A stretch of 64,000 nt of DNA from Pseudomonadota bacterium (GCA_022361175.1 JAKSBN010000346.1:587-64586), one strand, 5' to 3'; counted from the first letter of the stretch, positions 1 to 64,000 are shown. The notes: a model not told the origin generated them from the sequence alone. Numbers and translations are program-made.

Positions 1-213
1 CGGCTGCGCCGCGCCCTGTTGGCGTGCATCGGCATCCTGTACGTCTTTTCGATTCCCTGGTACCGCGAGCCGGGGACCACGACGGATCTGTGGCTGGGGC
101 TTCCGGCCTGGGTGACGACCGCGCTCCTCTGCTATTTGGCAGTGGCGGTGCTGAACTCCCTGGCGTGGCACCTCCACGAAATCTCCGACGAAGACGAGAG
201 CGGCCCCACATGA
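1..213 (+). CDS. small membrane protein of the DUF3311 type that precedes sodium:solute symporters (5' end probably outside the window)
   Basis: Frame is open from nt 1. The translation (LLACIGILYVFSIPWY...LGLPAWVTTALLCYLAVAVLNSLAW) shows two hydrophobic helices. Its TGA (211-213) overlaps the symporter ATG (210-212). Confidence 0.6.
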   Translation, partial: RLRRALLACIGILYVFSIPWYREPGTTTDLWLGLPAWVTTALLCYLAVAVLNSLAWHLHEISDEDESGPT

Positions 214-1700
214 GCTTCGGCAGCTGGGGCGTCGTGGCACTGGTCGGCTACGTGGTGGCGCTGCTCGTCGTGTGCGAGTTCGCCTACCGTGCGCGACGCG
301 ATACTTCGCCCGCCGACCACTTCCTGGCGGGCCGCGGTCTCAGCGTCTGGGTGCTGTTCCTGACGCTGTACGCCACCGCCTACAGCGGGAACTCCCTGCT
401 CGGCTACCCGGGCGAGGCCTATCGCCGCGGCTTCTCCTGGATCATGGCCACGGGCTTCATGATGTCCATCATCGTGGTCTTCCACGCGCTGGCCCCGCGG
501 CTGCGGCCGCTCTCGGTGGCCCACGGCTCCGTCACGCCCGGGGACTTTCTGCGCCACCGCTTCGGCGACGAAGGAAGTGGCCGCGCGCTCCGGATCGTCG
601 TGGGGATCCTGATGTCGCTGGCGCTGGCCAACTTTCTGCTCGCGCAGCTGAAGGCCATGGGACACGTGACGGGTCGCGTCACCGAAGGCGCAGTGCCCTA
701 TGAAGCCGGCGTGATCGGATTGGCCGCGCTGATTCTGTACTACGAGACGCGGGGCGGAATGCGAGCCGTGGCTTGGACCGACGCCGGCCAGGCGATTCTG
801 ATGGCCTTCGGCCTGGGCGCGCTGCTGCACTGGCTGTTGGCGGAGTCCGGCGGCCTTGCGGCCGCGACCGCGGCGGTGGCGGCGGTGCGCCCCGAGGCGG
901 TGGTCGTGCCCGACACCGTCGAGCAGTGGAACTGGTTCAGCTCGATCGTGTTGCTGGGGGTGGCCAGCGTCGTGTACCCGCAAGCCATCCAGCGCATCTA
1001 CGCCGCCCGCAGCGGGCCCTCGTTGGCGAGGGCCTTCTCGCTGATGACCTTCATGCCCTTAGTGACCACGTTGGTGGTGACGCTGATCGGCATCGCCGCG
1101 ATTCCGCGCTTCGAGTTGCTGGGCGACGTGGCCGCCGATGAGGTGATGCCGCTGCTTCTGGGAGCCTGGGCCGAGGGCGGGGGCTTCGCGCTCGCAGCCG
1201 CCGTGCTGGTCTTCCTCGGGGCCCTGGCGGCGATCATGTCGACCGCCGATTCCTGCCTGCTGTCGTTGGGCTCGCTCGTGGCGACGGATCTTCTGGGCCG
1301 TCGCTCGCACGATCCCGCCACCACCAAGCTGGGCAAGCGGCTGGCGGCCGTGTTGCTCCTGGCGATGATCCCGTTGGCGTTGTCCCGCCAGGTGAGCTTG
1401 TGGCGCCTCATCGAGCTCAAGATGGAGCTCTTGATTCAGTGCGCGCCCGCCTTCTTGATCGCTCTCCACTGGCGCGGCCAGCGGGCCAGCGCCACGCTGG
1501 TAGGCGTGGTGGCGGGGACGCTGGTGGCGGGCGGAGCCGCCCTGGCCGGGATCAAGCGCATCGAGGGCATCCACGTCGGAGTCATCGGCCTGGCGGTCAA
1601 CCTCGTGCTCACGGTCGGTTTGAGCGTGTGGGCGGGCCGAGCCGGCGGCTACGAGGCCGAGCGAGTCGGGGCCGGGACGCCCAGCGCTTCGGCCAAGTAG
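210..1700 (+). CDS. sodium:solute symporter (SSS) family transporter
   Basis: Polytopic membrane translation with SSS-like blocks (HFLAGRGLS, YSGNSLLGYPGEAYRRGF, ETRGGMRAVAWTDAGQA). Start taken at ATG 210; the first 62 codons of the track ORF (24..) are non-protein-like. Confidence 0.9.
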   Translation: MSFGSWGVVALVGYVVALLVVCEFAYRARRDTSPADHFLAGRGLSVWVLFLTLYATAYSGNSLLGYPGEAYRRGFSWIMATGFMMSIIVVFHALAPRLRPLSVAHGSVTPGDFLRHRFGDEGSGRALRIVVGILMSLALANFLLAQLKAMGHVTGRVTEGAVPYEAGVIGLAALILYYETRGGMRAVAWTDAGQAILMAFGLGALLHWLLAESGGLAAATAAVAAVRPEAVVVPDTVEQWNWFSSIVLLGVASVVYPQAIQRIYAARSGPSLARAFSLMTFMPLVTTLVVTLIGIAAIPRFELLGDVAADEVMPLLLGAWAEGGGFALAAAVLVFLGALAAIMSTADSCLLSLGSLVATDLLGRRSHDPATTKLGKRLAAVLLLAMIPLALSRQVSLWRLIELKMELLIQCAPAFLIALHWRGQRASATLVGVVAGTLVAGGAALAGIKRIEGIHVGVIGLAVNLVLTVGLSVWAGRAGGYEAERVGAGTPSASAK

Positions 1701-2965
1701 GGCAGGGCCTCGTCGGTCAGCGAGAGTTGGGGGGCCAGGCGCTTGCCCAGGCCCTCCGCCGTCATCAGCGCCAGGTTCACCATGGTCATGTGTGCACGGG
1801 CGTGAATGCGGTGGCGCCGAAGGATGTCGAAGATGCGGCCGATCTCCAGCGTGACTTGGAGATGCGCGAGTCCTTTGTCCTGGACGCTGGCCACGAAGTC
1901 GCAGATGTCCCGCTCGTAGGCCGCGTAGTCTCGCGTGCCGCGGTACGGGGCGTTGTCGTAGAAGAGCCGCGCCACCGTGGCCCCGTCCCCGGTGGCCAGC
2001 GCAAACAGAAGTCGCGCGGTGGTGACGCGATCCTCGTCCTCGAGTCGGCCCACCAAGCCCAGGTCCAGGAAGACGACGGATCCGGGAGGGCGAAAGCGCA
2101 CGTTGCCCGGATGGACGTCGGCGTGGACGAAGCCGTGGGAGAAGACCATCCGGCAGATCGCGCGCATGCCCGCCATGACCACGCGCGTGACGTCCACTCC
2201 CCGGGCCTCGAGATCCGCCTCGCGGACGTCCTCGACGAAGTCCATCGTGAGAACCGCGTCCGAGCTGGCGCCGGGGTGGACGCGCGGGAACTGGATGTCC
2301 TCGTCGTCCGCGAAGTTGCGGGCGAACTCGGCGTTGTTCTCGGCCTCGTGGCGCAGGTGGGTCTGCGCTTCCACCGCGGCGCAGAACTGCTCGACGGAGG
2401 CCTCCAGAGAGAGCAGCCGGAAGGTCGGCACGATGCGCTCCGCCACGCGGGCCAGCAGCAGCAAGATCGATCGGTCCAGCTGGATCCGCTCCAGGATGTC
2501 GGGTCGCCGCACCTTGACCGCCACCGCGGCGCGCGGCTCGCGCAGCACGGCCCGGTGCACCTGCGCCACCGAGGCCGCGGCCACGGGCACGGGGTCGAAC
2601 TCCGCGTAGATCTCCTCCAGGGGCCGGCCCAGCTCGGAGGCGATGATGGCCTCGACTTCCGCAAAAGGGAACGCCGGCACGTCGTCCTGCAGACGGGCGA
2701 GTTCGCGGACCAAGGGCGGCGGTAGCAGGTCCCCGCGTGTCGACGCGATCTGCCCCACCTTGATGAACGTGGCGCCCAGGTGTGTGAAGGCCCGCACGAG
2801 GCCGGCGCCCGCGGCAGCCGCCCACTGGCGCTCGCGCGCGAGCGCGGCCAGAAAAGCGCCCAGGCCCAGGAGCGCCCCCTGCAGCATCTGGAACGAACGC
2901 AGGGCGATCCGAAGTGCGTGCGAGCGAGAGGAGGAGCGGGTGGAAGCGTCGGCCGGCCGGGACAT
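1649..2965 (-). CDS. ABC1/UbiB (AarF) atypical protein kinase family protein
   Basis: 438-aa translation with family blocks TFIKVGQIASTRGDLLP, AAASVAQVHRA, VAVKVRRP, GFVHADVHPGNV, DLGLVG. Only the 3' third of the 1179-aa track ORF is real. ATG at 2965. Confidence 0.9.
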   Translation of the reverse strand: MSRPADASTRSSSRSHALRIALRSFQMLQGALLGLGAFLAALARERQWAAAAGAGLVRAFTHLGATFIKVGQIASTRGDLLPPPLVRELARLQDDVPAFPFAEVEAIIASELGRPLEEIYAEFDPVPVAAASVAQVHRAVLREPRAAVAVKVRRPDILERIQLDRSILLLLARVAERIVPTFRLLSLEASVEQFCAAVEAQTHLRHEAENNAEFARNFADDEDIQFPRVHPGASSDAVLTMDFVEDVREADLEARGVDVTRVVMAGMRAICRMVFSHGFVHADVHPGNVRFRPPGSVVFLDLGLVGRLEDEDRVTTARLLFALATGDGATVARLFYDNAPYRGTRDYAAYERDICDFVASVQDKGLAHLQVTLEIGRIFDILRRHRIHARAHMTMVNLALMTAEGLGKRLAPQLSLTDEALPYLAEALGVPAPTRSAS

Positions 2966-2982
2966 CGCGGCGGCAGCGTATC

Positions 2983-4803
2983 TCAGTCCTCGGGGTTTGG
3001 CTTGGGCAGCTCGATGCGGCCCTCGTTCAAGAGCGTGCCGAAGTCCGGGGCGGGCAGGGGGGGCGAGAAGAGAAACCCCTGCATCCCCGGGCAGGCGTGC
3101 TCGATTAGGAACTCGCGCTGCGCCTCCGTCTCGACCCCCTCGGCCAGGACGGACAGGCCCAGGCTGTTGGCGAGGCCGATGATCGCCGCGGCCACCATCG
3201 AGCCGTCCCGGTCCTCGATGGCTTCGCGGGTGAAGCTGCGGTCCATCTTGAGGACGTCCAGCGGCAGCCGTCTCAGAACCGAGAGCGAGGAGTAGCCGGT
3301 CCCGAAGTCGTCCAGCGAGACCGCGACGCCGAGGTCCTTGATGGAGCCCAGGCACTTGACCGTCGAGTCCACGTCCCGCATGAGGCAGCTCTCCGTGATC
3401 TCCAGTGTCAGCGAGGAGGGCGGGAGCCGCGTCTCGCGCAGGACCCAGTCGACCCGGCCGTGGAAATCGGTGTGCCAGAACTGTCTCGGAGAGACGTTGA
3501 CGGAGACGGCGGCGTGCTCGAGGCCCGCGTCCTGCCAGTGTCGCGTCTGGCGGCAGGCTTCCAGCAACACCCACTCCCCGATCTGACCGATCAGTCCCGT
3601 TTCCTCGGCCAGGGGGATGAACTCGACCGGCGATACCAGGCCCAAGTCGGGGTGGAGCCAGCGAACGAGCGCCTCGGCGCCGACGATGGTTCCCGTGCGG
3701 CCGTCGATCTGCGGCTGGAAGTGAAGGCGAAGCTGGTCGAGTTCGATGGCGCGCCGCAGGTCGTTCTCGAGAGCCAGGAGCTTCAACGAGGAGGCGTTCA
3801 TCTGGCGCGAGTAGAAGTGGCAGTTGTCGCCGCCCGAGTCCTTGGCACTGTACATGGCGGTGTCGGCATTCTTGACCAGGTCCTCCGCGTTCTCGCCATC
3901 TTCGGGATAGAGCGCGATGCCGATGCTGGTCGTGATGTAGAACTCCCGGTGGCCCATGCGGTAGGGCCGGGACAGTGCCCGCTCGACGTTGCGCGCCACC
4001 TTCGCCGCGTCGACGGATTGGCGGATGCCGGGCAGCAGCACCACGAATTCGTCGCCGCCGATGCGGGCCGCCGAATCGCTGGCCCGGAGGCAGGCGGACA
4101 GGCGGCGCGCGACGGCGTGGAGGAGCTGGTCTCCCACCGAGTGCCCCAGCGTGTCGTTGATGGTCTTGAAGCGGTCGAGGTCCAGGAACAGGATCGCGAC
4201 TCGCTGGCCGTAACGCCGGGCCGAAGCCAGCGACTGGCCGAGGCGGTCGGCGAACAGATAGCGGTTCGGTAGGCCCGTCAGCGCGTCGTGGGTGGCCAGG
4301 TAGTGCTCCCGCTGCCGCGCCTCCTGAAGCTCCATCAGCATCCGGTGCCGCTCGATGGCGCTCTGGATGGTCCGCACCAGCATGCGGGACTCGAACTCGC
4401 CCTTGAAGAGGTAGTCCTGGGCCCCGGCCTTGACCGCGTCGAGAGCCAGGTGCTCGTCGCTGTGACCGGTGATGACGACGATCGGCACCGAAACCTCTTC
4501 TGAGCGTTCGTGCATGCGGTGAAGCGTCTCCAGACCGACGCTGTCCGGCAGGCCCAGATCGAGCAACACGATGTCGAAGGGTTCGGTGGCGACCCGAACC
4601 AGGGCGTCGGCCAGGCGCTCGCTGCGGGCGACGCGATACTCCGCGTGGGAGGCGTCCGCGAGGCGTTGCTCCAGCAGCACGGCGTCGGCCGTGGTGTCCT
4701 CGACCAGCAGGATTCGCACCGCGCTCCGCGACGCGGGCCGGGGCGACGGGTTCCTGCGCGAGGGGTCGAAGCGCCGGATCCTGCCTTCCGTTCGTCCACT
4801 CAT
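2983..4803 (-). CDS. response regulator with REC, GGDEF and EAL domains (c-di-GMP turnover)
   Basis: REC (RILLVEDT, LLDLGLPD), GGDEF (RIGGDEFVVLL) and EAL (EALVRW, DDFGTGYSS, EGVET) signatures are all intact. Start taken at ATG 4803; the track ORF opens at TTG 4908. Confidence 0.9.
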   Translation of the reverse strand: MSGRTEGRIRRFDPSRRNPSPRPASRSAVRILLVEDTTADAVLLEQRLADASHAEYRVARSERLADALVRVATEPFDIVLLDLGLPDSVGLETLHRMHERSEEVSVPIVVITGHSDEHLALDAVKAGAQDYLFKGEFESRMLVRTIQSAIERHRMLMELQEARQREHYLATHDALTGLPNRYLFADRLGQSLASARRYGQRVAILFLDLDRFKTINDTLGHSVGDQLLHAVARRLSACLRASDSAARIGGDEFVVLLPGIRQSVDAAKVARNVERALSRPYRMGHREFYITTSIGIALYPEDGENAEDLVKNADTAMYSAKDSGGDNCHFYSRQMNASSLKLLALENDLRRAIELDQLRLHFQPQIDGRTGTIVGAEALVRWLHPDLGLVSPVEFIPLAEETGLIGQIGEWVLLEACRQTRHWQDAGLEHAAVSVNVSPRQFWHTDFHGRVDWVLRETRLPPSSLTLEITESCLMRDVDSTVKCLGSIKDLGVAVSLDDFGTGYSSLSVLRRLPLDVLKMDRSFTREAIEDRDGSMVAAAIIGLANSLGLSVLAEGVETEAQREFLIEHACPGMQGFLFSPPLPAPDFGTLLNEGRIELPKPNPED

Positions 4804-5108
4804 GCGCCGCGCAGACCTCCGCGCGAGATCCTTCGCAAGGCGCGTGCCGCGGCTCTGGCGGCCCTGGGCGGGCTCTGCCTCGCGCTGGCGGGGTTCGTCC
4901 CGTTTCAATTTGAGACCGGATTCCAGACCGAGACGAGAATTCCAGTGACACGCGAACTTCGAGTTGCGTGCGTATGAGGGTCGTGGACGGATCCAGAACA
5001 GGGTATTTTCCCATCCAGTGAATCCCTGAGTATCGCTGGGGCGATTTCGGGGGGGCGGTGGTCGGAGGGACCATTGCGCAACTGGCGGAAACGCCAGAGG
5101 AGAACTGG

Positions 5109-5240
5109 ATGGTCACCCTCCTGGGCTTGCTGTGTGTCACCTGGACGCTGTTTGAGATCGTGCGCCTGACGGCCGCTCGTCCGCGCATCGAGGCCTTCGA
5201 CGCCGAAGGCCGGCGCCTCCAGATCGAAGAGATCCGCTAG
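5109..5240 (+). CDS. possible small membrane protein (43 aa)
   Basis: ATG 5109 is preceded by GAGGAGAA. The translation MVTLLGLLCVTWTLFEIVRL... has one hydrophobic helix and a charged tail. No family recognised. It lies in the largest intergenic gap. Confidence 0.3.
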   Translation: MVTLLGLLCVTWTLFEIVRLTAARPRIEAFDAEGRRLQIEEIR

Positions 5241-5339
5241 TCCCCACTTTCTCGTCGCCGGACCCCACCACGGCTCGCCCCGGCCGCTGATCCGGCGCGA
5301 CGCTACTCTCGTCGCCCAAGCCACTTTTGGGAGGGACGG

Positions 5340-7460
5340 GTGAGCGACGAGCTCCGCGATCAGGCACCCGGGGAGGCCGACGGGGCCAATCCCCTGCTCG
5401 ACACGCGCGGCCTCCCGCGTTTCCCCGAGATTCGCCCCGAGCAGGTAGAACCGGGCATACGAGCGCTTCTGGCCGAGTTGGAGCGCGAGCTGCAGGCCCT
5501 GGAGGCGAGCGCCGAGCCCACCTGGACCGGCTTGGTCGAGCCGCTCGAGCGCCTGAACGGACGTCTCGAGTACAGCTGGGGCGTGCTCGGCCACCTGTTG
5601 GGCGTGCGCAACAGCGATGCCCTGCGTCAGGCGTTCGAAACCGTGCAGCCCGAGGTCGTGGCGTTTGGGCTGCGGCTCGCCCAGAGCCCGTCGCTCTACC
5701 GCGCCTTGGTGGCGCTGCGGGAGGGCGACGCCTGGGCGGGGCTGGACGGTCCGCAACGGCGGGTCGTCGAGAGTCTGGAGCGCGACGCGCGCCACGCCGG
5801 CGTGGGGCTGGAAGGAGACGCGCGGACGCGCTTCAACGCAATCGCCCAAGAGCTGGCCGAGCTCTCGACGCGCTTTTCCAATCACGTTCTCGACGCCACC
5901 AAGGCGTTCGCGCTCGAGCTGGACGATCCCGAGGACGTGGCGGGGCTGCCGGAGAACCTCCGGGAGCTGGCGGCGCAGGCCGCCCGGGACGCCGGCAACA
6001 AGGCCGCGACCGCGGCCGAGGGCCCGTGGCGCATCACGCTGGACGCACCGAGCTTCGTGCCCTTCATGGAGCACGCGCGCGCCCGCGCGCGCCGGGAAGA
6101 GCTCTATCGCGCCTACGTCACGCGGGCCAGCTCGGGAGATTGGGACAACAGTCCGCTGATCGAGCGCATTCTCCAGCTGCGGCGCGAGCAGGCGGAACTC
6201 TTGGGCTACCCCGACTTTGCGGCCCTGTCTCTGGCGGACAAGATGGCGCCCGACGTGCCGGCCGTGCGGGAGCTGCTGGAGCGCCTACGTGTGGCCTCGC
6301 TGGATGCGGCCCAGCGAGACCTGGAGGATCTGCGCGGGTGCGCACGCGAGGCGCAGGCGCCGGAAGCGGAAGCGCTGGCGCTGTGGGACGTGGCCTACTG
6401 GGCCGAACGCCTGCGCGAAGCCCGCTTCCAGTACACCGAAGAGGAGCTGCGCCCCTACTTCCCGTTTCCGCGGGTGCTGCAGGGGCTCTTCGAGTTGGCC
6501 GAGCGGCTGTTCGCCGTCCGGATCCGGCCCGCCGATGGGGAGGCCCCGGTCTGGCATCCCGACGTGCGCTTCTTTCGGGTGGAAGACGCCGACGGGGCCT
6601 CGTTGGCCGCCTTCTACCTGGATCCCTACTCGCGTCCGGCCGAGAAGCGGGGCGGCGCCTGGATGGACGAGTGCGTGGGCCGCAGCCGTGTACTCGCCTC
6701 CGAGGGCCAGGCCCTGCGCCAGCCGGTGGCGTACCTCGTCTGCAACCAGACGCCGCCGGTCGGCGACGCCCCCTCCCTCATGAGCTTCTCGGAGGTCTCG
6801 ACGCTGTTTCACGAGTTCGGCCATGGCCTTCAGCACATGCTGACGACGGTGGACTACGGGCTGGCGGCGGGCATCCGCAACATCGAGTGGGATGCGGTCG
6901 AGCTGCCCTCCCAGTTCATGGAGAACTGGTGCTATCACCGCGAGACCGTGACGCGGCTGAGCGGCCACGTGACGACCGGCGAGCCCCTGCCCGACGCGCT
7001 CTTCGAGAAGCTGTTGGCCGCGCGCACGTATCGGGCCGGGAGCGACATGCTGCGGCAGCTCTACTTCGCGCTCACCGATCTGGAGCTTCACGAGGCTTTC
7101 CTAGCCGGTGGCTCCGACACCGCCTTCGACGTGCAGCGGCGTGTGGCCGAGCGCACGACGGTGTTGCCTCCGCTGCCCGAGGATCGCTTCCTGTGCAGCT
7201 TCGGCCACATCTTCGCCGGGGGCTACGCGGCCGGGTACTACAGCTACAAATGGGCCGAGGTGCTGTCGGCCGACGCGTTCGCCGCCTTCGAGGAGGCGGG
7301 CCTGGACGACGCGCAGGCCGTTCGCGAGACGGGGCTGCGGTACCGCGAAACGGTGCTGGCGCGGGGCGGCGGCGAGGCTCCGATGGAGGTCTTTCGGGCC
7401 TTCCGGGGCCGCGAGCCCAGCCCGGACGCGCTGCTGCGGCACAGCGGCCTGGCGGAATGA
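5340..7460 (+). CDS. prlC: oligopeptidase A (M3 family zinc metallopeptidase)
   Basis: 706 aa with the HEFGH zinc motif and end-to-end M3A-like sequence (WDVAYW, FYLDPYSRPAEKRGGAWM, GGYAAGYYSYKWAEVLSADAF). GTG start at 5340. Confidence 0.95.
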   Translation: MSDELRDQAPGEADGANPLLDTRGLPRFPEIRPEQVEPGIRALLAELERELQALEASAEPTWTGLVEPLERLNGRLEYSWGVLGHLLGVRNSDALRQAFETVQPEVVAFGLRLAQSPSLYRALVALREGDAWAGLDGPQRRVVESLERDARHAGVGLEGDARTRFNAIAQELAELSTRFSNHVLDATKAFALELDDPEDVAGLPENLRELAAQAARDAGNKAATAAEGPWRITLDAPSFVPFMEHARARARREELYRAYVTRASSGDWDNSPLIERILQLRREQAELLGYPDFAALSLADKMAPDVPAVRELLERLRVASLDAAQRDLEDLRGCAREAQAPEAEALALWDVAYWAERLREARFQYTEEELRPYFPFPRVLQGLFELAERLFAVRIRPADGEAPVWHPDVRFFRVEDADGASLAAFYLDPYSRPAEKRGGAWMDECVGRSRVLASEGQALRQPVAYLVCNQTPPVGDAPSLMSFSEVSTLFHEFGHGLQHMLTTVDYGLAAGIRNIEWDAVELPSQFMENWCYHRETVTRLSGHVTTGEPLPDALFEKLLAARTYRAGSDMLRQLYFALTDLELHEAFLAGGSDTAFDVQRRVAERTTVLPPLPEDRFLCSFGHIFAGGYAAGYYSYKWAEVLSADAFAAFEEAGLDDAQAVRETGLRYRETVLARGGGEAPMEVFRAFRGREPSPDALLRHSGLAE

Positions 7461-7825
7461 CGCCGGCGCGCGACCGCTGGGGACGCATCTACGCCGTGGT
7501 GCGGCGGGTGCCGCGGGGCCGGGTAGCCACCTACGGGCAGGTCGCCCACCTGGCCGGGCTGCCCGGCCACGCCCGGCAGGTGGGCTACGCGCTTCACGCA
7601 CTGGGGTCGGAAGCCGACGTCCCCTGGCAGCGGGTGATCAACGCCAAGGGCGAGGTCAGTCCGCGCAGCGATCCCGGCATGGACTCGATTCAGCGCCAGC
7701 TGCTGGAAGCCGAAGGAGTGGAGTTCGACCGACACGGGCGCGTGGACCTGGCCCGGCACCAATGGCGGCCCCGGGGCGGAGGTGCGGGCGCCGGAGCCAG
7801 AACGCGTCGCGGAGGCACGAGATGA
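7457..7825 (+). CDS. alkyltransferase-like (ATL) protein: MGMT DNA-binding domain without the active-site Cys
   Basis: VPRGRVATYGQVAHLAG...VPWQRVIN matches the MGMT C-terminal domain, but the PCHR motif reads PWQR. Its ATG 7457 overlaps the prlC stop (ATGA). This is the last 122 codons of the track ORF 5327..7825. Confidence 0.85.
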   Translation: MTPARDRWGRIYAVVRRVPRGRVATYGQVAHLAGLPGHARQVGYALHALGSEADVPWQRVINAKGEVSPRSDPGMDSIQRQLLEAEGVEFDRHGRVDLARHQWRPRGGGAGAGARTRRGGTR

Positions 7826-8076
7826 CCCGAGAGAACAAGCTGGTTCGCCTGGCCATCGACTTCGAGAACCCGGCCTCGGACTGGTGGGAGGCCGGCGGGC
7901 GCGATCTGTGGGAGAGCCTGTTGGAAGGCTTCGACAACAACGACGTGGTGGTCGAGGATTCGATCGCCCAGTCGTGGCTGGCCGCCGCGGCGCAGATTCC
8001 GGGTTGGGAGGGAGGCCCCGAGTTCGCTCCCCACCCCGTGTGCCTGAAGGATCTGGACGAGGACGAAGTCGTCTGA
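7822..8076 (+). CDS. hypothetical acidic protein (84 aa)
   Basis: ATG 7822 overlaps the ATL stop (ATGA). The translation (MTRENKLVRLAIDFENPASDWWEAGG...) has normal protein composition. No family recognised. Confidence 0.6.
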   Translation: MTRENKLVRLAIDFENPASDWWEAGGRDLWESLLEGFDNNDVVVEDSIAQSWLAAAAQIPGWEGGPEFAPHPVCLKDLDEDEVV

Positions 8077-8106
8077 GTGCGACGGGCCGAACGAGTGGGC
8101 CTGGCC

Positions 8107-8283
8107 TCAGTCCATCCCGCCTTCGTTCTGAAGCGCGATGACGGCACCCGTGAGCAGCAGGACTTGACGTCCGTCCAGGTCGGCGTGGGCGAGCGCTCGC
8201 TTCAGCGCGTAGAGGGCCGAGCGGCAGGCCTCTGCGCAGCGCGTCGCTCGCGCCGGGTCACAGGGCTCGGGGGCATCGGACAC
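8107..8283 (-). CDS. possible small Cys-containing protein (58 aa)
   Basis: GTG 8283 lies 5 nt downstream of GGGAGGA. G/C at the third codon position is high. Translation: VSDAPEPCDPARATRCAEACRSALYALKRALAHADLDGRQVLLLTGAVIALQNEGGMD. No family recognised. Confidence 0.35.
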   Translation of the reverse strand: MSDAPEPCDPARATRCAEACRSALYALKRALAHADLDGRQVLLLTGAVIALQNEGGMD

Positions 8284-8435
8284 CGACTTCCTCCCGGATG
8301 GGTCGATCCTCGCTGGGTCGACCCGGATGGGGCGACGGCAGTGGGTGGCCCGCGACCCCGAGCGCGTGACGCGGATTGTCGCGCGATCTCCCCAGATCCC
8401 CGCCCGCGGGCGCGTTGCGGCTCGACTGCCGCCCG

Positions 8436-8900
8436 CTACGGCAGGAAGCGCTCGCGAACGCGGGCGCCGGGAACGCGGCACTGGTCAAGTCGACCAAAGA
8501 CCCGGTAGCGAATACGGGCGAAGGCGCGATACGCGGCGTCCATGAGCGGCCGCGGAAGCCAGCGCAGCAGCGCGACGTGTCGGACGGGGCCGGGCAACGA
8601 GCCGAGGATCCGGAACGAGGCCTGCGAACGCAGGAAGAAGCACGTGCGGCCGTCCTCGGTCTCCGCCAGGACCATGGTCTCGAGGCCTTCCGGGAACTCT
8701 TCGGGATAGCGACTCCGCAGCTGGGCGGCGGTCTCTCCTTGGAGCGGGGCGAAACGCAGGCGCCCGTCCGGATCGTGCGCCAGGAGCCAGGACACGGAGC
8801 GGTCGCAGAAACCGCACACGCCGTCGAAGAAGACGAGACGCCGGGGCAGCGCCGCGGCGTCGAACGCCGACCCCGGGTCGGGGGAGGGCGACGCCGTCAC
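8436..8900 (-). CDS. thiol-disulfide oxidoreductase DCC family (DUF393) protein
   Basis: LVFFDGVCGFCDRSVSWLLAHD matches the DCC CxxC signature. GTG 8900 overlaps the stop of the upstream VOC gene (GTGA). Confidence 0.85.
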   Translation of the reverse strand: MTASPSPDPGSAFDAAALPRRLVFFDGVCGFCDRSVSWLLAHDPDGRLRFAPLQGETAAQLRSRYPEEFPEGLETMVLAETEDGRTCFFLRSQASFRILGSLPGPVRHVALLRWLPRPLMDAAYRAFARIRYRVFGRLDQCRVPGARVRERFLP

Positions 8901-9451
8901 GCGCCTCGCTCCAGGCGCTCGTGCGCCGGCGCGAGCTCGGTCTTGAACCACTCGAGATTCTTCGGCGGCGCGCTCTGGGCCAGGTCGTCGCGCGTCAAGG
9001 CTTCGCGGGCACGGGACGCGTCCTCGCCCGTGAATTCGGCAGTCGTCACACAGAACTCGACCATGGTGCCGTTCGGGTCCAGCGTGTAGACCGAGTGACA
9101 CCAGTTGTGATCGACCTCCAGCACGTCGTAGCCGTGCTCCAGCCAGCGCTGCTTGCGCTTTTCCAACTCGGACACGTCGGCGGCGCCGAAGGCGATGTGG
9201 TTGACCCATTCCGGCAGGCCGGCTGCGCCCGAGAGGCTGGTGGGGAACTCGGCGGGCAGCGTCTCGTCGTGGAGCTCCCAGAAGGCCATCAGCTCTCCCT
9301 GCCCCGTATCGTAGAAGAAGTGCTTGGCCCAACCGCCCTTGGGCGTGGGGGCGATCTCGACCTTCACGAGGTCGAAGCCCATGACCTCGGAGTAGAAACA
9401 GTCGATCGCGGCCATGTCGCGGGCGGCGACGGCCAGATGGTGATAAGCCAT
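8897..9451 (-). CDS. VOC (glyoxalase/bleomycin resistance/dioxygenase) family protein
   Basis: MAYHHLAVAARDMAAIDCFYSEVMGFDL...HIAFGA...EVDHNWCHSVYTLDPNGTMVEF is typical of the VOC fold. Start at ATG 9451; the upstream 47 codons of the track ORF are rejected. Confidence 0.85.
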   Translation of the reverse strand: MAYHHLAVAARDMAAIDCFYSEVMGFDLVKVEIAPTPKGGWAKHFFYDTGQGELMAFWELHDETLPAEFPTSLSGAAGLPEWVNHIAFGAADVSELEKRKQRWLEHGYDVLEVDHNWCHSVYTLDPNGTMVEFCVTTAEFTGEDASRAREALTRDDLAQSAPPKNLEWFKTELAPAHERLERGA

Positions 9452-9527
9452 GGCGACTCCCTCGTGAGCGCGGGTGTGGCCACGAAAGTATACTGGAGTG
9501 CAGAAAATCGCCAGAGGAGAACTGCCG

Positions 9528-10145
9528 GTGGGTACGTCCAGCTCGCGTCCCGCTCCCAGTGGGACCCGCCGTGCGCTGAAGCGCGAGCGCACGCGCCGCG
9601 AGATCTACGACGCGGCCATGCGCCTCTTCATCGCCCGCGGCTTCGACGCGGTGACGATCGAGGAGATCGCCGAGGCGGCGGCCGTCGCCAAGCGCACGTT
9701 TTTCCTGCACTTCCCCACCAAGGACGCGCTGCTGTCCGAGTACGGGCGGCGAATCGACGCCGAGTTGGCCGAATCCGAGGCCCTGTCCGAGGCGCCGCCC
9801 GCGGACGCCCTGTCCGAGATCCTGCGCTTTCTGGTCCGACGCGCCCTGGAGCACCCCGAGGTGGTTCGCCTGTTGGCCCGCCAAGTGTTCGTGAACTCCA
9901 CCCAGTTGGTGGATGCATCGGTGCGCGGTCGCACCCTGGCGGAGCGGGTGGCCGCGGTCGTGGCCCGGGGCCAGGCCAGTGGGCAGTTCCGGGCCGACGT
10001 GGATCCCCTGGTGGTGGGGCTGCAATGGGTCGGCACCTTCTTCACGCTGTCGGCCGAGTGGGCGCGACCCGGCTCGACGCTCGAGTTGGAAAAAGCGGTC
10101 GAACAGCAGCTGGAGCTGGGGCTGCGGAGCCTGCAGCCCCTCTGA
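9528..10145 (+). CDS. TetR/AcrR family transcriptional regulator
   Basis: N-terminal HTH (REIYDAAMRLFIARGFDAVTIEEIAEAAAVAKRTFFLHFPTKDALL). GTG 9528 is preceded by GAGGAGA at 9514-9520; the track ORF opens at GTG 9474. Confidence 0.9.
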   Translation: MGTSSSRPAPSGTRRALKRERTRREIYDAAMRLFIARGFDAVTIEEIAEAAAVAKRTFFLHFPTKDALLSEYGRRIDAELAESEALSEAPPADALSEILRFLVRRALEHPEVVRLLARQVFVNSTQLVDASVRGRTLAERVAAVVARGQASGQFRADVDPLVVGLQWVGTFFTLSAEWARPGSTLELEKAVEQQLELGLRSLQPL

Positions 10146-10225
10146 CCCGCCCTCCCGGCCCATGTCGGCGCGGCGACGGGGCGGTATCGTAGGCGGCCCG
10201 GCGCTGGCACCGGGAGGAGGCCGCG

Positions 10226-11527
10226 ATGGGCGGGGACGGGCAGGGGGCGTGGTGCAGTCCCGCAGACGCCGCGCTGCGCGTTCGCGATCGGGACACGCTG
10301 GGCATCCCGCTCGGCCCCGGTCAGCCGTCGAGCCTGCTCCACGCCTTAGGCCAGCGCGATCGCTTCGAGTCGCTGCGCGTGTTCGGTGCCTTGCTGGTGG
10401 ACCTCTTCCCCGTGTTCGCGCGACCCGGGGTGACCCTCTACAGCGGCTTCTTCGGCCCGGCGGAGCGGGCCCTGGCGGCCGCCGGCCACGACGTTCAGTT
10501 CGTGCCGGCGGACTTCCGGCGCTTCACGGGGATTCTCGAGCAGCTGCGACCGCGGGTGATGGCGACGGCCGTGGCACCGCCCGACGCGAACGGCCGGCTC
10601 TCGCTGGCGCTGCACGCCGGCGCGACCGTGCGCGAGTTGGCGGCCTGTGCCCGCGACCCGGAGCGTCTGCTGGTGGCGGAGGTGCAGCCCGATCTGCCCC
10701 GCACGCTCGGACTGCCGCCGGCCCATCCCCACTCGCTCGCGGTGGAGGAGGTCGACGTCCTGATCGAGGGGGATCGTCCGCCACTCGTGCTGCCCGAGCC
10801 GGAGGCCTCGGACTCCGATCGCGCCATCGCCGACCACGTCCGCCCCTACATCCACGACGGCTGCACGCTGCAGACGGGCATCGGCGCCGTCCCCAGCACG
10901 GTGGCCTCGCTGCTGGCCGAGGGCGACGGCGGCGACTACGGCGTTCACTCCGAGATGTTCACAGACGGACTGATGCGTCTCCACCAAGCGGGCAAGGTGA
11001 CGAACCGCAAGGGTCGCTACGACGGCGTCTCCGTCACGACTTTCGCACTGGGAAGCCGAGAGCTCTACCGCTGGCTGGACGGTCGGGAAGAGGTGCGGTT
11101 CCTGCCGGTGGAGGCGATCAACACCCCCTCGGAGATCGCCCGCAATCGGGACATGGTCACCATCAACGGCGCCATCGCGGTGGACCTCTTCGGACAGGTG
11201 GCGGCGGACACCCGGGCCGGCCAGCAGTACTCGGGGATCGGCGGGCACGAGGATTTCATTGCCGGAACGGGGTTCTCGCTGGAGGGGCGATCGCTGGTGT
11301 GCCTGCCGTCGACGGCGCGGACGGGAGCGGAGCGCCGCTCGCGGATCGAGCCGGCGCTGGGGGCGGGAAGTCTGGTGACGACGCCGCGGCATCAGCTGGA
11401 TGTCGTCATCACGGAGTACGGGGCGGCCGAGCTGTTCGGCCGCAGCGTCGAGGAGCGGGCGCAGGCCCTGATCGCGGTCGCGCACCCCGATTTTCGAGAC
11501 GAGTTAGTGGCGGCCTGGAAGGTCTGA
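10226..11527 (+). CDS. acetyl-CoA hydrolase/transferase family protein (4-hydroxybutyrate CoA-transferase-like)
   Basis: 433 aa with family blocks GCTLQTGIGAVPSTV, GVHSEMFTDG, INGAIAVDLFGQV, GIGGHEDF, TPRHQLDVVITEYG. Confidence 0.9.
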   Translation: MGGDGQGAWCSPADAALRVRDRDTLGIPLGPGQPSSLLHALGQRDRFESLRVFGALLVDLFPVFARPGVTLYSGFFGPAERALAAAGHDVQFVPADFRRFTGILEQLRPRVMATAVAPPDANGRLSLALHAGATVRELAACARDPERLLVAEVQPDLPRTLGLPPAHPHSLAVEEVDVLIEGDRPPLVLPEPEASDSDRAIADHVRPYIHDGCTLQTGIGAVPSTVASLLAEGDGGDYGVHSEMFTDGLMRLHQAGKVTNRKGRYDGVSVTTFALGSRELYRWLDGREEVRFLPVEAINTPSEIARNRDMVTINGAIAVDLFGQVAADTRAGQQYSGIGGHEDFIAGTGFSLEGRSLVCLPSTARTGAERRSRIEPALGAGSLVTTPRHQLDVVITEYGAAELFGRSVEERAQALIAVAHPDFRDELVAAWKV

Positions 11528-11575
11528 AGAGGGGTCGCGGCGATCCGCGACGTCCCGGTTGTGGGGGAGTGACCC

Positions 11576-13114
11576 GTGAACGGAGCCGAGAGTCTGATTC
11601 GAACGTCGGTCGACGCCGGCGTGGACGTCTGTTTCGCCAACCCCGGCACGACCGAGATGCCGCTGGTGCTGGCGCTCGACCGGGTGCCGGGGATGCGGTC
11701 CGTGCTGGGCCTGTTCGAGGGCGTCTGCACGGGAGCGGCCGACGGTTACGGGCGCATGACCGGCCGGCCGGCGCTGACGCTGCTGCACCTGGGGCCGGGC
11801 TTCGCCAACGGGATCGCCAATCTCCACAACGCGCGGCGTGCGCGGACGCCTGTGGTGAACGTCATCGGCGATCACGCCAGCTGGCACTTGGACGCGGACG
11901 CGCCGCTCACCTCCGACATCGAGTCGCTGGCGCGGCCGGTCTCGAGCTGGGTCGAGCGCTCGGCGTCGGCCGAGGCGCTGGGATCGGACGTGGCGCGTGC
12001 GATCGAGGCGGCGCGCCGTCCCCCGGGCGGAGTCGCCACCGTGATCGCGCCCCAGGACGCCCAGTGGGAGGACGTGTCCGGTCCCGCAGCCGCCCCGAAG
12101 TTCGTCGAGCCCGCGTCGCCCGACCGCGACGCCGTGGCGGCGACGGCGGCGGCGCTGCGCGCCGGTGGGGCGGTCGTGCTGCTGGGTGCCGGGGGGCTGG
12201 CCGAGGCCGGCGTTCGCGCCGCCGGCCGGCTCGTGGCGGGCACGGGCTGTCGGGTCCTGCTGGAGACCTTCCCCTCGCGAGTCGAGCGGGGCGCCGGGCT
12301 GCCGGCCATCGAGCGGTTGCCCTACTTCCCCGAGCAGGCCAGCGAAGCCCTGGCGGGGGCGTCCGCCGTCGTGTTGGCGGGCGCGTTGGATCCGGTCGCC
12401 TTCTTCGGATACCCCGGCGGCCGCAGCCGACTCACCCCGGACGGATGTCCCGTCGTGCCCCTGGCGACTCCCGACCAGGCCGTGGTGGCGGCCCTCGAGG
12501 CGGTGGCCGACGAATTGGACGCGCCCGAGGCGGTGGGCGCCGAGGCGCAGCGGATCGAGGGGCTGCCCTCCGGACCGTTGGACGCCGGCAAGCTCGCGTT
12601 GGCCCTGGCGTCGGCTCAGCCCGAAGGCGCCATCGTGGTGGACGAGGCGGCGACGTCGGGCCTCGGCTGGTGGGCCCTCTCCACCGGTGCGCCCCGACAC
12701 ACGGTGTTGTCGCTCACGGGCGGTGCCATTGGGCAGGGCCTTCCGTGCGCGGTCGGGGCGGCCATCGCGTGTCCCGACCGGCCCGTGATCGCGTTCCAGG
12801 CCGACGGCAGCGGAGCCTACACGCTCCAGAGTCTGTGGACCGCCGCCCGGGAGCAGCTCAACGTGACCGTGCTTCTGTGCTCGAACCGGGCCTACCGCAT
12901 TCTCCAGGTGGAGCTGGCGCGGGCCGGCGCGCCCGAGCCCGGGCCCGCGGCGCAGTCGCTCACGGGGCTGTCGTCGCCCGAGCTCGATTGGGTGGCGTTG
13001 GCGCGGGGCTTCGGCGTCCCGGGAGAGCGCGTGGAGGACGCGCCGGCGGCGGCCGCGGCGATCGCCCGCGCGCTGGCGGAGCCGGGCCCGCATCTCATCG
13101 AAGCGGTGCTGTAG
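11576..13114 (+). CDS. thiamine-diphosphate-dependent enzyme (acetolactate synthase large-subunit-like)
   Basis: N-terminal TPP pyrimidine-binding block (GVDVCFANPGTTEMPLV, GAADGYGRMTGRPA) and C-terminal TPP-binding block (GGAIGQGLPCAVGAAIA...ADGSGAYTLQSLWTAA). GTG start. Confidence 0.9.
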   Translation: MNGAESLIRTSVDAGVDVCFANPGTTEMPLVLALDRVPGMRSVLGLFEGVCTGAADGYGRMTGRPALTLLHLGPGFANGIANLHNARRARTPVVNVIGDHASWHLDADAPLTSDIESLARPVSSWVERSASAEALGSDVARAIEAARRPPGGVATVIAPQDAQWEDVSGPAAAPKFVEPASPDRDAVAATAAALRAGGAVVLLGAGGLAEAGVRAAGRLVAGTGCRVLLETFPSRVERGAGLPAIERLPYFPEQASEALAGASAVVLAGALDPVAFFGYPGGRSRLTPDGCPVVPLATPDQAVVAALEAVADELDAPEAVGAEAQRIEGLPSGPLDAGKLALALASAQPEGAIVVDEAATSGLGWWALSTGAPRHTVLSLTGGAIGQGLPCAVGAAIACPDRPVIAFQADGSGAYTLQSLWTAAREQLNVTVLLCSNRAYRILQVELARAGAPEPGPAAQSLTGLSSPELDWVALARGFGVPGERVEDAPAAAAAIARALAEPGPHLIEAVL

Positions 13115-13118
13115 CAAG

Positions 13119-13973
13119 ATGGTCGAGCAAACCCCGCTCAGGCCCTGGCAGCGCCGGCTCTACACGGTCATCTTCGAAGCCGATACGCCCGCCGGCCGCG
13201 CCTTCGACGTGGGGCTGCTGGTCTTGATCGCCGTCAGCGTGGTGGCGGTGTTGCTGGAGAGCGTCGAAGGCTTCCGGGCCCGCTACGGCGACGTGATGCG
13301 CTGGGTCGAATGGGGCATCACCGGGATCTTCACGGTGGAGTACGTCCTGCGGTTGGCGTGCGTGCGCTCGCGCTGGGGCTACGCGACCAGCTTCTTCGGG
13401 GTCGTGGACCTGCTGGCCATCGCGCCCACGTACCTGGGCTGGCTGTGGCCGGGCTCGCAGTCGCTGCTGGTGATTCGCGCGCTGCGGCTCCTGCGCCTGT
13501 TCCGGGTGCTGAAGCTCGGGCACTTCCTGAGCGAGGCCAACCTGCTGCTGACGGCGCTTCGCTCGGGACGGCGCAAGGTCTCGGTGTTTCTCGGGACGGT
13601 GTTGGTGATCGTGTTGATCCTGGGCTCGGTCATGTACCTCGTGGAGGGACCGGAGCACGGCTTCACCAGCATTCCGCGCTCGGTCTATTGGGCGGTCGTC
13701 ACGGTGACGACGGTGGGCTACGGCGACCTGGCGCCCCAGACCGTCCTGGGGCAGTTCATCGCGGCCATCGCCATGGTGATGGGGTACAGCATCATCGCCG
13801 TGCCCACCGGCATCTTCACCGCGGAGATCATGGAGGCGGCCCGGCGACCCATCACTACGCGCACCTGTCCGGAGTGCACCAGCGAAGGGCACGCGCCCGG
13901 GGCGCGCTACTGCCAGGACTGCGGGGCGCGCCTGCTGCGACCCCAGCCGCCCGAAACGCCCCCGACCGGTTAG
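13119..13973 (+). CDS. voltage-gated (6TM, Kv-type) potassium channel with C-terminal CxxC-x11-CxxC zinc-ribbon-like tail
   Basis: S4 with Arg at every third position (RALRLLRLFRVLK), selectivity filter TTVGYGD, and tail CPECTSEGHAPGARYCQDC. Confidence 0.9.
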   Translation: MVEQTPLRPWQRRLYTVIFEADTPAGRAFDVGLLVLIAVSVVAVLLESVEGFRARYGDVMRWVEWGITGIFTVEYVLRLACVRSRWGYATSFFGVVDLLAIAPTYLGWLWPGSQSLLVIRALRLLRLFRVLKLGHFLSEANLLLTALRSGRRKVSVFLGTVLVIVLILGSVMYLVEGPEHGFTSIPRSVYWAVVTVTTVGYGDLAPQTVLGQFIAAIAMVMGYSIIAVPTGIFTAEIMEAARRPITTRTCPECTSEGHAPGARYCQDCGARLLRPQPPETPPTG

Positions 13974-14900
<927 letters not shown>

Positions 14901-14978
14901 CGGCGGGCCTCCTGGGGGCCAGGATGGGCCCGGCGGGAGCATCGCAGACGCGCGCGGGTTCGGCGAACGGAAGGACTG

Positions 14979-15443
14979 CTACCCCGCCGCCTCCGCATCG
15001 CGGGCCTCGTCCAGATCCGTCTTGAGCCGCTCCAGCAGCCGGTGGAACGCGTCCACCTCGTCGGGCGTCCAGCCGCCGAGAAACCGCGCCATGTCCGGAG
15101 CCAAGCGCGCCATGGCGGCGTCCCGTTTGGCGAGCCCCCGCCCGGTGACGCGCAGCCAGCGAACGCGCCCGTCGCGGTCGTCGCGCCGCGAGGCCAGCCA
15201 GCGTCGCTCCACGAGCTTCTGCACGGTCTTGGAGATCCCGGGTTGGGGCTGCTGAAAGGCGTCGGCGAGCTCCGTCACGGTCCACTCGCGGTCGGGGTCG
15301 TGCGAAAAGTGGAGCAGCAAAGTGAACTGGCTGTAGGGCAGTCCGATCTGATCCAGGAGCTGGTTGCACCGGGTTCGCACCAGCTGCGCCACGACGCCGG
15401 TCCAGACGAAGATCTGCTCGGCTTTGGGACGCTTCGGCCTCAC
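14979..15443 (-). CDS. MarR family transcriptional regulator
   Basis: 154 aa with a winged-helix region (YSQFTLLLHFSH...WTVTELADAFQQPQPGISKTVQKLVERRWLASRRDDRDGRVRWLRVT). GTG 15443 overlaps the upstream stop (GTGA). Confidence 0.85.
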   Translation of the reverse strand: MRPKRPKAEQIFVWTGVVAQLVRTRCNQLLDQIGLPYSQFTLLLHFSHDPDREWTVTELADAFQQPQPGISKTVQKLVERRWLASRRDDRDGRVRWLRVTGRGLAKRDAAMARLAPDMARFLGGWTPDEVDAFHRLLERLKTDLDEARDAEAAG

Positions 15444-15868
15444 GGAGCCGGCGGCAGCGGTCTCGGATCGAGACGGATGGCCAGGGCGCCTTCCCGGTCC
15501 GGGTCGCCCACCAGCCACGAGATGAAGAGGTCCGCGAAGCCGTACTTGTCGCGCATGGCCCGATTGATCCGATCGCGCGCTTCGGGTGCGTCGACGGGCA
15601 CGGCGGTGAAGGGGAGACGTCGGTCGTCCCGCGTCACTTCCACGGCGGGCTGTGCTTCCAGCGCGGGGAACCAGCCCGCCTCGCGCCGCCCGCGCAGCCA
15701 CGCCGAGCCCTCTTGGTCGACGATCCAGAGGCGTGTCTCCTGGGACTCTCCCGCGGCCTGCGTGTGCAGCACGACGACTTCGCCGGACTCGGCCGCGACG
15801 AACTGGGCGATGCCCACGGCGGCGAACAGGCCCAACAAGATGGCCAGCGCGATCCCTGCTTTGCGCAT
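15440..15868 (-). CDS. hypothetical membrane-anchored/secreted protein
   Basis: ATG 15868 lies 5 nt after AAGGAGG. N-terminal hydrophobic segment MRKAGIALAILLGLFAAVGIAQF. No family recognised with confidence. Confidence 0.7.
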   Translation of the reverse strand: MRKAGIALAILLGLFAAVGIAQFVAAESGEVVVLHTQAAGESQETRLWIVDQEGSAWLRGRREAGWFPALEAQPAVEVTRDDRRLPFTAVPVDAPEARDRINRAMRDKYGFADLFISWLVGDPDREGALAIRLDPRPLPPAP

Positions 15869-15890
15869 AGAGACCTCCTTCACCATTTAT

Positions 15891-15902
15891 ATTCCATGGA
15901 AT
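15891..15902. promoter_or_regulatory. 12-bp perfect palindrome ATTCCATGGAAT upstream of the hypothetical-MarR-esterase string (candidate MarR operator)
   Basis: Perfect dyad, checked base by base, in an AT-rich patch 23 nt upstream of ATG 15868. Confidence 0.4.
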
Positions 15903-15924
15903 GTAGTGGCCGATGGGCGGTGCG

Positions 15925-16524
15925 TCAGCCCCCGGGCTCGGGCGGGGGCGCCGCGGCGTCCAGCCCCGCCACCAGGCTCTCCGCCAGCCGGTCGAAACTG
16001 GCGTCCAGCTCGGAGGCGGGCCCGAAGCCCTTGCCCAGCTCCAGACAGGCGAAGCCGTGCAAACCCGCGCGAAGCACGCGGACCGCGTGGACGGCATCGG
16101 CCCCGCGCAGCCCCAGCGGGCGCAGCCGCGTCTCGAAGAGCGCCTGCAGGCGCTCGGTGACGCGTCGGAAATCCGCGTCGCGGCGTTCGCAGAGCGTGTG
16201 GGTCATGAGGTCGTAGAGCTCCGGCTCCCGCCGGACGAAGGCCCGATAGCGGTGGCACAGGGCCACCAACTCCGCGCGAGGGCGCCGCCGCGCGTCGCCG
16301 TCTCGGTCCAACTGGTCGCCCAACCGCCTCCAGCCTTCGATGGCGGCGGCCCGCCGCAGCCCTTCACTGCCCTTCACGTGGTGGTAGACCGAGGGAGCCT
16401 GGATTCCGAGCTCCCGGGCGACGGGATGAACGCCCAGCCCACCGGCTCCTTCGCGCTTCACGACCCGGAGGGCCGCGGCCAGCACGTGTCGCTGCGTCAG
16501 GGCGGGGCCTTTGCGTCGGGCCAT
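15925..16524 (-). CDS. TetR family transcriptional regulator
   Basis: HTH region LTQRHVLAAALRVVKREGAGGLGVHPVARELGIQAPSVYHHVKGSEGL followed by a helical C-terminal domain. Confidence 0.85.
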   Translation of the reverse strand: MARRKGPALTQRHVLAAALRVVKREGAGGLGVHPVARELGIQAPSVYHHVKGSEGLRRAAAIEGWRRLGDQLDRDGDARRRPRAELVALCHRYRAFVRREPELYDLMTHTLCERRDADFRRVTERLQALFETRLRPLGLRGADAVHAVRVLRAGLHGFACLELGKGFGPASELDASFDRLAESLVAGLDAAAPPPEPGG

Positions 16525-16620
16525 GGGGCCTCCTGTCTCGGGGACCTCCGCTTGGCGTAGGCCCTCGGCGATCGCCGCGGGTGGCTTTGGCTACGGCGGC
16601 CGTCTCGATCTCAGAAACTT

Positions 16621-16648
16621 ATAGCATTCGATTATAATCGAATGCTAT
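16621..16648. promoter_or_regulatory. 28-bp perfect palindrome with a central TATAAT on both strands: candidate TetR operator overlapping divergent -10 elements
   Basis: ATAGCATTCGATTATAATCGAATGCTAT; all 14 base pairs of the dyad verified. It is the only AT-rich island in the 210-bp gap between the TetR gene (minus) and the esterase gene (plus). Confidence 0.7.
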
Positions 16649-16734
16649 TCGGTTCAATGATCCATCGGCAGGGGAGGCCGCCGGACCCGAACGCGGTAGG
16701 CTCCAGACCGGCGGGAAACAGGAGGAATACAGGT

Positions 16735-17697
16735 TTGGAAGCTCCCTCGTTGGCGTCCGGGCTCTTCGACCCGGCCGCCGTCGCTCCCGAGACCCGCGCC
16801 TTCAACGCCCAGCTGGAATCGATCCTGGCATCGGTCACTCCCGTGCACCATCAGAAGCCGGCGGACGTGCGCGCAGCGCGCGAGCGGGGAGACGGTCCGT
16901 TCCCGGCGCCCGAGCTCCATCCCGATGCCGTCGTGCGCCGCATCCCGGGCCCGCGAGGCGAGCTCGCCCTGCGCTGCCTGCGGCCGGCCGCGGAAGCGCG
17001 GGGGGTGTACCTGCACATCCACGGCGGCGGCTGGACGCTCGGCGGCGCCCACCACCAGGACCCGCTCCTGCTGGCCCTGGCCGAGCGAGCGCAGCTGGCC
17101 GTCGTGAGCGTTGAGTACGGCCTGGCTCCGGAGCAACCCTATCCCGCCGCTCCCGACGACTGCGAAGCGGCGGCGTTGTGGCTGGCCGAGCACGCGGGCC
17201 GCGAGTTCGGCACCGACACCCTCTGTATCGGGGGCGAGTCGGCGGGAGCGCACCTCTCGCTCGTGACGCTGCTGCGCCTGCGCGATCGCCACGGCGCGAC
17301 ACCCTTCGCCGCCGCGAACCTGGCCTACGGCTGCTACGACCTGGCGATGACGCCGAGCATGCGCAGTTGGGGCGATCGCAACCTGATCTTGTCGACGCCG
17401 ATCGTCGCCTGGTTCGCCGACCAGTTCGTGCCGGCCGAACGGCGGTGCGATCCGGACGTGTCGCCGCTCTACGCCGATCTGTCGGACCTGCCGCCCGCGC
17501 TGCTCACCGTAGGGACGCTGGATCCGTTGCTGGACGACAGCCTGTTTCTGTACGGACGCTGGCTGGCCGCGGGCAACGCGGCGGAGTTGGACGTGGCGGC
17601 GGGCGGGATCCACGCGTTCAATCTCTTCCCCATCGACCTCGGCCGCCGGTCCAACGAGCGCCAAGCGGACTTTCTGAGGCGAGCCACGGCTGCGTAG
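16735..17697 (+). CDS. alpha/beta hydrolase, family IV (HSL-type) esterase
   Basis: HGGGW oxyanion motif, GESAGA nucleophile elbow, DPLLDDS...IHAF. Start taken at TTG 16735, 8 nt after GGAGGA. In-frame ATG 16657 is an alternative. Confidence 0.85.
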   Translation: MEAPSLASGLFDPAAVAPETRAFNAQLESILASVTPVHHQKPADVRAARERGDGPFPAPELHPDAVVRRIPGPRGELALRCLRPAAEARGVYLHIHGGGWTLGGAHHQDPLLLALAERAQLAVVSVEYGLAPEQPYPAAPDDCEAAALWLAEHAGREFGTDTLCIGGESAGAHLSLVTLLRLRDRHGATPFAAANLAYGCYDLAMTPSMRSWGDRNLILSTPIVAWFADQFVPAERRCDPDVSPLYADLSDLPPALLTVGTLDPLLDDSLFLYGRWLAAGNAAELDVAAGGIHAFNLFPIDLGRRSNERQADFLRRATAA

Positions 17698-17828
17698 GAT
17701 GCGCCCCGAATGGGCCTCTTTGTGCCCAGTCGAGACAGAAACCCGCGAATCGCCTCTGCCTTTTCCGGACTCGGTCGGGATGGGAGTGGTAAGGTCGCGC
17801 GCGCCCGGAGCGCCACGCTCGGGGCGTG

Positions 17829-17844
17829 TGGAAACGTGTGTGCA
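17829..17844 (+). promoter_or_regulatory. possible sigma-54 (-24/-12) promoter for amtB
   Basis: TGGAAACGTGTGTGCA has GG and GC at the canonical 11-nt offset of TGGCACG-N4-TTGC, with 3 mismatches, 30 nt upstream of the amtB ATG. Confidence 0.3.
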
Positions 17845-17873
17845 CCGCGTGCACCGAGGGCGGAGGCGACAGC

Positions 17874-19190
17874 ATGGGCGACAACAAGACCGCGTGGGCG
17901 GGCCGGGCTTGGGCGGCCGGCCTGGTTGGAACGGCCACCTTCCTGTGGGCGGGCTCCGCCGCGGCGGACGACGGCCTGAGCGCCGGCGATACGGCCTGGA
18001 TGCTCACCGCGACGGCCCTGGTCCTCATGATGACGTTGCCGGGTCTGGCGCTCTTCTACGGCGGCCTCGTCCGCACGAAGAACGCGCTCAGCATCTTCAT
18101 GCAGTGCCTCATGTCCGCCGGCCTGATGGGCGTGCTGTGGGTCTTGGTCGGCTACAGCCTGGCTTTCGGCGACGGCAACGCCTTCATCGGGGATTTCAGC
18201 AAGGCGCTGCTCGCCCACGCCGACCACACGACCATGAACGGCACGATCCCCGAGTACCTGTTCGTGATGTTCCAGGGCATGTTCATCATCATCACGCCGG
18301 CGCTCATGATCGGCGCGTTCGCCGAGCGCATGCGCTTCGCTCCCTACCTGGTCTTCATCTCCTTGTGGGCGCTGCTGGTCTACTCGCCGCTGGCCCACAT
18401 GGTGTGGGGCGGCGGTTGGATCGGGGACGACGGCGCGATCGATTTCGCGGGCGGCCTGGTGGTGCACATGTCCAGCGGCTTCTCGGCGCTGGCCGCCGCC
18501 ATCTTCCTGGGCCCGCGCAAGGGCTACGGGAAGGAGCCGATGCCGCCGCACAATCTGACCTACACCGTGATCGGCGCGGCGCTCCTGTGGGTGGGCTGGT
18601 TCGGGTTCAACGCCGGTAGTGCCGTGGCGGCCGATGGGACGGCCGCGCTGGCCTTCATCACGACCAGCACCGCCACCTCGGCCGCCGTGGTGGGCTGGGT
18701 CTTCATCGAGTGGATTCACCGCAAGCACCCGACCGTGCTGGGCGGGGCCACCGGTGCGGTGGCGGGCCTGGTGGCGATCACGCCGGCCTGCGCCTCGGTG
18801 ACGCCCGTGGGAGCGATCTTCGTCGGCATCGGTGCCGCGATCATCTGCTACGTGGCGGTCACGCTCTTGAAGCCCGCCCTGGGCTACGACGATTCGCTGG
18901 ACGTCTTCGGCGTTCACGGCGTCGGCGGCGCGTGGGGCGCGCTGGCGGCCGCGATCTTCACGGCACCGTGGCTGCTGGAGGAGATGGCCGCCGGCGGCGT
19001 GAGCCAGGGAGCGCAGCTGTGGATCCAGCTGAAGGGCGTGCTCTTCACGGCCGTGTTCGCACCGGTCTTGACGCTGGTGATCCTGTTCGCGCTGCGACTG
19101 GTGTTCGGCAGTCTGCGAGTCGACGAGGAAGGCGAGTACGAGGGCCTCGACCACGCCGAGCACAGCGAGAGCGCCTACATGTTCGAGTGA
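17874..19190 (+). CDS. amtB: ammonium transporter
   Basis: Amt/MEP blocks (AWMLTATALVLMMTLPGLALFYGGL, FAGGLVVHMSSGFSALAAA, WFGFNAGS, DDSLDVFGVHGVGGAWGAL). Signal-peptide-like N-terminus. ATG 17874 follows GGAGG. Confidence 0.95.
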   Translation: MGDNKTAWAGRAWAAGLVGTATFLWAGSAAADDGLSAGDTAWMLTATALVLMMTLPGLALFYGGLVRTKNALSIFMQCLMSAGLMGVLWVLVGYSLAFGDGNAFIGDFSKALLAHADHTTMNGTIPEYLFVMFQGMFIIITPALMIGAFAERMRFAPYLVFISLWALLVYSPLAHMVWGGGWIGDDGAIDFAGGLVVHMSSGFSALAAAIFLGPRKGYGKEPMPPHNLTYTVIGAALLWVGWFGFNAGSAVAADGTAALAFITTSTATSAAVVGWVFIEWIHRKHPTVLGGATGAVAGLVAITPACASVTPVGAIFVGIGAAIICYVAVTLLKPALGYDDSLDVFGVHGVGGAWGALAAAIFTAPWLLEEMAAGGVSQGAQLWIQLKGVLFTAVFAPVLTLVILFALRLVFGSLRVDEEGEYEGLDHAEHSESAYMFE

Positions 19191-19204
19191 GCCAGAGGCG
19201 TCGT

Positions 19205-19231
19205 CCGCGTGCGGCGCGGCGCCGCACGCGG
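19205..19231. terminator. GC-rich hairpin between convergent amtB and the SelW-like gene (candidate bidirectional terminator)
   Basis: CCGCGTGCGGC (19205-19215) pairs perfectly with GCCGCACGCGG (19221-19231). There is no flanking T-tract. Confidence 0.5.
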
Positions 19232-19240
19232 CGGCCCTGA

Positions 19241-19456
19241 CTACTGGAGCGCGTTCAGGACCTCACCCGGGTCCGGGAAACGACCGGTCTCGTCCTTCGA
19301 GTAGACGAGCCGGCCGTCGGCCACCACGTCGAAGACGCCGTTGTCGCCTCGGATCAACTCCGGGGTCACGCCGACTGCCGCCTTGATTTCGGCCACCAAA
19401 CTGGTGGCCTGGGGCAGGTAGTTTCAGCGGACGCAGTAGGTGATGGTGATCTTCAT
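19241..19456 (-). CDS. SelW-like (Rdx fold) selenoprotein, 71 aa, with Sec encoded by in-frame TGA at 19424-19426
   Basis: Hand translation: ATG 19456, MKITITYCVR-U-NYLPQATSLVAEIKAAVGVTPELIRGDNGVFDVVADGRLVYSKDETGRFPDPGEVLNALQ, TAG 19241-19243. It has a CxxU motif and a GxF[DE]V...GxL[VI]xSK block as in SelW, and a hairpin 14 nt after the UGA. Not in the ORF track because of the TGA. Confidence 0.8.
19391..19409 (-). other. SECIS-like stem-loop directly downstream of the UGA
   Basis: The mRNA GGCCACC-AGUUU-GGUGGCC forms a perfect 7-bp stem with a GU-containing 5-nt loop. The stem starts 14 nt after the UGA. A possible lower stem pairs CUGCC with GGCAG (19413-19417 with 19375-19379). Confidence 0.6.
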
Positions 19457-19474
19457 ACGGAAAGTCTAGCAGCG

Positions 19475-21445
19475 TTACTCCACGGGCAGCGCGTAGGCCG
19501 TGAGGGCGTCTCCCGGCTCCGACCAGCCGTGGCCGCCCGCCGCGATGACCACGAACTGGCGGGAATCGGGCCGCAGCCGGTAGGTCATGGGCGTGGCGTT
19601 GCCCGTGTAGGGCAGTCGTGCCGTCCAGATCTCCTCGCCCGTGTCCGCGTCGAAGCCGCGCAGGAACTTGTCGGTCGTGGCGCCCACGAAGACGACCCCG
19701 CCCGCCGTGACGATCGAGCCACCCAGGTTGGGTGCCCCGTTGTCGAGCCACAAGGGCCAGGGGGCCTGATCCCGGGTCGTGCCCAGCGTCGACTCCCACA
19801 GCACCTGACCGCTGCGCAGATCGACGGCGGTGAGCGTGCCCCAGGGCGGCGGGTTGCAGGGCGCTCCGAAGTTGGAGAGCAGGGGGCTTCGGCGGACGCC
19901 GTAGGGCGCGCCCGCCATGGGGTAGAGCTCCTCCGGGTAGACGACGCTGGCGGGATCCAAGCTGTCGAACTCGGCGCGCGGAACCAGCTGGTGGACGACC
20001 CCTGCGCGCGTCTGGTTCACGTAGAGGACGCCGCGCTCGGGATCGATGGCCACACCGCCCCAGTTGGCCCCGCCTGCGGGGCCCGGATACTGGATGGACC
20101 CCTCCAGACTGGGCGGCGTGAAGATGCCTTCGTTGCGGTAGTGGCGGAGCTTGTCCGCGCAGTCTCCGCGGTCCACGAAAGTGAAGCCCCACACGTCGTC
20201 GGGGCGCAGCGAGGCGGGGTGGAGCGGCGGCGGATGGGTGGGGAAGGGCTGGGTCGGCGACAGCACCTCTCCCGGAACCCCGCCTTGGGGCACCGGCCGT
20301 TCCTCCACCGGGTAGAGCGGTTTTCCGGTCTCGCGGTGTAGCAGAAACACGTGCCCCATCTTCGTGGCCTGGGCCAACGCCGGCGCCCCGCCGCCCACGC
20401 CCTCGATCTGGAAGAGCGCGGGCTGTGAGGCCACGTCGTAGTCCCACACGTCGCGGTGGACGGTCTGGAAGGCCCAGACCACGGCCCCCGTCTCCACGTC
20501 CAGGGCGACGGTGGAGCTGGCGTAGTGGTCGAGGCCGCGGCGGATGGCGCCGAAGCTGTCGGGCGACGCGTTGCCGGTGGGGATGAAGACCAGGCCGCGC
20601 TCTTCGTCGCCCGCCAAGAGCGACCACACGTTGGGCGTGCCGGACTGATAGCCGCCGCCTTCCTCGCCGCGCTCGGGCCACCACGGGGGCACGGGATCGA
20701 AGGCCCAACGCAGCGCACCGGTGCGGGCGTCGAAGCCCCGGACCACGCCGCTCGGAGCGTCGACGCGCAGGCTGTCCGCCACCAGCGCGCCCACCACCAC
20801 GACGTCACGCACCACCAGGGGCGGCGAGGTCGAGTAGTACTCCCAGGTGGGGGCGTCGCCGACCCCCTCGCGCAGGGCCACGCGTCCGTCGCGGCCGAAA
20901 TCGGGGCACGGCTGTCCGGTGGCGGCATCCAGAGCGATCAACTCGGAGTCGATGGTGCCGGTGAAGATCCGCGCCTGGCAGACCGCGGCCGGCTCGGGGT
21001 CGCGCCAGTGGTCGACGCCGCGGCAGGTGAGCGGATACGGGCCCTGCAGTCGGGTGGCGCGCAGCTTCGGATCGAACACCCAGCGTTCGTCGCCCGTCTC
21101 CGGATCCAGGGCGAAGACCCGATTGAAGCCGGTGCAGTAGTAGAGCGTGTCGTCCACCACGATGGGCGTGGCCTGGAACGCCGTGCGCGTGGCGTCGCCC
21201 GTGCCGTCGGAAACGTCGCCGGAGTGATGGACCCAGGCCACCTCCAGCGCGCCGACGTTGTCCTTGTGGATCTGGTCGAGCGGCGAGTATTTGAGCCCGC
21301 CGAGGGTGTTCCCAACCGCCGGCCAGTCGCCGATCGGGCCGGACCGCACAGGCGGTTCGGGACTGCCGCACCCGGTCAGCAACGCCAGCAGGAGGCCTCC
21401 GAGAAGACGCCGGGCCCGCGCGATCGTCCCGTCAACCGGCTTCAT
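19475..21445 (-). CDS. PQQ-dependent dehydrogenase (quinoprotein glucose/aldose dehydrogenase-like beta-propeller), lipoprotein
   Basis: 656 aa. Lipobox LLTGC, then repeated propeller W-motifs (TGDERWVF, TGALRWAF, TGAVVWAF, SGQVLWES, TGEEIWTA) and a DVWDYD block. Confidence 0.9.
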   Translation of the reverse strand: MKPVDGTIARARRLLGGLLLALLTGCGSPEPPVRSGPIGDWPAVGNTLGGLKYSPLDQIHKDNVGALEVAWVHHSGDVSDGTGDATRTAFQATPIVVDDTLYYCTGFNRVFALDPETGDERWVFDPKLRATRLQGPYPLTCRGVDHWRDPEPAAVCQARIFTGTIDSELIALDAATGQPCPDFGRDGRVALREGVGDAPTWEYYSTSPPLVVRDVVVVGALVADSLRVDAPSGVVRGFDARTGALRWAFDPVPPWWPERGEEGGGYQSGTPNVWSLLAGDEERGLVFIPTGNASPDSFGAIRRGLDHYASSTVALDVETGAVVWAFQTVHRDVWDYDVASQPALFQIEGVGGGAPALAQATKMGHVFLLHRETGKPLYPVEERPVPQGGVPGEVLSPTQPFPTHPPPLHPASLRPDDVWGFTFVDRGDCADKLRHYRNEGIFTPPSLEGSIQYPGPAGGANWGGVAIDPERGVLYVNQTRAGVVHQLVPRAEFDSLDPASVVYPEELYPMAGAPYGVRRSPLLSNFGAPCNPPPWGTLTAVDLRSGQVLWESTLGTTRDQAPWPLWLDNGAPNLGGSIVTAGGVVFVGATTDKFLRGFDADTGEEIWTARLPYTGNATPMTYRLRPDSRQFVVIAAGGHGWSEPGDALTAYALPVE

Positions 21446-22493
21446 ACACGTACCGATCCGCGGTGTCGGAGTGGCGCGCGGCCTCGCCCGCCAGGCGCAG
21501 GTGCTCGAGGTGGGCGTAGGTCTCGCTCTCGGCCATGGGGCCCCAGCTGCGCTGGCGGAAGAGCCGCTGCGAGAACGCTTCCACCGTCGCGGGCCCCAGC
21601 TCGCGACCGATGGCCTTCACCCGCTCCAGCCGTTCTCGGTGATGGGCCTGGATGTCGGCGCAGCGAGCGGCGAGGGCGCCGAAAGGGTGCCCGTGAGCCG
21701 GGAGCGCCAGCGACACGTCGGGGATGGCCGCCACCTCGTCCAGCGATTGCATGAACGAGGCCAGCGGATCCGGATGGTGGGTGAGGCCCGAGATGTGAGG
21801 CGTGATGCTCGGCAGCACGTGGTCGCCGGCCAGCAGCAATCCGTGCTCGGGGTCGTGCAGGCAGACGTGGTCTTCGGTGTGTCCCGGGGTGTGGAGGACG
21901 AACCAGTCGCGGCCGGCGAGCCGCAGGCGATCCCCGGCGGCCACCCGATCGGTGATCGTCGGTACGAACGGCAAGCGCGAGAACCAGTGCATGGCCCGCC
22001 AGCGCAGGCGCGCGCGCAGGGGAGGGCGAGGCGAGCGGCCGCCCCACGGCGTGCGTGCCGGCCGCTGGGGCAGACCGGAGCCCTGGGCCTTGGGCGCGCG
22101 CGGCGCGGCGTCTTCCACGGAGACCTCCGGCGTCTCGTCCCGGGCTTCGGCGGGGCCGAAGCGAAAGCTCGCGTGCGCCACCACCCGCGCACCCGCCGCC
22201 TTGGCCAGGCGGGCGGCCCCGCCGAAGTGATCGGGGTGGGAGTGCGTGACGATGACCGTGTGGACGTGGCGGATGGCCAGGTCCGCTTGCTGCAAGCGGT
22301 GCTTGAGCGCGCGCCAGCTGTCGGGGCCCGGGAGACCGGGATCGACCAGGGCGACACCCTCGTCGTCCAAGAGCGCGTAGCAGTTCACGTGGCCGAGGCC
22401 GGGCAAGCGGATCGGGAGTTGGAAGCGCAGCACGCGGTCCGCGACTTCCGTCACTTCCTGTCGCGCGGGCTCTTGTTCTTGTCGGTGTGCCAT
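21432..22493 (-). CDS. MBL-fold metallo-hydrolase
   Basis: THSHPDHFGG (HxHxDH), a later HTPGHTEDH, and an Arg/Pro-rich insertion between them. Its 3' end overlaps the PQQ dehydrogenase start by 14 nt. Confidence 0.85.
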   Translation of the reverse strand: MAHRQEQEPARQEVTEVADRVLRFQLPIRLPGLGHVNCYALLDDEGVALVDPGLPGPDSWRALKHRLQQADLAIRHVHTVIVTHSHPDHFGGAARLAKAAGARVVAHASFRFGPAEARDETPEVSVEDAAPRAPKAQGSGLPQRPARTPWGGRSPRPPLRARLRWRAMHWFSRLPFVPTITDRVAAGDRLRLAGRDWFVLHTPGHTEDHVCLHDPEHGLLLAGDHVLPSITPHISGLTHHPDPLASFMQSLDEVAAIPDVSLALPAHGHPFGALAARCADIQAHHRERLERVKAIGRELGPATVEAFSQRLFRQRSWGPMAESETYAHLEHLRLAGEAARHSDTADRYVYEAG

Positions 22494-22559
22494 GCGAGCA
22501 CACTAGCAAGCCGTCCCGAGCCGGCGCTTCGGTCCTGTCCGAAGGGTCAGGTGCGGAGT

Positions 22560-22868
22560 TCAGGGAAGTGCGGCGCGCTCGGGAGCCCCGACCGCCGGCA
22601 GCGGCGAGTCGTCCGAGGCATCGCGTTGGGCCAGCTCGCGGTCGAGCGCGTCGTAGGCCACCGCCAGAATCCCGAGTTTGCCCCGCAAGCGCGCGATTTC
22701 GGTCTGCTGCACGGCCTGCTGACGGCGGGCGCTCTCGAGATCGCGCAGCGCCTCTGCGTGTTCGGCGCGCAGCGCGGCCAAGTCGGGCGTGGCGCAGCCG
22801 AGTCCCAACGCCGCCACGGCTACGAGAACGGGGAAGGGTTTCACCCGGCGAGCGGGAGTCCTGGGCAT
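22560..22868 (-). CDS. small coiled-coil lipoprotein
   Basis: MPRTPARRVKPFPVLVAVAALGLGC lipoprotein signal followed by heptad-like helical sequence. ATG at 22868. Confidence 0.65.
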   Translation of the reverse strand: MPRTPARRVKPFPVLVAVAALGLGCATPDLAALRAEHAEALRDLESARRQQAVQQTEIARLRGKLGILAVAYDALDRELAQRDASDDSPLPAVGAPERAALP

Positions 22869-22986
22869 TCGGTTTCCTCGGAGTTGGGCGGTGTGCCGGT
22901 CGGGGGGGTACATCGTGCGGGACGCGCCGAGACTTGAGCCCGGACGGCCCGGCCTCGTGCCGCTACGCTGACACCACGGGGGGGAG

Positions 22987-24054
22987 GTGCTTCTGCAGAG
23001 GGTCCTCGACGCCTATCGGGAATTGGTGGCCGCCGGTGAAACCGGCGTGCTGGCCACGCTCGTTCGTGTCGACGGCCACGGCTACCGGCGTCCGGGGGCC
23101 CGCTGGTTGCAGCGCGAAGGGGGCAGCGCCGTCGGGCTCTTGAGCGGCGGCTGCATCGAGGCCGAGCTCGCGGTGCGCGCCGAGCGCGTGCGTCGCGGCG
23201 ACGCGCCCGAGCCCGCCGTCTTCGCGAGCGAGGGGGCGGCCGATCCACCCTGGAGCTGGGAGTCGGGGTGCGCCGGCACGCTCTCGGTGTGGCTGGAGCC
23301 CGTGGACGCGCGTCGCGACGGGGGGCTGCGGGCGCGTGCGCGGGCCCGAGACGCCCGAATCCGCGGGGCCACCGCCTTCGTGTGGCAGGGACCGGGCGAT
23401 GCGCCCGGTCGGCGCTGGGAGCACGACTCGCGGGCGGTCCCGCCGGGCTGGCCCGCAGGCACGGAGGGCGCCACCCGGCGTGCCCTGGCCCGGGCGGTCG
23501 CCACGGGCCGGGAACAACACGTAGAGGCGCCCGGAGTGTCGATCTGGGTGGAAGCGTGGCGTCCGCCGCCGCGGCTCCTGGTGCTGGGGACCGGACCGGA
23601 CGCCCGAGCGGTGTGTCGGCTCGCCGTGGCGCTGGACTGGGAGGTGGAGGTCGCGGGGGTCGGCGCCCAGCGCTGGCCGGGGGTGCGGCGCGCCTGGCCG
23701 TGTCGTCCCGGCGCCCTGGTCGGCACCGCCCCGCCCGACGCCACGACCGAGGCGCTGGTGATGACGCACCACTGGCCCAGCGACCTCGAGTGGCTGCGCT
23801 GGTTGCGCCGGACCGACGTCGCGGGGGTCGGCGTGCTCGGGCCGCGGGAGCGGACCGAGGCGCTGTTGGAGGCCGTCGATCCGGACAAGCCCTTCCGCGA
23901 TCGGCTCCGGTTTCCGGTGGGACTCGACTTGGGCGGCGATGGACCCGAGGCGGTGGCCTTGTCGATCGTCGCCGAGCTTCAGGCGCGGGTGGGGCGCGGC
24001 AGCGGTGAGCGGCTGGCGCTCCGGGCTGGGCCCATCCACGGAGACTCCGCGTGA
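22987..24054 (+). CDS. XdhC/CoxI family molybdenum-hydroxylase accessory protein
   Basis: N-terminal XdhC_CoxI-like block (GVLATLVRVDGHGYRRPGARW...LLSGGCIEAEL) and a C-terminal Rossmann-like block (RLLVLGTGPDARAV). GTG start. Confidence 0.85.
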   Translation: MLLQRVLDAYRELVAAGETGVLATLVRVDGHGYRRPGARWLQREGGSAVGLLSGGCIEAELAVRAERVRRGDAPEPAVFASEGAADPPWSWESGCAGTLSVWLEPVDARRDGGLRARARARDARIRGATAFVWQGPGDAPGRRWEHDSRAVPPGWPAGTEGATRRALARAVATGREQHVEAPGVSIWVEAWRPPPRLLVLGTGPDARAVCRLAVALDWEVEVAGVGAQRWPGVRRAWPCRPGALVGTAPPDATTEALVMTHHWPSDLEWLRWLRRTDVAGVGVLGPRERTEALLEAVDPDKPFRDRLRFPVGLDLGGDGPEAVALSIVAELQARVGRGSGERLALRAGPIHGDSA

Positions 24055-24704
24055 CCGAGGTGGCGGGGATTCTGTTGGCCGCCGGGGGGAGTGCGCGGCT
24101 GGGTCGGCCCAAGCAGCTGCTCCCCGTGGCGCCGGGAGAGGCGCTGGTGCGGCGCGCGGCGCGGACGCTCGGGGCCAGTCGCTGTCGTCGGGTCATCGCC
24201 GTGGTGGGGGCGTTTGAAGCCCAGGTGCGCGCGGCGCTCGCTGGACTCGAGATCGACGTCGTTGCGACCCCCGACTGGCGCCGGGGACTCGGCAGTTCCC
24301 TCGCCGTCGGGGTGGAGGCGGCCCTGGCCCAACCCTGCGACGGCTTCCTGGTGACCCTGGCGGACCAGCCCCGGGTGGACGCGGCGGTCCTGGCTGCTGT
24401 CCTGGACGCCTTCGACGCTTCGGAGCACGGACTGGCGGCGTGCGCTTATCCCGACGGCCCCGGTGTCCCCGCGGCCTTCGCGCGCCGCCACGGGAAGAGC
24501 CTGATGGCGCTGCGGGGGCGAGACCAGGGAGCGCGGGAGTGGCTGCGGCAACGGCGGGCGGAGGTTCGCACGGCAGCCGTCGGCGATTCGCTCGCAGATA
24601 TCGATACACCTTTTGATTACGAGAGGTTGGAAGACAACCCCTCAACGAACTTGTCACGGCAGGGGCGAGTGCAGGAGAAAGCGGAATGGCCACAGGGCGA
24701 TTGA
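24051..24704 (+). CDS. MocA/YgfJ-like nucleotidyltransferase (molybdenum cofactor cytidylyltransferase-like)
   Basis: GILLAAGGSARLGRPKQLLP...TLADQP is typical of MobA/MocA-type enzymes. GTG 24051 overlaps the XdhC stop (GTGA). Confidence 0.85.
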   Translation: MTEVAGILLAAGGSARLGRPKQLLPVAPGEALVRRAARTLGASRCRRVIAVVGAFEAQVRAALAGLEIDVVATPDWRRGLGSSLAVGVEAALAQPCDGFLVTLADQPRVDAAVLAAVLDAFDASEHGLAACAYPDGPGVPAAFARRHGKSLMALRGRDQGAREWLRQRRAEVRTAAVGDSLADIDTPFDYERLEDNPSTNLSRQGRVQEKAEWPQGD

Positions 24705-25489
24705 GTGGAAAGGTGGCGCTGGTGACGGGGGCGGCGTCTGGAATCGGAGGCGCGTGCGCCCGGCGGTTCGCGGCCGAGGGAGCGGCCGTGGCTGGGGCGG
24801 ATGTGAATCCCGCGTCCGACCCGGCGTGGCAGGCCGTGGCCGAGACGGCGCCGGACCACGCGTTTTACAGCGTCGACGTGCGGGACGAGGCGGCGGTCGA
24901 AGCTCTCGTGGGGAAGGCGGTGGAGCGCTTCGGGCACATCGACGTGCTGCTCAACGCTGCGGGCGTCGCGAGCGCGGGGGCGGTGGATGCGGTCGACGAA
25001 GCCGAGTGGGATCGAGTGCTCGACATCAACCTGAAGGGCACGTTCCTGGTCTGCAAGCACGTGGCGCGCCACATGGCCGGGCGGGGCGGGCCGGGCAGCA
25101 TCATCAACATCGCCAGCGTCGAAGGGCTGGAGGGGTTCCAGGGGCAGGCCGCGTACAACGCATCCAAGGGCGGGGTGGTTCTTCTCACCCGCAATATGGC
25201 CGTCGACTACGGCCTGCAGAACATCCGCGTGAACTGCCTCTGCCCGGGCCTGATCGAGACGCCCATGACGGCGCCCATGGTCGACGTACCGGAGCTCAAG
25301 CCGTTGCTGGACACTTTCTTGTCGTACCACCTCCTGGGGCGGGCCGGACAACCCGATGAGGTGGCCTCGGCGGCGTTGTTCTTGGCGTCGGACGACGCGT
25401 CCTTCATCACCGGGCACGCCCTGGCCGTCGACGGCGGCTTCACGGCGGGGCGCCGCCTGCTGCCCGGAGGGGCAACGCTCGGCGGGTGA
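24686..25489 (+). CDS. SDR family oxidoreductase
   Basis: TGAASGIGG cofactor motif, NAAG, and catalytic YNASK. ATG follows AGGAGA. Confidence 0.95.
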   Translation: MATGRLSGKVALVTGAASGIGGACARRFAAEGAAVAGADVNPASDPAWQAVAETAPDHAFYSVDVRDEAAVEALVGKAVERFGHIDVLLNAAGVASAGAVDAVDEAEWDRVLDINLKGTFLVCKHVARHMAGRGGPGSIINIASVEGLEGFQGQAAYNASKGGVVLLTRNMAVDYGLQNIRVNCLCPGLIETPMTAPMVDVPELKPLLDTFLSYHLLGRAGQPDEVASAALFLASDDASFITGHALAVDGGFTAGRRLLPGGATLGG

Positions 25490-27075
25490 GGGGCGAGGGA
25501 GAGGTGAGACGAGGCATGGAGGCCGGATCCCACCGAGAACCCGTGGTGGAGACCTCGGGTGGCTGGTTGCGCGGACGGGTGGAGTCCGGCGTCGCCCATT
25601 TCCGCGGGATTCCCTACGCCCGAGCACCGCGGGGGCTGCTCCGGTTTCAGCCGCCGCTGGCGCCGTCGCCCTGGCGAGGCGTTCGCGATGCGCGCCGGCC
25701 CGGTCGCGCCGCTCCCCAGCCGGGGCCGGCGCTGGCGCCCGTGCGCCTCGATCTGGGGACGCGGATCGGCGAAGACTGTCTCTCGCTGAACGTCGCCACG
25801 CCGAGCTTGGAGGGACCGGCGCGTCCGGTTCTGGTGTGGATCCACGGCGGGGCGTTCGTCTTCGGTGCGGGCTCGTCGCCTCTCTACGAGGCCCGTCGAC
25901 TGGCGCGTCGAGGCGATCTGGTGGTCGTTACCCTCAACTACCGCCTGGGCGGATTCGGCTTTGTGCACCTGCACACCCTCGGCGATGAGGACTTCCGCCA
26001 CAGCTCGAACCTCGGGCTGCGCGACCAGATCGCCGCGCTCGAGTGGATCCGAGACAACATCGCGGTCTTTGGCGGCGATCCTCACAACGTGACGGTGGCG
26101 GGACAGTCCGCCGGCGCCATGTGTGCGGCCGCGTTGCTGGTGGCTCCTCGGGCGCAGTCGCTGTTCCACCGGGCGATCCTCCAGAGCGGCGCCGCCGATC
26201 ACGTGCAGACGCCGGAGACGGCGGCGCACGTGGCCCGCGTGTTCCTGTCGGAGGTGGGGCTGCGACGTCCCGACCGGCGCGCGCTGGCGGCGCTTCCCAC
26301 GGCGCAACTCCTGCGGGCCCAGCGGCGCACGTGGTTGCGGACGTTCGACGCCGAACAGCTGATGGCCTTCCTGCCGGCCGTGGACGGCGACGTCCTCCCG
26401 GTGGATCCCGTGCAGGGGCTGAGAGAGGGCCGGGCGCGCGATCGGGCCGTCCTGCTGGGCACCAATCTCGACGAGTGGAATCTGTTCCGGGTGCCGGACC
26501 TGGTGGCCGGGGCCCTGGGCCAGGCCGAGCTGGTGGGCCGTGGTCGCGAAGGGCTGCGCCGTGCGGGGGGCGGCTTCGGGCTGCCGCTGGCGGAGCGGGC
26601 GGCGCGCGCGTATCGAGACGCCGTGGCCGCACGCGGGGGCCAGACCAACGCGTTCGCGCTCTGGAGCGCATTCCAGTCCGCGCGGGTGTTCCACTACCCG
26701 GCGTCCCGCCTGGCGGAAGCCCACGGCGCGGGCGGAGGGCGGGTCTTCTCCTACCTCTTCACCTGGCGTCCGCCACTGCTGCGGCGGACGCTGGGGGCGT
26801 TCCACGCTCTCGAGCTGCCGTTCGTCTTCGGCTGGACCCAGCAGCCCACGCTGCGCGCCGGCATCGGCCTGTCCACCGGGATGCGTCAGCTCTCGCTCAG
26901 CATGCAGCACGCGTGGGCCAGCTTCGCCCGGCGCGGGAATCCCGGCCACTCGGGCCTGCCCGTGTGGGATGCTTATGAGGCCCCGGCGCGGGCGACGATG
27001 GTGTTGGGCCGCGAGTGCTACTTGGCCGAGGCTCCCCTCGAGCCCGAGCGGCGCTTCTGGGAGGCGGCTCGCTAG
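25486..27075 (+). CDS. carboxylesterase type B (para-nitrobenzyl esterase-like)
   Basis: FRGIPYA, EDCLSLNV, WIHGGAF, and GQSAGA nucleophile elbow. GTG 25486 overlaps the SDR stop (GTGA); ATG 25516 is an alternative. Confidence 0.9.
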   Translation: MRGEGEVRRGMEAGSHREPVVETSGGWLRGRVESGVAHFRGIPYARAPRGLLRFQPPLAPSPWRGVRDARRPGRAAPQPGPALAPVRLDLGTRIGEDCLSLNVATPSLEGPARPVLVWIHGGAFVFGAGSSPLYEARRLARRGDLVVVTLNYRLGGFGFVHLHTLGDEDFRHSSNLGLRDQIAALEWIRDNIAVFGGDPHNVTVAGQSAGAMCAAALLVAPRAQSLFHRAILQSGAADHVQTPETAAHVARVFLSEVGLRRPDRRALAALPTAQLLRAQRRTWLRTFDAEQLMAFLPAVDGDVLPVDPVQGLREGRARDRAVLLGTNLDEWNLFRVPDLVAGALGQAELVGRGREGLRRAGGGFGLPLAERAARAYRDAVAARGGQTNAFALWSAFQSARVFHYPASRLAEAHGAGGGRVFSYLFTWRPPLLRRTLGAFHALELPFVFGWTQQPTLRAGIGLSTGMRQLSLSMQHAWASFARRGNPGHSGLPVWDAYEAPARATMVLGRECYLAEAPLEPERRFWEAAR

Positions 27076-27122
27076 CGCGGCGACTCGCTCGGGCACGGGG
27101 GCGGAACGAAGGAGCGCGAGCC

Positions 27123-28532
27123 ATGCCCGACGACCGCTACGAGCGCCTCTCCGCCCAGGACGCCGCCTTCCTCGCCGCCGAGGGGCCCCATACGCCGATG
27201 CACGTGGGGGCCGTCTTCATCGCCGACTCCGGTCCCCTGCGGACGCGCGAAGGCGGTGTGGATGTCGAACGGATCCGCGACTTCATCGGGGGACGGCTGC
27301 ACCGGATTCCCCGCTATCGCCAGGTGCTCCACTACACCCCGGTTCGCGGCTCGCCCGTGTGGGTCGACGATCGGCACTTCAACATCGAATTCCACGTGCG
27401 GCACACGAGCCTGCCCCAGCCGGGCAGCGCAGAGCAGCTGAAGCGCCTGGCCGGACGCGTCATGTCCCACGCTCCGGATCGACAGCGCCCGCTGTGGGAG
27501 ATCTGGGTCGTGGAGGGCCTGTCCGGGGGGGAGCGTTTCGCCCTGGTGAGCAAGGTGCACCACTGCATGATCGACGGCGTCTCCGGGACCGAGATCATGA
27601 CGCTGCTCATGACCGCGACGCCGGACGAGGCGACCGAGCCCGCGCCTCCGTTCGTGCCGCAGCCTCCGCCCAGTGCGCTCGAGCTGGGTGCCGCCGAGGC
27701 GGTGCGTCTCCTGCTCGGGCCCATCGAGATGGCCGCCCGACTGCGCGACCTGGCCGGGGAGGGAGACGCGCTGCGGGGACTGCGGGACTTCGTCGCCCAG
27801 GGGCTCCACCGCGCCTCGGACACGCCGCTCAACCGCCCCATCGGTCCGCATCGGCGGTTCGAGACGCTGGCGCTGGACCTGGACGCCGTGAAGGACGTGA
27901 AGAACAAGCTCGGCGGGACTTTGAACGACGTGGTGCTGGCCGTGGTGGCCGGAGCCATGCGCCGCTTCTTGACCCGGCGCCGGGTGCCGCTCGCCGGCCT
28001 CGACTTCCGGGCCACGGCGCCGGTGAGCGTGCGCCAGGAGGACGAGCGAGGAGCGCTCGGCAACCGCGTGTCGGCGTGGATCGTGCCGCTGCCGGTGGCC
28101 GAGGCCGATCCCAAGCGCCGTCTCGAGGAGATCCGGCGCACGACGGCCGAGCTCAAGCGCTCGCGTGGCGCGCTGGAGGCCGATCGGCTGAGCGCCGTCA
28201 CCGAGTGGACGGGAACCACTCTGTTGTCCATCGGCACGCGCTTCCAGAATCTGGGACGACCCCACAACCTGGTGGTGACGAACGTACCCGGTCCGCAGGT
28301 TCCGCTGTACCTGGTAGGTGCTTCTCTGCGAGAGACGTACCCGATGGTGCCGATCTTCCAGGGCCAGGCGTTGGGAATTGCGCTCTTCAGCTACGCGGGT
28401 TCGTTGCTCTGGGGGCTGAACGCCGATCCAGAACTCGTGCCGGACCTGGCGGAAGTGCGCGACGAACTGGCGGATGCCTTCCGGGAACTGCGCGAGCTCG
28501 CCGGGCCACCCGCCGTGCGAGAATCGCGCTAG
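27123..28532 (+). CDS. wax ester synthase/diacylglycerol acyltransferase (WS/DGAT) family protein
   Basis: HHCMIDGVSG catalytic motif (HHxxxDG), N-terminal DAAFL...PMHVG, and C-terminal NVPGP. ATG 27123 follows AAGGAG. Confidence 0.9.
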   Translation: MPDDRYERLSAQDAAFLAAEGPHTPMHVGAVFIADSGPLRTREGGVDVERIRDFIGGRLHRIPRYRQVLHYTPVRGSPVWVDDRHFNIEFHVRHTSLPQPGSAEQLKRLAGRVMSHAPDRQRPLWEIWVVEGLSGGERFALVSKVHHCMIDGVSGTEIMTLLMTATPDEATEPAPPFVPQPPPSALELGAAEAVRLLLGPIEMAARLRDLAGEGDALRGLRDFVAQGLHRASDTPLNRPIGPHRRFETLALDLDAVKDVKNKLGGTLNDVVLAVVAGAMRRFLTRRRVPLAGLDFRATAPVSVRQEDERGALGNRVSAWIVPLPVAEADPKRRLEEIRRTTAELKRSRGALEADRLSAVTEWTGTTLLSIGTRFQNLGRPHNLVVTNVPGPQVPLYLVGASLRETYPMVPIFQGQALGIALFSYAGSLLWGLNADPELVPDLAEVRDELADAFRELRELAGPPAVRESR

Positions 28533-28626
28533 CTGCAGCCCATTCCCCGCGTGGCCATCGGATCTCGGAGCTTCCTGGTGGCCATCCCGGGCGTCTTCCG
28601 GATCGCATGCTCCCGCCGCAGGCCGC

Positions 28627-29343
28627 ATGCTACGCGCCGCCATGCACGCCCCCCCGCGCGTTCTCTACGTGCTCCACGATCTGCACGAAGACGATCCGAT
28701 TGCCCAACAGACCCGTGGGCTCTTGCACGGTCTGGCCGGGCGGGGTCTCGCCGTCTACCCCGCGGCGCGCGAGTTGGTCCTCGAGGACGCTTGGGGACGG
28801 CAGCGGCGCCTGCCGGCGGGGCGCACGGCGTGGGCCCTCACACCCTGGCGCGCGCCCGAGCTGGAAGCGGCGCTGACGGCAGTTCTGCGCGGCGTGAATC
28901 CGGACGTGGTCCACGTGCAGCACTTCGGCCGCTGGCCGTTGCGGCTGTTCGTCCAGCTGAGGGCGTTCGGTGCGCCGGTGGTTCTGTCTCACCACGGCAG
29001 CGACGAGCTCCGCATCGACGGCGACCGTCTTTCGGTTCTCGGTACCGGTCTGCGAGGTCACAGCCTGGCGGGGTATCGGCGGCTTCGGAGTGAACTCCTC
29101 GCCACGGGCTTCGAACGCGTGGCGGCGCACGTCAGCAGCTCGGCCCGCGTTGCGGCGGAGGGGCTCCAGCGACCTCGGCGCGCCATCCACTGGCTCCCGC
29201 TGGAGGAGCCCGAGAGCGTGCGTGGCGGCGCCCATCTGGCGGGCTACATGGGGCTCTACGTCGACCTCGCACGCCAGGTGCGCACCCGCGTGGTACCGGT
29301 CCGTCGACGGCCGGAGGCCTCCCCGTCGCTGGAGGCCGGCTAG
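28627..29343 (+). CDS. hypothetical protein resembling only the N-terminal half of a GT4-type glycosyltransferase
   Basis: RVLYVLHDL...GLAGRGLAV...PDVVHVQHF...APVVLSHHG looks like a GT-B N-domain, but the ORF ends after about 238 aa with no C-terminal catalytic half. The assignment is weak. Confidence 0.5.
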   Translation: MLRAAMHAPPRVLYVLHDLHEDDPIAQQTRGLLHGLAGRGLAVYPAARELVLEDAWGRQRRLPAGRTAWALTPWRAPELEAALTAVLRGVNPDVVHVQHFGRWPLRLFVQLRAFGAPVVLSHHGSDELRIDGDRLSVLGTGLRGHSLAGYRRLRSELLATGFERVAAHVSSSARVAAEGLQRPRRAIHWLPLEEPESVRGGAHLAGYMGLYVDLARQVRTRVVPVRRRPEASPSLEAG

Positions 29344-30494
29344 GGACTTTCGCTGGCGGCGGAGAGCCCCTTGCGCACGAGGACGCTGCCGATGGAGTAG
29401 CCGGCCCCGAACGAGCACAGCACACCGACGTCCCCGCGCTCGAGGTCGTCCCGGTGCTGATGGAACGCGATCACCGATCCGGCGGAGCTCGTGTTCGCGT
29501 AGTCGTCCAGGATGACCGGAGCCTCCTCCGGCGTCGGGTCGCGTCCGAGCACGGTGCGGCCGATCAACTGGTTCATGCCCAGGTTCGCCTGGTGCAGCCA
29601 CATGCGCTTCAGATCGGCCGGGGCCAGCTTCTCGTCCTCCAGGTGTTCCTCGATGTGCTTGGCCACCATCGGGCACACCTCGCGAAAGACCTTGCGACCG
29701 TTCTGGCGAAACAGGAGCTCGTGCGGGTCCCGCGCCGGCTCTTCGCTCGAGTTCATGAACCCGAAGTCGTTGCGGATGTTGTTGGAGAACTGGGTCTGGA
29801 GGCGCGTGCTCAGGATCTCGAACCCGTCGTCGGTGGCCGTCTGGTCGGCGGCCTCCACGACGACGGCGGTGCAGGCGTCGCCGAAGATGAAGTGGTAGTC
29901 CCGCAGCTCGAGGTTGTTGTGCGACGACGTGATCTCGGGGTTGACGACCACGGCGCAGCGGGCGTGCCCGTTGGCGATGGCGTCGGCAGCGGCCTGGATG
30001 CCGAACGTGGCGGACGAGCAGGCCACGTTCAGGTCGTAGGCGAAGCCCCGGGCTCCCAGAGCGGCCTGCACCTCGATGGCGACGGCGGGATAGGCCCGCT
30101 GCAGATTCGAACACGCCACCAGCACGGCATCCACGTCTTCGCCGCGGCGTTCGGCCTGGGCCAGCGCCTCGCGAATCGACGCCAGCGAGATCTCGGCCTG
30201 GATGGAGAGCTCTTCCTCCGAGCGCTTCGGGAAGCGAGGGCGCTGGCGCGTCGGGTCGAGCACGCCCTCCTTCTCGAGCACGTAGCGCCGCTGGATCCCC
30301 GAGGCCTTGACGATGAAGCGCTCGCTCGTGGGATCGCGCGGCTCGAGGGTGCCGGCCTCGATTTCGCGCGCGTGCGCTTCGTTGTAGGCCGCGACGGCCT
30401 GGGCGTGGGAGGCCACCAGCTCCTCGTTGGAGATCGAGTGCTCGGGCGTGAAGAGCCCGGTGCCGGTGATCGCGCTGGGGATGCGCTCGCTCAT
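29340..30494 (-). CDS. beta-ketoacyl-ACP synthase III (FabH-like, long form) family enzyme
   Basis: 384 aa with the Cys-His-Asn triad context: DLNVACSSATFG, WLHQANLGMN, YANTSSAGS. ATG at 30494. Confidence 0.9.
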   Translation of the reverse strand: MSERIPSAITGTGLFTPEHSISNEELVASHAQAVAAYNEAHAREIEAGTLEPRDPTSERFIVKASGIQRRYVLEKEGVLDPTRQRPRFPKRSEEELSIQAEISLASIREALAQAERRGEDVDAVLVACSNLQRAYPAVAIEVQAALGARGFAYDLNVACSSATFGIQAAADAIANGHARCAVVVNPEITSSHNNLELRDYHFIFGDACTAVVVEAADQTATDDGFEILSTRLQTQFSNNIRNDFGFMNSSEEPARDPHELLFRQNGRKVFREVCPMVAKHIEEHLEDEKLAPADLKRMWLHQANLGMNQLIGRTVLGRDPTPEEAPVILDDYANTSSAGSVIAFHQHRDDLERGDVGVLCSFGAGYSIGSVLVRKGLSAASESP

Positions 30495-30832
30495 GCACTC
30501 TCTCCTTGTTGGAGCAGTTCCCGCAGGACTGCCAGATTCTCCCGCTCTTCTACGGCGATGTCGCCGTCCGCGGCCACCACCTGCTCGATCGCGTTCAGAA
30601 ACAGCGCGCGGTGCGCGGCGGGGACCGAATTGGGATCGAGACTCTCCGGGGCCGGGGGCCGCTCGAGCCAGCCCAGCACTTGTCGGCGTTCGTCCTCGTC
30701 CAAGTCGAGCCGTTCGATGCACTGCATCACGAAACCCCGCTCTTCGGGGCGAACCTCCAGGTCGGCCCAGGCGAAGGAACAGACGAACCGCATCAGGTTC
30801 AGGCGTTGATCGCGTGACAGCGCGTCGAGCAT
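30491..30832 (-). CDS. TerB-like (tellurite-resistance TerB/DjlA N-domain fold) small protein
   Basis: 113 aa. LMRFVCSFAWADLEVRPEERGFV...VVAADGDIAVEERENL resembles the TerB repeat. Its stop overlaps the KAS III ATG (ATGA). Family call is tentative. Confidence 0.6.
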   Translation of the reverse strand: MLDALSRDQRLNLMRFVCSFAWADLEVRPEERGFVMQCIERLDLDEDERRQVLGWLERPPAPESLDPNSVPAAHRALFLNAIEQVVAADGDIAVEERENLAVLRELLQQGESA

Positions 30833-30930
30833 CCGAAGCCCACCCCCCGTAGGGAAAAGTAGCCGGTTCGGGCGGGGTCGGTAGGGGTGGGCCGCTGGCC
30901 GGCCGGCCCGCCATTCGCTATCGCGCCTCG

Positions 30931-31500
30931 ATGGAGAGCCCGCGGCTGATCCCCTGGCACCCGCAGACGTTGGAGCTGTCCGTCGCGAGGCGCTTCGATG
31001 GGGCACCGTGGCCGAATCCGCGCCAGCACGGGGCGGTGACACTGGCGGCCTCGGATGCCGGTCTCTGGGTGGAGGCGGCCCTGCCGCACCAGGCTTCACC
31101 GCGGATTCCCGCCGCGCCGACCGGAGCGCGCGTGCCCGATCTCTACGAGTACGACGTGGTCGAGTGCTTCCTGGTCGGCGGTGGCGGCGAGTACACGGAG
31201 GTGGAGTTGGGTGCGGGTGGGCACTATTTGGTGTTGCGCTTCACGGCGCCTCGGGTGCGGCGGGCGGGTGACGACGAGCTGCCGCTCGACGTGGCGTTCG
31301 AAGCGGGTCCCGAGCGCTGGACGGCGCGGGCCTGTCTGCCCTGGTCGCATGTCCCCACCCCGCTCCGCGCCGTCAACGCGTTCGTCATCGCGGGGGGCGG
31401 CTTTCTGGCCCACGCACCCGTGCCCGGAGAGACTCCCGACTTCCACCAGCCCGACTGCTATCCGGCGGCGGCTCTCATCCCCTGGCCGTCGCCGGGCTGA
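30931..31500 (+). CDS. hypothetical protein
   Basis: 189-aa ORF with normal protein composition and high third-position G/C. No family recognised by eye. Confidence 0.6.
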   Translation: MESPRLIPWHPQTLELSVARRFDGAPWPNPRQHGAVTLAASDAGLWVEAALPHQASPRIPAAPTGARVPDLYEYDVVECFLVGGGGEYTEVELGAGGHYLVLRFTAPRVRRAGDDELPLDVAFEAGPERWTARACLPWSHVPTPLRAVNAFVIAGGGFLAHAPVPGETPDFHQPDCYPAAALIPWPSPG

Positions 31501-31509
31501 GGCCGGCGG

Positions 31510-32610
31510 CTACGCCAGCAGCCCGCGGACGGCGTCGCCCGATGCGTCCAAGAGCCTCGCCAGGTGGAGCTGCGCTCGTGCGCGGTCCAAGTTGTGGCCG
31601 GGCCGCGCGACCCGGAAGTAGACGTCGCCCTGGAGGTGGTCCGTCAGGAAGCGGGCCGCCAGCTCGAGGGTAATGACGGCGCCCGCCAAGGGCAGAACGG
31701 CGCGTTCGGCGTCCGACAGGAGCGAGCCGGCGCCCGCCCGATAGCCGCGCACCACGGCTTCCAGGCAGGCGTCGTCCAGGCGCAGGGACGCCGCCGGGCG
31801 TGCGTCCTCGGCGCCCCGGTGCGTCGCCGAGCGCAGCAAGTCGCCGAAGTCCGCCAGCAGCGAGCCCTCCATGACCGTGTCCAGGTCGATCACGCAGCGG
31901 GCGCGCGCGGAGTCGCGGTCGATCAGGACGTTGCTGGGCTTGCAGTCGTTGTGGACGACGCGGCGGGGCAGGGCAACCGCCCCGGCCGCTGCGAGGCGCT
32001 CGCCCAGCGCTTGCCCGAAGACCAGCACGCCTTCGACCTCCGCGCCTGCCGGGTCACCCGGGGCCGCGTCCGACGCCTGGCGCAACGCCTCGAGGCGGTG
32101 GCCGAGGTCGTGGAAGCGGGGAATGGTCTCGCAAAGCGCGGGTCCCGGCAGGTCCTGGAGCCAGTGCGCGAACTCCCCGAATGCCCGCGCGACCTCGAAC
32201 GCATGCTCGGGCGACTCGACTTGCGTCGTGGCGCGGGTCGCCTCCACGAATCGGAAGGTCCGCCAGAAGCCCCCGTCCTCGGCGATGTGGTAGGCCGCGC
32301 CGTCCCGCGTGCGGAGCAGCTCGAGCCCCCGACAAGGTGAAGTCTCCGGGATTCGCTCCCGCAGGTGGTCCGTGACGCGCACGAGATTGTCCATCAACCC
32401 CACCGGGTCCCTGAAGACGGTTTCGTTGATCCGCTGGTGCACGACGTGAGCCGATACGTAGTGCGCCGAGAAGGTGGCGTTGATATGGCCGGCTCCGATC
32501 CGCACGACGCGGGAGGCGGGCGCCGCCAGGCCGAACTGGGCCCCGAGATCGCGCGGCAGCTCCGCCGGGCGGTCGGGGGGATCGGCACTCGGGGAGGGGT
32601 CTTGCGTCAC
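31510..32610 (-). CDS. phosphotransferase (APH/choline-kinase-like kinase fold) family protein
   Basis: Catalytic loop VVHNDCKPSNVL and metal-binding IDLD. 366 aa. Confidence 0.8.
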   Translation of the reverse strand: MTQDPSPSADPPDRPAELPRDLGAQFGLAAPASRVVRIGAGHINATFSAHYVSAHVVHQRINETVFRDPVGLMDNLVRVTDHLRERIPETSPCRGLELLRTRDGAAYHIAEDGGFWRTFRFVEATRATTQVESPEHAFEVARAFGEFAHWLQDLPGPALCETIPRFHDLGHRLEALRQASDAAPGDPAGAEVEGVLVFGQALGERLAAAGAVALPRRVVHNDCKPSNVLIDRDSARARCVIDLDTVMEGSLLADFGDLLRSATHRGAEDARPAASLRLDDACLEAVVRGYRAGAGSLLSDAERAVLPLAGAVITLELAARFLTDHLQGDVYFRVARPGHNLDRARAQLHLARLLDASGDAVRGLLA

Positions 32611-32734
32611 GACGGGCTCCGGCTGCGGGGTCGCGAGTATAGAACCCCACCGGAGAAGCTCGCTTCGTTCGAGCGTCGGAAATCGCGCGCCGGGGGCGGT
32701 GGGCTACTCTGCGCCGCGGTCGGGGAGGAAGCCA

Positions 32735-33169
32735 GTGAACGCCACCGCCGAGAAATTCGGGTACCCGAAGACGACCGTCGCCGAGTTCGAGCACTGGGCC
32801 GTCCTGCTGCGGCCGGCCCAGGTGACTCTCGGCAGTCTGGTGCTGGTCTGCCGCGATGCCGCGACGAGCTTCGGCTCGATCTCGCCGGAGGCGTCTCGCG
32901 AGCTTCAGCGCGTCGCGGCCGCCATCGATGCGGCACTCGGCGCGGCTTTCCAGCACGACAAGATCAACTACCTGATGTTGATGATGGTCGATCCCGACGT
33001 GCACTTTCACGTCCTGCCGCGCTACGCCGCGGCGCGCACGTTTGCCGGCGCGAGCTTCGAGGACCGCGCCTGGCCCGGCCCCCCCGACGTGACCCAGGCG
33101 CTCGAGCTGGCGGTCGACGTTCAGGATCAGCTCCTCCAGGAGCTGCGGACCCGCTTCGCCGCCTCGTGA
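32735..33169 (+). CDS. HIT (histidine triad) family protein, variant triad
   Basis: MMMVDPDVHFHVLPRY, with the first His of HxHxHxx replaced by Asp. GTG 32735 follows GGGGAGGAAG. This is the last 144 codons of the track ORF 32474..33169. Confidence 0.8.
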   Translation: MNATAEKFGYPKTTVAEFEHWAVLLRPAQVTLGSLVLVCRDAATSFGSISPEASRELQRVAAAIDAALGAAFQHDKINYLMLMMVDPDVHFHVLPRYAAARTFAGASFEDRAWPGPPDVTQALELAVDVQDQLLQELRTRFAAS

Positions 33170-35406
33170 CCCACTCCGACGTGCGGTTGGATCTGGTTCT
33201 GGTGGGCGGCGGACACGCCCACGTCCAGGTCCTCCGCCGCTTCATGATGAGACCCGAGCCGGGCGTCCGGCTCACGCTGGTGGTCGATCGCACGGCGGCC
33301 GTCTACTCGGGCATGGTTCCCGGCTTCGTGGCCGGGGACTACCGGGCGGACGAAGTCGAGATCGACGTGCTGCCGCTGGCCCGCCGCGCGGGCGCGCGCG
33401 TGATCGCCGCTGCGGCGACCCGCATCGACCCCGCCGAGCGGCGGATCCAGCTCGTGGGCCGACCGGCGATCGCGTACGACGTGGCGAGTGTCGACGTCGG
33501 ATCGAGCGTGCAGGGGCTCGAGCTGCCGGGCGTGCGCGAGCACGCGCTGTGCACGCGTCCGATCGGGGAGTTCGTGGACGCGGCCGAGGCGCGGTTCGAG
33601 GCGGCCGGCAAGGGACCCGCCCGCGTCGTCGTGGTGGGGGGCGGCGCGGCCGGCGTCGAACTGGCGTGCACGCTGCAGGCGAGGCTGCGGCGGGTCGCCG
33701 GAGCGGCGCCGCAGGTCACGCTCGTGAGCGCAGACCGGGGACTGCTCCCGGGAGCCCGGCCGCGCGTCGTTCGGGCGCTCGAGCGAGAGCTGGAGACGCG
33801 GGACATCGCGGTGCGCGTCGACAGTCGAGTGGTGGCCGTGGCGCCGGACGGCGTCGAGTTGGCGACGGGAGAAGAGCTGGCATCGGATTGCGTCGTGTGG
33901 GCGACGGGGGCGGCCCCACCCGCGCTGCTGGGGGCATCGACCTTGCCGCTGGACGCGGCGGGCTACGTGCGGGTGGACGCGCAGCTGCGGGTCGAGGGGC
34001 TCTCGAACCTCTTCGCCGTCGGCGACTGCGCGCACTTCGCCCCGGCGGCCGGCCTGCCCAAGGCCGGGGTCTACGCCGTGCGCCAGGGCCCGGTACTGGA
34101 CCACAACTTGCGCGCACAGCTGCGGGGCCGCCGGCTGCGGTCGTATCGGCCGCAGCGCGACTTCCTGTCCCTCTTGAACCTCGGGGACCGGCGGGCGTTG
34201 GGGGCGAAGTGGGGCTGGACGCTGCGGGGGCGGGTGGCGTGGCGGCTCAAGGACTTCATCGATCGGCGCTTCATGCGTCGCTTTCGGGTGCTGGATGCGG
34301 AGGGACGTCCGGCTCCCGAGTTTCCGTCGGCCGAGGCCATGGGCATGGAGGAGATGGAGTGCGGCGGCTGTGCGGCCAAGGTCGCGGCGTCGCCGCTGTC
34401 GCGGGCGCTGTCCCGGCTGCCGGCGGCCGAGCCCGACGAGTCCGTACTGCTCGGGCTCGACGCCCCGGACGACGCCGCGGCGTGGCAGGGCGAGGCCGGC
34501 GACGTGGTGCTCGCCACCGTGGACGCGTTTCGCGCCTTCGCCGACGACCCCTGGTTGGTGGGTCGCGCGGCTGCAGTGAACGCGCTCAGCGACGTGGTGG
34601 CCACCGGGGGGGTGGCGCGCTTCGCCTTGGCGCTGGTGACCGTGCCCGAAGCGGGCGCGTTTCAGACCGAGGAGATGCTGGCCCAGACCCTGGCCGGGAT
34701 TCGAGCGGGACTCGATCCGGCCGGCGTGTCTCTGGTGGGCGGGCATTCGACGGTGGGGCCCGAGCTCTTCGTGGGGCTGGCGGTCTGGGGACGGGCCGAG
34801 ACTCGCGAGGCCCTCTGGGCGCTGGGCGGTCTGCGGGCGGGAGATGCCCTGCTGCTGTCGAAGCCGTTGGGCACGGGCGTGCTGTTGGCGGCCGACATGC
34901 AGGGGCGTCTGCCGGGGCGCCACTGGGGACCGCTGGTGGCGTCGCTGGTGCGGGACAACCGGGCCGCGGGAGACGTTGCGCGTCGCTTCGACGCGGGTGC
35001 CTGCACCGACGTCTCGGGGTTCGGTCTCGCGGGACACCTGGGTGAGATGCTCCGCGCCAGCGGCCTGGCGGCGGATCTGGAACTGGAGGCGCTGCCGGTT
35101 CTGCCCGGCGCCCAGCAGCTGTTGGAGACAGGCGTCCGCAGCACCTTCCACGCCGCCAACGCGGCCTCCCGGCGCGAGCTGGGTCTCGGCGACGACGTCG
35201 CTTCCAGCCCGAGGCTCGAGCTGCTGTTCGATCCCCAGACCAGTGGCGGGCTGCTGTTCGGGGTGGCGGGCGATCGCGCGGAAGCGGCGCTCGCGGCGCT
35301 TCGGGCCGGTGGCGACGAGCGAGCCGCTTGCGTGGGGCGGGTCCGCGCCTCGGGGCCGCCGAGGCTCTGGGTGACTCGGGAGGGAGCCGCGGACGTCGCT
35401 TGCTAG
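33166..35406 (+). CDS. selD: fusion protein: FAD-dependent pyridine nucleotide-disulfide oxidoreductase (NDH-2-like) domain plus selenide,water dikinase (selenophosphate synthetase), Cys type
   Basis: N-terminal domain: LVLVGGGHAHV, VVVVGGGAAGVELA, FAVGDCA. C-terminal domain: ECGGCAAKV, DDAAAW, NALSDVVATGG, GGHST, SKPLGTG, TDVSGFGLAGHL, FDPQTSGGLL. GTG 33166 overlaps the HIT stop (GTGA). The first 267 codons of the track ORF are rejected. Confidence 0.9.
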   Translation: MTHSDVRLDLVLVGGGHAHVQVLRRFMMRPEPGVRLTLVVDRTAAVYSGMVPGFVAGDYRADEVEIDVLPLARRAGARVIAAAATRIDPAERRIQLVGRPAIAYDVASVDVGSSVQGLELPGVREHALCTRPIGEFVDAAEARFEAAGKGPARVVVVGGGAAGVELACTLQARLRRVAGAAPQVTLVSADRGLLPGARPRVVRALERELETRDIAVRVDSRVVAVAPDGVELATGEELASDCVVWATGAAPPALLGASTLPLDAAGYVRVDAQLRVEGLSNLFAVGDCAHFAPAAGLPKAGVYAVRQGPVLDHNLRAQLRGRRLRSYRPQRDFLSLLNLGDRRALGAKWGWTLRGRVAWRLKDFIDRRFMRRFRVLDAEGRPAPEFPSAEAMGMEEMECGGCAAKVAASPLSRALSRLPAAEPDESVLLGLDAPDDAAAWQGEAGDVVLATVDAFRAFADDPWLVGRAAAVNALSDVVATGGVARFALALVTVPEAGAFQTEEMLAQTLAGIRAGLDPAGVSLVGGHSTVGPELFVGLAVWGRAETREALWALGGLRAGDALLLSKPLGTGVLLAADMQGRLPGRHWGPLVASLVRDNRAAGDVARRFDAGACTDVSGFGLAGHLGEMLRASGLAADLELEALPVLPGAQQLLETGVRSTFHAANAASRRELGLGDDVASSPRLELLFDPQTSGGLLFGVAGDRAEAALAALRAGGDERAACVGRVRASGPPRLWVTREGAADVAC

Positions 35407-35429
35407 TGTCCGGGTCTGGAGGACGGTCG

Positions 35430-36479
35430 ATGGACGAGCAGGGATTGCTCGCGGCGCGGATCCTGGACTCCGGGACGCGGGCACTGGCCGCCGGGGCCGT
35501 CCTGCGCCAGCGGGAACGCGGCGCCGCGCTCCCGGACGAAGCGTTCGACGATTGGTGCGGTGAGGTCGAGCAGCACCTGCGCCAGCTGGCGGAAGCGCTG
35601 GCGGCGGCGCGGGTCGAGCTGCTGGTCGACCACGTGGAGTGGACGAAGGTCGCGTACGCCTCGCGCGGCCTCGGCTGGGAGGTGTTGGCCGGCGCGCTGG
35701 ACGCGTTGGCCGACGAGCTGGATGAGGAGCTGCCGGCGCCGCTGGCCGCCCGCAGCCGAGAGTTCGTGGAAGCCGCCCGCACGGCGGGGGAGCGCGCGCC
35801 AGTGACGGCCGGTTCGCTCTTGGCCGGCCCGGCTCCCCAAGTCGACCGCTCTCGCAAGTTCTTGCTCGCGCTGCTGGAGGCGCAGACCGAGACGGCCATC
35901 GGGATCGTGGAGACTGCCCTCGACGAAGGGCTGTCCGCCGCCGACGTGCAGCAGTACGTGATCGCGGCTGCGCAGACCGAAATGGGCCGGCTCTGGCAGG
36001 CCAACGAGGTCAGCGTCGCGGAGGAGCACGTGGGTTCGCGCATCGTCGAGGACGTGCTGGCGGCCATGCGCCGGCGCCTGCCGGCGCCGCCCGAGGCCGG
36101 CCAGCGGGTGATCGTCGCGTCGGTGGAGGGCGATCTGCACGACATCGCGGGCCGCATGGTGGCCGACGCGTTTCGTTGGTCGGGCTGGAACGCCATCTTC
36201 CTGGGCGCGAGCGTGCCCGCGCGGGACTTGGCGCTCGCCATGGAGGACTTCAAGGCCGACGTGCTGGCGCTCTCGGTCAGCTTGGGCCTCTACGTGAGGA
36301 CGACCCACGAGCTGTTGAACGAACTGCGGGAGCGGCTGGGTCGACGCATCTGCGTCGTCGTGGGAGGCCGCCCGTTCATCCGGGTGCCCGACCTGTGGCA
36401 GGTCGTCGGAGCCGATGCGTCGGCCGCCACGCCGGACGCCGCGGTGCGGGCCGCGCGCGAAGCCCTGACCGCCGCCTGA
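35430..36479 (+). CDS. cobalamin (B12)-binding domain protein without a recognisable output domain
   Basis: A C-terminal Rossmann-like B12-binding region (VIVASVEGDLHDIAGRMV..., ADVLALSVSL, VVVGG) follows a helical-bundle cap (YVIAAAQTEMGRLWQANEVSVAEEHV). ATG 35430 follows GGAGGA. Confidence 0.8.
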   Translation: MDEQGLLAARILDSGTRALAAGAVLRQRERGAALPDEAFDDWCGEVEQHLRQLAEALAAARVELLVDHVEWTKVAYASRGLGWEVLAGALDALADELDEELPAPLAARSREFVEAARTAGERAPVTAGSLLAGPAPQVDRSRKFLLALLEAQTETAIGIVETALDEGLSAADVQQYVIAAAQTEMGRLWQANEVSVAEEHVGSRIVEDVLAAMRRRLPAPPEAGQRVIVASVEGDLHDIAGRMVADAFRWSGWNAIFLGASVPARDLALAMEDFKADVLALSVSLGLYVRTTHELLNELRERLGRRICVVVGGRPFIRVPDLWQVVGADASAATPDAAVRAAREALTAA

Positions 36480-36486
36480 GCTCGGC

Positions 36487-37602
36487 TCAGGCCGGCTGGA
36501 GTTCGGCGCGCAGCGCCGTCAGCAGGCGCTCGACGTGGGCCGTGCGCGCGTTCTCGCCCATGAGACCGATGCGCCAGATCTTGCCTGCGAGCTTGCCCAG
36601 GCCCCCGCCGACTTCGATCCCGTGCGCATCCAGCAGGCGTCGCCGCAAGTTCGCCTCCGGCGCGCCCTGGAGCGAGTTGGGGAGCTTCACGGACGTCAGC
36701 ATGGGCAGGCGGATCGAGGCCTCGACCAGCGGCGCGAACCCCAGCGGCGCGAGGCCGTCGACCAGGGCGGCGGCGGCCTCGCGGTGACGCGCCGCGCGGG
36801 CGTCCATACCTTCTTCCTCCACCATCCGCAGTCCCTCGGCCAGTCCGAAGATGGCGGAGATGGGGGCGGTGTGGTGGTAGACCCGGTCGCCGCCGTAGTA
36901 GCCGCCCAAGAGGGACAGGTCCAAGAACCAACTCTGCACCGGAGTGGCGCGGACGCCGACCCGTTCGACCGCCCGCGGCGAGAAGCTGACCGGGGCCAGG
37001 CCCGGGGCGACCGAGAGACACTTTTGCGTGGCGCTGTAGGCCGCGTCGATGCCCCAGTCGTCGAGGCGCACGGGCAGGCCGCCCAGCGACGTCACGCAGT
37101 CCAGTACCGTCAGCGCGCCGTGGGCCCGGGCGGCCTGCGCGATCTCGGCCACGGGCTGCTGCACGCCGGTGGAGGTCTCGGCGTGCACGAAACTCACCAC
37201 CTTGGGCCGCACCCGCTCGATGGCCTGGGCCATGGCGTCCGGTTCCAGCGCCGTGCCGGGGGGCGTCTCGACCCGGGTGACCCGAGCTCCGGCGCGGCTG
37301 GCCACCTCGCACATGCGCTCGCCAAAGACGCCGGCGACGCCGATCACCGCGTCGTCGCCCGCCTCCAGCAGGTTCACCAGACAGGCCTCCATGCCGGCGC
37401 TGCCCGTCGCGGAGAGCGGCAACGTCAGGGGATTCCCGGTGCCGAAGAGCCGGCGCAGCCGCTCGGCCACCTCGTCGAGGACGGCCAGGAAGGCCGGGTC
37501 CAGGTGCCCCAGCAGGGGCGCGGCGGCGGCCTGGCGAACCCGTTCCGGGACGTTGGAGGGGCCCGGTCCCAACAGGAGGCGTTCGCGGGCGGGGCTTTGC
37601 AT
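36487..37602 (-). CDS. class V aminotransferase (serine-pyruvate/alanine-glyoxylate aminotransferase-like)
   Basis: LLLGPGPSNVP N-terminus, HAETSTGV, and SATQKCL (PLP lysine). 371 aa. Confidence 0.9.
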   Translation of the reverse strand: MQSPARERLLLGPGPSNVPERVRQAAAAPLLGHLDPAFLAVLDEVAERLRRLFGTGNPLTLPLSATGSAGMEACLVNLLEAGDDAVIGVAGVFGERMCEVASRAGARVTRVETPPGTALEPDAMAQAIERVRPKVVSFVHAETSTGVQQPVAEIAQAARAHGALTVLDCVTSLGGLPVRLDDWGIDAAYSATQKCLSVAPGLAPVSFSPRAVERVGVRATPVQSWFLDLSLLGGYYGGDRVYHHTAPISAIFGLAEGLRMVEEEGMDARAARHREAAAALVDGLAPLGFAPLVEASIRLPMLTSVKLPNSLQGAPEANLRRRLLDAHGIEVGGGLGKLAGKIWRIGLMGENARTAHVERLLTALRAELQPA

Positions 37603-37727
37603 GGGGCCGCAGCATAACCGGGGCCAGGTCTCGTGGACACCGCCAGACCCGCTACTCTAGTCTCGGCAAGGCCTGCTCCCGCGGGGATTTCGCGGAAACG
37701 TCGGCAGGCCGTCATCCTTCGGGATCC

Positions 37728-37765
37728 CGTTCGCGCCAGACAGCCGTTCGCACCGCGTTCGCACC
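37728..37765 (+). repeat. three direct copies of CGTTCGC(G/A)CC upstream of the small-ORF/dGTPase operon
   Basis: Copies at 37728-37737, 37745-37754 and 37756-37765. The last two are tandem with an 11-bp period. They lie 26-63 nt upstream of ATG 37791. Confidence 0.5.
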
Positions 37766-37790
37766 GGAGAGGCGAGGAGATCGAGCGCAG

Positions 37791-37976
37791 ATGAGGCGCT
37801 GGCCGTTGGTCTGTGTGGGCTTGGCCCTGGCGGGAGCCGCCGCCTATCTCTTGCTCGGCCGCGGCCCGGTGGAATCGGAGCCGGAGCTGCCCGAGCTGTC
37901 GGCGCCGCCGCTCGACGAGATCGACGACGCATCCCGCCAGGAGCTGCAGCGCATCCTGCGCGAGGAGGGCCGATGA
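37791..37976 (+). CDS. possible small membrane-anchored protein (61 aa)
   Basis: MRRWPLVCVGLALAGAAAYLLLG helix plus an acidic tail. Its stop overlaps the dGTPase ATG (ATGA). GAGGAG lies upstream. Confidence 0.45.
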   Translation: MRRWPLVCVGLALAGAAAYLLLGRGPVESEPELPELSAPPLDEIDDASRQELQRILREEGR

Positions 37977-39130
37977 GCGGCCTGCGAACCCGCGACGTCT
38001 TCGAGAAAGAAGAGGCCGAGCGCCTCGCGGCCTGGGCCGTGAAGAGCGCCGAATCTCGGGGCCGGGTGGTGTCGGAGCCCGAGCACGCGTACCGAACCGC
38101 CTTTCAGCGGGATCGCGACCGCATCGTGCACTCGCGGGCCTTCCGGCGCCTCGAGTACAAGACCCAGGTCTTCGTCCACCACGAGGGAGACCACTACCGC
38201 AACCGCCTGACCCACACGCTGGAAGGTGCCCAGATTGCGCGCACCATCGCCCGCGCCCTGCGCCTGAACGAGGAGCTGGCGGAGTCCGTGGCCCTGGCCC
38301 ACGACCTGGGGCACACGCCCTTCGGCCACGCGGGCGAGCGGGCACTCGACGCCTGCATGCGCGAGGACGGCGGCTTCGACCACAACCGCCAGAGCCTGCG
38401 CGTCGTCGACCTGCTCGAGGAGCGCTACGCGGACTTCCGCGGTCTGAATCTGACCTGGGAGACCCGGGAAGGCGTCTGCAAGCACGGTTGTACCTGGCCG
38501 CATCCGGTTCCCGTCCCGGAGTTGGAGGCACAACCGAGCTTGGAGGCGCAGGCCGCGGATGCGGCCGACGAGATCGCGTACATCAATCACGATCTGGACG
38601 ACGGTCTGCGTTCGGGGCTGCTCTCGCTGGCCCAGCTCGAGGCCGAGCCGCTGTTCGAGGAGATCCGGCGAGAGGTGGCCGAGCGGCTGGGCCGGGCGGA
38701 AGAGCGGGTGCTCCAGGCCCAGGTCATCGTCGCGCTCATCAACGCCCTGGTGACGGATCTGGTCGAGCACACGGCCCGCCGTCTGGGCACGACCGAACTC
38801 GGCTCCGTCGAGGACGTGCGGCGGTGTCGCCAGCGCATGCTCGCCTTCTCACCCCAGATGGAGCCCGCGAAGCTGGCGCTCAAGCGCTTTCTGCGCGAGA
38901 ACCTGTATCTGCATCCCACGGTCCTGCGCACGACGCAGAAGGCCGAGCGGATCGTGAAGGAGCTGGTGGAGACCTACCGACAAGAGCCCGCACTGCTTCC
39001 GAGCCGGGTGCGCGACCGCTTCGATGCCGAGGGCCCGGCACGCGCGATCGCCGACTACGTGGCGGGCATGACCGACCGCTTCGCCGTGGCCGAACACCGC
39101 AAACTGCTGGACCCCCATGACCTCCTCTGA
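37973..39130 (+). CDS. dGTP triphosphohydrolase-like HD-domain protein (dGTPase family)
   Basis: FQRDRDRIVHSRAFRRLEYKTQVF, NRLTHTLE, LAHDLGHTPFGH, and DDLDDG-like INHDLDDGL. Confidence 0.9.
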   Translation: MSGLRTRDVFEKEEAERLAAWAVKSAESRGRVVSEPEHAYRTAFQRDRDRIVHSRAFRRLEYKTQVFVHHEGDHYRNRLTHTLEGAQIARTIARALRLNEELAESVALAHDLGHTPFGHAGERALDACMREDGGFDHNRQSLRVVDLLEERYADFRGLNLTWETREGVCKHGCTWPHPVPVPELEAQPSLEAQAADAADEIAYINHDLDDGLRSGLLSLAQLEAEPLFEEIRREVAERLGRAEERVLQAQVIVALINALVTDLVEHTARRLGTTELGSVEDVRRCRQRMLAFSPQMEPAKLALKRFLRENLYLHPTVLRTTQKAERIVKELVETYRQEPALLPSRVRDRFDAEGPARAIADYVAGMTDRFAVAEHRKLLDPHDLL

Positions 39131-39449
39131 GCCGGACGTCTGCGTGGTGCTGATGACGGCACCGGATCGGGAGACCGCGGCCCGGCTGGCCCGTTCGCTG
39201 GTGGAGGAGCGCTTGGCGGCCTGCGTGAACGTGGTGCCGGAATTGCGCTCGATCTACCGCTGGGAGGGCGCCGTCCAGGAGGAGACGGAAGTGCTCCTGG
39301 TGGCCAAGACCCGTCGGGACTGCTGTGACGCGCTGACCGAACGCGTGCGGGTGCTCCATCCCTACGACGTGCCCGAGGTCCTGGCCCTGGGCGCCGTCGG
39401 CGGCAGCCGGGACTACCTGGAGTGGGTCGCGACGGAGACGGCACCGTGA
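39117..39449 (+). CDS. cutA: divalent-cation tolerance protein CutA
   Basis: 110 aa. LAACVNVVPELRSIYRWEG...E.LLVAKT...HPYDVPEV...YLEWV matches the CutA1 pattern. Confidence 0.9.
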   Translation: MTSSEPDVCVVLMTAPDRETAARLARSLVEERLAACVNVVPELRSIYRWEGAVQEETEVLLVAKTRRDCCDALTERVRVLHPYDVPEVLALGAVGGSRDYLEWVATETAP

Positions 39450-40606
39450 GCCTGGCAGAAGCCCTGGAGCGCGCGGCGCACGCCCTGCCGGCCGAAGCGG
39501 ACGTGATTCGACCGGCCAACGGCGATCCGATGCAGTTGCTGGACGGCCTCGACGCCGACGCCCGTCCGCGGGTGCTGGCCTGGCTGCTGGTGCACGAGAG
39601 CCAGGAGGGCGAAGAGCTGGCCGCGGCCTGGGCCGAGGCGGAGGAAGGGATCGAGGCCGTGGCTGCCGTGGACGAGGCGTCCCTGCCGAAAGCGGGGCGC
39701 AAGGGCCTGCGGCGGATCCGCCACCGCTTGCGTTCCAGTGGGGCCGCTGCGATCGAGTCCGCCGCCCCGACGCCGGTGGTGTCGCGGCTTCGGGACGTCG
39801 AGGAGGAGTTCGCTCGGGCCACCGTGTCCGCGCTCGATCCGACGGGCGCCCGGATGGTGGCCTTGGTCGAGTCGCATCCCGGCGGCGGAGCGCGCGTGTT
39901 CGAGGCGATCATCGACGACGAGCGCGGCATCCTGCGCTGCGACGTCTACACGGCGGGCCGGAGCAAGGTGCGCCAGTTCCTGAGGCGGCTGCTCTCGTCC
40001 TCGGGACTGCGGACCGTCGAGGTCGAACGCGACGAGGCGCGTGCGCTCCTGGCGCGGGCGGAGACGTTCCATCCCAAGTCGCGGTCGTTGCCGCGAGGCT
40101 TTTCCGAGTGGCGGACGGTCTTGGTGGGCGACGTGGACGCAGCAGCGGTGCCCGGGGTGCGAGTGCGCGAGGCCCTGGGAGAGGAGGAGGACGCCGCCGC
40201 CGCCCGCGAGCGGGTCGCCGCCCGGGTGCGAGAGAGTGAGCTCGGGCCGTGGCTGCCGAACCGCGAGCGGCTGCAGGAGCTGGGCGCGCGTCTCGAGGCA
40301 GAGCTCGGCGATGCGTCGGGCGATCCCGAAGCCGTGCTCGAGCCGCTGGTCGTCGAGCTCTTCGCCGGGGAGTTCGGGCAGCGCACGGCGTTTCGCCTGC
40401 GAGAGGCGGCCTTCGTCGAGTGGCAGGGCGATCGCCCCGACGCGGCGCGGGACCTGCTGGCCGCCGCCCGCGGCTTCGAGGCCGACCCGGTCGACCCGGT
40501 GGTGGGGCGCGCTCTGCTCGACCCCCTGGTCGCCCCGATTCTCTCGCGGCGCGCCGACGAGGGTGCCGCGGGCGGGGCCGAGGCGTCGCCCGCGGAGCCG
40601 GCGTGA
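39446..40606 (+). CDS. hypothetical protein (386 aa)
   Basis: Protein-like composition. GTG 39446 overlaps the cutA stop (GTGA). No domain recognised by eye. Confidence 0.7.
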   Translation: MSLAEALERAAHALPAEADVIRPANGDPMQLLDGLDADARPRVLAWLLVHESQEGEELAAAWAEAEEGIEAVAAVDEASLPKAGRKGLRRIRHRLRSSGAAAIESAAPTPVVSRLRDVEEEFARATVSALDPTGARMVALVESHPGGGARVFEAIIDDERGILRCDVYTAGRSKVRQFLRRLLSSSGLRTVEVERDEARALLARAETFHPKSRSLPRGFSEWRTVLVGDVDAAAVPGVRVREALGEEEDAAAARERVAARVRESELGPWLPNRERLQELGARLEAELGDASGDPEAVLEPLVVELFAGEFGQRTAFRLREAAFVEWQGDRPDAARDLLAAARGFEADPVDPVVGRALLDPLVAPILSRRADEGAAGGAEASPAEPA

Positions 40607-40616
40607 GGGGCGCGGG

Positions 40617-40967
40617 ATGGTGATGGCGCAGGGGAGGTTTTGGCGCGTCTCGCTCGCGAAGAGCGACGACGCGATCGTGGTGAGCGTGTTGCGCGACGAG
40701 TTGCCCGAGGATCTCCGCGAGATCCGCGAGCTGCGCGTCAGCGTGCCGCTCGATCGTTGGAACCGCGTGTTCAAACACGTGTTGTCGGACCGCAAGCTGC
40801 TGGGGGGCATCTTGCTGGATTTCGCAAACCACAAGGAGCAGGTCTCGCTGGCCGTGGGCCGCGATCGGCTGTTCGCCGAGCTGCAGCGGGTGGTGCTCGA
40901 CGCCACCGTGGCGCTGGTGGAGACCGGAGCTCTGGCTCTCACCGTTGTGGACGTGGGAGCGGATTGA
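40617..40967 (+). CDS. hypothetical protein (116 aa)
   Basis: ATG 40617 lies 10 nt after the upstream stop. Translation begins MVMAQGRFWRVSLAKSDDAIVVSVLRDELPEDLREIRELRVSVPLDRWNRVFKHVL... No family recognised. Confidence 0.6.
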   Translation: MVMAQGRFWRVSLAKSDDAIVVSVLRDELPEDLREIRELRVSVPLDRWNRVFKHVLSDRKLLGGILLDFANHKEQVSLAVGRDRLFAELQRVVLDATVALVETGALALTVVDVGAD

Positions 40968-41042
40968 ATCGACGCGCCGCACGGCGCCACGGGCTGCAGA
41001 GCGGACGGCGAAAACGTGCCGCTCTGAGCTGGAGAAGTATCC

Positions 41043-43931
41043 ATGGACATGAGAAGACGTTTCGGGCGCCGGCGGCGCGGAGGCACGGGCAGCGCACCCA
41101 TCGACGCAGAGCGCTGGTTGCAACGAGTGGTGGAAACGGGAGCCGTCCCGGTGTCGTCCCTGGAAGCGACCCAGGAGCCGGGCGTCGGGGCCGACTACGC
41201 GGTGTTGGGCACCGGAACCCGCGAAGCAGGGGAGGCGGTGCTCGTGGCCGTGGCCCCGCATCGCGGCGGAGACGCGCTGCTGGCGGCCCTGGCCGCGGCG
41301 ACCCGACGCCAGGCCGAGGAGGGCTTCAGCGGGGAAGTCGTGGCGGCGGCGCCCCAGTGGTCGATCGCCGCACGGCGGCGGCTCGGTCTGGTGGGCGAGC
41401 TCGACTTCGCGTTTCGCGCCGCGGTCGTCCCGGCGGTCGGAGATGCTGTGGCCGCGGTGGAACCCGAAGCGCCGGACGAGGCCCCGGTGGTCGCCCCGAG
41501 CCGCGTCGCGGCCCACTTGGCGCGGCCGCGCGATCGCGCGCTGTTCGAACGCGCGGCGGCCGCTCTCGAAGGTCTGGCGTCGAAACACGGCGGGGCGGTC
41601 CGGGGCATCGGACGCAGCGTCGAACTGGTCGTGATGGCGCGCCGCGTGGCCGAGCTGCGGGCCGACGAGGGCGGCGTCGAGTTGCGGACGTTCCTGCCTC
41701 AGCGATCCACGTTGCGCCTCTCGGACGAAGGACTGGCCGGTGCGCTGGATCGCCTGGAGGGCAATCTCCGCAAGCGGCTCGGCGACCGCAAGACGCGGGA
41801 CGGCGAGGACGGCCTCCGCTCGCGTTCACTCTCCGAGCTGGTGGCGGCCCAGTCGCTGCGGGCCGTCGTCCCCTGGCCGCTGGGCGGTCGCGACCGCGAT
41901 GCCGTGGACTTCGTGGCGGTGGATGCGGAGGGGCGTCCCGTGGTCGGCGCGACTCGAGCCACGCTCGGGCTCTCCGACCTGGGCGAGATTCTCGACGCCG
42001 CCGTGGCCCTGCGCCCGGCGCTGCCGACGCTGTTGGCCGGAGCCGACGCGCCCGTGCGCTTGGAGGCTCCGAGACTGCTGCTGGCCGCCCAGACGGTGGA
42101 CGCCAGCGTCCGCCACGTGCTGTCCCGCGTGGTGTTGGCCCACGAACTGGTGGCCCTCTCCGAAGGCGCCGGGGGCGTGCAGTTGGAGACGCTGGGCACC
42201 GGTGCGGCCGCGCCGGCCCCGCGGCCCTCGCGTCGCCGCCGCCCGGCGGCTCCGAGCGAGGAGCCGGCCGAGGTCGACGACGCGGAGGCCGAGGGCGAGC
42301 AGGACGGCGCGGCGTCGCCGGGCGATCGGGCCCCGCGGCGCCGGGGACGCGGACGCCGCGGTCGGGGACGGAGACCGAGCGAGGCCGCTCCGGAGGATCG
42401 GCCCGCCGAGGCGGAAGCGCCCGCGGCCGGGGGCTACGAGGAGCTCTCGTTGTTCGACCTGGACGACGAACCGGCGCGCGAGGCGGGCGATGACTCGGAA
42501 GCGGAAGAAGAGGCGGGCGGCGCCCGGCGTGGGAGGCGCCGTTCGCGGCGGCGCCGCGGCGGCCGTCGTCGCGGGGGAGAGGGCGACGACGCGGCCGAGC
42601 TTTCCGACGAAGGTGACGGTCCGTCGGGCGAGGACGCCGATTCGGACGAGGCCCGGGAAGGGGGCCGCCGGCGCCGCGGTCGGGGCGGTCGCCGCCGGCC
42701 GTCGGCATCGGCCACCAGCGCCAGCGACGACGACGTCGAGCTTCCAGAGACGCTCGCACCACTGGCCGAGGGGGTGCCCGAACTCCAGGAAACACCGCCG
42801 GCCCTGGACTACGAGGACGAGGAGGAAGGGAGCGAGGACGCCGATCCCGGGCACGACCGCTGGGTGCGGGAGCGCGAGCGACGACGTCAGGAGCGCTCGA
42901 CGGGGCGGGAGGCCGAGACCGTCCGGAACGAGGCGGCGGCGCCGGCCGCCACGCCGCGGGCGCCGCGGCGGCGTGCGGCCCTGCTGCTCCACGGCGACCG
43001 CAGCTCGATCCTGGCGGGCGTCCTCCTGGCTCGCGACCTGCGCCTGGTGGAGGGCATCTGGATCTATCCGCAGGCGGAGCTGATGACCTTCTTCCGGAGC
43101 GTGGCGACGGATCTGAGGGAGGACACGCCCATCTACGTGGTGGGGTTCACACCTTCGCCGGCGCACGACGTGCTGCAGGCCGCGTCTCTCTACCGCAACC
43201 GGCTCTTCTGGTACGACCACCACGACTGGCCTCCGGAAGACCTGGCGGCGCTGCAGTCGTCGCTCGGCGAAGACGCACTGCACCGCACGCCGGGAACGGG
43301 GACGAGCCTGACGGCCGTCCTCGGCACCAGCACCCGGCGCAGCCGCTTCTCGGACAAGCTGGTGGATCTGGCGGCGGGGCGCTTCAGCCAACACGACTAC
43401 GAGCGCTGGGGTCGCCTGTGGTGGTCGCGACTGGGAGAGCTGGCGGCCGAGAGTGGAGAGCGGCGCGCCTCCATCGAGCCGCTGTTGGTGGGGCGGCCCA
43501 GTGAGTTGGCGAAGGAAGCCGGCAAGGCCGACACGCCGCCGCTGCCGCCCGAACTCGCCTACGTGTCCGAGCGCGACTTCCGGCTGGTGCACTTCGGCGG
43601 CTTCGTGCTGGTGGTGGTGGCGGTACCGACCGGGCTCGACGCGCCACTGGCCGCGCGCATCGCGCGGGAGCGCTACAGCGCCCAGCTCTCGCTCACGGTG
43701 GACGAGGCGTCGGGGCGGATCGAACTGGGAGCCGAGGAGGCTTCGGGCAAACGGACCTTCGACCTGGGCGGCCTGGCCGATCATCTGGCCCAGAAGCTCG
43801 AGTGGGTGGACGTCCTGCCGGACGACGACCACGTGGCGCGGGTGCGCGTCCGCGGGCTGGCGTCTCACCCGGACCGACTGGACGACGTCATCGGCGAGGT
43901 CGCCATGGGACGCTCCCTGCTCGAGGGGTAG
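41043..43931 (+). CDS. large hypothetical protein (962 aa): folded N-region, about 250-aa Arg-block/acid-block low-complexity centre, and a C-terminal domain with a DHH-like motif
   Basis: ATG follows GGAGAA. Residues about 388-643 alternate RRRGRGRRGRGRR-type and DDSEAEEE-type blocks. The C-terminal region has LLLHGDRSSILAG...IYVVGF...WYDHHDW, reminiscent of a partly degenerate DHH phosphoesterase. Confidence 0.8.
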   Translation: MDMRRRFGRRRRGGTGSAPIDAERWLQRVVETGAVPVSSLEATQEPGVGADYAVLGTGTREAGEAVLVAVAPHRGGDALLAALAAATRRQAEEGFSGEVVAAAPQWSIAARRRLGLVGELDFAFRAAVVPAVGDAVAAVEPEAPDEAPVVAPSRVAAHLARPRDRALFERAAAALEGLASKHGGAVRGIGRSVELVVMARRVAELRADEGGVELRTFLPQRSTLRLSDEGLAGALDRLEGNLRKRLGDRKTRDGEDGLRSRSLSELVAAQSLRAVVPWPLGGRDRDAVDFVAVDAEGRPVVGATRATLGLSDLGEILDAAVALRPALPTLLAGADAPVRLEAPRLLLAAQTVDASVRHVLSRVVLAHELVALSEGAGGVQLETLGTGAAAPAPRPSRRRRPAAPSEEPAEVDDAEAEGEQDGAASPGDRAPRRRGRGRRGRGRRPSEAAPEDRPAEAEAPAAGGYEELSLFDLDDEPAREAGDDSEAEEEAGGARRGRRRSRRRRGGRRRGGEGDDAAELSDEGDGPSGEDADSDEAREGGRRRRGRGGRRRPSASATSASDDDVELPETLAPLAEGVPELQETPPALDYEDEEEGSEDADPGHDRWVRERERRRQERSTGREAETVRNEAAAPAATPRAPRRRAALLLHGDRSSILAGVLLARDLRLVEGIWIYPQAELMTFFRSVATDLREDTPIYVVGFTPSPAHDVLQAASLYRNRLFWYDHHDWPPEDLAALQSSLGEDALHRTPGTGTSLTAVLGTSTRRSRFSDKLVDLAAGRFSQHDYERWGRLWWSRLGELAAESGERRASIEPLLVGRPSELAKEAGKADTPPLPPELAYVSERDFRLVHFGGFVLVVVAVPTGLDAPLAARIARERYSAQLSLTVDEASGRIELGAEEASGKRTFDLGGLADHLAQKLEWVDVLPDDDHVARVRVRGLASHPDRLDDVIGEVAMGRSLLEG

Positions 43932-43940
43932 GAGTTCCTC

Positions 43941-44714
43941 GTGACCGCGGATCTAGTCGAGATCTTCTCGTCCGTCCAGGGCGAGGGGCCCTATGTGGGG
44001 ACCTCGTGCCTCTTCGTGCGCTTCGGGGGCTGCGACCTGCGCTGTCGCTGGTGCGACTCCCCCGAAACCTGGCGCCCGAAGGGCGACTGCCGGATCGAAA
44101 CCGCGCGGGGCCGTGGCAGCTTCGTCCACGAGCCGAATCCGGTGGCCTTGGATCGGATCGAGGCCGCCCTGGAGGTCTTGGACGCCGGCGACCATCGATT
44201 CGTGAGCCTGACCGGGGGCGAGCCGCTGCTGCAGCCGGATGCGGTGCGCGCGCTGGCACCCGCGATTCGGCAGCTCGGCAGCGCCGTCTACCTGGAGACC
44301 CACGGTGCCGCTCCGGATGCCCTGGAAGCCGTGGCGGATGCCGTCGACGTGGTCTCCATGGACTGGAAGCTCACCAGCGACGTGCGGCGGGCCAGCGACC
44401 AGAAGGGCCAGCCGGCGCCCGAGTTCCACTCCGCACACGAGCGCTTCCTCGAGATCGCCGCGGCGCGCTGCGAGGTCTACGTGAAGGTCGTCGTGACCCC
44501 CGCCAGTCGGGACGAGGAGGTCGACGAAGTGTGTCGCCGGATGGCCGCCGTGGCGCCCGATACCGCGCTGGTGCTGCAGCCCGTGACGCCCTTCGCAGGT
44601 GTGCGCGAGGCGCCCGCCCCGAGCCGAATGCTCGCGCTGGCGCGGCGCTGCGAGCAGATCCTCAGAGACGTGCGCGTCATTCCCCAGACGCACAAACAGG
44701 TGGGCGTGCTCTAG
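43941..44714 (+). CDS. queE: 7-carboxy-7-deazaguanine synthase (radical SAM)
   Basis: EIFSSVQGEGPYVGTSCLFVRFGGCDLRCRWCDS (CxxxCxxC in the QueE context) and SLTGGEPLL. GTG start. Confidence 0.9.
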   Translation: MTADLVEIFSSVQGEGPYVGTSCLFVRFGGCDLRCRWCDSPETWRPKGDCRIETARGRGSFVHEPNPVALDRIEAALEVLDAGDHRFVSLTGGEPLLQPDAVRALAPAIRQLGSAVYLETHGAAPDALEAVADAVDVVSMDWKLTSDVRRASDQKGQPAPEFHSAHERFLEIAAARCEVYVKVVVTPASRDEEVDEVCRRMAAVAPDTALVLQPVTPFAGVREAPAPSRMLALARRCEQILRDVRVIPQTHKQVGVL

Positions 44715-45469
44715 CGGGCGATTCCCGGTCGGCGGCGGTGGAGGCCCAGGGCGACCAAGCCGAGCCCCAGCAACAGGGCGTTCGCGGGTTCGGGCACCAT
44801 GGTCGTGGTGAAGAGGGTGATCGGGTCTTCCAAGGAGTCGAACACCCACACGTTGTCGAGGCCGCCCTCGAAGAAGCTGTCGGTGTTGCGGTTCGTGCCG
44901 AGGCGGAACATCTGCAGCCCGCCCGGGTTGGCGCCGACGCTCGACACCACCTGGACACCGTTCAGCCAGATGTCTCCGTCGTTGCCGCCGAACTTGCGCA
45001 CGACGATGTGATCCCACACGCCGAGGCCGGTGGGGGCTCCGATGGCGAAGGTCCCGGCCTGATTGCGCCACTGGTAGACGCCGCCGAAGCTCTCGATCTG
45101 CCACGAGAACGCGGCCGTCGCGCTGTTGTTGTTGCTGAAGATGCCCTGGAAGTTGCCCTGGTCGATGCTGCCGTCCGAGCGCACCCACAGCGACACGGTC
45201 CAAGTCGGCATGCCGCCCGCGCCCACGACCTCGAGGTAGGAGGGATTGCCCTCGTCCCCGTCGAACTGGGCGTAGCCCGAGGACAGGTCGACCCCGGTTC
45301 CGACCGTGGCCAGGTCGTAGTCCGGGCCGACGCCGGAGACGTCGTTCGCCGTACCGTCGTTGAAGTCCCAAGCGGCGATGGGAAGCGCGCTCGCGACGCT
45401 GGGGAGCAGGAGCAGCACCAACAGCGGGGTCAGGAGAAGGCCGGTTTTCCGGTTGTCCGATGTGCGCAC
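44711..45469 (-). CDS. secreted LamG/concanavalin-A-like lectin-fold protein with C-terminal PEP-CTERM sorting signal
   Basis: Signal peptide, then a LamG-like body (WTVSLWVRSD...IVVRKFGGNDGDIWLNG). C-terminus is VPEPANALLLGLGLVALGLHRRR (PEP motif, TM helix, Arg cluster). Confidence 0.85.
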   Translation of the reverse strand: MRTSDNRKTGLLLTPLLVLLLLPSVASALPIAAWDFNDGTANDVSGVGPDYDLATVGTGVDLSSGYAQFDGDEGNPSYLEVVGAGGMPTWTVSLWVRSDGSIDQGNFQGIFSNNNSATAAFSWQIESFGGVYQWRNQAGTFAIGAPTGLGVWDHIVVRKFGGNDGDIWLNGVQVVSSVGANPGGLQMFRLGTNRNTDSFFEGGLDNVWVFDSLEDPITLFTTTMVPEPANALLLGLGLVALGLHRRRPGIAR

Positions 45470-45623
45470 GGCCGACTCCTTTCTTCACTCCATCGCATCG
45501 TCAGCGGAACGATGAATCTTGAGTGGATTTCACCTCGGTCATTGCGCCGGTTCGGTAGAGCCGCTCCCGGCGGTGCAGTTGCCGACGGACTGCACGAGCG
45601 CTGCCGGCGAGGCGCCGACCCGG

Positions 45624-47711
45624 TCAACGGCGCCGGAGACTGGTCTCGAGCTGCTGCAGGGCCGCGGTCGCGGCGGGCATCGGGGGCTGTGCGCCGAAGC
45701 GTTCAGCCAGATAAGCCTCCGTGAGTTCGGCGAAGGCCCGGCCGGCGGGCGCGGGGACGGCGGCGCGGACGCGCTCCGCGAAGGCGCGGGCCGTCATGCC
45801 GGGAGCGCGCTCGAGGCCCCGCCGTGCGAGCAGCCGGAGCGCGCGCGAATACGCAGTCGGAATGCGCGCGCGACCGCTCGCGCGCCTGCTCCGGGAGAGC
45901 CCCCAGGTGGCGACGAGGGCCAGGCCCACCACGACGAAGGGCCACCAACCCGCCTTGCCCCACGAGGCCCGCCAGCTGGCGGTGCCCCGCCGCTCCGGGG
46001 CCGTGGGTTCGGATGCGATACCGCCTTGCCAGGCGAGCCAGGCGCTCCTCAGCGCCTGAATCTGGTCGGAGCGGTCGAAGCCCACCACCCGCTGGTACCA
46101 CCAGAGCTCGGCCGCACTGGCCAGATCGGCCCACTGCCAGCCGAACGCATCCGGGACCTCCGCCCGCAGGCGCAGGTCGGGCGGCGTCGGATCGAAGCGA
46201 ACCCAGCCGGCCTGTTCGAAGTGCACCTCCACCCAGGCGTGCGCGTCGGAGTGCGCGACCTCGACGAAGCCGCCCAAGCGGTTGAGACGACCGCCGGCGA
46301 AGCCGTTCACCAGCCGCGTGGGCAGGCCCAGGGAACGCGCCAGCACCACCATGCCGCTGGCGAAGTACTCGCAGTGGCCCGCCAGTTCGCCCAACAAGAA
46401 GGCCTCGACGGGAGCTTCCGTGTCCGTCACCGGCGGCGTGTCGGTGTAGCGGCCGGCGGTCCGCAGATGGCGCTCCAGGAGTTGTACCCGATCCAGGTCC
46501 GTCGCCGCGTCCCGGGTGATGTCCCGGGCCATCTGGGCCACCGCCGGCGACAGCGGGGGCAGATCCAGGTAGTGACCGCCGCGGAGCCGCGGCGGTCGGA
46601 TGCGGTCTTCTCGCAGTGCCGCGGGCGCGGGCGGCACGGAGCGGGTCCAGACGGAGTAGCGGACCCGCTCGTGCGCCTGGCCCGCGGCGTAGAGGCCCCC
46701 GTTCGGGTCGTGCTGGACCCGGCGGATGGGGCCCACCAGGCGTCGCGCGGGGCCGGCGGTGAACAGGACGCCGGCCTCGACGGGTTCGCGGACGATCCTC
46801 TGTTGAAGGTCGGCGGGCGCGTCGCGCGCCGACCGCCCCAGGCTCATGCCGAACTCCGGGCTTCCGCCGGGCTGGGTGCGCGCGTTCGGTTCGATCGACC
46901 AGCGTTGCCCGTCGAAGTGATCGAAGGCCAGGCCGCGCCAGTAGGCGTGCTCGCGAATCGGCGCACGCCCCGCCAGGGTCTCGATCCGCATCACGATGGT
47001 GGGGTCCTTGCGGATGTGTCCGATCGCGCCCAGCTCGACCCGATCGGAGAAACCCGCCCGCGCCAGGGCAGGGGCCTGCGCCATCCCCCGGAGTACGTGG
47101 CCGCGCAGGCGCGGCAGGGTGAGGAACAGCACCATGGCCAGGACCAGAGAGAGGGCCGAGCACACGAGCGTGGTCCGCAAGAGTCGCGGCGTGAGCGCCC
47201 GCCCGGCGGCGCTCCCGTCGCCGGCCTCCAGTGCCTCGGTGCGCAGCGTGTGCACGATCAGGGTCCAGGTCGTGGCGGCGAGGAACGCCAGCAACAGGAC
47301 GGGAAAGGCCAAGCTGTCGGTCAGGTTGGCGGCCAGCAGCACCTGAAACAGTGCCATCACCACCAGCAGGAACTCCGACTTGCGGGGCCGCGCGTCGAGC
47401 AGCTGCAGTCCCTGCACGAGCGCTGCGAAGTGGGCCAGGGCCACGGTGGAGGGCGCCCCCCGTGCGGCCAGACTCACGGTGACGGCCAGAATTCCGAACA
47501 GCGCGCTGTTCAGTACCCAGGGGCTCTGCTGCCAGCGGCGCGGCGCCCGCCGCAGACCCAGGGAGCCGAGCAGGGCCGCGGCTTGCAACGCCATGGCCCA
47601 CGCTTCGAGTTGGCCCGTGATCCAGAGCGTGCCCGCGCCGATGCCCACCATGATCCAGGCCGAGGGCGGGCGCGGGGCCTCGACGGCGGCGCGGAATTCC
47701 AGCCGGCTCAT
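45624..47711 (-). CDS. transglutaminase-like membrane protein (DUF3488 N-terminal TM region, transglutaminase core, DUF4129-like tail)
   Basis: Core GHCEYFASGMVVLARSLGLPTRLVNGF...HAWVEV...FDPT (Cys-His-Asp). ATG 47711 overlaps the DUF58 stop (ATGA). Confidence 0.9.
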   Translation of the reverse strand: MSRLEFRAAVEAPRPPSAWIMVGIGAGTLWITGQLEAWAMALQAAALLGSLGLRRAPRRWQQSPWVLNSALFGILAVTVSLAARGAPSTVALAHFAALVQGLQLLDARPRKSEFLLVVMALFQVLLAANLTDSLAFPVLLLAFLAATTWTLIVHTLRTEALEAGDGSAAGRALTPRLLRTTLVCSALSLVLAMVLFLTLPRLRGHVLRGMAQAPALARAGFSDRVELGAIGHIRKDPTIVMRIETLAGRAPIREHAYWRGLAFDHFDGQRWSIEPNARTQPGGSPEFGMSLGRSARDAPADLQQRIVREPVEAGVLFTAGPARRLVGPIRRVQHDPNGGLYAAGQAHERVRYSVWTRSVPPAPAALREDRIRPPRLRGGHYLDLPPLSPAVAQMARDITRDAATDLDRVQLLERHLRTAGRYTDTPPVTDTEAPVEAFLLGELAGHCEYFASGMVVLARSLGLPTRLVNGFAGGRLNRLGGFVEVAHSDAHAWVEVHFEQAGWVRFDPTPPDLRLRAEVPDAFGWQWADLASAAELWWYQRVVGFDRSDQIQALRSAWLAWQGGIASEPTAPERRGTASWRASWGKAGWWPFVVVGLALVATWGLSRSRRASGRARIPTAYSRALRLLARRGLERAPGMTARAFAERVRAAVPAPAGRAFAELTEAYLAERFGAQPPMPAATAALQQLETSLRRR

Positions 47712-48724
47712 GCGCGCACCGGATCCGGCTGCACCCGCGCGAGAAACGCCAGCAGCCGCCGTCGGTGCTGGGTTCCGCTGCCGGCGTCCAGCCGCTCGCG
47801 ATCGGTCCGCAGGGCCACGCGGGACTGGGCGGCCAGGTGGGCCACGACCTCCGACGCCGCCCGTCGCACGCGCCGCTCGAACCCCGAGTCCGAGGACTGG
47901 GCGCTCGTGCGCAGGTGAACTTCCACCTCGCCGCGGACCTCCGTGTCGGTCTCTCGCACCACCAGCTCGGCCCGTCGGATCGAGTGACGCCAGTGGACGC
48001 GACGGGCCGGGTCGCCGCGTCGGTGCTCGCGCAAGCCCGAGATGTCGATCCCCTCGCGAGCGCGCGTCCAAGCCTGGGCCTCGGCGCTCCGCTCGCGGCC
48101 GCCGGTGTGTTCGGTCGCGACGCGGTCGACGGCGGGGAACACGAGCGTCGTCTCCGGAGCCTGGATCACCATGGTCTTGAGGAAGAGCCCGAACGGAAAC
48201 CGCGTCGAAACCCGGTACGCGTGGAAGTGCAGCGGGCCGCGGATCTCGGGGCGCAGCGTGTAGTGCCGCAGTTCGCGACGCTCCGGGGCGATTCGCAGGG
48301 CGAAACAGCGTCCGGCCGGTGTGGTCGCCGAGTCGGGCGCGAGGTCGTCCCCGAAGTGGCCCGGTTCCACCAGCACGTCCTCGACCGCGACCGCGAACGA
48401 AGCCACCCGCCGCTGGCGGTTGTGGATCTCCAGGGCGACGTAGTGCTCGCTCTCCGCGTGAAGTTCCGCCGGCAGGCGTCGGCGCACGGCGATCCCGCGC
48501 AGCGCCGCCTCGGACAGTACGCCCGACAAGACGAGAAACGACAGCATCAGGGACAGCACCAGGTAGAGCAGGTTGTTGCCCGTGTTGAGGGCCGCGAAGC
48601 CGACGCCGAAGATCAGCGCGAAGAAAATCCAGCCGGCCCGGGTGGGCCGCAGGGTGCGGGGCGGTCGCAGCCAGCGCCGCAGCGTCCGCCGCCAGCTGCG
48701 GCGCGGGGAGGTCGTCGCACCCAT
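47708..48724 (-). CDS. DUF58 domain protein
   Basis: N-terminal TM pair plus GLREHRRGDPARRVHWRHS (the REY..GD....IHW signature). Its ATG shares one nt with the MoxR stop (TGATG). Confidence 0.9.
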   Translation of the reverse strand: MGATTSPRRSWRRTLRRWLRPPRTLRPTRAGWIFFALIFGVGFAALNTGNNLLYLVLSLMLSFLVLSGVLSEAALRGIAVRRRLPAELHAESEHYVALEIHNRQRRVASFAVAVEDVLVEPGHFGDDLAPDSATTPAGRCFALRIAPERRELRHYTLRPEIRGPLHFHAYRVSTRFPFGLFLKTMVIQAPETTLVFPAVDRVATEHTGGRERSAEAQAWTRAREGIDISGLREHRRGDPARRVHWRHSIRRAELVVRETDTEVRGEVEVHLRTSAQSSDSGFERRVRRAASEVVAHLAAQSRVALRTDRERLDAGSGTQHRRRLLAFLARVQPDPVRA

Positions 48725-49707
48725 CAGAGCGGAACGGGCACGCGCTCCAGAATCTCCTGCAGGATCCAGCGCGCGGGCGAGGTGTCTCCGTCCGAAACGG
48801 GGCCGCGGGGGTCCACCGACACCCGGTGGGCGAGCACGTCGACGACCAGGTCGCGCACGTCCTCGGGAATGCAGTAGTCGCGGTCGTCCAACAGCGCGCG
48901 CGCTTGGGCCGCGCGCCGCAGGGCGAGGGCGCCCCGGGGTGACACGCCCAGGTGGAGGGACTCGTGCTCGCGGGTCTCCTGCACCAGGGCCAGCAGGTCG
49001 CTGGTGATGCCGTCGTCGAACTTGATCTGGAGGGCGGCGCGCTGCACCCCGCGCAGCTCGTCCAGCGTGAGGACGGGCTCCAAGCTGGGCAGGGTATTCG
49101 TGGCGGGATCTTCGCGCAGGACGGCCGCTTCGAATTCCGGTTCCGGGTAGCCGATGGCCAGCCGCATCAGGAAGCGGTCGAGCTGGGACTCGGGCAGCGG
49201 GTGCGTGCCGTGGTGCTCGAGCGGGTTCTGGGTCGCCACCACCAGAAACGGGTCGGGCAGGGCGTGGGTGACGCCGTCGACCGTCCCCGAGCGGTCGCTC
49301 ATGGCTTCCAGCAGCGCCGACTGGCTCTTGGGGCTGGCTCGGTTCACCTCGTCGGCCAGCACCACGTGGGCGAAGATCGGCCCGGGCTGAAACACGAACC
49401 GCCCCGCGGCTCGGCCGCCATCGAACTCCGGCAGGGAGAGGCCCGTCAGATCCGACGGCAGCAGGTCGCTGGTGAACTGGATGCGATGGAAGTCGGCCTC
49501 CACCGAGTGGGCCAGGGCGCGGGCCAGCGTCGTTTTGCCGACGCCCGGAACGTCTTCCAACAGCAGATGACCCTGCGCCACCCAGGTGGTGACGGCGCGG
49601 CGGACGACTTCGGGCTTGCCGCGCAGGGCCCGCTCGACATTGGAGACCAGGCGCGCGCAGAGCTCGGTCGCGCGTTCGCGGGGCAGGGGCTCCAGGGAGG
49701 GGTGCAT
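48724..49707 (-). CDS. MoxR-like AAA+ ATPase
   Basis: Walker A LLEDVPGVGKTTLA, Walker B VVLADEVNRASPKSQSALLEAM, and VVATQNP. ATG at 49707. Confidence 0.95.
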   Translation of the reverse strand: MHPSLEPLPRERATELCARLVSNVERALRGKPEVVRRAVTTWVAQGHLLLEDVPGVGKTTLARALAHSVEADFHRIQFTSDLLPSDLTGLSLPEFDGGRAAGRFVFQPGPIFAHVVLADEVNRASPKSQSALLEAMSDRSGTVDGVTHALPDPFLVVATQNPLEHHGTHPLPESQLDRFLMRLAIGYPEPEFEAAVLREDPATNTLPSLEPVLTLDELRGVQRAALQIKFDDGITSDLLALVQETREHESLHLGVSPRGALALRRAAQARALLDDRDYCIPEDVRDLVVDVLAHRVSVDPRGPVSDGDTSPARWILQEILERVPVPL

Positions 49708-49861
49708 GCGGGCTCCGTGGCTGAAGGCTCTTGGGCTCTTCGGCTGCGGGCGCTCTGCGCCTAAGGCGTGTGCGCAACCCGGTGCGAAGTGCAATCCGCT
49801 CGCAGGCGTCGGCCGAGGCGCCGGCCCGGGCAACGGTTTTCGAGGCTGTCCGGGGCTGGGG

Positions 49862-50311
49862 TCAAGGGCCCGGGAGCCGCATCAGCTCGATGCGGGTGCC
49901 GTCCGGATCCGTGTAGTAGAGGAAGTCCAAGAGCCCCTCGCCGTCGCCGAAGGTGGTACGGGTGTCCGTCAGGACCTGACCGCCGAGCTCTTGCAGTCGC
50001 TTCGCGACGCGGTCCACGTCGGCGACGCGAAAGGAGAGGTGGGTCAGGCCGAAGTGGTGCACGGGGCGCGGGCGCCGGTCGCCCCGGGCCTCCGGCTTCT
50101 GGAAGGCCAGCAGCTCCACCGTCACGTCCGGCCGCCTCAGGAAGATGGACTGCAGGTCCACCTCGTCGAGGCCCATGAGGCGGGCGTAGTCGGATCCGAT
50201 GGGGATCGGGGCGTCTGCCTCGAAACCGAGGCCGTCCACGTAGAAGCGGGTGGAGAGGGTCGCGTCCGAGACGCAGACGCCGAGATGGGAGAAGCGCTGC
50301 ACGTCACTCAC
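49862..50311 (-). CDS. VOC (glyoxalase) family protein
   Basis: FSHLGVCVSD...THLSFRVADVD...YYTDPDGTRIEL. GTG 50311 lies 5 nt after AGGAGAA. Confidence 0.8.
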   Translation of the reverse strand: MSDVQRFSHLGVCVSDATLSTRFYVDGLGFEADAPIPIGSDYARLMGLDEVDLQSIFLRRPDVTVELLAFQKPEARGDRRPRPVHHFGLTHLSFRVADVDRVAKRLQELGGQVLTDTRTTFGDGEGLLDFLYYTDPDGTRIELMRLPGP

Positions 50312-50343
50312 GTCGGTTCTCCTAGAAGGTACTGAGATGGCCT

Positions 50344-51504
50344 CTAGAGCCCGAAGACGTCTTCCTGCAGGCCCAGCAGCAGACCGGCGGCGTCGGTGTA
50401 GGTCTTCTCGTTGATGAACGTGTGCTGGGTGCCCGTGTACAGGTCGCGGAACGCGCGCTCGAGCCGACTGCCCTCGCGGATGGCCGTGGTGCCCGCGCCC
50501 AGGTGCGCGAACTCGACGACCTCGCGAGCCGCTTGCGTCGCGTAGGTGGCGGCGAGGCGCGCGTCCGCGCGCAAACCGGCAGAGAGATCTCCTCCGTCGC
50601 GCACGCTGTCGCCGACGCGCGCAAACGTCTGGACCACCAGCTCGCGCGCGGCGCGCCACATGGCCTCGTGGTGAGCCAGGTCTCGCTGGAACGTGAGCTT
50701 GTGCGCCAGTGGCGCCGGATCGCCCATGCGGACCTTCTCCCGCGCCAGCTCCATCACGTCGTCGAGGGCGCTGCGAGCGACGCCCAGGGCCCAGGCCGCG
50801 TGGCCGGCGGCCGTGATGGGGAGGATCCCCAGCCGGAAGAGCGGCCCCCCGCGCTGGGGCTGGCGCGAGAGCAGCGGGAACACCCGGTCGTGGGGGACCA
50901 GGACGTCCTCGGCCCGATAGTCGAAGCTGCCGGTGCCCCGCAGTCCCGTCACGTGCCAGCCGTCCTCCAGCACCACGTCGTCGCGCGGGAAGACCGCCAC
51001 CAGCAGCTCCGGCAGCTGGCCTTCGGGCGGCGGAACGCTCGGCAGGAAGCCGCCCACGATGAAGTGCGAGTGGCCGGTGCCGCTGCCGAAGTTCCAGGCG
51101 CCCGTGACGCGGTAGCCCCCTTCGACCGGCACCCCCTGGCCGCGGGGCGCGAACTGACCGGCCAGCGTGACGCGGTGGGCGTTCCGCTCGAACACTTCCT
51201 CGAAGCCCGCGTCGGGGAGGTAGGCGGCGGCGAAGGCCGCCGAGGGCCAGTTGGCGATGCCGATCCAGCCGACCGAGGCGTCCTGCCACGCCAGCTCCTG
51301 CCACACGTCGATGAGCTCCGGCAGGCTGGGCTCGCTGCCCTCGGCTTCGCGCGGGTTCATCCACTGCATGAGCCCGCTGGCCCAGAGCGCGTCGACGACC
51401 GGCTTGGACAGCGTGCGTTGGGACTCGGAGACCGGGGCTTGGGCCCGGATCAGGGGCGCCAGGGAGCGCGCGCGGTCGAGAGGCGCAGGGGGAGCGGCCG
51501 TCAT
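50344..51504 (-). CDS. acyl-CoA dehydrogenase-fold flavin-dependent oxidoreductase/monooxygenase
   Basis: Three-domain ACAD-like layout (GYRVTGAWNFGSGTGHS..., TGLRGTGSFDY, RAFRDLYTGTQH). ATG 51504 follows GGAGA. Confidence 0.85.
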   Translation of the reverse strand: MTAAPPAPLDRARSLAPLIRAQAPVSESQRTLSKPVVDALWASGLMQWMNPREAEGSEPSLPELIDVWQELAWQDASVGWIGIANWPSAAFAAAYLPDAGFEEVFERNAHRVTLAGQFAPRGQGVPVEGGYRVTGAWNFGSGTGHSHFIVGGFLPSVPPPEGQLPELLVAVFPRDDVVLEDGWHVTGLRGTGSFDYRAEDVLVPHDRVFPLLSRQPQRGGPLFRLGILPITAAGHAAWALGVARSALDDVMELAREKVRMGDPAPLAHKLTFQRDLAHHEAMWRAARELVVQTFARVGDSVRDGGDLSAGLRADARLAATYATQAAREVVEFAHLGAGTTAIREGSRLERAFRDLYTGTQHTFINEKTYTDAAGLLLGLQEDVFGL

Positions 51505-51535
51505 GGGGGTCTCCAATGTCTCTGTGGTAGAGTGA

Positions 51536-51553
51536 GGCTAGTAGCTACTAGCC
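51536..51553. promoter_or_regulatory. 18-bp perfect palindrome GGCTAGTAGCTACTAGCC between divergent TetR and ACAD-like genes (candidate TetR operator)
   Basis: All 9 base pairs of the dyad verified. It sits in the 93-bp divergent intergenic region. Confidence 0.5.
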
Positions 51554-51597
51554 AGTAGTCAAGAGAGATCTCGGCAACGCCGGAGGAGGCGTGAGAA

Positions 51598-52212
51598 ATG
51601 GCAGCCGCAGCGGCGAAGGGTCGGTCGACGGCCGAACGGATTCTGGACGAGGCCGAGCGCCTGTTCGCCGCCAAGGGCTTTGCCGGGGCGGCCCTGGCCG
51701 ACGTGGCCGACGCGGTGGGGATTCGCGGCCCCAGCATCCACAAGCACTTCGCCACCAAACGGGCCCTCTACGAGGCCGTGCTGGAGCGACGCCTGGACCC
51801 ATTCTTCGATCTGCTGGACGCCTTGGCCGCCGAGTCGCCGGGAGAGGCCCGCGCCCGCTCGGCGGTGCGTCAGCTGCTGGCCCACCACGCGGCCCATCCG
51901 CACTTGGCCCAGCTCATCCAGCAGGCCACCCTGGCCGGGGGCGACGAGCTCACCTGGCTCTTCGATCGCTGGTACGGCCCTTTCTCCGAACGGGTGCGGG
52001 GCCTGCTGCCCGCCGCGCCCCGTGTCGGGACGCGGTCGCTGGCGACCTCGGAAGCGGCGCTGGTCATGGCCTTCAACGCACTCATCCTGGGCTACGTGAC
52101 CCTGGCACCGCTGCACGCGCGCATGCTCGATCGGGACCCGCTGGCCCCCGAGGCCCTCGCGGCCTACGAGACCCTGTTGGAGGCCTTCTCGCGCCCGACG
52201 GCCGCCGACTAG
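51598..52212 (+). CDS. TetR/AcrR family transcriptional regulator
   Basis: HTH region ERILDEAERLFAAKGFAGAALADVADAVGIRGPSIHKHFATKRALY. ATG follows GGAGGAGG. Confidence 0.9.
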   Translation: MAAAAAKGRSTAERILDEAERLFAAKGFAGAALADVADAVGIRGPSIHKHFATKRALYEAVLERRLDPFFDLLDALAAESPGEARARSAVRQLLAHHAAHPHLAQLIQQATLAGGDELTWLFDRWYGPFSERVRGLLPAAPRVGTRSLATSEAALVMAFNALILGYVTLAPLHARMLDRDPLAPEALAAYETLLEAFSRPTAAD

Positions 52213-53231
52213 GGCGCCGCTTCGTCGCGGGGCGAGCGCGCAAAGAACGCGGCGCGGGGATCGGGCGCTTCGGCGGCGGCCCGCAGGCGGGTGAGATAGG
52301 CGCCGAGGTCGCCCCCCAACTGCTGGAGCACCCGGGCGTGACGGTCGAGATCGCCCACGTAGGTGCCGCGCAGCGCGATGCACGCGTCGTTCAAGCGCAG
52401 CCGGGCCGCGAGCGGGCCGGCCTCGCGGGTGCGCAGGGCGAGCCCCGCCATCCGAGCGCGAGCCTCCGCCTCCGCCTGGGCGCGCGCGGCGGCGCGCTCG
52501 TCGACGCCGACGTCGGTCTCGTACACCCGCCGGATGGCGTCGCGCAGGCGGACCACCTCGCGGTCGACGGCCCGGCCGTCGGCCACGCGATCGCGTTCGG
52601 CGGCGGCGCGCGTGCGATCGCGCTCGGCGAAGAAGCGGATCGAGGCTTCCTCGCCGAAGAAGCTGGCGGCGCCCTCGTTGAAGTCGGGCTGGCTCTTGAC
52701 GAAGACCGTGGCGTGCACGAGCTCGTGCAGCAGGGTCTCGACCAGCGGTCCGGGCCCCCCGCGCAGCATGGGCCGGGTCACCGGGTCGGCCAGCCACCCG
52801 AGTGTCGAGTAGGCGGGCACGGCCACCAGGCACACGTCGAGCCCCTGGTCTCGCAGCGACTCCGCCTCGCGCTCGGCGCGCGCGCGGTCGAAGAAGCCCT
52901 TGTACGGGACGTCTCCGATCAGCGGAAAACGAAAGGGCCGCGACTCGATCCGGCCGGGCTCGGTGGCGACCACGGTCGTCAGGATCCGGTCGCCGTCCCA
53001 ATCCACGTAGCTCCGGTATTGTTGGCCCACGTCGAGCCCCAGCCCCGCGGCGAATGCGCGCACCTCGTCCACCAGCGAGAGCGAGGTGCGCACCGTTTCG
53101 GGAGTGGTGGGTTCGGCCAGAACGTCGTCGATGGACTCGCGGGCCCACATCACGCGCGCCTGTCCCGCCGCCAGGTGGCCCAGGTAACAGCCCGTCTGCG
53201 CGATCGTGGCCAGCAGGAGCAAGCACCCCAT
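52209..53231 (-). CDS. predicted zinc aminopeptidase-like lipoprotein (DUF2265-type)
   Basis: Lipobox LATIAQTGC and HELVH zinc motif. The start is uncertain: ATG 53231 gives a signal peptide with no basic N-region. Confidence 0.75.
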   Translation of the reverse strand: MGCLLLLATIAQTGCYLGHLAAGQARVMWARESIDDVLAEPTTPETVRTSLSLVDEVRAFAAGLGLDVGQQYRSYVDWDGDRILTTVVATEPGRIESRPFRFPLIGDVPYKGFFDRARAEREAESLRDQGLDVCLVAVPAYSTLGWLADPVTRPMLRGGPGPLVETLLHELVHATVFVKSQPDFNEGAASFFGEEASIRFFAERDRTRAAAERDRVADGRAVDREVVRLRDAIRRVYETDVGVDERAAARAQAEAEARARMAGLALRTREAGPLAARLRLNDACIALRGTYVGDLDRHARVLQQLGGDLGAYLTRLRAAAEAPDPRAAFFARSPRDEAAP

Positions 53232-54108
53232 GAGCCGCCCCGAGTTTCGCTTGATCGTCGTGCGGGTCCCGTCGCCCGAGGTGGCCGAACAGGTCTGGGC
53301 CGCGGCCCACGCGGCGGGGGGCTGCGGCGGCGAAGAGCGTCCGGACTCAGGCGGCACGCGCCTGCTCCTGTATGCGCCCGACGAGCGAGCGGACGCCGTC
53401 GCGGGGGCCGCGGCGACCGTGGCGTTCACCCAGGTCGAGACGCCGGAGCCCGTGCCCCCCACCGACTGGAGCGAAGCGTGGAAGGACGGGCTGGCGGCGA
53501 CGGTCGTCTCGCCGCGCCTGGTCGTGCGCCCGTCGTTCGTGGAACACACGCCCGAGCCCGGGCAGTCCGAGGTGGTCATCGACCCGGGTCAGGCCTTCGG
53601 GACCGGCACCCACGGCTCGACGCGGCTGGTCCTCGAGTGGCTGGACGTCCTGGCGGAGGCGGGTCACCTGACCGGCCGCGAGGTCGTGGACGCGGGAACT
53701 GGGAGTGGAGTTCTGGCCCTCGCGGCGCTGCGCCTCGGTGCGAAGAGCGCCCTGGGTTTCGATCTCGATCCCACGGCGCTGGTCACCGCGCGCGAAAACG
53801 GCGTCGTGAATGGGCTGCGCGACCGGGTCCGCTGGGTCGTGGGCGAGGCCGCGAGCCTGGCGACCGTGCCGTGCGACCTGTTGCTGGTCAACATGCTGAG
53901 CTCCGAGTTCCTGCCCTCCACGGACGCCTGGGCGCGTTGGGTTCGCGCCGGCGGCAAGGCGGTCTTCTCCGGGCTCTTGACGGAAGAACAGGAGCTCGTC
54001 TCCCGGACGTTGGAGGCCGTGGGTTTCGAAGTCGAGGGAGAGCGGCGCTGCCGCGACGAGCGCGGGGATCACTGGCTCTCGCTCCTGACCCGCCGGGCCG
54101 CCGAGTGA
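53230..54108 (+). CDS. prmA: ribosomal protein L11 methyltransferase
   Basis: W..EAWK block, IDPGQAFGTGTHGST, and SAM motif VVDAGTGSGVLALAA. ATG 53230, with GTG 53206 as an alternative. Confidence 0.85.
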   Translation: MSRPEFRLIVVRVPSPEVAEQVWAAAHAAGGCGGEERPDSGGTRLLLYAPDERADAVAGAAATVAFTQVETPEPVPPTDWSEAWKDGLAATVVSPRLVVRPSFVEHTPEPGQSEVVIDPGQAFGTGTHGSTRLVLEWLDVLAEAGHLTGREVVDAGTGSGVLALAALRLGAKSALGFDLDPTALVTARENGVVNGLRDRVRWVVGEAASLATVPCDLLLVNMLSSEFLPSTDAWARWVRAGGKAVFSGLLTEEQELVSRTLEAVGFEVEGERRCRDERGDHWLSLLTRRAAE

Positions 54109-54115
54109 GGGTGGG

Positions 54116-55012
54116 TCATCCGGCGGCCTCGACGCGCTCCCAGGCGGCGTAGAGGTCGCGGAGCGTCTGTCCCAGCTCGATCCGGGGGCTCCAGCCCGTC
54201 GCCCGGCGCAGGGCGTCGGAGCGTCCCAGGAGCTGATCGCTTCGGCGCAGGCGGCGGTTGTCCACGCGCACGGCGGGACGGTGGCCCGCCGCCTCGCACA
54301 GGTGGTCCAGCAGTACGCGTACCCGCACGCCCACACCGCTGGCGACGTTGAACACGCGGGCCGGCACGCTGCGGTCCAGTAGCCGCACGTAGGCGTCCAC
54401 CACGTCCCGCACGTCGGTGAAGTCGCGCACGGCGTCGAGGTTCCCCACCAGCAGCTCGGACCGGCGGGCGCCGCGGGCGATTTCCGCCAGCTGCTTCGCG
54501 AAGCTCGACGCCACGAAGATCTCGGACTGGCCCGGACCGATGTGGTTGAAGGCCCGTACGCGCACCACGTCCAAGCCGCGCGCGGCATAGTCCGTGGCCA
54601 GCAGCTCCGCGGCGGCCTTGGTGCGCCCGTAGGGCGAGGTCGGCCGGAACCCGTCGGACTCGTCCAGCGGGGCCGAGCCGACGGGGCGGGGTCCGTACTG
54701 GTCGGCGGAGCCGACGACCAGGACACGCGCGCTCCGCGCGTGCCGCCAGGCCGCCTCGAGCACGGCGCGAGTTCCCAGATAGTTCACCCGATAGTCGCGC
54801 AACGGGTCGCCATGCGAGCGCGAGGGCGAGCTCTGGGCGGCCAAATGAACGATCGCCTCGGGGTGCTCGGCGGCCACGGTGTCCGCCACACCGGAGGCGT
54901 CGGTGACGTCGAGCTCGCGGTCACGGGCGATGACCTCGGCGCCTTCGGCCTCGAGGCGCGGCACGAGGTGACCTCCGACGAACCCCCCGGCGCCGGTCAC
55001 GAGCACTCGCAT
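54116..55012 (-). CDS. NAD-dependent epimerase/dehydratase (GDP-6-deoxy-mannose reductase-like)
   Basis: MRVLVTGAGGFVGGHL Rossmann motif and YGRTK catalytic motif. ATG at 55012. Confidence 0.9.
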   Translation of the reverse strand: MRVLVTGAGGFVGGHLVPRLEAEGAEVIARDRELDVTDASGVADTVAAEHPEAIVHLAAQSSPSRSHGDPLRDYRVNYLGTRAVLEAAWRHARSARVLVVGSADQYGPRPVGSAPLDESDGFRPTSPYGRTKAAAELLATDYAARGLDVVRVRAFNHIGPGQSEIFVASSFAKQLAEIARGARRSELLVGNLDAVRDFTDVRDVVDAYVRLLDRSVPARVFNVASGVGVRVRVLLDHLCEAAGHRPAVRVDNRRLRRSDQLLGRSDALRRATGWSPRIELGQTLRDLYAAWERVEAAG

Positions 55013-55112
55013 GCCGGGCAGCGTGCCGGAGGCACGGGCGGGCCGCAACGGCTTGGGGGGCGCGGAGGGCGTCGGACTTGACCTGGCCGTGTCCGAAGCG
55101 TATCCCTCGGTC

Positions 55113-56117
55113 ATGCTCATCGGCGTTTCGGGACCCAACGGGGCCGGCAAGGGCGAAGTGGTGCGCTACCTGGAGGAGCGCTCCTTCTCGGCCCACTCCC
55201 TCTCCGACACCTTGCGCGAGGAGCTCCGCCGCCGCGGCCTGCCCGAGTCCCGCGAGCGGATGATCGAGCTGGGCAACGAATGGCGGGCGGCCAACGGCCC
55301 GGGGGCCCTGGCGGAGCGGCTGGTCGCCGAATTGGCTCCGGATCGCAACTACGTCGTCGATTCCATCCGGCATCCCGCCGAGGTGGAGGCCCTGCGCCGC
55401 GGCCGCCGCGACTTCCACCTGCTGTGGGTGGACGCCGACATCGCACTGCGGTTCGAACGCCTGCGCGCCCGGGGCCGGCCGGGAGATCCCAACACCCTGG
55501 CCGAGCTCCGCGAGCTGGAGGGGCGCGAGCTCGGAAGCGCCGATCCCGCCGCCCAGCAGCTGCTGGCGGTGAAGGAGCGCGCGGACTTCCGCGTGGAGAA
55601 CGCCGGCTCGCGCGAGGATCTCCACGCGGCCGTCCAACAGTTGCTCGAGCGCACCCAGCGCTTCGAACGTCCGGGCTGGGACGACTACTTCATGGACATC
55701 GCCCGGATGGTGGCCGCGCGCAGCAACTGCGTGAAGCGCAAGGTGGGCGCGGTGGTGGTGGTGGAGCGGCGGATCATCTCCACCGGCTACAACGGCACAC
55801 CGCGAGGCGTTCGCAATTGCAACGAGGGGGGCTGCCCGCGTTGCAACTCGTTCGCCCCGGGTGGGACCCGGCTCGACGAGTGCCTGTGCTCCCACGGCGA
55901 AGAGAACGCGATCACCCAGGCGGCGTACCACGGAGTGTCGCTGAAGGGAGCCACTCTCTACACGACCTTCAGCCCCTGCCTGATGTGCACCAAGATGATC
56001 ATCAACGCCGGTGCCGCCGAGGTGGTCTACAACGTGGACTACCCGATGGCCGAGGTACCCCTGGGCCTACTCCGCGAAGCGGGCGTCAAGGTGCGTCAGA
56101 TCGGCGTGGCGGACTGA
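55113..56117 (+). CDS. fusion of a P-loop nucleotide-kinase-like domain and a dCMP/CMP deaminase domain
   Basis: N-terminal MLIGVSGPNGAGKG Walker A. C-terminal deaminase zinc motifs CSHGEENA and SPCLMCTKMI. ATG at 55113; the 34 upstream codons of the track ORF look spurious. Confidence 0.85.
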   Translation: MLIGVSGPNGAGKGEVVRYLEERSFSAHSLSDTLREELRRRGLPESRERMIELGNEWRAANGPGALAERLVAELAPDRNYVVDSIRHPAEVEALRRGRRDFHLLWVDADIALRFERLRARGRPGDPNTLAELRELEGRELGSADPAAQQLLAVKERADFRVENAGSREDLHAAVQQLLERTQRFERPGWDDYFMDIARMVAARSNCVKRKVGAVVVVERRIISTGYNGTPRGVRNCNEGGCPRCNSFAPGGTRLDECLCSHGEENAITQAAYHGVSLKGATLYTTFSPCLMCTKMIINAGAAEVVYNVDYPMAEVPLGLLREAGVKVRQIGVAD

Positions 56118-57234
56118 GCTCTTCGGAGGCCTCGGGTCCGGGAGCGGCGGCGTCGAGCGGAGCCAGCTCGGCGAGCTTCTCCGCCCACGGCGGCAGTTCC
56201 ATCTCGGGCCGGATCTCGATCACCAACAGGCTGCCCAGCACCGCGGCCAGGGCGAGGGCAGGAGCCCACCAGCGGAGCCAGCGCCGCCCACCCCGCTCGG
56301 GCGTGTGGGCGGAGAGCACGACGGTTTCGCCGCCGCGGTGGACGAAGACGCCGTTCTCCCACATCCACTCGGCGATGGTGGCGCGGGCGTCGGCGGAAGA
56401 CGGGTGCCCGAGAAACGCCTCCAGCCGGCGCCGCACCAACGTCGCGGTGCCCGGCCGGGCCTTGGGGCGGGGCCTCAGGCAGGTGCGGATCAGGCGGGCC
56501 AGGGCGCGCGGGATGTCGCGCGCGTGCTGGCGAGGGCGCACGTAGCGCTCGTGCTGCTTGCGGGCCAGCAGACTCTCGGCCGAGGCTTCATCGCTCTCCG
56601 CGTAGGGCGGCACGCCCGTCAGGGTCTCGTAGAGCACGGCGCCGAGGGAGAAGACGTCGCCGCGACCGTCGACCCGCTCGCCCAGCATCTGTTCGGGCGG
56701 CATGTAGGGCGGGGATCCGATCATCATGCCCGGTGTCGTGAGGGCCGGGCCGCTGGGATCGAGGGCGATGCCGAAGTCGGCGATCTTCACCTCACCCGAG
56801 CGGCCGATCAGGAGATTGCCCGGTTTCAGATCCCGGTGGACGGTGCCACTGCGGTGGATCTCCTCGAGTCCGCGCGCGGCTTCGAGGATCAGGAGCGCGG
56901 CGATGCGCGACGGCAGTCGTCCCGCGGTCGCCAAGACGGAGCGCAGGTCGAGACCGTCCACGTACTCCTGCGCGATGTAGTGATCGCCGCGGTAGCTGAA
57001 GCAGTCGTAGACCGCGACCACGTTCTGGTGGTGAACGGCGGCGGCCGCCTGCGCTTCGCGCTCGAACCGCTGCACGAACTCCGTGTCGGAGCCCAGATCT
57101 CGCCGCAGCTTCTTCAGGACGGCGGGGCGTTCGAGCTGGCGTTGGCGGGCGAGGTACACCACGCCCATGCCGCCGCGGCCGATCTCGTCCTCGACGGTGA
57201 AGTTGCCGAGGGTCTTGCCTCGGGCGTCGCTCAC
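56086..57234 (-). CDS. Hanks-type serine/threonine protein kinase with a C-terminal TM segment
   Basis: GRGGMGVVY, VLKKL, HRDLKPGNLL, DFG, and SPPYMPPE. TM helix WWAPALALAAVLGSLLVI. GTG 57234 follows GGAGAA. Confidence 0.9.
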   Translation of the reverse strand: MSDARGKTLGNFTVEDEIGRGGMGVVYLARQRQLERPAVLKKLRRDLGSDTEFVQRFEREAQAAAAVHHQNVVAVYDCFSYRGDHYIAQEYVDGLDLRSVLATAGRLPSRIAALLILEAARGLEEIHRSGTVHRDLKPGNLLIGRSGEVKIADFGIALDPSGPALTTPGMMIGSPPYMPPEQMLGERVDGRGDVFSLGAVLYETLTGVPPYAESDEASAESLLARKQHERYVRPRQHARDIPRALARLIRTCLRPRPKARPGTATLVRRRLEAFLGHPSSADARATIAEWMWENGVFVHRGGETVVLSAHTPERGGRRWLRWWAPALALAAVLGSLLVIEIRPEMELPPWAEKLAELAPLDAAAPGPEASEELSPPRRSDAP

Positions 57235-57272
57235 GCTCTTCTCCGCGGGTCCGGGCCGAGCGGCATCCGCCG

Positions 57273-57677
57273 CTAGCCGTCCTCGGAGAGGTCGTAGGTG
57301 GGCGTGCTGGCGCGCTCCTGGACCACGTACTGCAGCACGTGCTCGCCGATCTGGAGTCGATCGCCGTGCAGGAGGTCGCGGGCCAGTTCGGCTCGGCCGT
57401 TGACGGCGACCCCGTTGGTGCTCGCGAGATCTCGAACGCGAAAGCCGTCTTCCGCCAGTTCGAAAGCGGCGTGCTCCTTGGACATGGCGTCGTCGTCGAA
57501 GCGCCAATCGCACGACTCACCGCGACCGACGATGACCCGCGCGTGCTCAAGCGGGTACTCCTCGCCCGCCTCGTCGCCTTCGACGACCACCAGCAGCGGC
57601 CGGTGGTGCAACAAGAAGCCGTGCGGCGCCGTGCGCTCCGGAGCGAGAGAAGCCTTGCGGGTGCGGCCGTCTTGCAT
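57273..57677 (-). CDS. FHA domain protein
   Basis: 134 aa. IVGRGESCDWRFDDDAMSKEHAAF...DLASTNGVAVNG is the FHA core. ATG follows GGGAGA. Confidence 0.85.
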   Translation of the reverse strand: MQDGRTRKASLAPERTAPHGFLLHHRPLLVVVEGDEAGEEYPLEHARVIVGRGESCDWRFDDDAMSKEHAAFELAEDGFRVRDLASTNGVAVNGRAELARDLLHGDRLQIGEHVLQYVVQERASTPTYDLSEDG

Positions 57678-57940
57678 GCGAAAAATCTCCCTCCCGTCGT
57701 GCCGTGTTTCGGCGCTCTCGAGCTCGCTCTTGAGGTGGACTGGGGTGGAAATCCGGCGGCCGCGGGATCGGTGACGTCCGTCACCCGAGCTGGGGGCCGG
57801 CTTCCCTCGAGAGCTACTCCGGAACAAGCCCGAGGGCTGTTTGCGAGAACGGCAAAGGGCAGCAGAACGCGCGCGGAAGGGGTTGATTCTGCAGGCCCGT
57901 ACGTCGATGCCAGCGATGAACGACGAATTCGCGAGGAAGC

Positions 57941-59185
57941 ATGGCCGAAGCGAGCCAGAGCTACTTGGCGCGACAGCCGATCTTGAACCGCGCCCGCCAG
58001 GTCGCGGGCTACGAACTCCTGTTCCGCTGCTCGAGCACGGCCGAGCACGCGGACGTCCAAGATCCCGTGCTGGCGACGGCCCGCGTGGCGACCAACGTAC
58101 TCGGCAGCTTCGGGGCGGAGTCGATTTTGGGCGATCGCCCCGGCTTTCTGAACGTGCCCGTCGAGCTGCTGGAAGGAGACTTCGTCGAGTCGCTGCCCGA
58201 CGGCCGCTTCGTGATCGAGCTGCCGCCCGTCGAGGAAGTGTCCGAGGGATTGATCCGGCGCGTGTCGGCGCTCGAGGCCGCCAAGGTCCGCCTGGCACTG
58301 GATGACTACCACCGCCGCGACGCCCGATCCGTGCTCCTGGACAAGGTCCGCTACGTCAAAATCGATACGCTGAAGACGCCGCCCGACGAGTTGAAAAAGC
58401 TCGTGCGCGGCCTGCGCGGCAAGGGCGTTCACGTGATCGCGACGAAGGTGGAGAGCCCGGACCAGTACGAGCGGCTGCTCCAGCTGGGCTTCGACCTCTT
58501 CCAGGGCTTCTTCTTCGCCAAACCCGTGCTGGTGGAAGGCAAGCGCGTCGACCCCGACCGGAGCTCGTTGCTGGAGCTCATGACCCAGCTGGAGTCCGAC
58601 GCGGACATGGACGAGATCGAGGAGTTCTTCAAACGCCGGCCCGCCTTGAGCGTCAACCTGCTGCGGTTGGTGAACGGCCTCGAGTACGCGCGCGCGCAGC
58701 GGATCGAGTCGGTGAGCCAGGCGCTCATGATGGTCGGCCGCCGCGGCCTGGTCCGCTGGCTCAACATCCTGCTCTTCGCCGGCGACGAGAAGCAGAGTCC
58801 GCCGACCCCGCTCTTCAGCACGGCCGCCACCCGGGGCAAGACCGTCGAGCTGCTCGACGAGGCGCTGTGTCTCGAGCAGGGCACTCCGCCGGAGCCCCAA
58901 CGGGCCTTCCTCACCGGCATGCTGTCGTTGGTGCACGTCGTGCTGGGGATGACGCCCGAGCAGGTGATGGAGGAGATCCGCGTCGACCCGGCCGTCGAGG
59001 CGGCGATCCTGCGACGCGAGGGGCTGCTGGGCCGCCTGCTGTCTCTCACCGAGCAGCTGGAGGTGGGCGGTTTCGACGAAGCTTCCAAGATCCTGGAGGA
59101 TCTGGATCTGGAGCCCTCGCAGCTGCAGGAGGCCCAGGTGGCCGCCTACGAGTGGGTGCACGGCCTGGCGCCGACCGGCCGCTAG
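57941..59185 (+). CDS. EAL-like plus HDOD domain protein (c-di-GMP signalling; EAL signature partly degenerate)
   Basis: The EAL region reads YELLFR...DDYHRR...KID...FQGFFF. The C-terminal half resembles HDOD (LMTQLESD...LLRLVNG). Confidence 0.85.
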   Translation: MAEASQSYLARQPILNRARQVAGYELLFRCSSTAEHADVQDPVLATARVATNVLGSFGAESILGDRPGFLNVPVELLEGDFVESLPDGRFVIELPPVEEVSEGLIRRVSALEAAKVRLALDDYHRRDARSVLLDKVRYVKIDTLKTPPDELKKLVRGLRGKGVHVIATKVESPDQYERLLQLGFDLFQGFFFAKPVLVEGKRVDPDRSSLLELMTQLESDADMDEIEEFFKRRPALSVNLLRLVNGLEYARAQRIESVSQALMMVGRRGLVRWLNILLFAGDEKQSPPTPLFSTAATRGKTVELLDEALCLEQGTPPEPQRAFLTGMLSLVHVVLGMTPEQVMEEIRVDPAVEAAILRREGLLGRLLSLTEQLEVGGFDEASKILEDLDLEPSQLQEAQVAAYEWVHGLAPTGR

Positions 59186-59204
59186 TCCCGCCCCGAGCGT
59201 CCGT

Positions 59205-60155
59205 CTACTTGCCCGCCAGCGGAGCGACGACGGCTTCCGCGAACGCCTCCACCTGGTCCATGTCGGTGCCCGGCACCACCACGTAGCTGATGCCGGTCTG
59301 CTCCCGGCGCGCCTGCAGGCAGTCGCAGATCTCGGGACCCGAGCCGGTCAAGAACAGCGGGCAGTTGGCCACCTGCTCCTCGCTCATGCCCGTGCTGCCG
59401 GCCAGCGCGCGGCGCAGGTTGCCCGGCTCGTCGGTCAGACCGATCACGAACGAGAGTGAGCTGAACTCGATGGCCTCGGGGTCGCGCCCGGCGGCGCGTG
59501 CTCCCTCGCGGACCCATTCGACCTTCTCGTTCACCCGCTCGGGACGCAGATCTCGCGGCGTGTCGCCCGTGACCCGACCTTCCGGAAGCGAGGGATTGAT
59601 ACCCACGATGTCCGCGTGGCGCCCCGCCAGGCGCAGAATCTTGGGCCCGCCTCCGCCCACCAGCACGCGCGGCGCCTCACCGGTCGCCAGCGCTGCGGCC
59701 TTGGGCACGCTGCGGACCGTAAAGTGCTCGCCTTCGAAGCTCGTCTCGTCCTGGCTCCACATGGAGCGGATGATCTGAAGTGCCTCGTCGAGGCGCGCGA
59801 TGCGGGTGCCGGGGCTGTCGTACACCATGCCGGCCTGGTCGTAGTCCGTCTGCATCCAGCCCGCCCCGATGCCGAACTCGTGTCGTCCGCCCGATAGCAC
59901 GTGCAGCGTGGCCGCGGCCTTCGCCAGGACGACGGGGTGGCGGTAGTCCACGCCGTAGACCAGCGAGCCCACGTTCAGCTGCTGGGTGACGGCCGCCGCC
60001 GCCGCCTGCAGCGCGACGGGATCCCACTGCGGGGTGAAGTGGTCGGGGACGAACAGCGAGGCGTAGCCCAGCTCCTCGATCCGCCGCACCTGATCGGCCC
60101 AGCCATCGCTGGGAAGCTGGCCCAGCTGAACTCCGAAACGAAACGGTCGCGCCAC
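59205..60155 (-). CDS. luciferase-like monooxygenase (LLM) class flavin/F420-dependent oxidoreductase
   Basis: FRFGVQL...LGYASLFVPDH...GRHEFGIGAGW is typical of LLM TIM-barrels. GTG 60155 lies 6 nt after AAGGAGG. Confidence 0.9.
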   Translation of the reverse strand: MARPFRFGVQLGQLPSDGWADQVRRIEELGYASLFVPDHFTPQWDPVALQAAAAAVTQQLNVGSLVYGVDYRHPVVLAKAAATLHVLSGGRHEFGIGAGWMQTDYDQAGMVYDSPGTRIARLDEALQIIRSMWSQDETSFEGEHFTVRSVPKAAALATGEAPRVLVGGGGPKILRLAGRHADIVGINPSLPEGRVTGDTPRDLRPERVNEKVEWVREGARAAGRDPEAIEFSSLSFVIGLTDEPGNLRRALAGSTGMSEEQVANCPLFLTGSGPEICDCLQARREQTGISYVVVPGTDMDQVEAFAEAVVAPLAGK

Positions 60156-60196
60156 GGGGAACCTCCTTGCCGGGGCAGGCTAGCAGGAGCGCGCCG

Positions 60197-60235
60197 GTCG
60201 TTGGGGGGAGATCTCTCGTCGTTGGGGAGATCTCT
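60197..60235. repeat. tandem direct repeat GTCGTTGGGG(GG)GAGATCTCT x2, each copy containing the palindrome GAGATCTC
   Basis: Unit 1 is 60197-60216 (G6 tract) and unit 2 is 60218-60235 (G4 tract). The repeat lies in the 78-bp spacer between the GT2 stop and the LLM start. Confidence 0.9.
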
Positions 60236-61091
60236 AGAGGTGGCCGCGGAAGTAGGTCTGCCAGTCGCGGGCCGTCCGGTAGAAGGGCAGGACCGTGTCC
60301 AGCGCGAGATTCGACCAGTCGCGGGCCCGCCAGTCCTGACGCCAGAGGAGTGGCCAGTATTTGAAGTTGCCCTTGTTCTGCTTCAGGGTCCAGGCCAGGG
60401 AGATCCGGTGCCAGTTGCCGTAGAAGCGCCAGCGCCAGTAGGTGTCGAGAATGCTGCGCACGCTGTCGCGGCGCAGGTGATGGCAGCGGGCGCGCGGCGT
60501 GAAGACCAGTCGGCGCTGGCGCGCGGCCAGGGCCCGGGAGAGAGGGACGTCTTCGCCGTTCGTGCGGCACCGCTCGTCGTAGAGCCCCGCGTCGAAGAGC
60601 GCCTGGCGGCGGAAGACGCTGTTCGATCCCCAGAGAAAGGGCGGATTCTCGACCCGCTGGTCGCCCCGGCTCTGGCGCATGTGGGTCGCGCGCCAGTGGT
60701 TGGCCATGCCGTGGCAGTGGTCCTCGACCAGGTCGCCGCCGACGCCGACGACCTGGGGGTCTTGCAGCTCGCGCATGCACTCCTCGAGCCAGGTGGGCTC
60801 GGGCACGACGTCCGCATCCAGGGCCGCGACGAAGGGATGGACGGACGTGCGCACTCCCGTATTGCGCGCCGCCCCCAAGCCCCGGTTCTGCGCGTGGGGG
60901 ACGAGCCGCAACCGGCCCCCGGAGCGGCGCGCGAAGTCCTCGATCACGAGTCGCGAGCGATCCGTGGAGCCGTCGTCCACCACCAGGATTTCGGCGGGCG
61001 CGAGGGTTTGGTCCAGCACCGCGGGGAGAACACAGGGGAGGAACTCGGCGCCGTTGTAACACGGGATGTAGAGCGAGACCGCTTCGCTCAA
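60234..61091 (-). CDS. family 2 glycosyltransferase
   Basis: VSLYIPCYNGAEFL...VVDDGSTD...LDADV (DxD). TTG 61091 overlaps the radical-SAM stop (TTGA). The upstream 445 codons of the track ORF are rejected. Confidence 0.85.
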   Translation of the reverse strand: MSEAVSLYIPCYNGAEFLPCVLPAVLDQTLAPAEILVVDDGSTDRSRLVIEDFARRSGGRLRLVPHAQNRGLGAARNTGVRTSVHPFVAALDADVVPEPTWLEECMRELQDPQVVGVGGDLVEDHCHGMANHWRATHMRQSRGDQRVENPPFLWGSNSVFRRQALFDAGLYDERCRTNGEDVPLSRALAARQRRLVFTPRARCHHLRRDSVRSILDTYWRWRFYGNWHRISLAWTLKQNKGNFKYWPLLWRQDWRARDWSNLALDTVLPFYRTARDWQTYFRGHL

Positions 61092-62422
61092 GAGCGGCCT
61101 CCCGCGAGCCGGGGCGCCAGCGACTGCCACTTGCGATAGCCGTCCCGCTCGCGCGCATAGCTTCGGTCGAGGCGGGCGCCGTCGTACGCCTCCAACTCGC
61201 CCCGATCGGCCAGCGTGGCGAGTGGCGTGCCGTCGATCTCGGCGGCTCCGGACTCCTGCACGCTGTCGAAGGGCAGGGACGCGATGAAGCGCTTGGTGTC
61301 GAGCATGTGCTCGGGCGTCTCGCCGGGAAGCCCGTAGGTGAAGGTGCCGTGCACCGAGAGGCCCAGTTCCTTCAGGTGTCGGACCACGTGGCGGCCGCGT
61401 TCGAGATCGAGCCGCTTTTTCACGATGTGGTCGACGACCCACTGGTTGCCGCTCTCGAATCCGAGCTTGACGCCGAAGCAGCCGGCGTCGCGCATGACGC
61501 GCCAGGTGTCCAGCGAGACGGAATCCGCGCGGCACATGGCCGACCAGGGCAGTCCGAGCTCGGCCATCACTTCGCACAGGCCCAGGACGTGGCGATCGCC
61601 CAGATTGAACGTATCGTCGTCGAAGTAGATGCTCTCGAAGCCGTAGCGGCCCACCCAGTCGGTGAGGAAGGCCCGCATGTACTCCGGCGTGTAGTGCCGT
61701 ACCTGCCGGCGACTGCGCCCGTCCGGGTCGTTGCCGGTCATGGTGGCCGGCCAGGCGCAGAAGATGCACTTGTGGGGGCAGCCGCGGCTGCTCCAGACCT
61801 GGGCTTGAGGGGCCCGCTGACCCAGGGGATGCGGGTCCCAGTAGCGGTGGGCGTGAAGCGGGTCCAGGTACGGGAAGGGCGCCGCGTTCATCTCGTCCAG
61901 GCTCAGCAGGTCGTGGCCGATCAAGCCGGCTTCGCCGCGGAGGACCCGCGCGCTGCCCTTCTCGTACTCGCCCTGGATGCACGCGTGCACCGGCTCCTCG
62001 GCGAGGATCTCCGCGCCCCGCGACGACGTGATCACCCCCGTCACCACGATGCGCGTCTCGGGGAACAGATCGTGAACGCGCCTCACCAGGGCGCGATCGT
62101 GGCTCCAACTCGAGCTGGCGGACTCCAGGAACAGGAAGTCGTAGCGGTGCGTCTCCAGGTGCTCGAACCAACTCGCGTAGGACTCTCGCAGCGCGATGCT
62201 GTCCCGGAACGTCACGTCCGCGCCGGCCTCTCGGGCCGCGTAGCGGGCGGCGTAGCCCAGGAAGAAGGGGTAGGGCAGGTATCCGCCCGGAACGAAGCGG
62301 TCGGGCCGCGAGGCCACGGGCAGGGCGAAAGGCCAGCGGGAGCCGGCCCGCACTCCGGCGTACTCGTGGCGGCCGCGGCGCCCACACCACCAGGGAGGAT
62401 TGCTGAACAGGGCCCGGATCAT
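61088..62422 (-). CDS. B12-binding-domain radical SAM protein
   Basis: N-terminal Rossmann-like B12 region (IVVTGVITSS...IQGEYE) and SSRGCPHKCIFC (CxxxCxxC). ATG at 62422. Confidence 0.9.
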   Translation of the reverse strand: MIRALFSNPPWWCGRRGRHEYAGVRAGSRWPFALPVASRPDRFVPGGYLPYPFFLGYAARYAAREAGADVTFRDSIALRESYASWFEHLETHRYDFLFLESASSSWSHDRALVRRVHDLFPETRIVVTGVITSSRGAEILAEEPVHACIQGEYEKGSARVLRGEAGLIGHDLLSLDEMNAAPFPYLDPLHAHRYWDPHPLGQRAPQAQVWSSRGCPHKCIFCAWPATMTGNDPDGRSRRQVRHYTPEYMRAFLTDWVGRYGFESIYFDDDTFNLGDRHVLGLCEVMAELGLPWSAMCRADSVSLDTWRVMRDAGCFGVKLGFESGNQWVVDHIVKKRLDLERGRHVVRHLKELGLSVHGTFTYGLPGETPEHMLDTKRFIASLPFDSVQESGAAEIDGTPLATLADRGELEAYDGARLDRSYARERDGYRKWQSLAPRLAGGRS

Positions 62423-62610
62423 GCACCGAGCGGGAGCAAGGGCCGTGCCCGGTGCGGGCCGCGTGTTTTCGCGCACTTGCGTATGCGGGCGGGTTTCAGC
62501 GCGGAGTTCGCGTTGCAGACTGAAACGCGGGGTGGGCAGAGAAGTCCACTGTCGCCGGAATTCTCCAATTCGGTGGTAAGGCCCGCCGCGCGCGCACCGA
62601 TACGCAGCGC

Positions 62611-63660
62611 ATGCGCAGCTTGCTCGTCACGGGCGGCGCCGGTTTCGTGGGCGCCCACCTGGCGCTCGCGTCGAAGCGCGCGCGGCCCGCCTCCCGGGTC
62701 GTCGCGCTCGACAACCTCTGTCGGCGCGGCTCGGAGCGGAACCTGGAGCGTCTGGCCGCCGGCGGGGTCGAGTTCGTCCACGGCGACGTGCGGTGCCGCA
62801 CGGACCTGGAGGCGATCGCCGGCGACTTCGAGCTGATCGTCGACGCGGCGGCGGACCCGAGCGTCACGGCGGGACTCGGCGGGTCGCCGGAGTCCCTGGT
62901 GGCGACGAACCTGCTGGGCACCGTCCACACCTTGGAGCTGGCGCGCGCTCGGGGCAGCGCCTTCGTGCTGCTGTCGAGCTCTCGCGTCTACAGCCTCGAA
63001 GCCCTGCGGGCCCTGCCGCTCGTCGCCGAGGACAGCCGCTACGCCCTGGCCGCCGGCGCTCTGCCGGCCGGCGCGAGCGCGCGCGGCATCGGGGAGGGCT
63101 TCTCCACCGCCGGGGCGCGTTCGTTCTACGGCGCCACCAAACTCGCCTCCGAACTCCTGGTCGAGGAGTACGCGGCGCACCACGGGGTGCGCGCGGTGGT
63201 GAACCGCTGTGGCGTGATCGCGGGTCCCGGGCAGTTCGGCAGGGCGGACCAGGGCGTCTTCAGCCTGTGGCTGGCTCGCCACCTGGACGGCGGCCCGCTG
63301 GCCTACACCGGCTTCGAGGGGTCGGGGCGCCAGGTCCGCGATCTGCTCCACCCGGACGATCTGTTCGAGCTGCTGGAGCGGCAGTGGGGCGAGGTGAGCG
63401 CCTGGTGCGGGCAGGTCTACAACGTCGGCGGGGGGCTCTCCGGGGCCGTCTCCCTGCGCGAGTGGACGCAGGTGTGTGCCGAGGCCACGGGGTGCCCGCG
63501 CGCGGTGGCCTCGCGCCCGGAGAGCCATCCCGTGGACGTCGCCTACTACGTGAGCGACACCGCCCGCGCGGAAGCCCGCTTCGGCTGGAAGCCGGCCCGC
63601 GGGCCGCGGCAGATCGCCGACGACCTGACCCGCTGGCTGCGGGCGGGCGGTCCCGCATGA
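62611..63660 (+). CDS. NAD-dependent epimerase/dehydratase (CDP-paratose 2-epimerase-like)
   Basis: LLVTGGAGFVGAHL Rossmann motif and YGATK catalytic motif. 349 aa. Confidence 0.9.
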   Translation: MRSLLVTGGAGFVGAHLALASKRARPASRVVALDNLCRRGSERNLERLAAGGVEFVHGDVRCRTDLEAIAGDFELIVDAAADPSVTAGLGGSPESLVATNLLGTVHTLELARARGSAFVLLSSSRVYSLEALRALPLVAEDSRYALAAGALPAGASARGIGEGFSTAGARSFYGATKLASELLVEEYAAHHGVRAVVNRCGVIAGPGQFGRADQGVFSLWLARHLDGGPLAYTGFEGSGRQVRDLLHPDDLFELLERQWGEVSAWCGQVYNVGGGLSGAVSLREWTQVCAEATGCPRAVASRPESHPVDVAYYVSDTARAEARFGWKPARGPRQIADDLTRWLRAGGPA

Positions 63661-64000
63661 GCGTCGTCCTGGTGACGGGCTCGGCCGGCTTGGTGGGCAG
63701 CGAGAGCGTCCGGTACTGCCACGGCAAGGGTCTCGACGTGGTGGGCGTCGACAACCACATGCGGCGCGAGTTCTTCGGGCCCGACGGCGACGTGGCTTGG
63801 AATACCCGCGCGCTGCGCCGCGAGCTGGCTCGATTCCGCGCCGTCGACCTGGACGTCCGGGACGCTCCAGGCCTCGAGCGGCTCTTCGCGCGCTACGGCC
63901 GCGATGTGAAGGGCGTGATCCACTGTGCCGCTCAGCCGAGCCACGATTGGGCCGCCCGCGATCCCGTGACGGACTTCTCGATCAACGCGCAGGGCACCCT
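63657..64000 (+). CDS. NAD-dependent epimerase/dehydratase, 3' end outside the window
   Basis: ATG 63657 overlaps the upstream stop (ATGA). Translation MSVVLVTGSAGLVGSE...VIHCAAQPSHDW stays open to the window end. Not in the ORF track because it is unterminated. Confidence 0.8.
   Translation, partial: MSVVLVTGSAGLVGSESVRYCHGKGLDVVGVDNHMRREFFGPDGDVAWNTRALRRELARFRAVDLDVRDAPGLERLFARYGRDVKGVIHCAAQPSHDWAARDPVTDFSINAQGT

Follow-up and report, generated by a model that had tools for sequence, protein, structure and literature searches.

Evidence for a SelW-like selenoprotein gene with an in-frame UGA between amtB and a PQQ-dependent dehydrogenase gene

A TGA triplet lies in frame near the start of a short minus-strand reading frame at positions 19241-19456 of the 64-kb stretch of bacterial DNA analyzed here (the window), and the question is whether it ends translation or is read as selenocysteine (Sec). 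The stretch from 19456 to 19241 on the minus strand is very probably a genuine gene for a 71-residue SelW-like (Rdx family) selenoprotein, with UGA codon 11 recoded as Sec. The observations behind this reading are the frame itself, a family match across the UGA, TGA at the same codon throughout the close clade, Cys in distant relatives, covariation in a downstream hairpin, and a SelD gene in the window.

Reading frame and family membership

Read from ATG 19456, the minus strand gives MKITITYCVR, then TGA (19426-19424), 60 sense codons and TAG (19243-19241), and re-reading of the sequence returned the same coordinates and translation as an earlier note on this DNA. The coding sequence (19241-19456, minus strand) spans 71 residues with Sec at position 11, and its single in-frame TGA falls within the redox motif C-V-R-U (19424-19435, minus strand; Cys codon TGC at 19435-19433, Sec codon TGA at 19426-19424). 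The motif directly follows the N-terminal beta strand in the context I-T-Y-C-V-R-U-N-Y. A crude scan of the window for in-frame TGAs with coding flanks gave 7 candidates, with only 19426 in a redox-motif context. The remaining candidates look like stops upstream of ordinary starts and were rejected as selenoprotein genes.

GC content by codon position 3' of the TGA was 0.70/0.40/0.88, which is coding-like, matches the coding pattern of the window (71.3% GC) and bears out the earlier statement that third positions stay G/C-rich after the TGA. As the DNA is 71% GC, a long open frame alone is little evidence. That the frame is not a product of chance follows from its end-to-end match to the Rdx HMM together with its conservation in relatives.

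Profile and structure-sequence comparisons were made with the 71-residue protein, with Cys substituted at the TGA. Pfam Rdx (PF10262) scored 63.1 bits against a cut-off of 22.6 (E = 2.8e-17), aligning residues 2-70 with model positions 1-72 of 74 and so spanning the TGA, and NCBIfam TIGR02174 (CXXU_selWTH) scored 48.2 bits against 34.2. The SelW/Rdx layout that the earlier note had read across the TGA, and for which it had proposed an HMM search, is thus supported by two family models above their curated cut-offs. The narrower equivalog NF041051 (SelTWH_Campy) reached 83.1 bits, below its cut-off of 88, and the protein was not assigned to this sub-model.

Among PDB sequences, Atu0228 (2fa8), SAV_2001 (3dex), 2oka, 2ojl, 2obk, and human MIEN1 (2ljk) aligned over nearly the full length, and in the four alignments printed (2fa8, 2ljk, 3dex, and 2oka) the second Cys of CxxC stood opposite the TGA of the window. 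Homology to these solved Rdx structures suggests a thioredoxin-like beta-alpha-beta-beta-beta-alpha fold. The Cys-containing bacterial structures (2fa8, 3dex, 2oka, 2ojl, and 2obk) are homologous over about the full length, with CxxC aligned to CxxU, but they carry Cys for Sec, are about 100-108 aa long with extensions, matched at E = 1e-3 to 1e-7, and need no SECIS. Mammalian SELENOW, SelT, SelH, SelV, and MIEN1/C17orf37 share the Rdx thioredoxin-like family and the position of CxxU/CxxC, with MIEN1 aligned over residues 2-70 and its CxxC opposite the CxxU. The eukaryotic members differ in their 3'-UTR SECIS with SBP2/eEFSec, whereas the element of the window lies in the ORF just after the UGA; sequence identity to them is low, and 14-3-3 or other eukaryotic partners cannot be assumed here.

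Stop-based gene callers had been said to leave this slot empty, which proved incorrect. The ORF list contains a 52-aa ORF with a TTG start at 19241-19399 (minus strand), and the public protein collection contains the matching 51-aa product (P0001), already tagged Pfam Rdx. The SelW-like gene is therefore truncated by gene callers rather than absent. The truncated ORF lacks both strand beta-1 and the CxxU motif, and the value of the correction for annotation is that the protein predicted here is a 51-residue fragment without the active site. Hundreds of relatives in public protein collections carry the same truncation error, and some have been given Trp at the Sec codon; for the organism concerned, the correction adds one selenoprotein to its inventory.

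No Shine-Dalgarno-like motif was seen before ATG 19456, in agreement with the caveat of the earlier note, which had found no good one in the 18 nt preceding the ATG. The gene is in this respect unlike the 69 of 83 relatives that have such a motif. An ATG, GTG, or TTG lies exactly 7 codons before the Cys codon in 81 of the 83 relatives, as it does in the window, and this shared distance supports a start at ATG 19456.

Conservation of the UGA codon among relatives

The 21 relatives obtained in a word-based search are 40-63 aa long and match the post-TGA part only, so gene callers stop at the same codon in these relatives as well. Five of them and a further metagenome contig (L001) were read as DNA, and all have the pattern [MV]-x-[IV]-x-I-T-Y-C-x-x-TGA-N-Y-x-P. 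Contig L001 is independent of the window and its sequence is identical to that of the gene, TGA included, which rules out a sequencing error. The metagenome with the identical gene is ERZ23486785. A species-level scan with one genome per species gave 519 relatives, and the best 80 loci of these 519 were examined; they are mostly MAGs labelled Myxococcota/"Deltaproteobacteria", Planctomycetota/Phycisphaerae, and Acidobacteriota. Together with metagenome contigs, these 80 loci from species-representative genomes make up 84 close relatives, all of which carry TGA at the homologous codon (84/84), to the exclusion of Cys, TAA, and TAG. The 78 unique N-termini without exception have I5, C8, TGA11, P15, and A17; Y7 and Y13, which flank the TGA on either side, are each kept in 77 of them. 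One contig with such a gene (L061, 9716-9928) was binned as Nitrosopumilus sp., an archaeon; the gene is GC-rich and of bacterial type, with the TGA and an in-ORF hairpin, and the contig is probably mis-binned.

These data bear on the possibility that the locus is a decaying pseudogene or an assembly error, in which a former Cys codon (TGC or TGT) was mutated to or mis-read as TGA. Such a change from TGC to TGA takes a single base, and the window seems to come from the assembly of an uncultured organism, as the identical gene on the environmental contig L001 suggests. However, the same TGA recurs in that independent contig and in 84 of 84 relatives from many phyla, the frame after the TGA is unbroken and coding-like in its GC3, and the hairpin described below covaries at synonymous sites. 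Comparison of these sequences has effectively refuted this explanation, to which we give a vanishingly small probability.

Cysteine forms were found further away. An exhaustive, profile-free search of 1.84 billion representatives identified 387 relatives, among them five more distant full-length proteins with Cys opposite the TGA (P0144, P0166, P0180, P0195, and P0247), and in the DNA the aligned Cys codon is TGC or TGT in all five. The earlier note had proposed a comparison with Cys-containing orthologues, and its expectation held: the TGA is kept in 84 of 84 close relatives with protein conservation on both sides, and the distant relatives have Cys.

Were the TGA a genuine stop, translation would yield only the downstream fragment of 51-60 residues, starting for example at TTG 19399, and the ten codons before the TGA would be untranslated or encode a meaningless decapeptide. 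Gene callers do predict the fragment here and in relatives, ATG 19456 has no Shine-Dalgarno motif, TGA is a normal stop in this genome, and neither selB nor tRNA-Sec occurs within the window. Against this, the 78 unique relatives conserve the protein sequence of these ten codons (I5 and C8 invariant, Y7 in 77/78), the start codon keeps its fixed distance in 81/83, and the alignment to the Rdx HMM begins at model position 1 and continues through the TGA. The fragment would be left without strand beta-1 and the whole redox motif, the internal "starts" of relatives fall at inconsistent positions, and the Cys forms are translated continuously through the position of the TGA. Termination at this codon is accordingly very improbable, and the reading as a Sec codon is retained. 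Of 34 gene-like ORFs in the window, 20 end in TGA, which makes it the most frequent ordinary stop there; the codon is therefore not reassigned genome-wide, and context-dependent recoding would be required.

Many "full-length" relatives in the database carry C-x-x-W at the Sec position (P0146, P0151, P0156, P0162, P0218, and others). In the sole W form examined as DNA (L092, 133-384), the codon is TGA, translated with code 4 by the assembly pipeline, and a second TGA, the real stop, is likewise read through in the database translation. Code 4 calls by the pipeline on short contigs therefore create spurious CxxW proteins with false C-terminal extensions. Another relative, P0142 (2783 aa), matches the G-x-F-D-V…S-K core of the Rdx domain at seven separate places; it may be a repeat protein or may have arisen through faulty assembly or gene calling.

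SelW-like proteins outnumbered every other selenoprotein family in the Sargasso Sea data, where 48 genes contain a CXXU motif (PMC1088965). They have also been reported in Geobacter, Desulfotalea, Desulfotomaculum, Alkaliphilus, and Symbiobacterium, and their Cys homologues were noted to be scarce or lacking in organisms that contain Sec (PMC1794560). The all-TGA clade found here fits this reported scarcity. The family is not new, as had been remarked earlier, since bacterial SelW-like proteins have been catalogued by Zhang, Gladyshev and colleagues since 2004-2005 (PMC1088965, PMC1794560) and are covered by the curated models PF10262 and TIGR02174. The gene of the window shares with them a length of about 70-80 aa, the N-terminal beta strand, C-x-x-U, the G-x-F-[DE]-V core, and the S-K...G-R-F-P tail, as well as the in-frame UGA and, beyond it, a stem-loop within the ORF whose small apical loop contains G, the low number of close Cys homologues, and the routine truncation by gene callers. 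It shows no qualitative difference from them; what sets this copy apart is its position immediately after a PQQ dehydrogenase gene, the lack of a Shine-Dalgarno motif, and a host of 71% GC, which is probably an uncultured Myxococcota organism. The gene is a routine member of a known family and introduces no new mechanism or family.

The downstream hairpin and the selenocysteine machinery

A candidate bacterial SECIS hairpin was identified at 19391-19409 (minus strand), 14 nt 3' of the UGA. It is a perfect hairpin, GGCCACCA-GUU-UGGUGGCC, with an 8-bp stem (19409-19402 / 19398-19391), the loop GUU at 19401-19399, and a distance of 22 nt from the UGA to the loop. A 65-nt segment folds at -29.9 kcal/mol compared with -20.8 +/- 2.9 in shuffled sequences (z = -3.2), and none of 200 shuffles was as good. 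In the bacterial SECIS model, the loop follows the UGA by about 16-37 nt and has a G among its first two positions.

Pairs were counted in an ungapped alignment of 82 distinct sequences. The eight stem pairs are formed in 91.5% of cells, whereas shifting the 3' partner by 1-3 columns lowers this share to 19-50%, and the covariation score is 0.207 compared with 0.100 +/- 0.008 in column shuffles, of which 0 of 500 reached the observed value. Both bases of pair 30-42 are synonymous sites, being the third positions of Ala/Val codons, and they pair in all 82 sequences with five pair types (CG, GC, GU, UA, and AU). At pair 31-41, 32 of 82 sequences have a mismatch inside the stem. In the apical loop, G35 is invariant and U36 nearly so across the 82 sequences. 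Nucleotide conservation in the hairpin is owed partly to the A-x-S-L-A peptide of helix alpha-1, which is also present in the Cys forms.

The five Cys-form genes served as a control. They keep 5, 5, 7, 6, and 5 of the 8 stem pairs, and their minimum-energy folds mostly lack this hairpin, compared with at least 7 stem pairs in 76 of 83 Sec forms. The control is small, and the weaker stem in Cys forms points the right way. Rfam yielded no match to the hairpin, either over the whole window at gathering thresholds or over 19180-19500 at E up to 10. Four weak Rfam sRNA matches (E = 0.39-7.9, far below gathering scores) were dismissed as chance.

The E. coli fdhF element is the paradigm of a bacterial SECIS bound by SelB. 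The hairpin of the window likewise lies in the coding region shortly after the UGA and has G-U in the apical loop region, and one internal mismatch, here at pair 31-41 of the family, is often tolerated in both. It differs from the fdhF element in its sequence, in the apical loop of 3-5 nt across the family, and in that SelB binding is only predicted for it; the spacer is 14 nt in the gene of the window and about 11 nt in fdhF. The hairpin is consistent with a bacterial SECIS, with SelB as its predicted ligand.

A candidate source of selenium for Sec lies in the same window. A protein of 746 residues encoded at 33166-35406 (plus strand) fuses a pyridine-nucleotide-disulfide oxidoreductase to a Cys-form SelD (ECGGCAAK), as identified by tblastn, TIGR00476, and TIGR03169, with the SelD homologue forming the C-terminal half (34366-35265). 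SelD is selenophosphate synthetase, the selenium donor enzyme needed for Sec synthesis. tblastn of the window with E. coli SelD gave 37% identity (E = 2e-44), and G-C-A-A-K of the fusion aligns with E. coli G16-C17-G18-C19-K20, so that the equivalents of the catalytic Cys17 and Lys20 are kept. The fusion passes TIGR00476 (selD; 260.7 bits, cut-off 125) and TIGR03169 (Nterm_to_SelD; 412 bits, cut-off 310) and fails TIGR04369 ("fusion_not_SelD"; 467 bits, cut-off 700). Its nearest named relatives are annotated "selenide, water dikinase SelD [Myxococcota bacterium]" at about 64% identity, and similar fusion proteins number in the thousands (3735 matches at E <= 1e-30).

A point against the Sec reading is that this SelD is of the fusion type for which NCBIfam keeps the separate "not SelD" model, scored here below its cut-off. 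SelD alone could serve selenouridine or a selenium cofactor instead of Sec. SelD is indeed known to serve other selenium traits besides Sec (PMC1794560), and for that reason its presence supports Sec decoding without proving it. Every selenoproteome in PMC1794560 included a Sec-containing FdhA or SelD; as the SelD of the window is the Cys form, the organism is predicted to have a Sec-containing FdhA. No selU/ybbB was found among the scanned genes flanking selD. A class-V aminotransferase at 36487-37602 was considered as a NifS/selenocysteine-lyase partner of SelD and rejected: its best NCBIfam models are AGXT/PhnW-type transaminases, all below cut-off, and the cysteine-desulfurase model gave 42 bits only.

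The search for Sec machinery that the earlier note had proposed was successful in part. A SelD gene is present, and homologues of SelA and SelB were not found in the 64-kb window by tblastn with E. coli queries, nor was tRNA-Sec by Rfam at gathering thresholds. ARAGORN detected no tRNA of any kind in the 64-kb window and no tRNA-Sec in 43 related loci. At the related locus L072 (6082-10213), from a "Proteobacteria bacterium" MAG, serS, selB (TIGR00475, 305 bits against 242), and the SelW-like gene follow one another in tandem on one strand. This compact arrangement brings together an aminoacyl-tRNA synthetase of the Sec pathway, the elongation factor for Sec, and a selenoprotein. In a Planctomycetales MAG (L027), the SelW-like gene lies about 5 kb from a gene (14997-16040, minus strand) for a SelD that itself contains Sec (…YANCAG-TGA-AGK…). 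From the combined evidence we infer that the organism of the window decodes UGA as Sec, and the selenoprotein and the SelD gene together likely mark it as a selenium user.

The UGA might also be read through without Sec, either by near-cognate suppression with Cys or Trp or as low-level read-through tolerated after loss of the Sec machinery. The lack of selA, selB, and selC in the 64 kb seen of this organism would agree with that, as would the Trp that some metagenome pipelines assign in relatives, though the latter reflects the choice of translation table and not biology. The window, however, retains a SelD whose catalytic Cys and Lys are preserved, and the SECIS-like hairpin is intact with 8 of 8 pairs, which would be unexpected after loss of SelB. 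High GC and the use of TGA as the main stop oppose a reassignment as in code 4 or 25. Moreover, when the trait is lost, selenoprotein genes are themselves lost or converted to Cys (PMC1794560). Read-through of this kind is thus very unlikely, and recoding as Sec is followed in the mechanism below.

In the proposed mechanism, the in-ORF hairpin 14 nt downstream of the UGA would act as a bacterial SECIS and recruit SelB-GTP-Sec-tRNA(Sec) to the ribosome, where UGA 11 would be decoded as Sec. Selenium would be supplied as selenophosphate by the SelD fusion protein encoded 14 kb away. Judging from family membership, the product would adopt a small thioredoxin-like fold with C-x-x-U between strand beta-1 and helix alpha-1. 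C8-x-x-U11 would then cycle between a selenol/thiol state and a selenenylsulfide, and the protein would be a cytoplasmic thiol-dependent oxidoreductase. Sec insertion, the binding of SelB to the hairpin, and the redox chemistry are all predictions.

Neighbouring genes and transcription

The flanking genes named in the earlier note, amtB and a PQQ dehydrogenase gene, were confirmed by their positions. AmtB, an Amt-family ammonium transporter, is encoded at 17826-19190 on the plus strand, convergent with the SelW-like gene, and its gene ends in TGA. The PQQ-dependent dehydrogenase gene (19475-21445, minus strand; Pfam PF01011, 779 bits) lies upstream, with 18 nt between its stop and the SelW-like ATG, and a metallo-beta-lactamase-fold protein is encoded next at 21432-22493 (minus strand). 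Co-transcription or translational coupling with the PQQ dehydrogenase gene is plausible, the latter because the ATG has no Shine-Dalgarno motif and the upstream stop is only 18 nt away.

A more far-reaching proposal is that the exclusively-Sec clade (Myxococcota, Planctomycetota, and Acidobacteriota) is distinct from the classic SelW-like proteins, and that the junction without a Shine-Dalgarno motif reflects coupling and a partnership with the dehydrogenase. The selenoprotein would in that case serve, for example, the redox maintenance or maturation of the PQQ-dependent dehydrogenase, which would be the first physiological role for a bacterial Rdx protein. The pairing of the SelW-like gene with PQQ dehydrogenase and AmtB genes was not found in relatives, occurring only in contig L001 of the same organism. 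As it is not conserved, no functional link to the PQQ dehydrogenase is drawn, and the proposal is very doubtful.

The stops of the convergent SelW-like and amtB genes are separated by an inverted repeat (19205-19231) that is GC-rich and perfect over 12 bp, with the arms CCGCGTGCGGCG / CGCCGCACGCGG, a 3-nt loop and no T-run, as read from the sequence. It is probably a bidirectional terminator hairpin that ends both transcripts. A terminator scan based on T-runs did not list 19205-19231, because the repeat lacks such a run.

Further genes of the window were noted. An open frame of 967 codons at 41028-43931 (plus strand) has coding-like GC3 and no Pfam or NCBIfam match, and the overlapping frames at 39329-40606 (plus strand) and 39413-41194 (minus strand) have no NCBIfam match. 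A sodium:solute symporter (3-1700), a WS/DGAT wax-ester synthase (27015-28532), and an APH-family kinase (31510-32610) have 45-70% identical counterparts elsewhere, which sit within about 8 kb of the SelW-like gene in L013, L015, L030, and L019 (Myxococcota/'delta proteobacterium' MAGs). By sequence similarity, these counterparts point to a Myxococcota affiliation and to a rearranged but related neighbourhood. Genes of lipid metabolism are concentrated in the window, at 13974-14942 (minus strand), 16561-17697 (plus strand), 25360-27075 (plus strand), 27015-28532 (plus strand), and 29340-30917 (minus strand), and they comprise three Abhydrolase_3 / hormone-sensitive-lipase-like esterases, one WS/DGAT, and one FabH-like KAS III.
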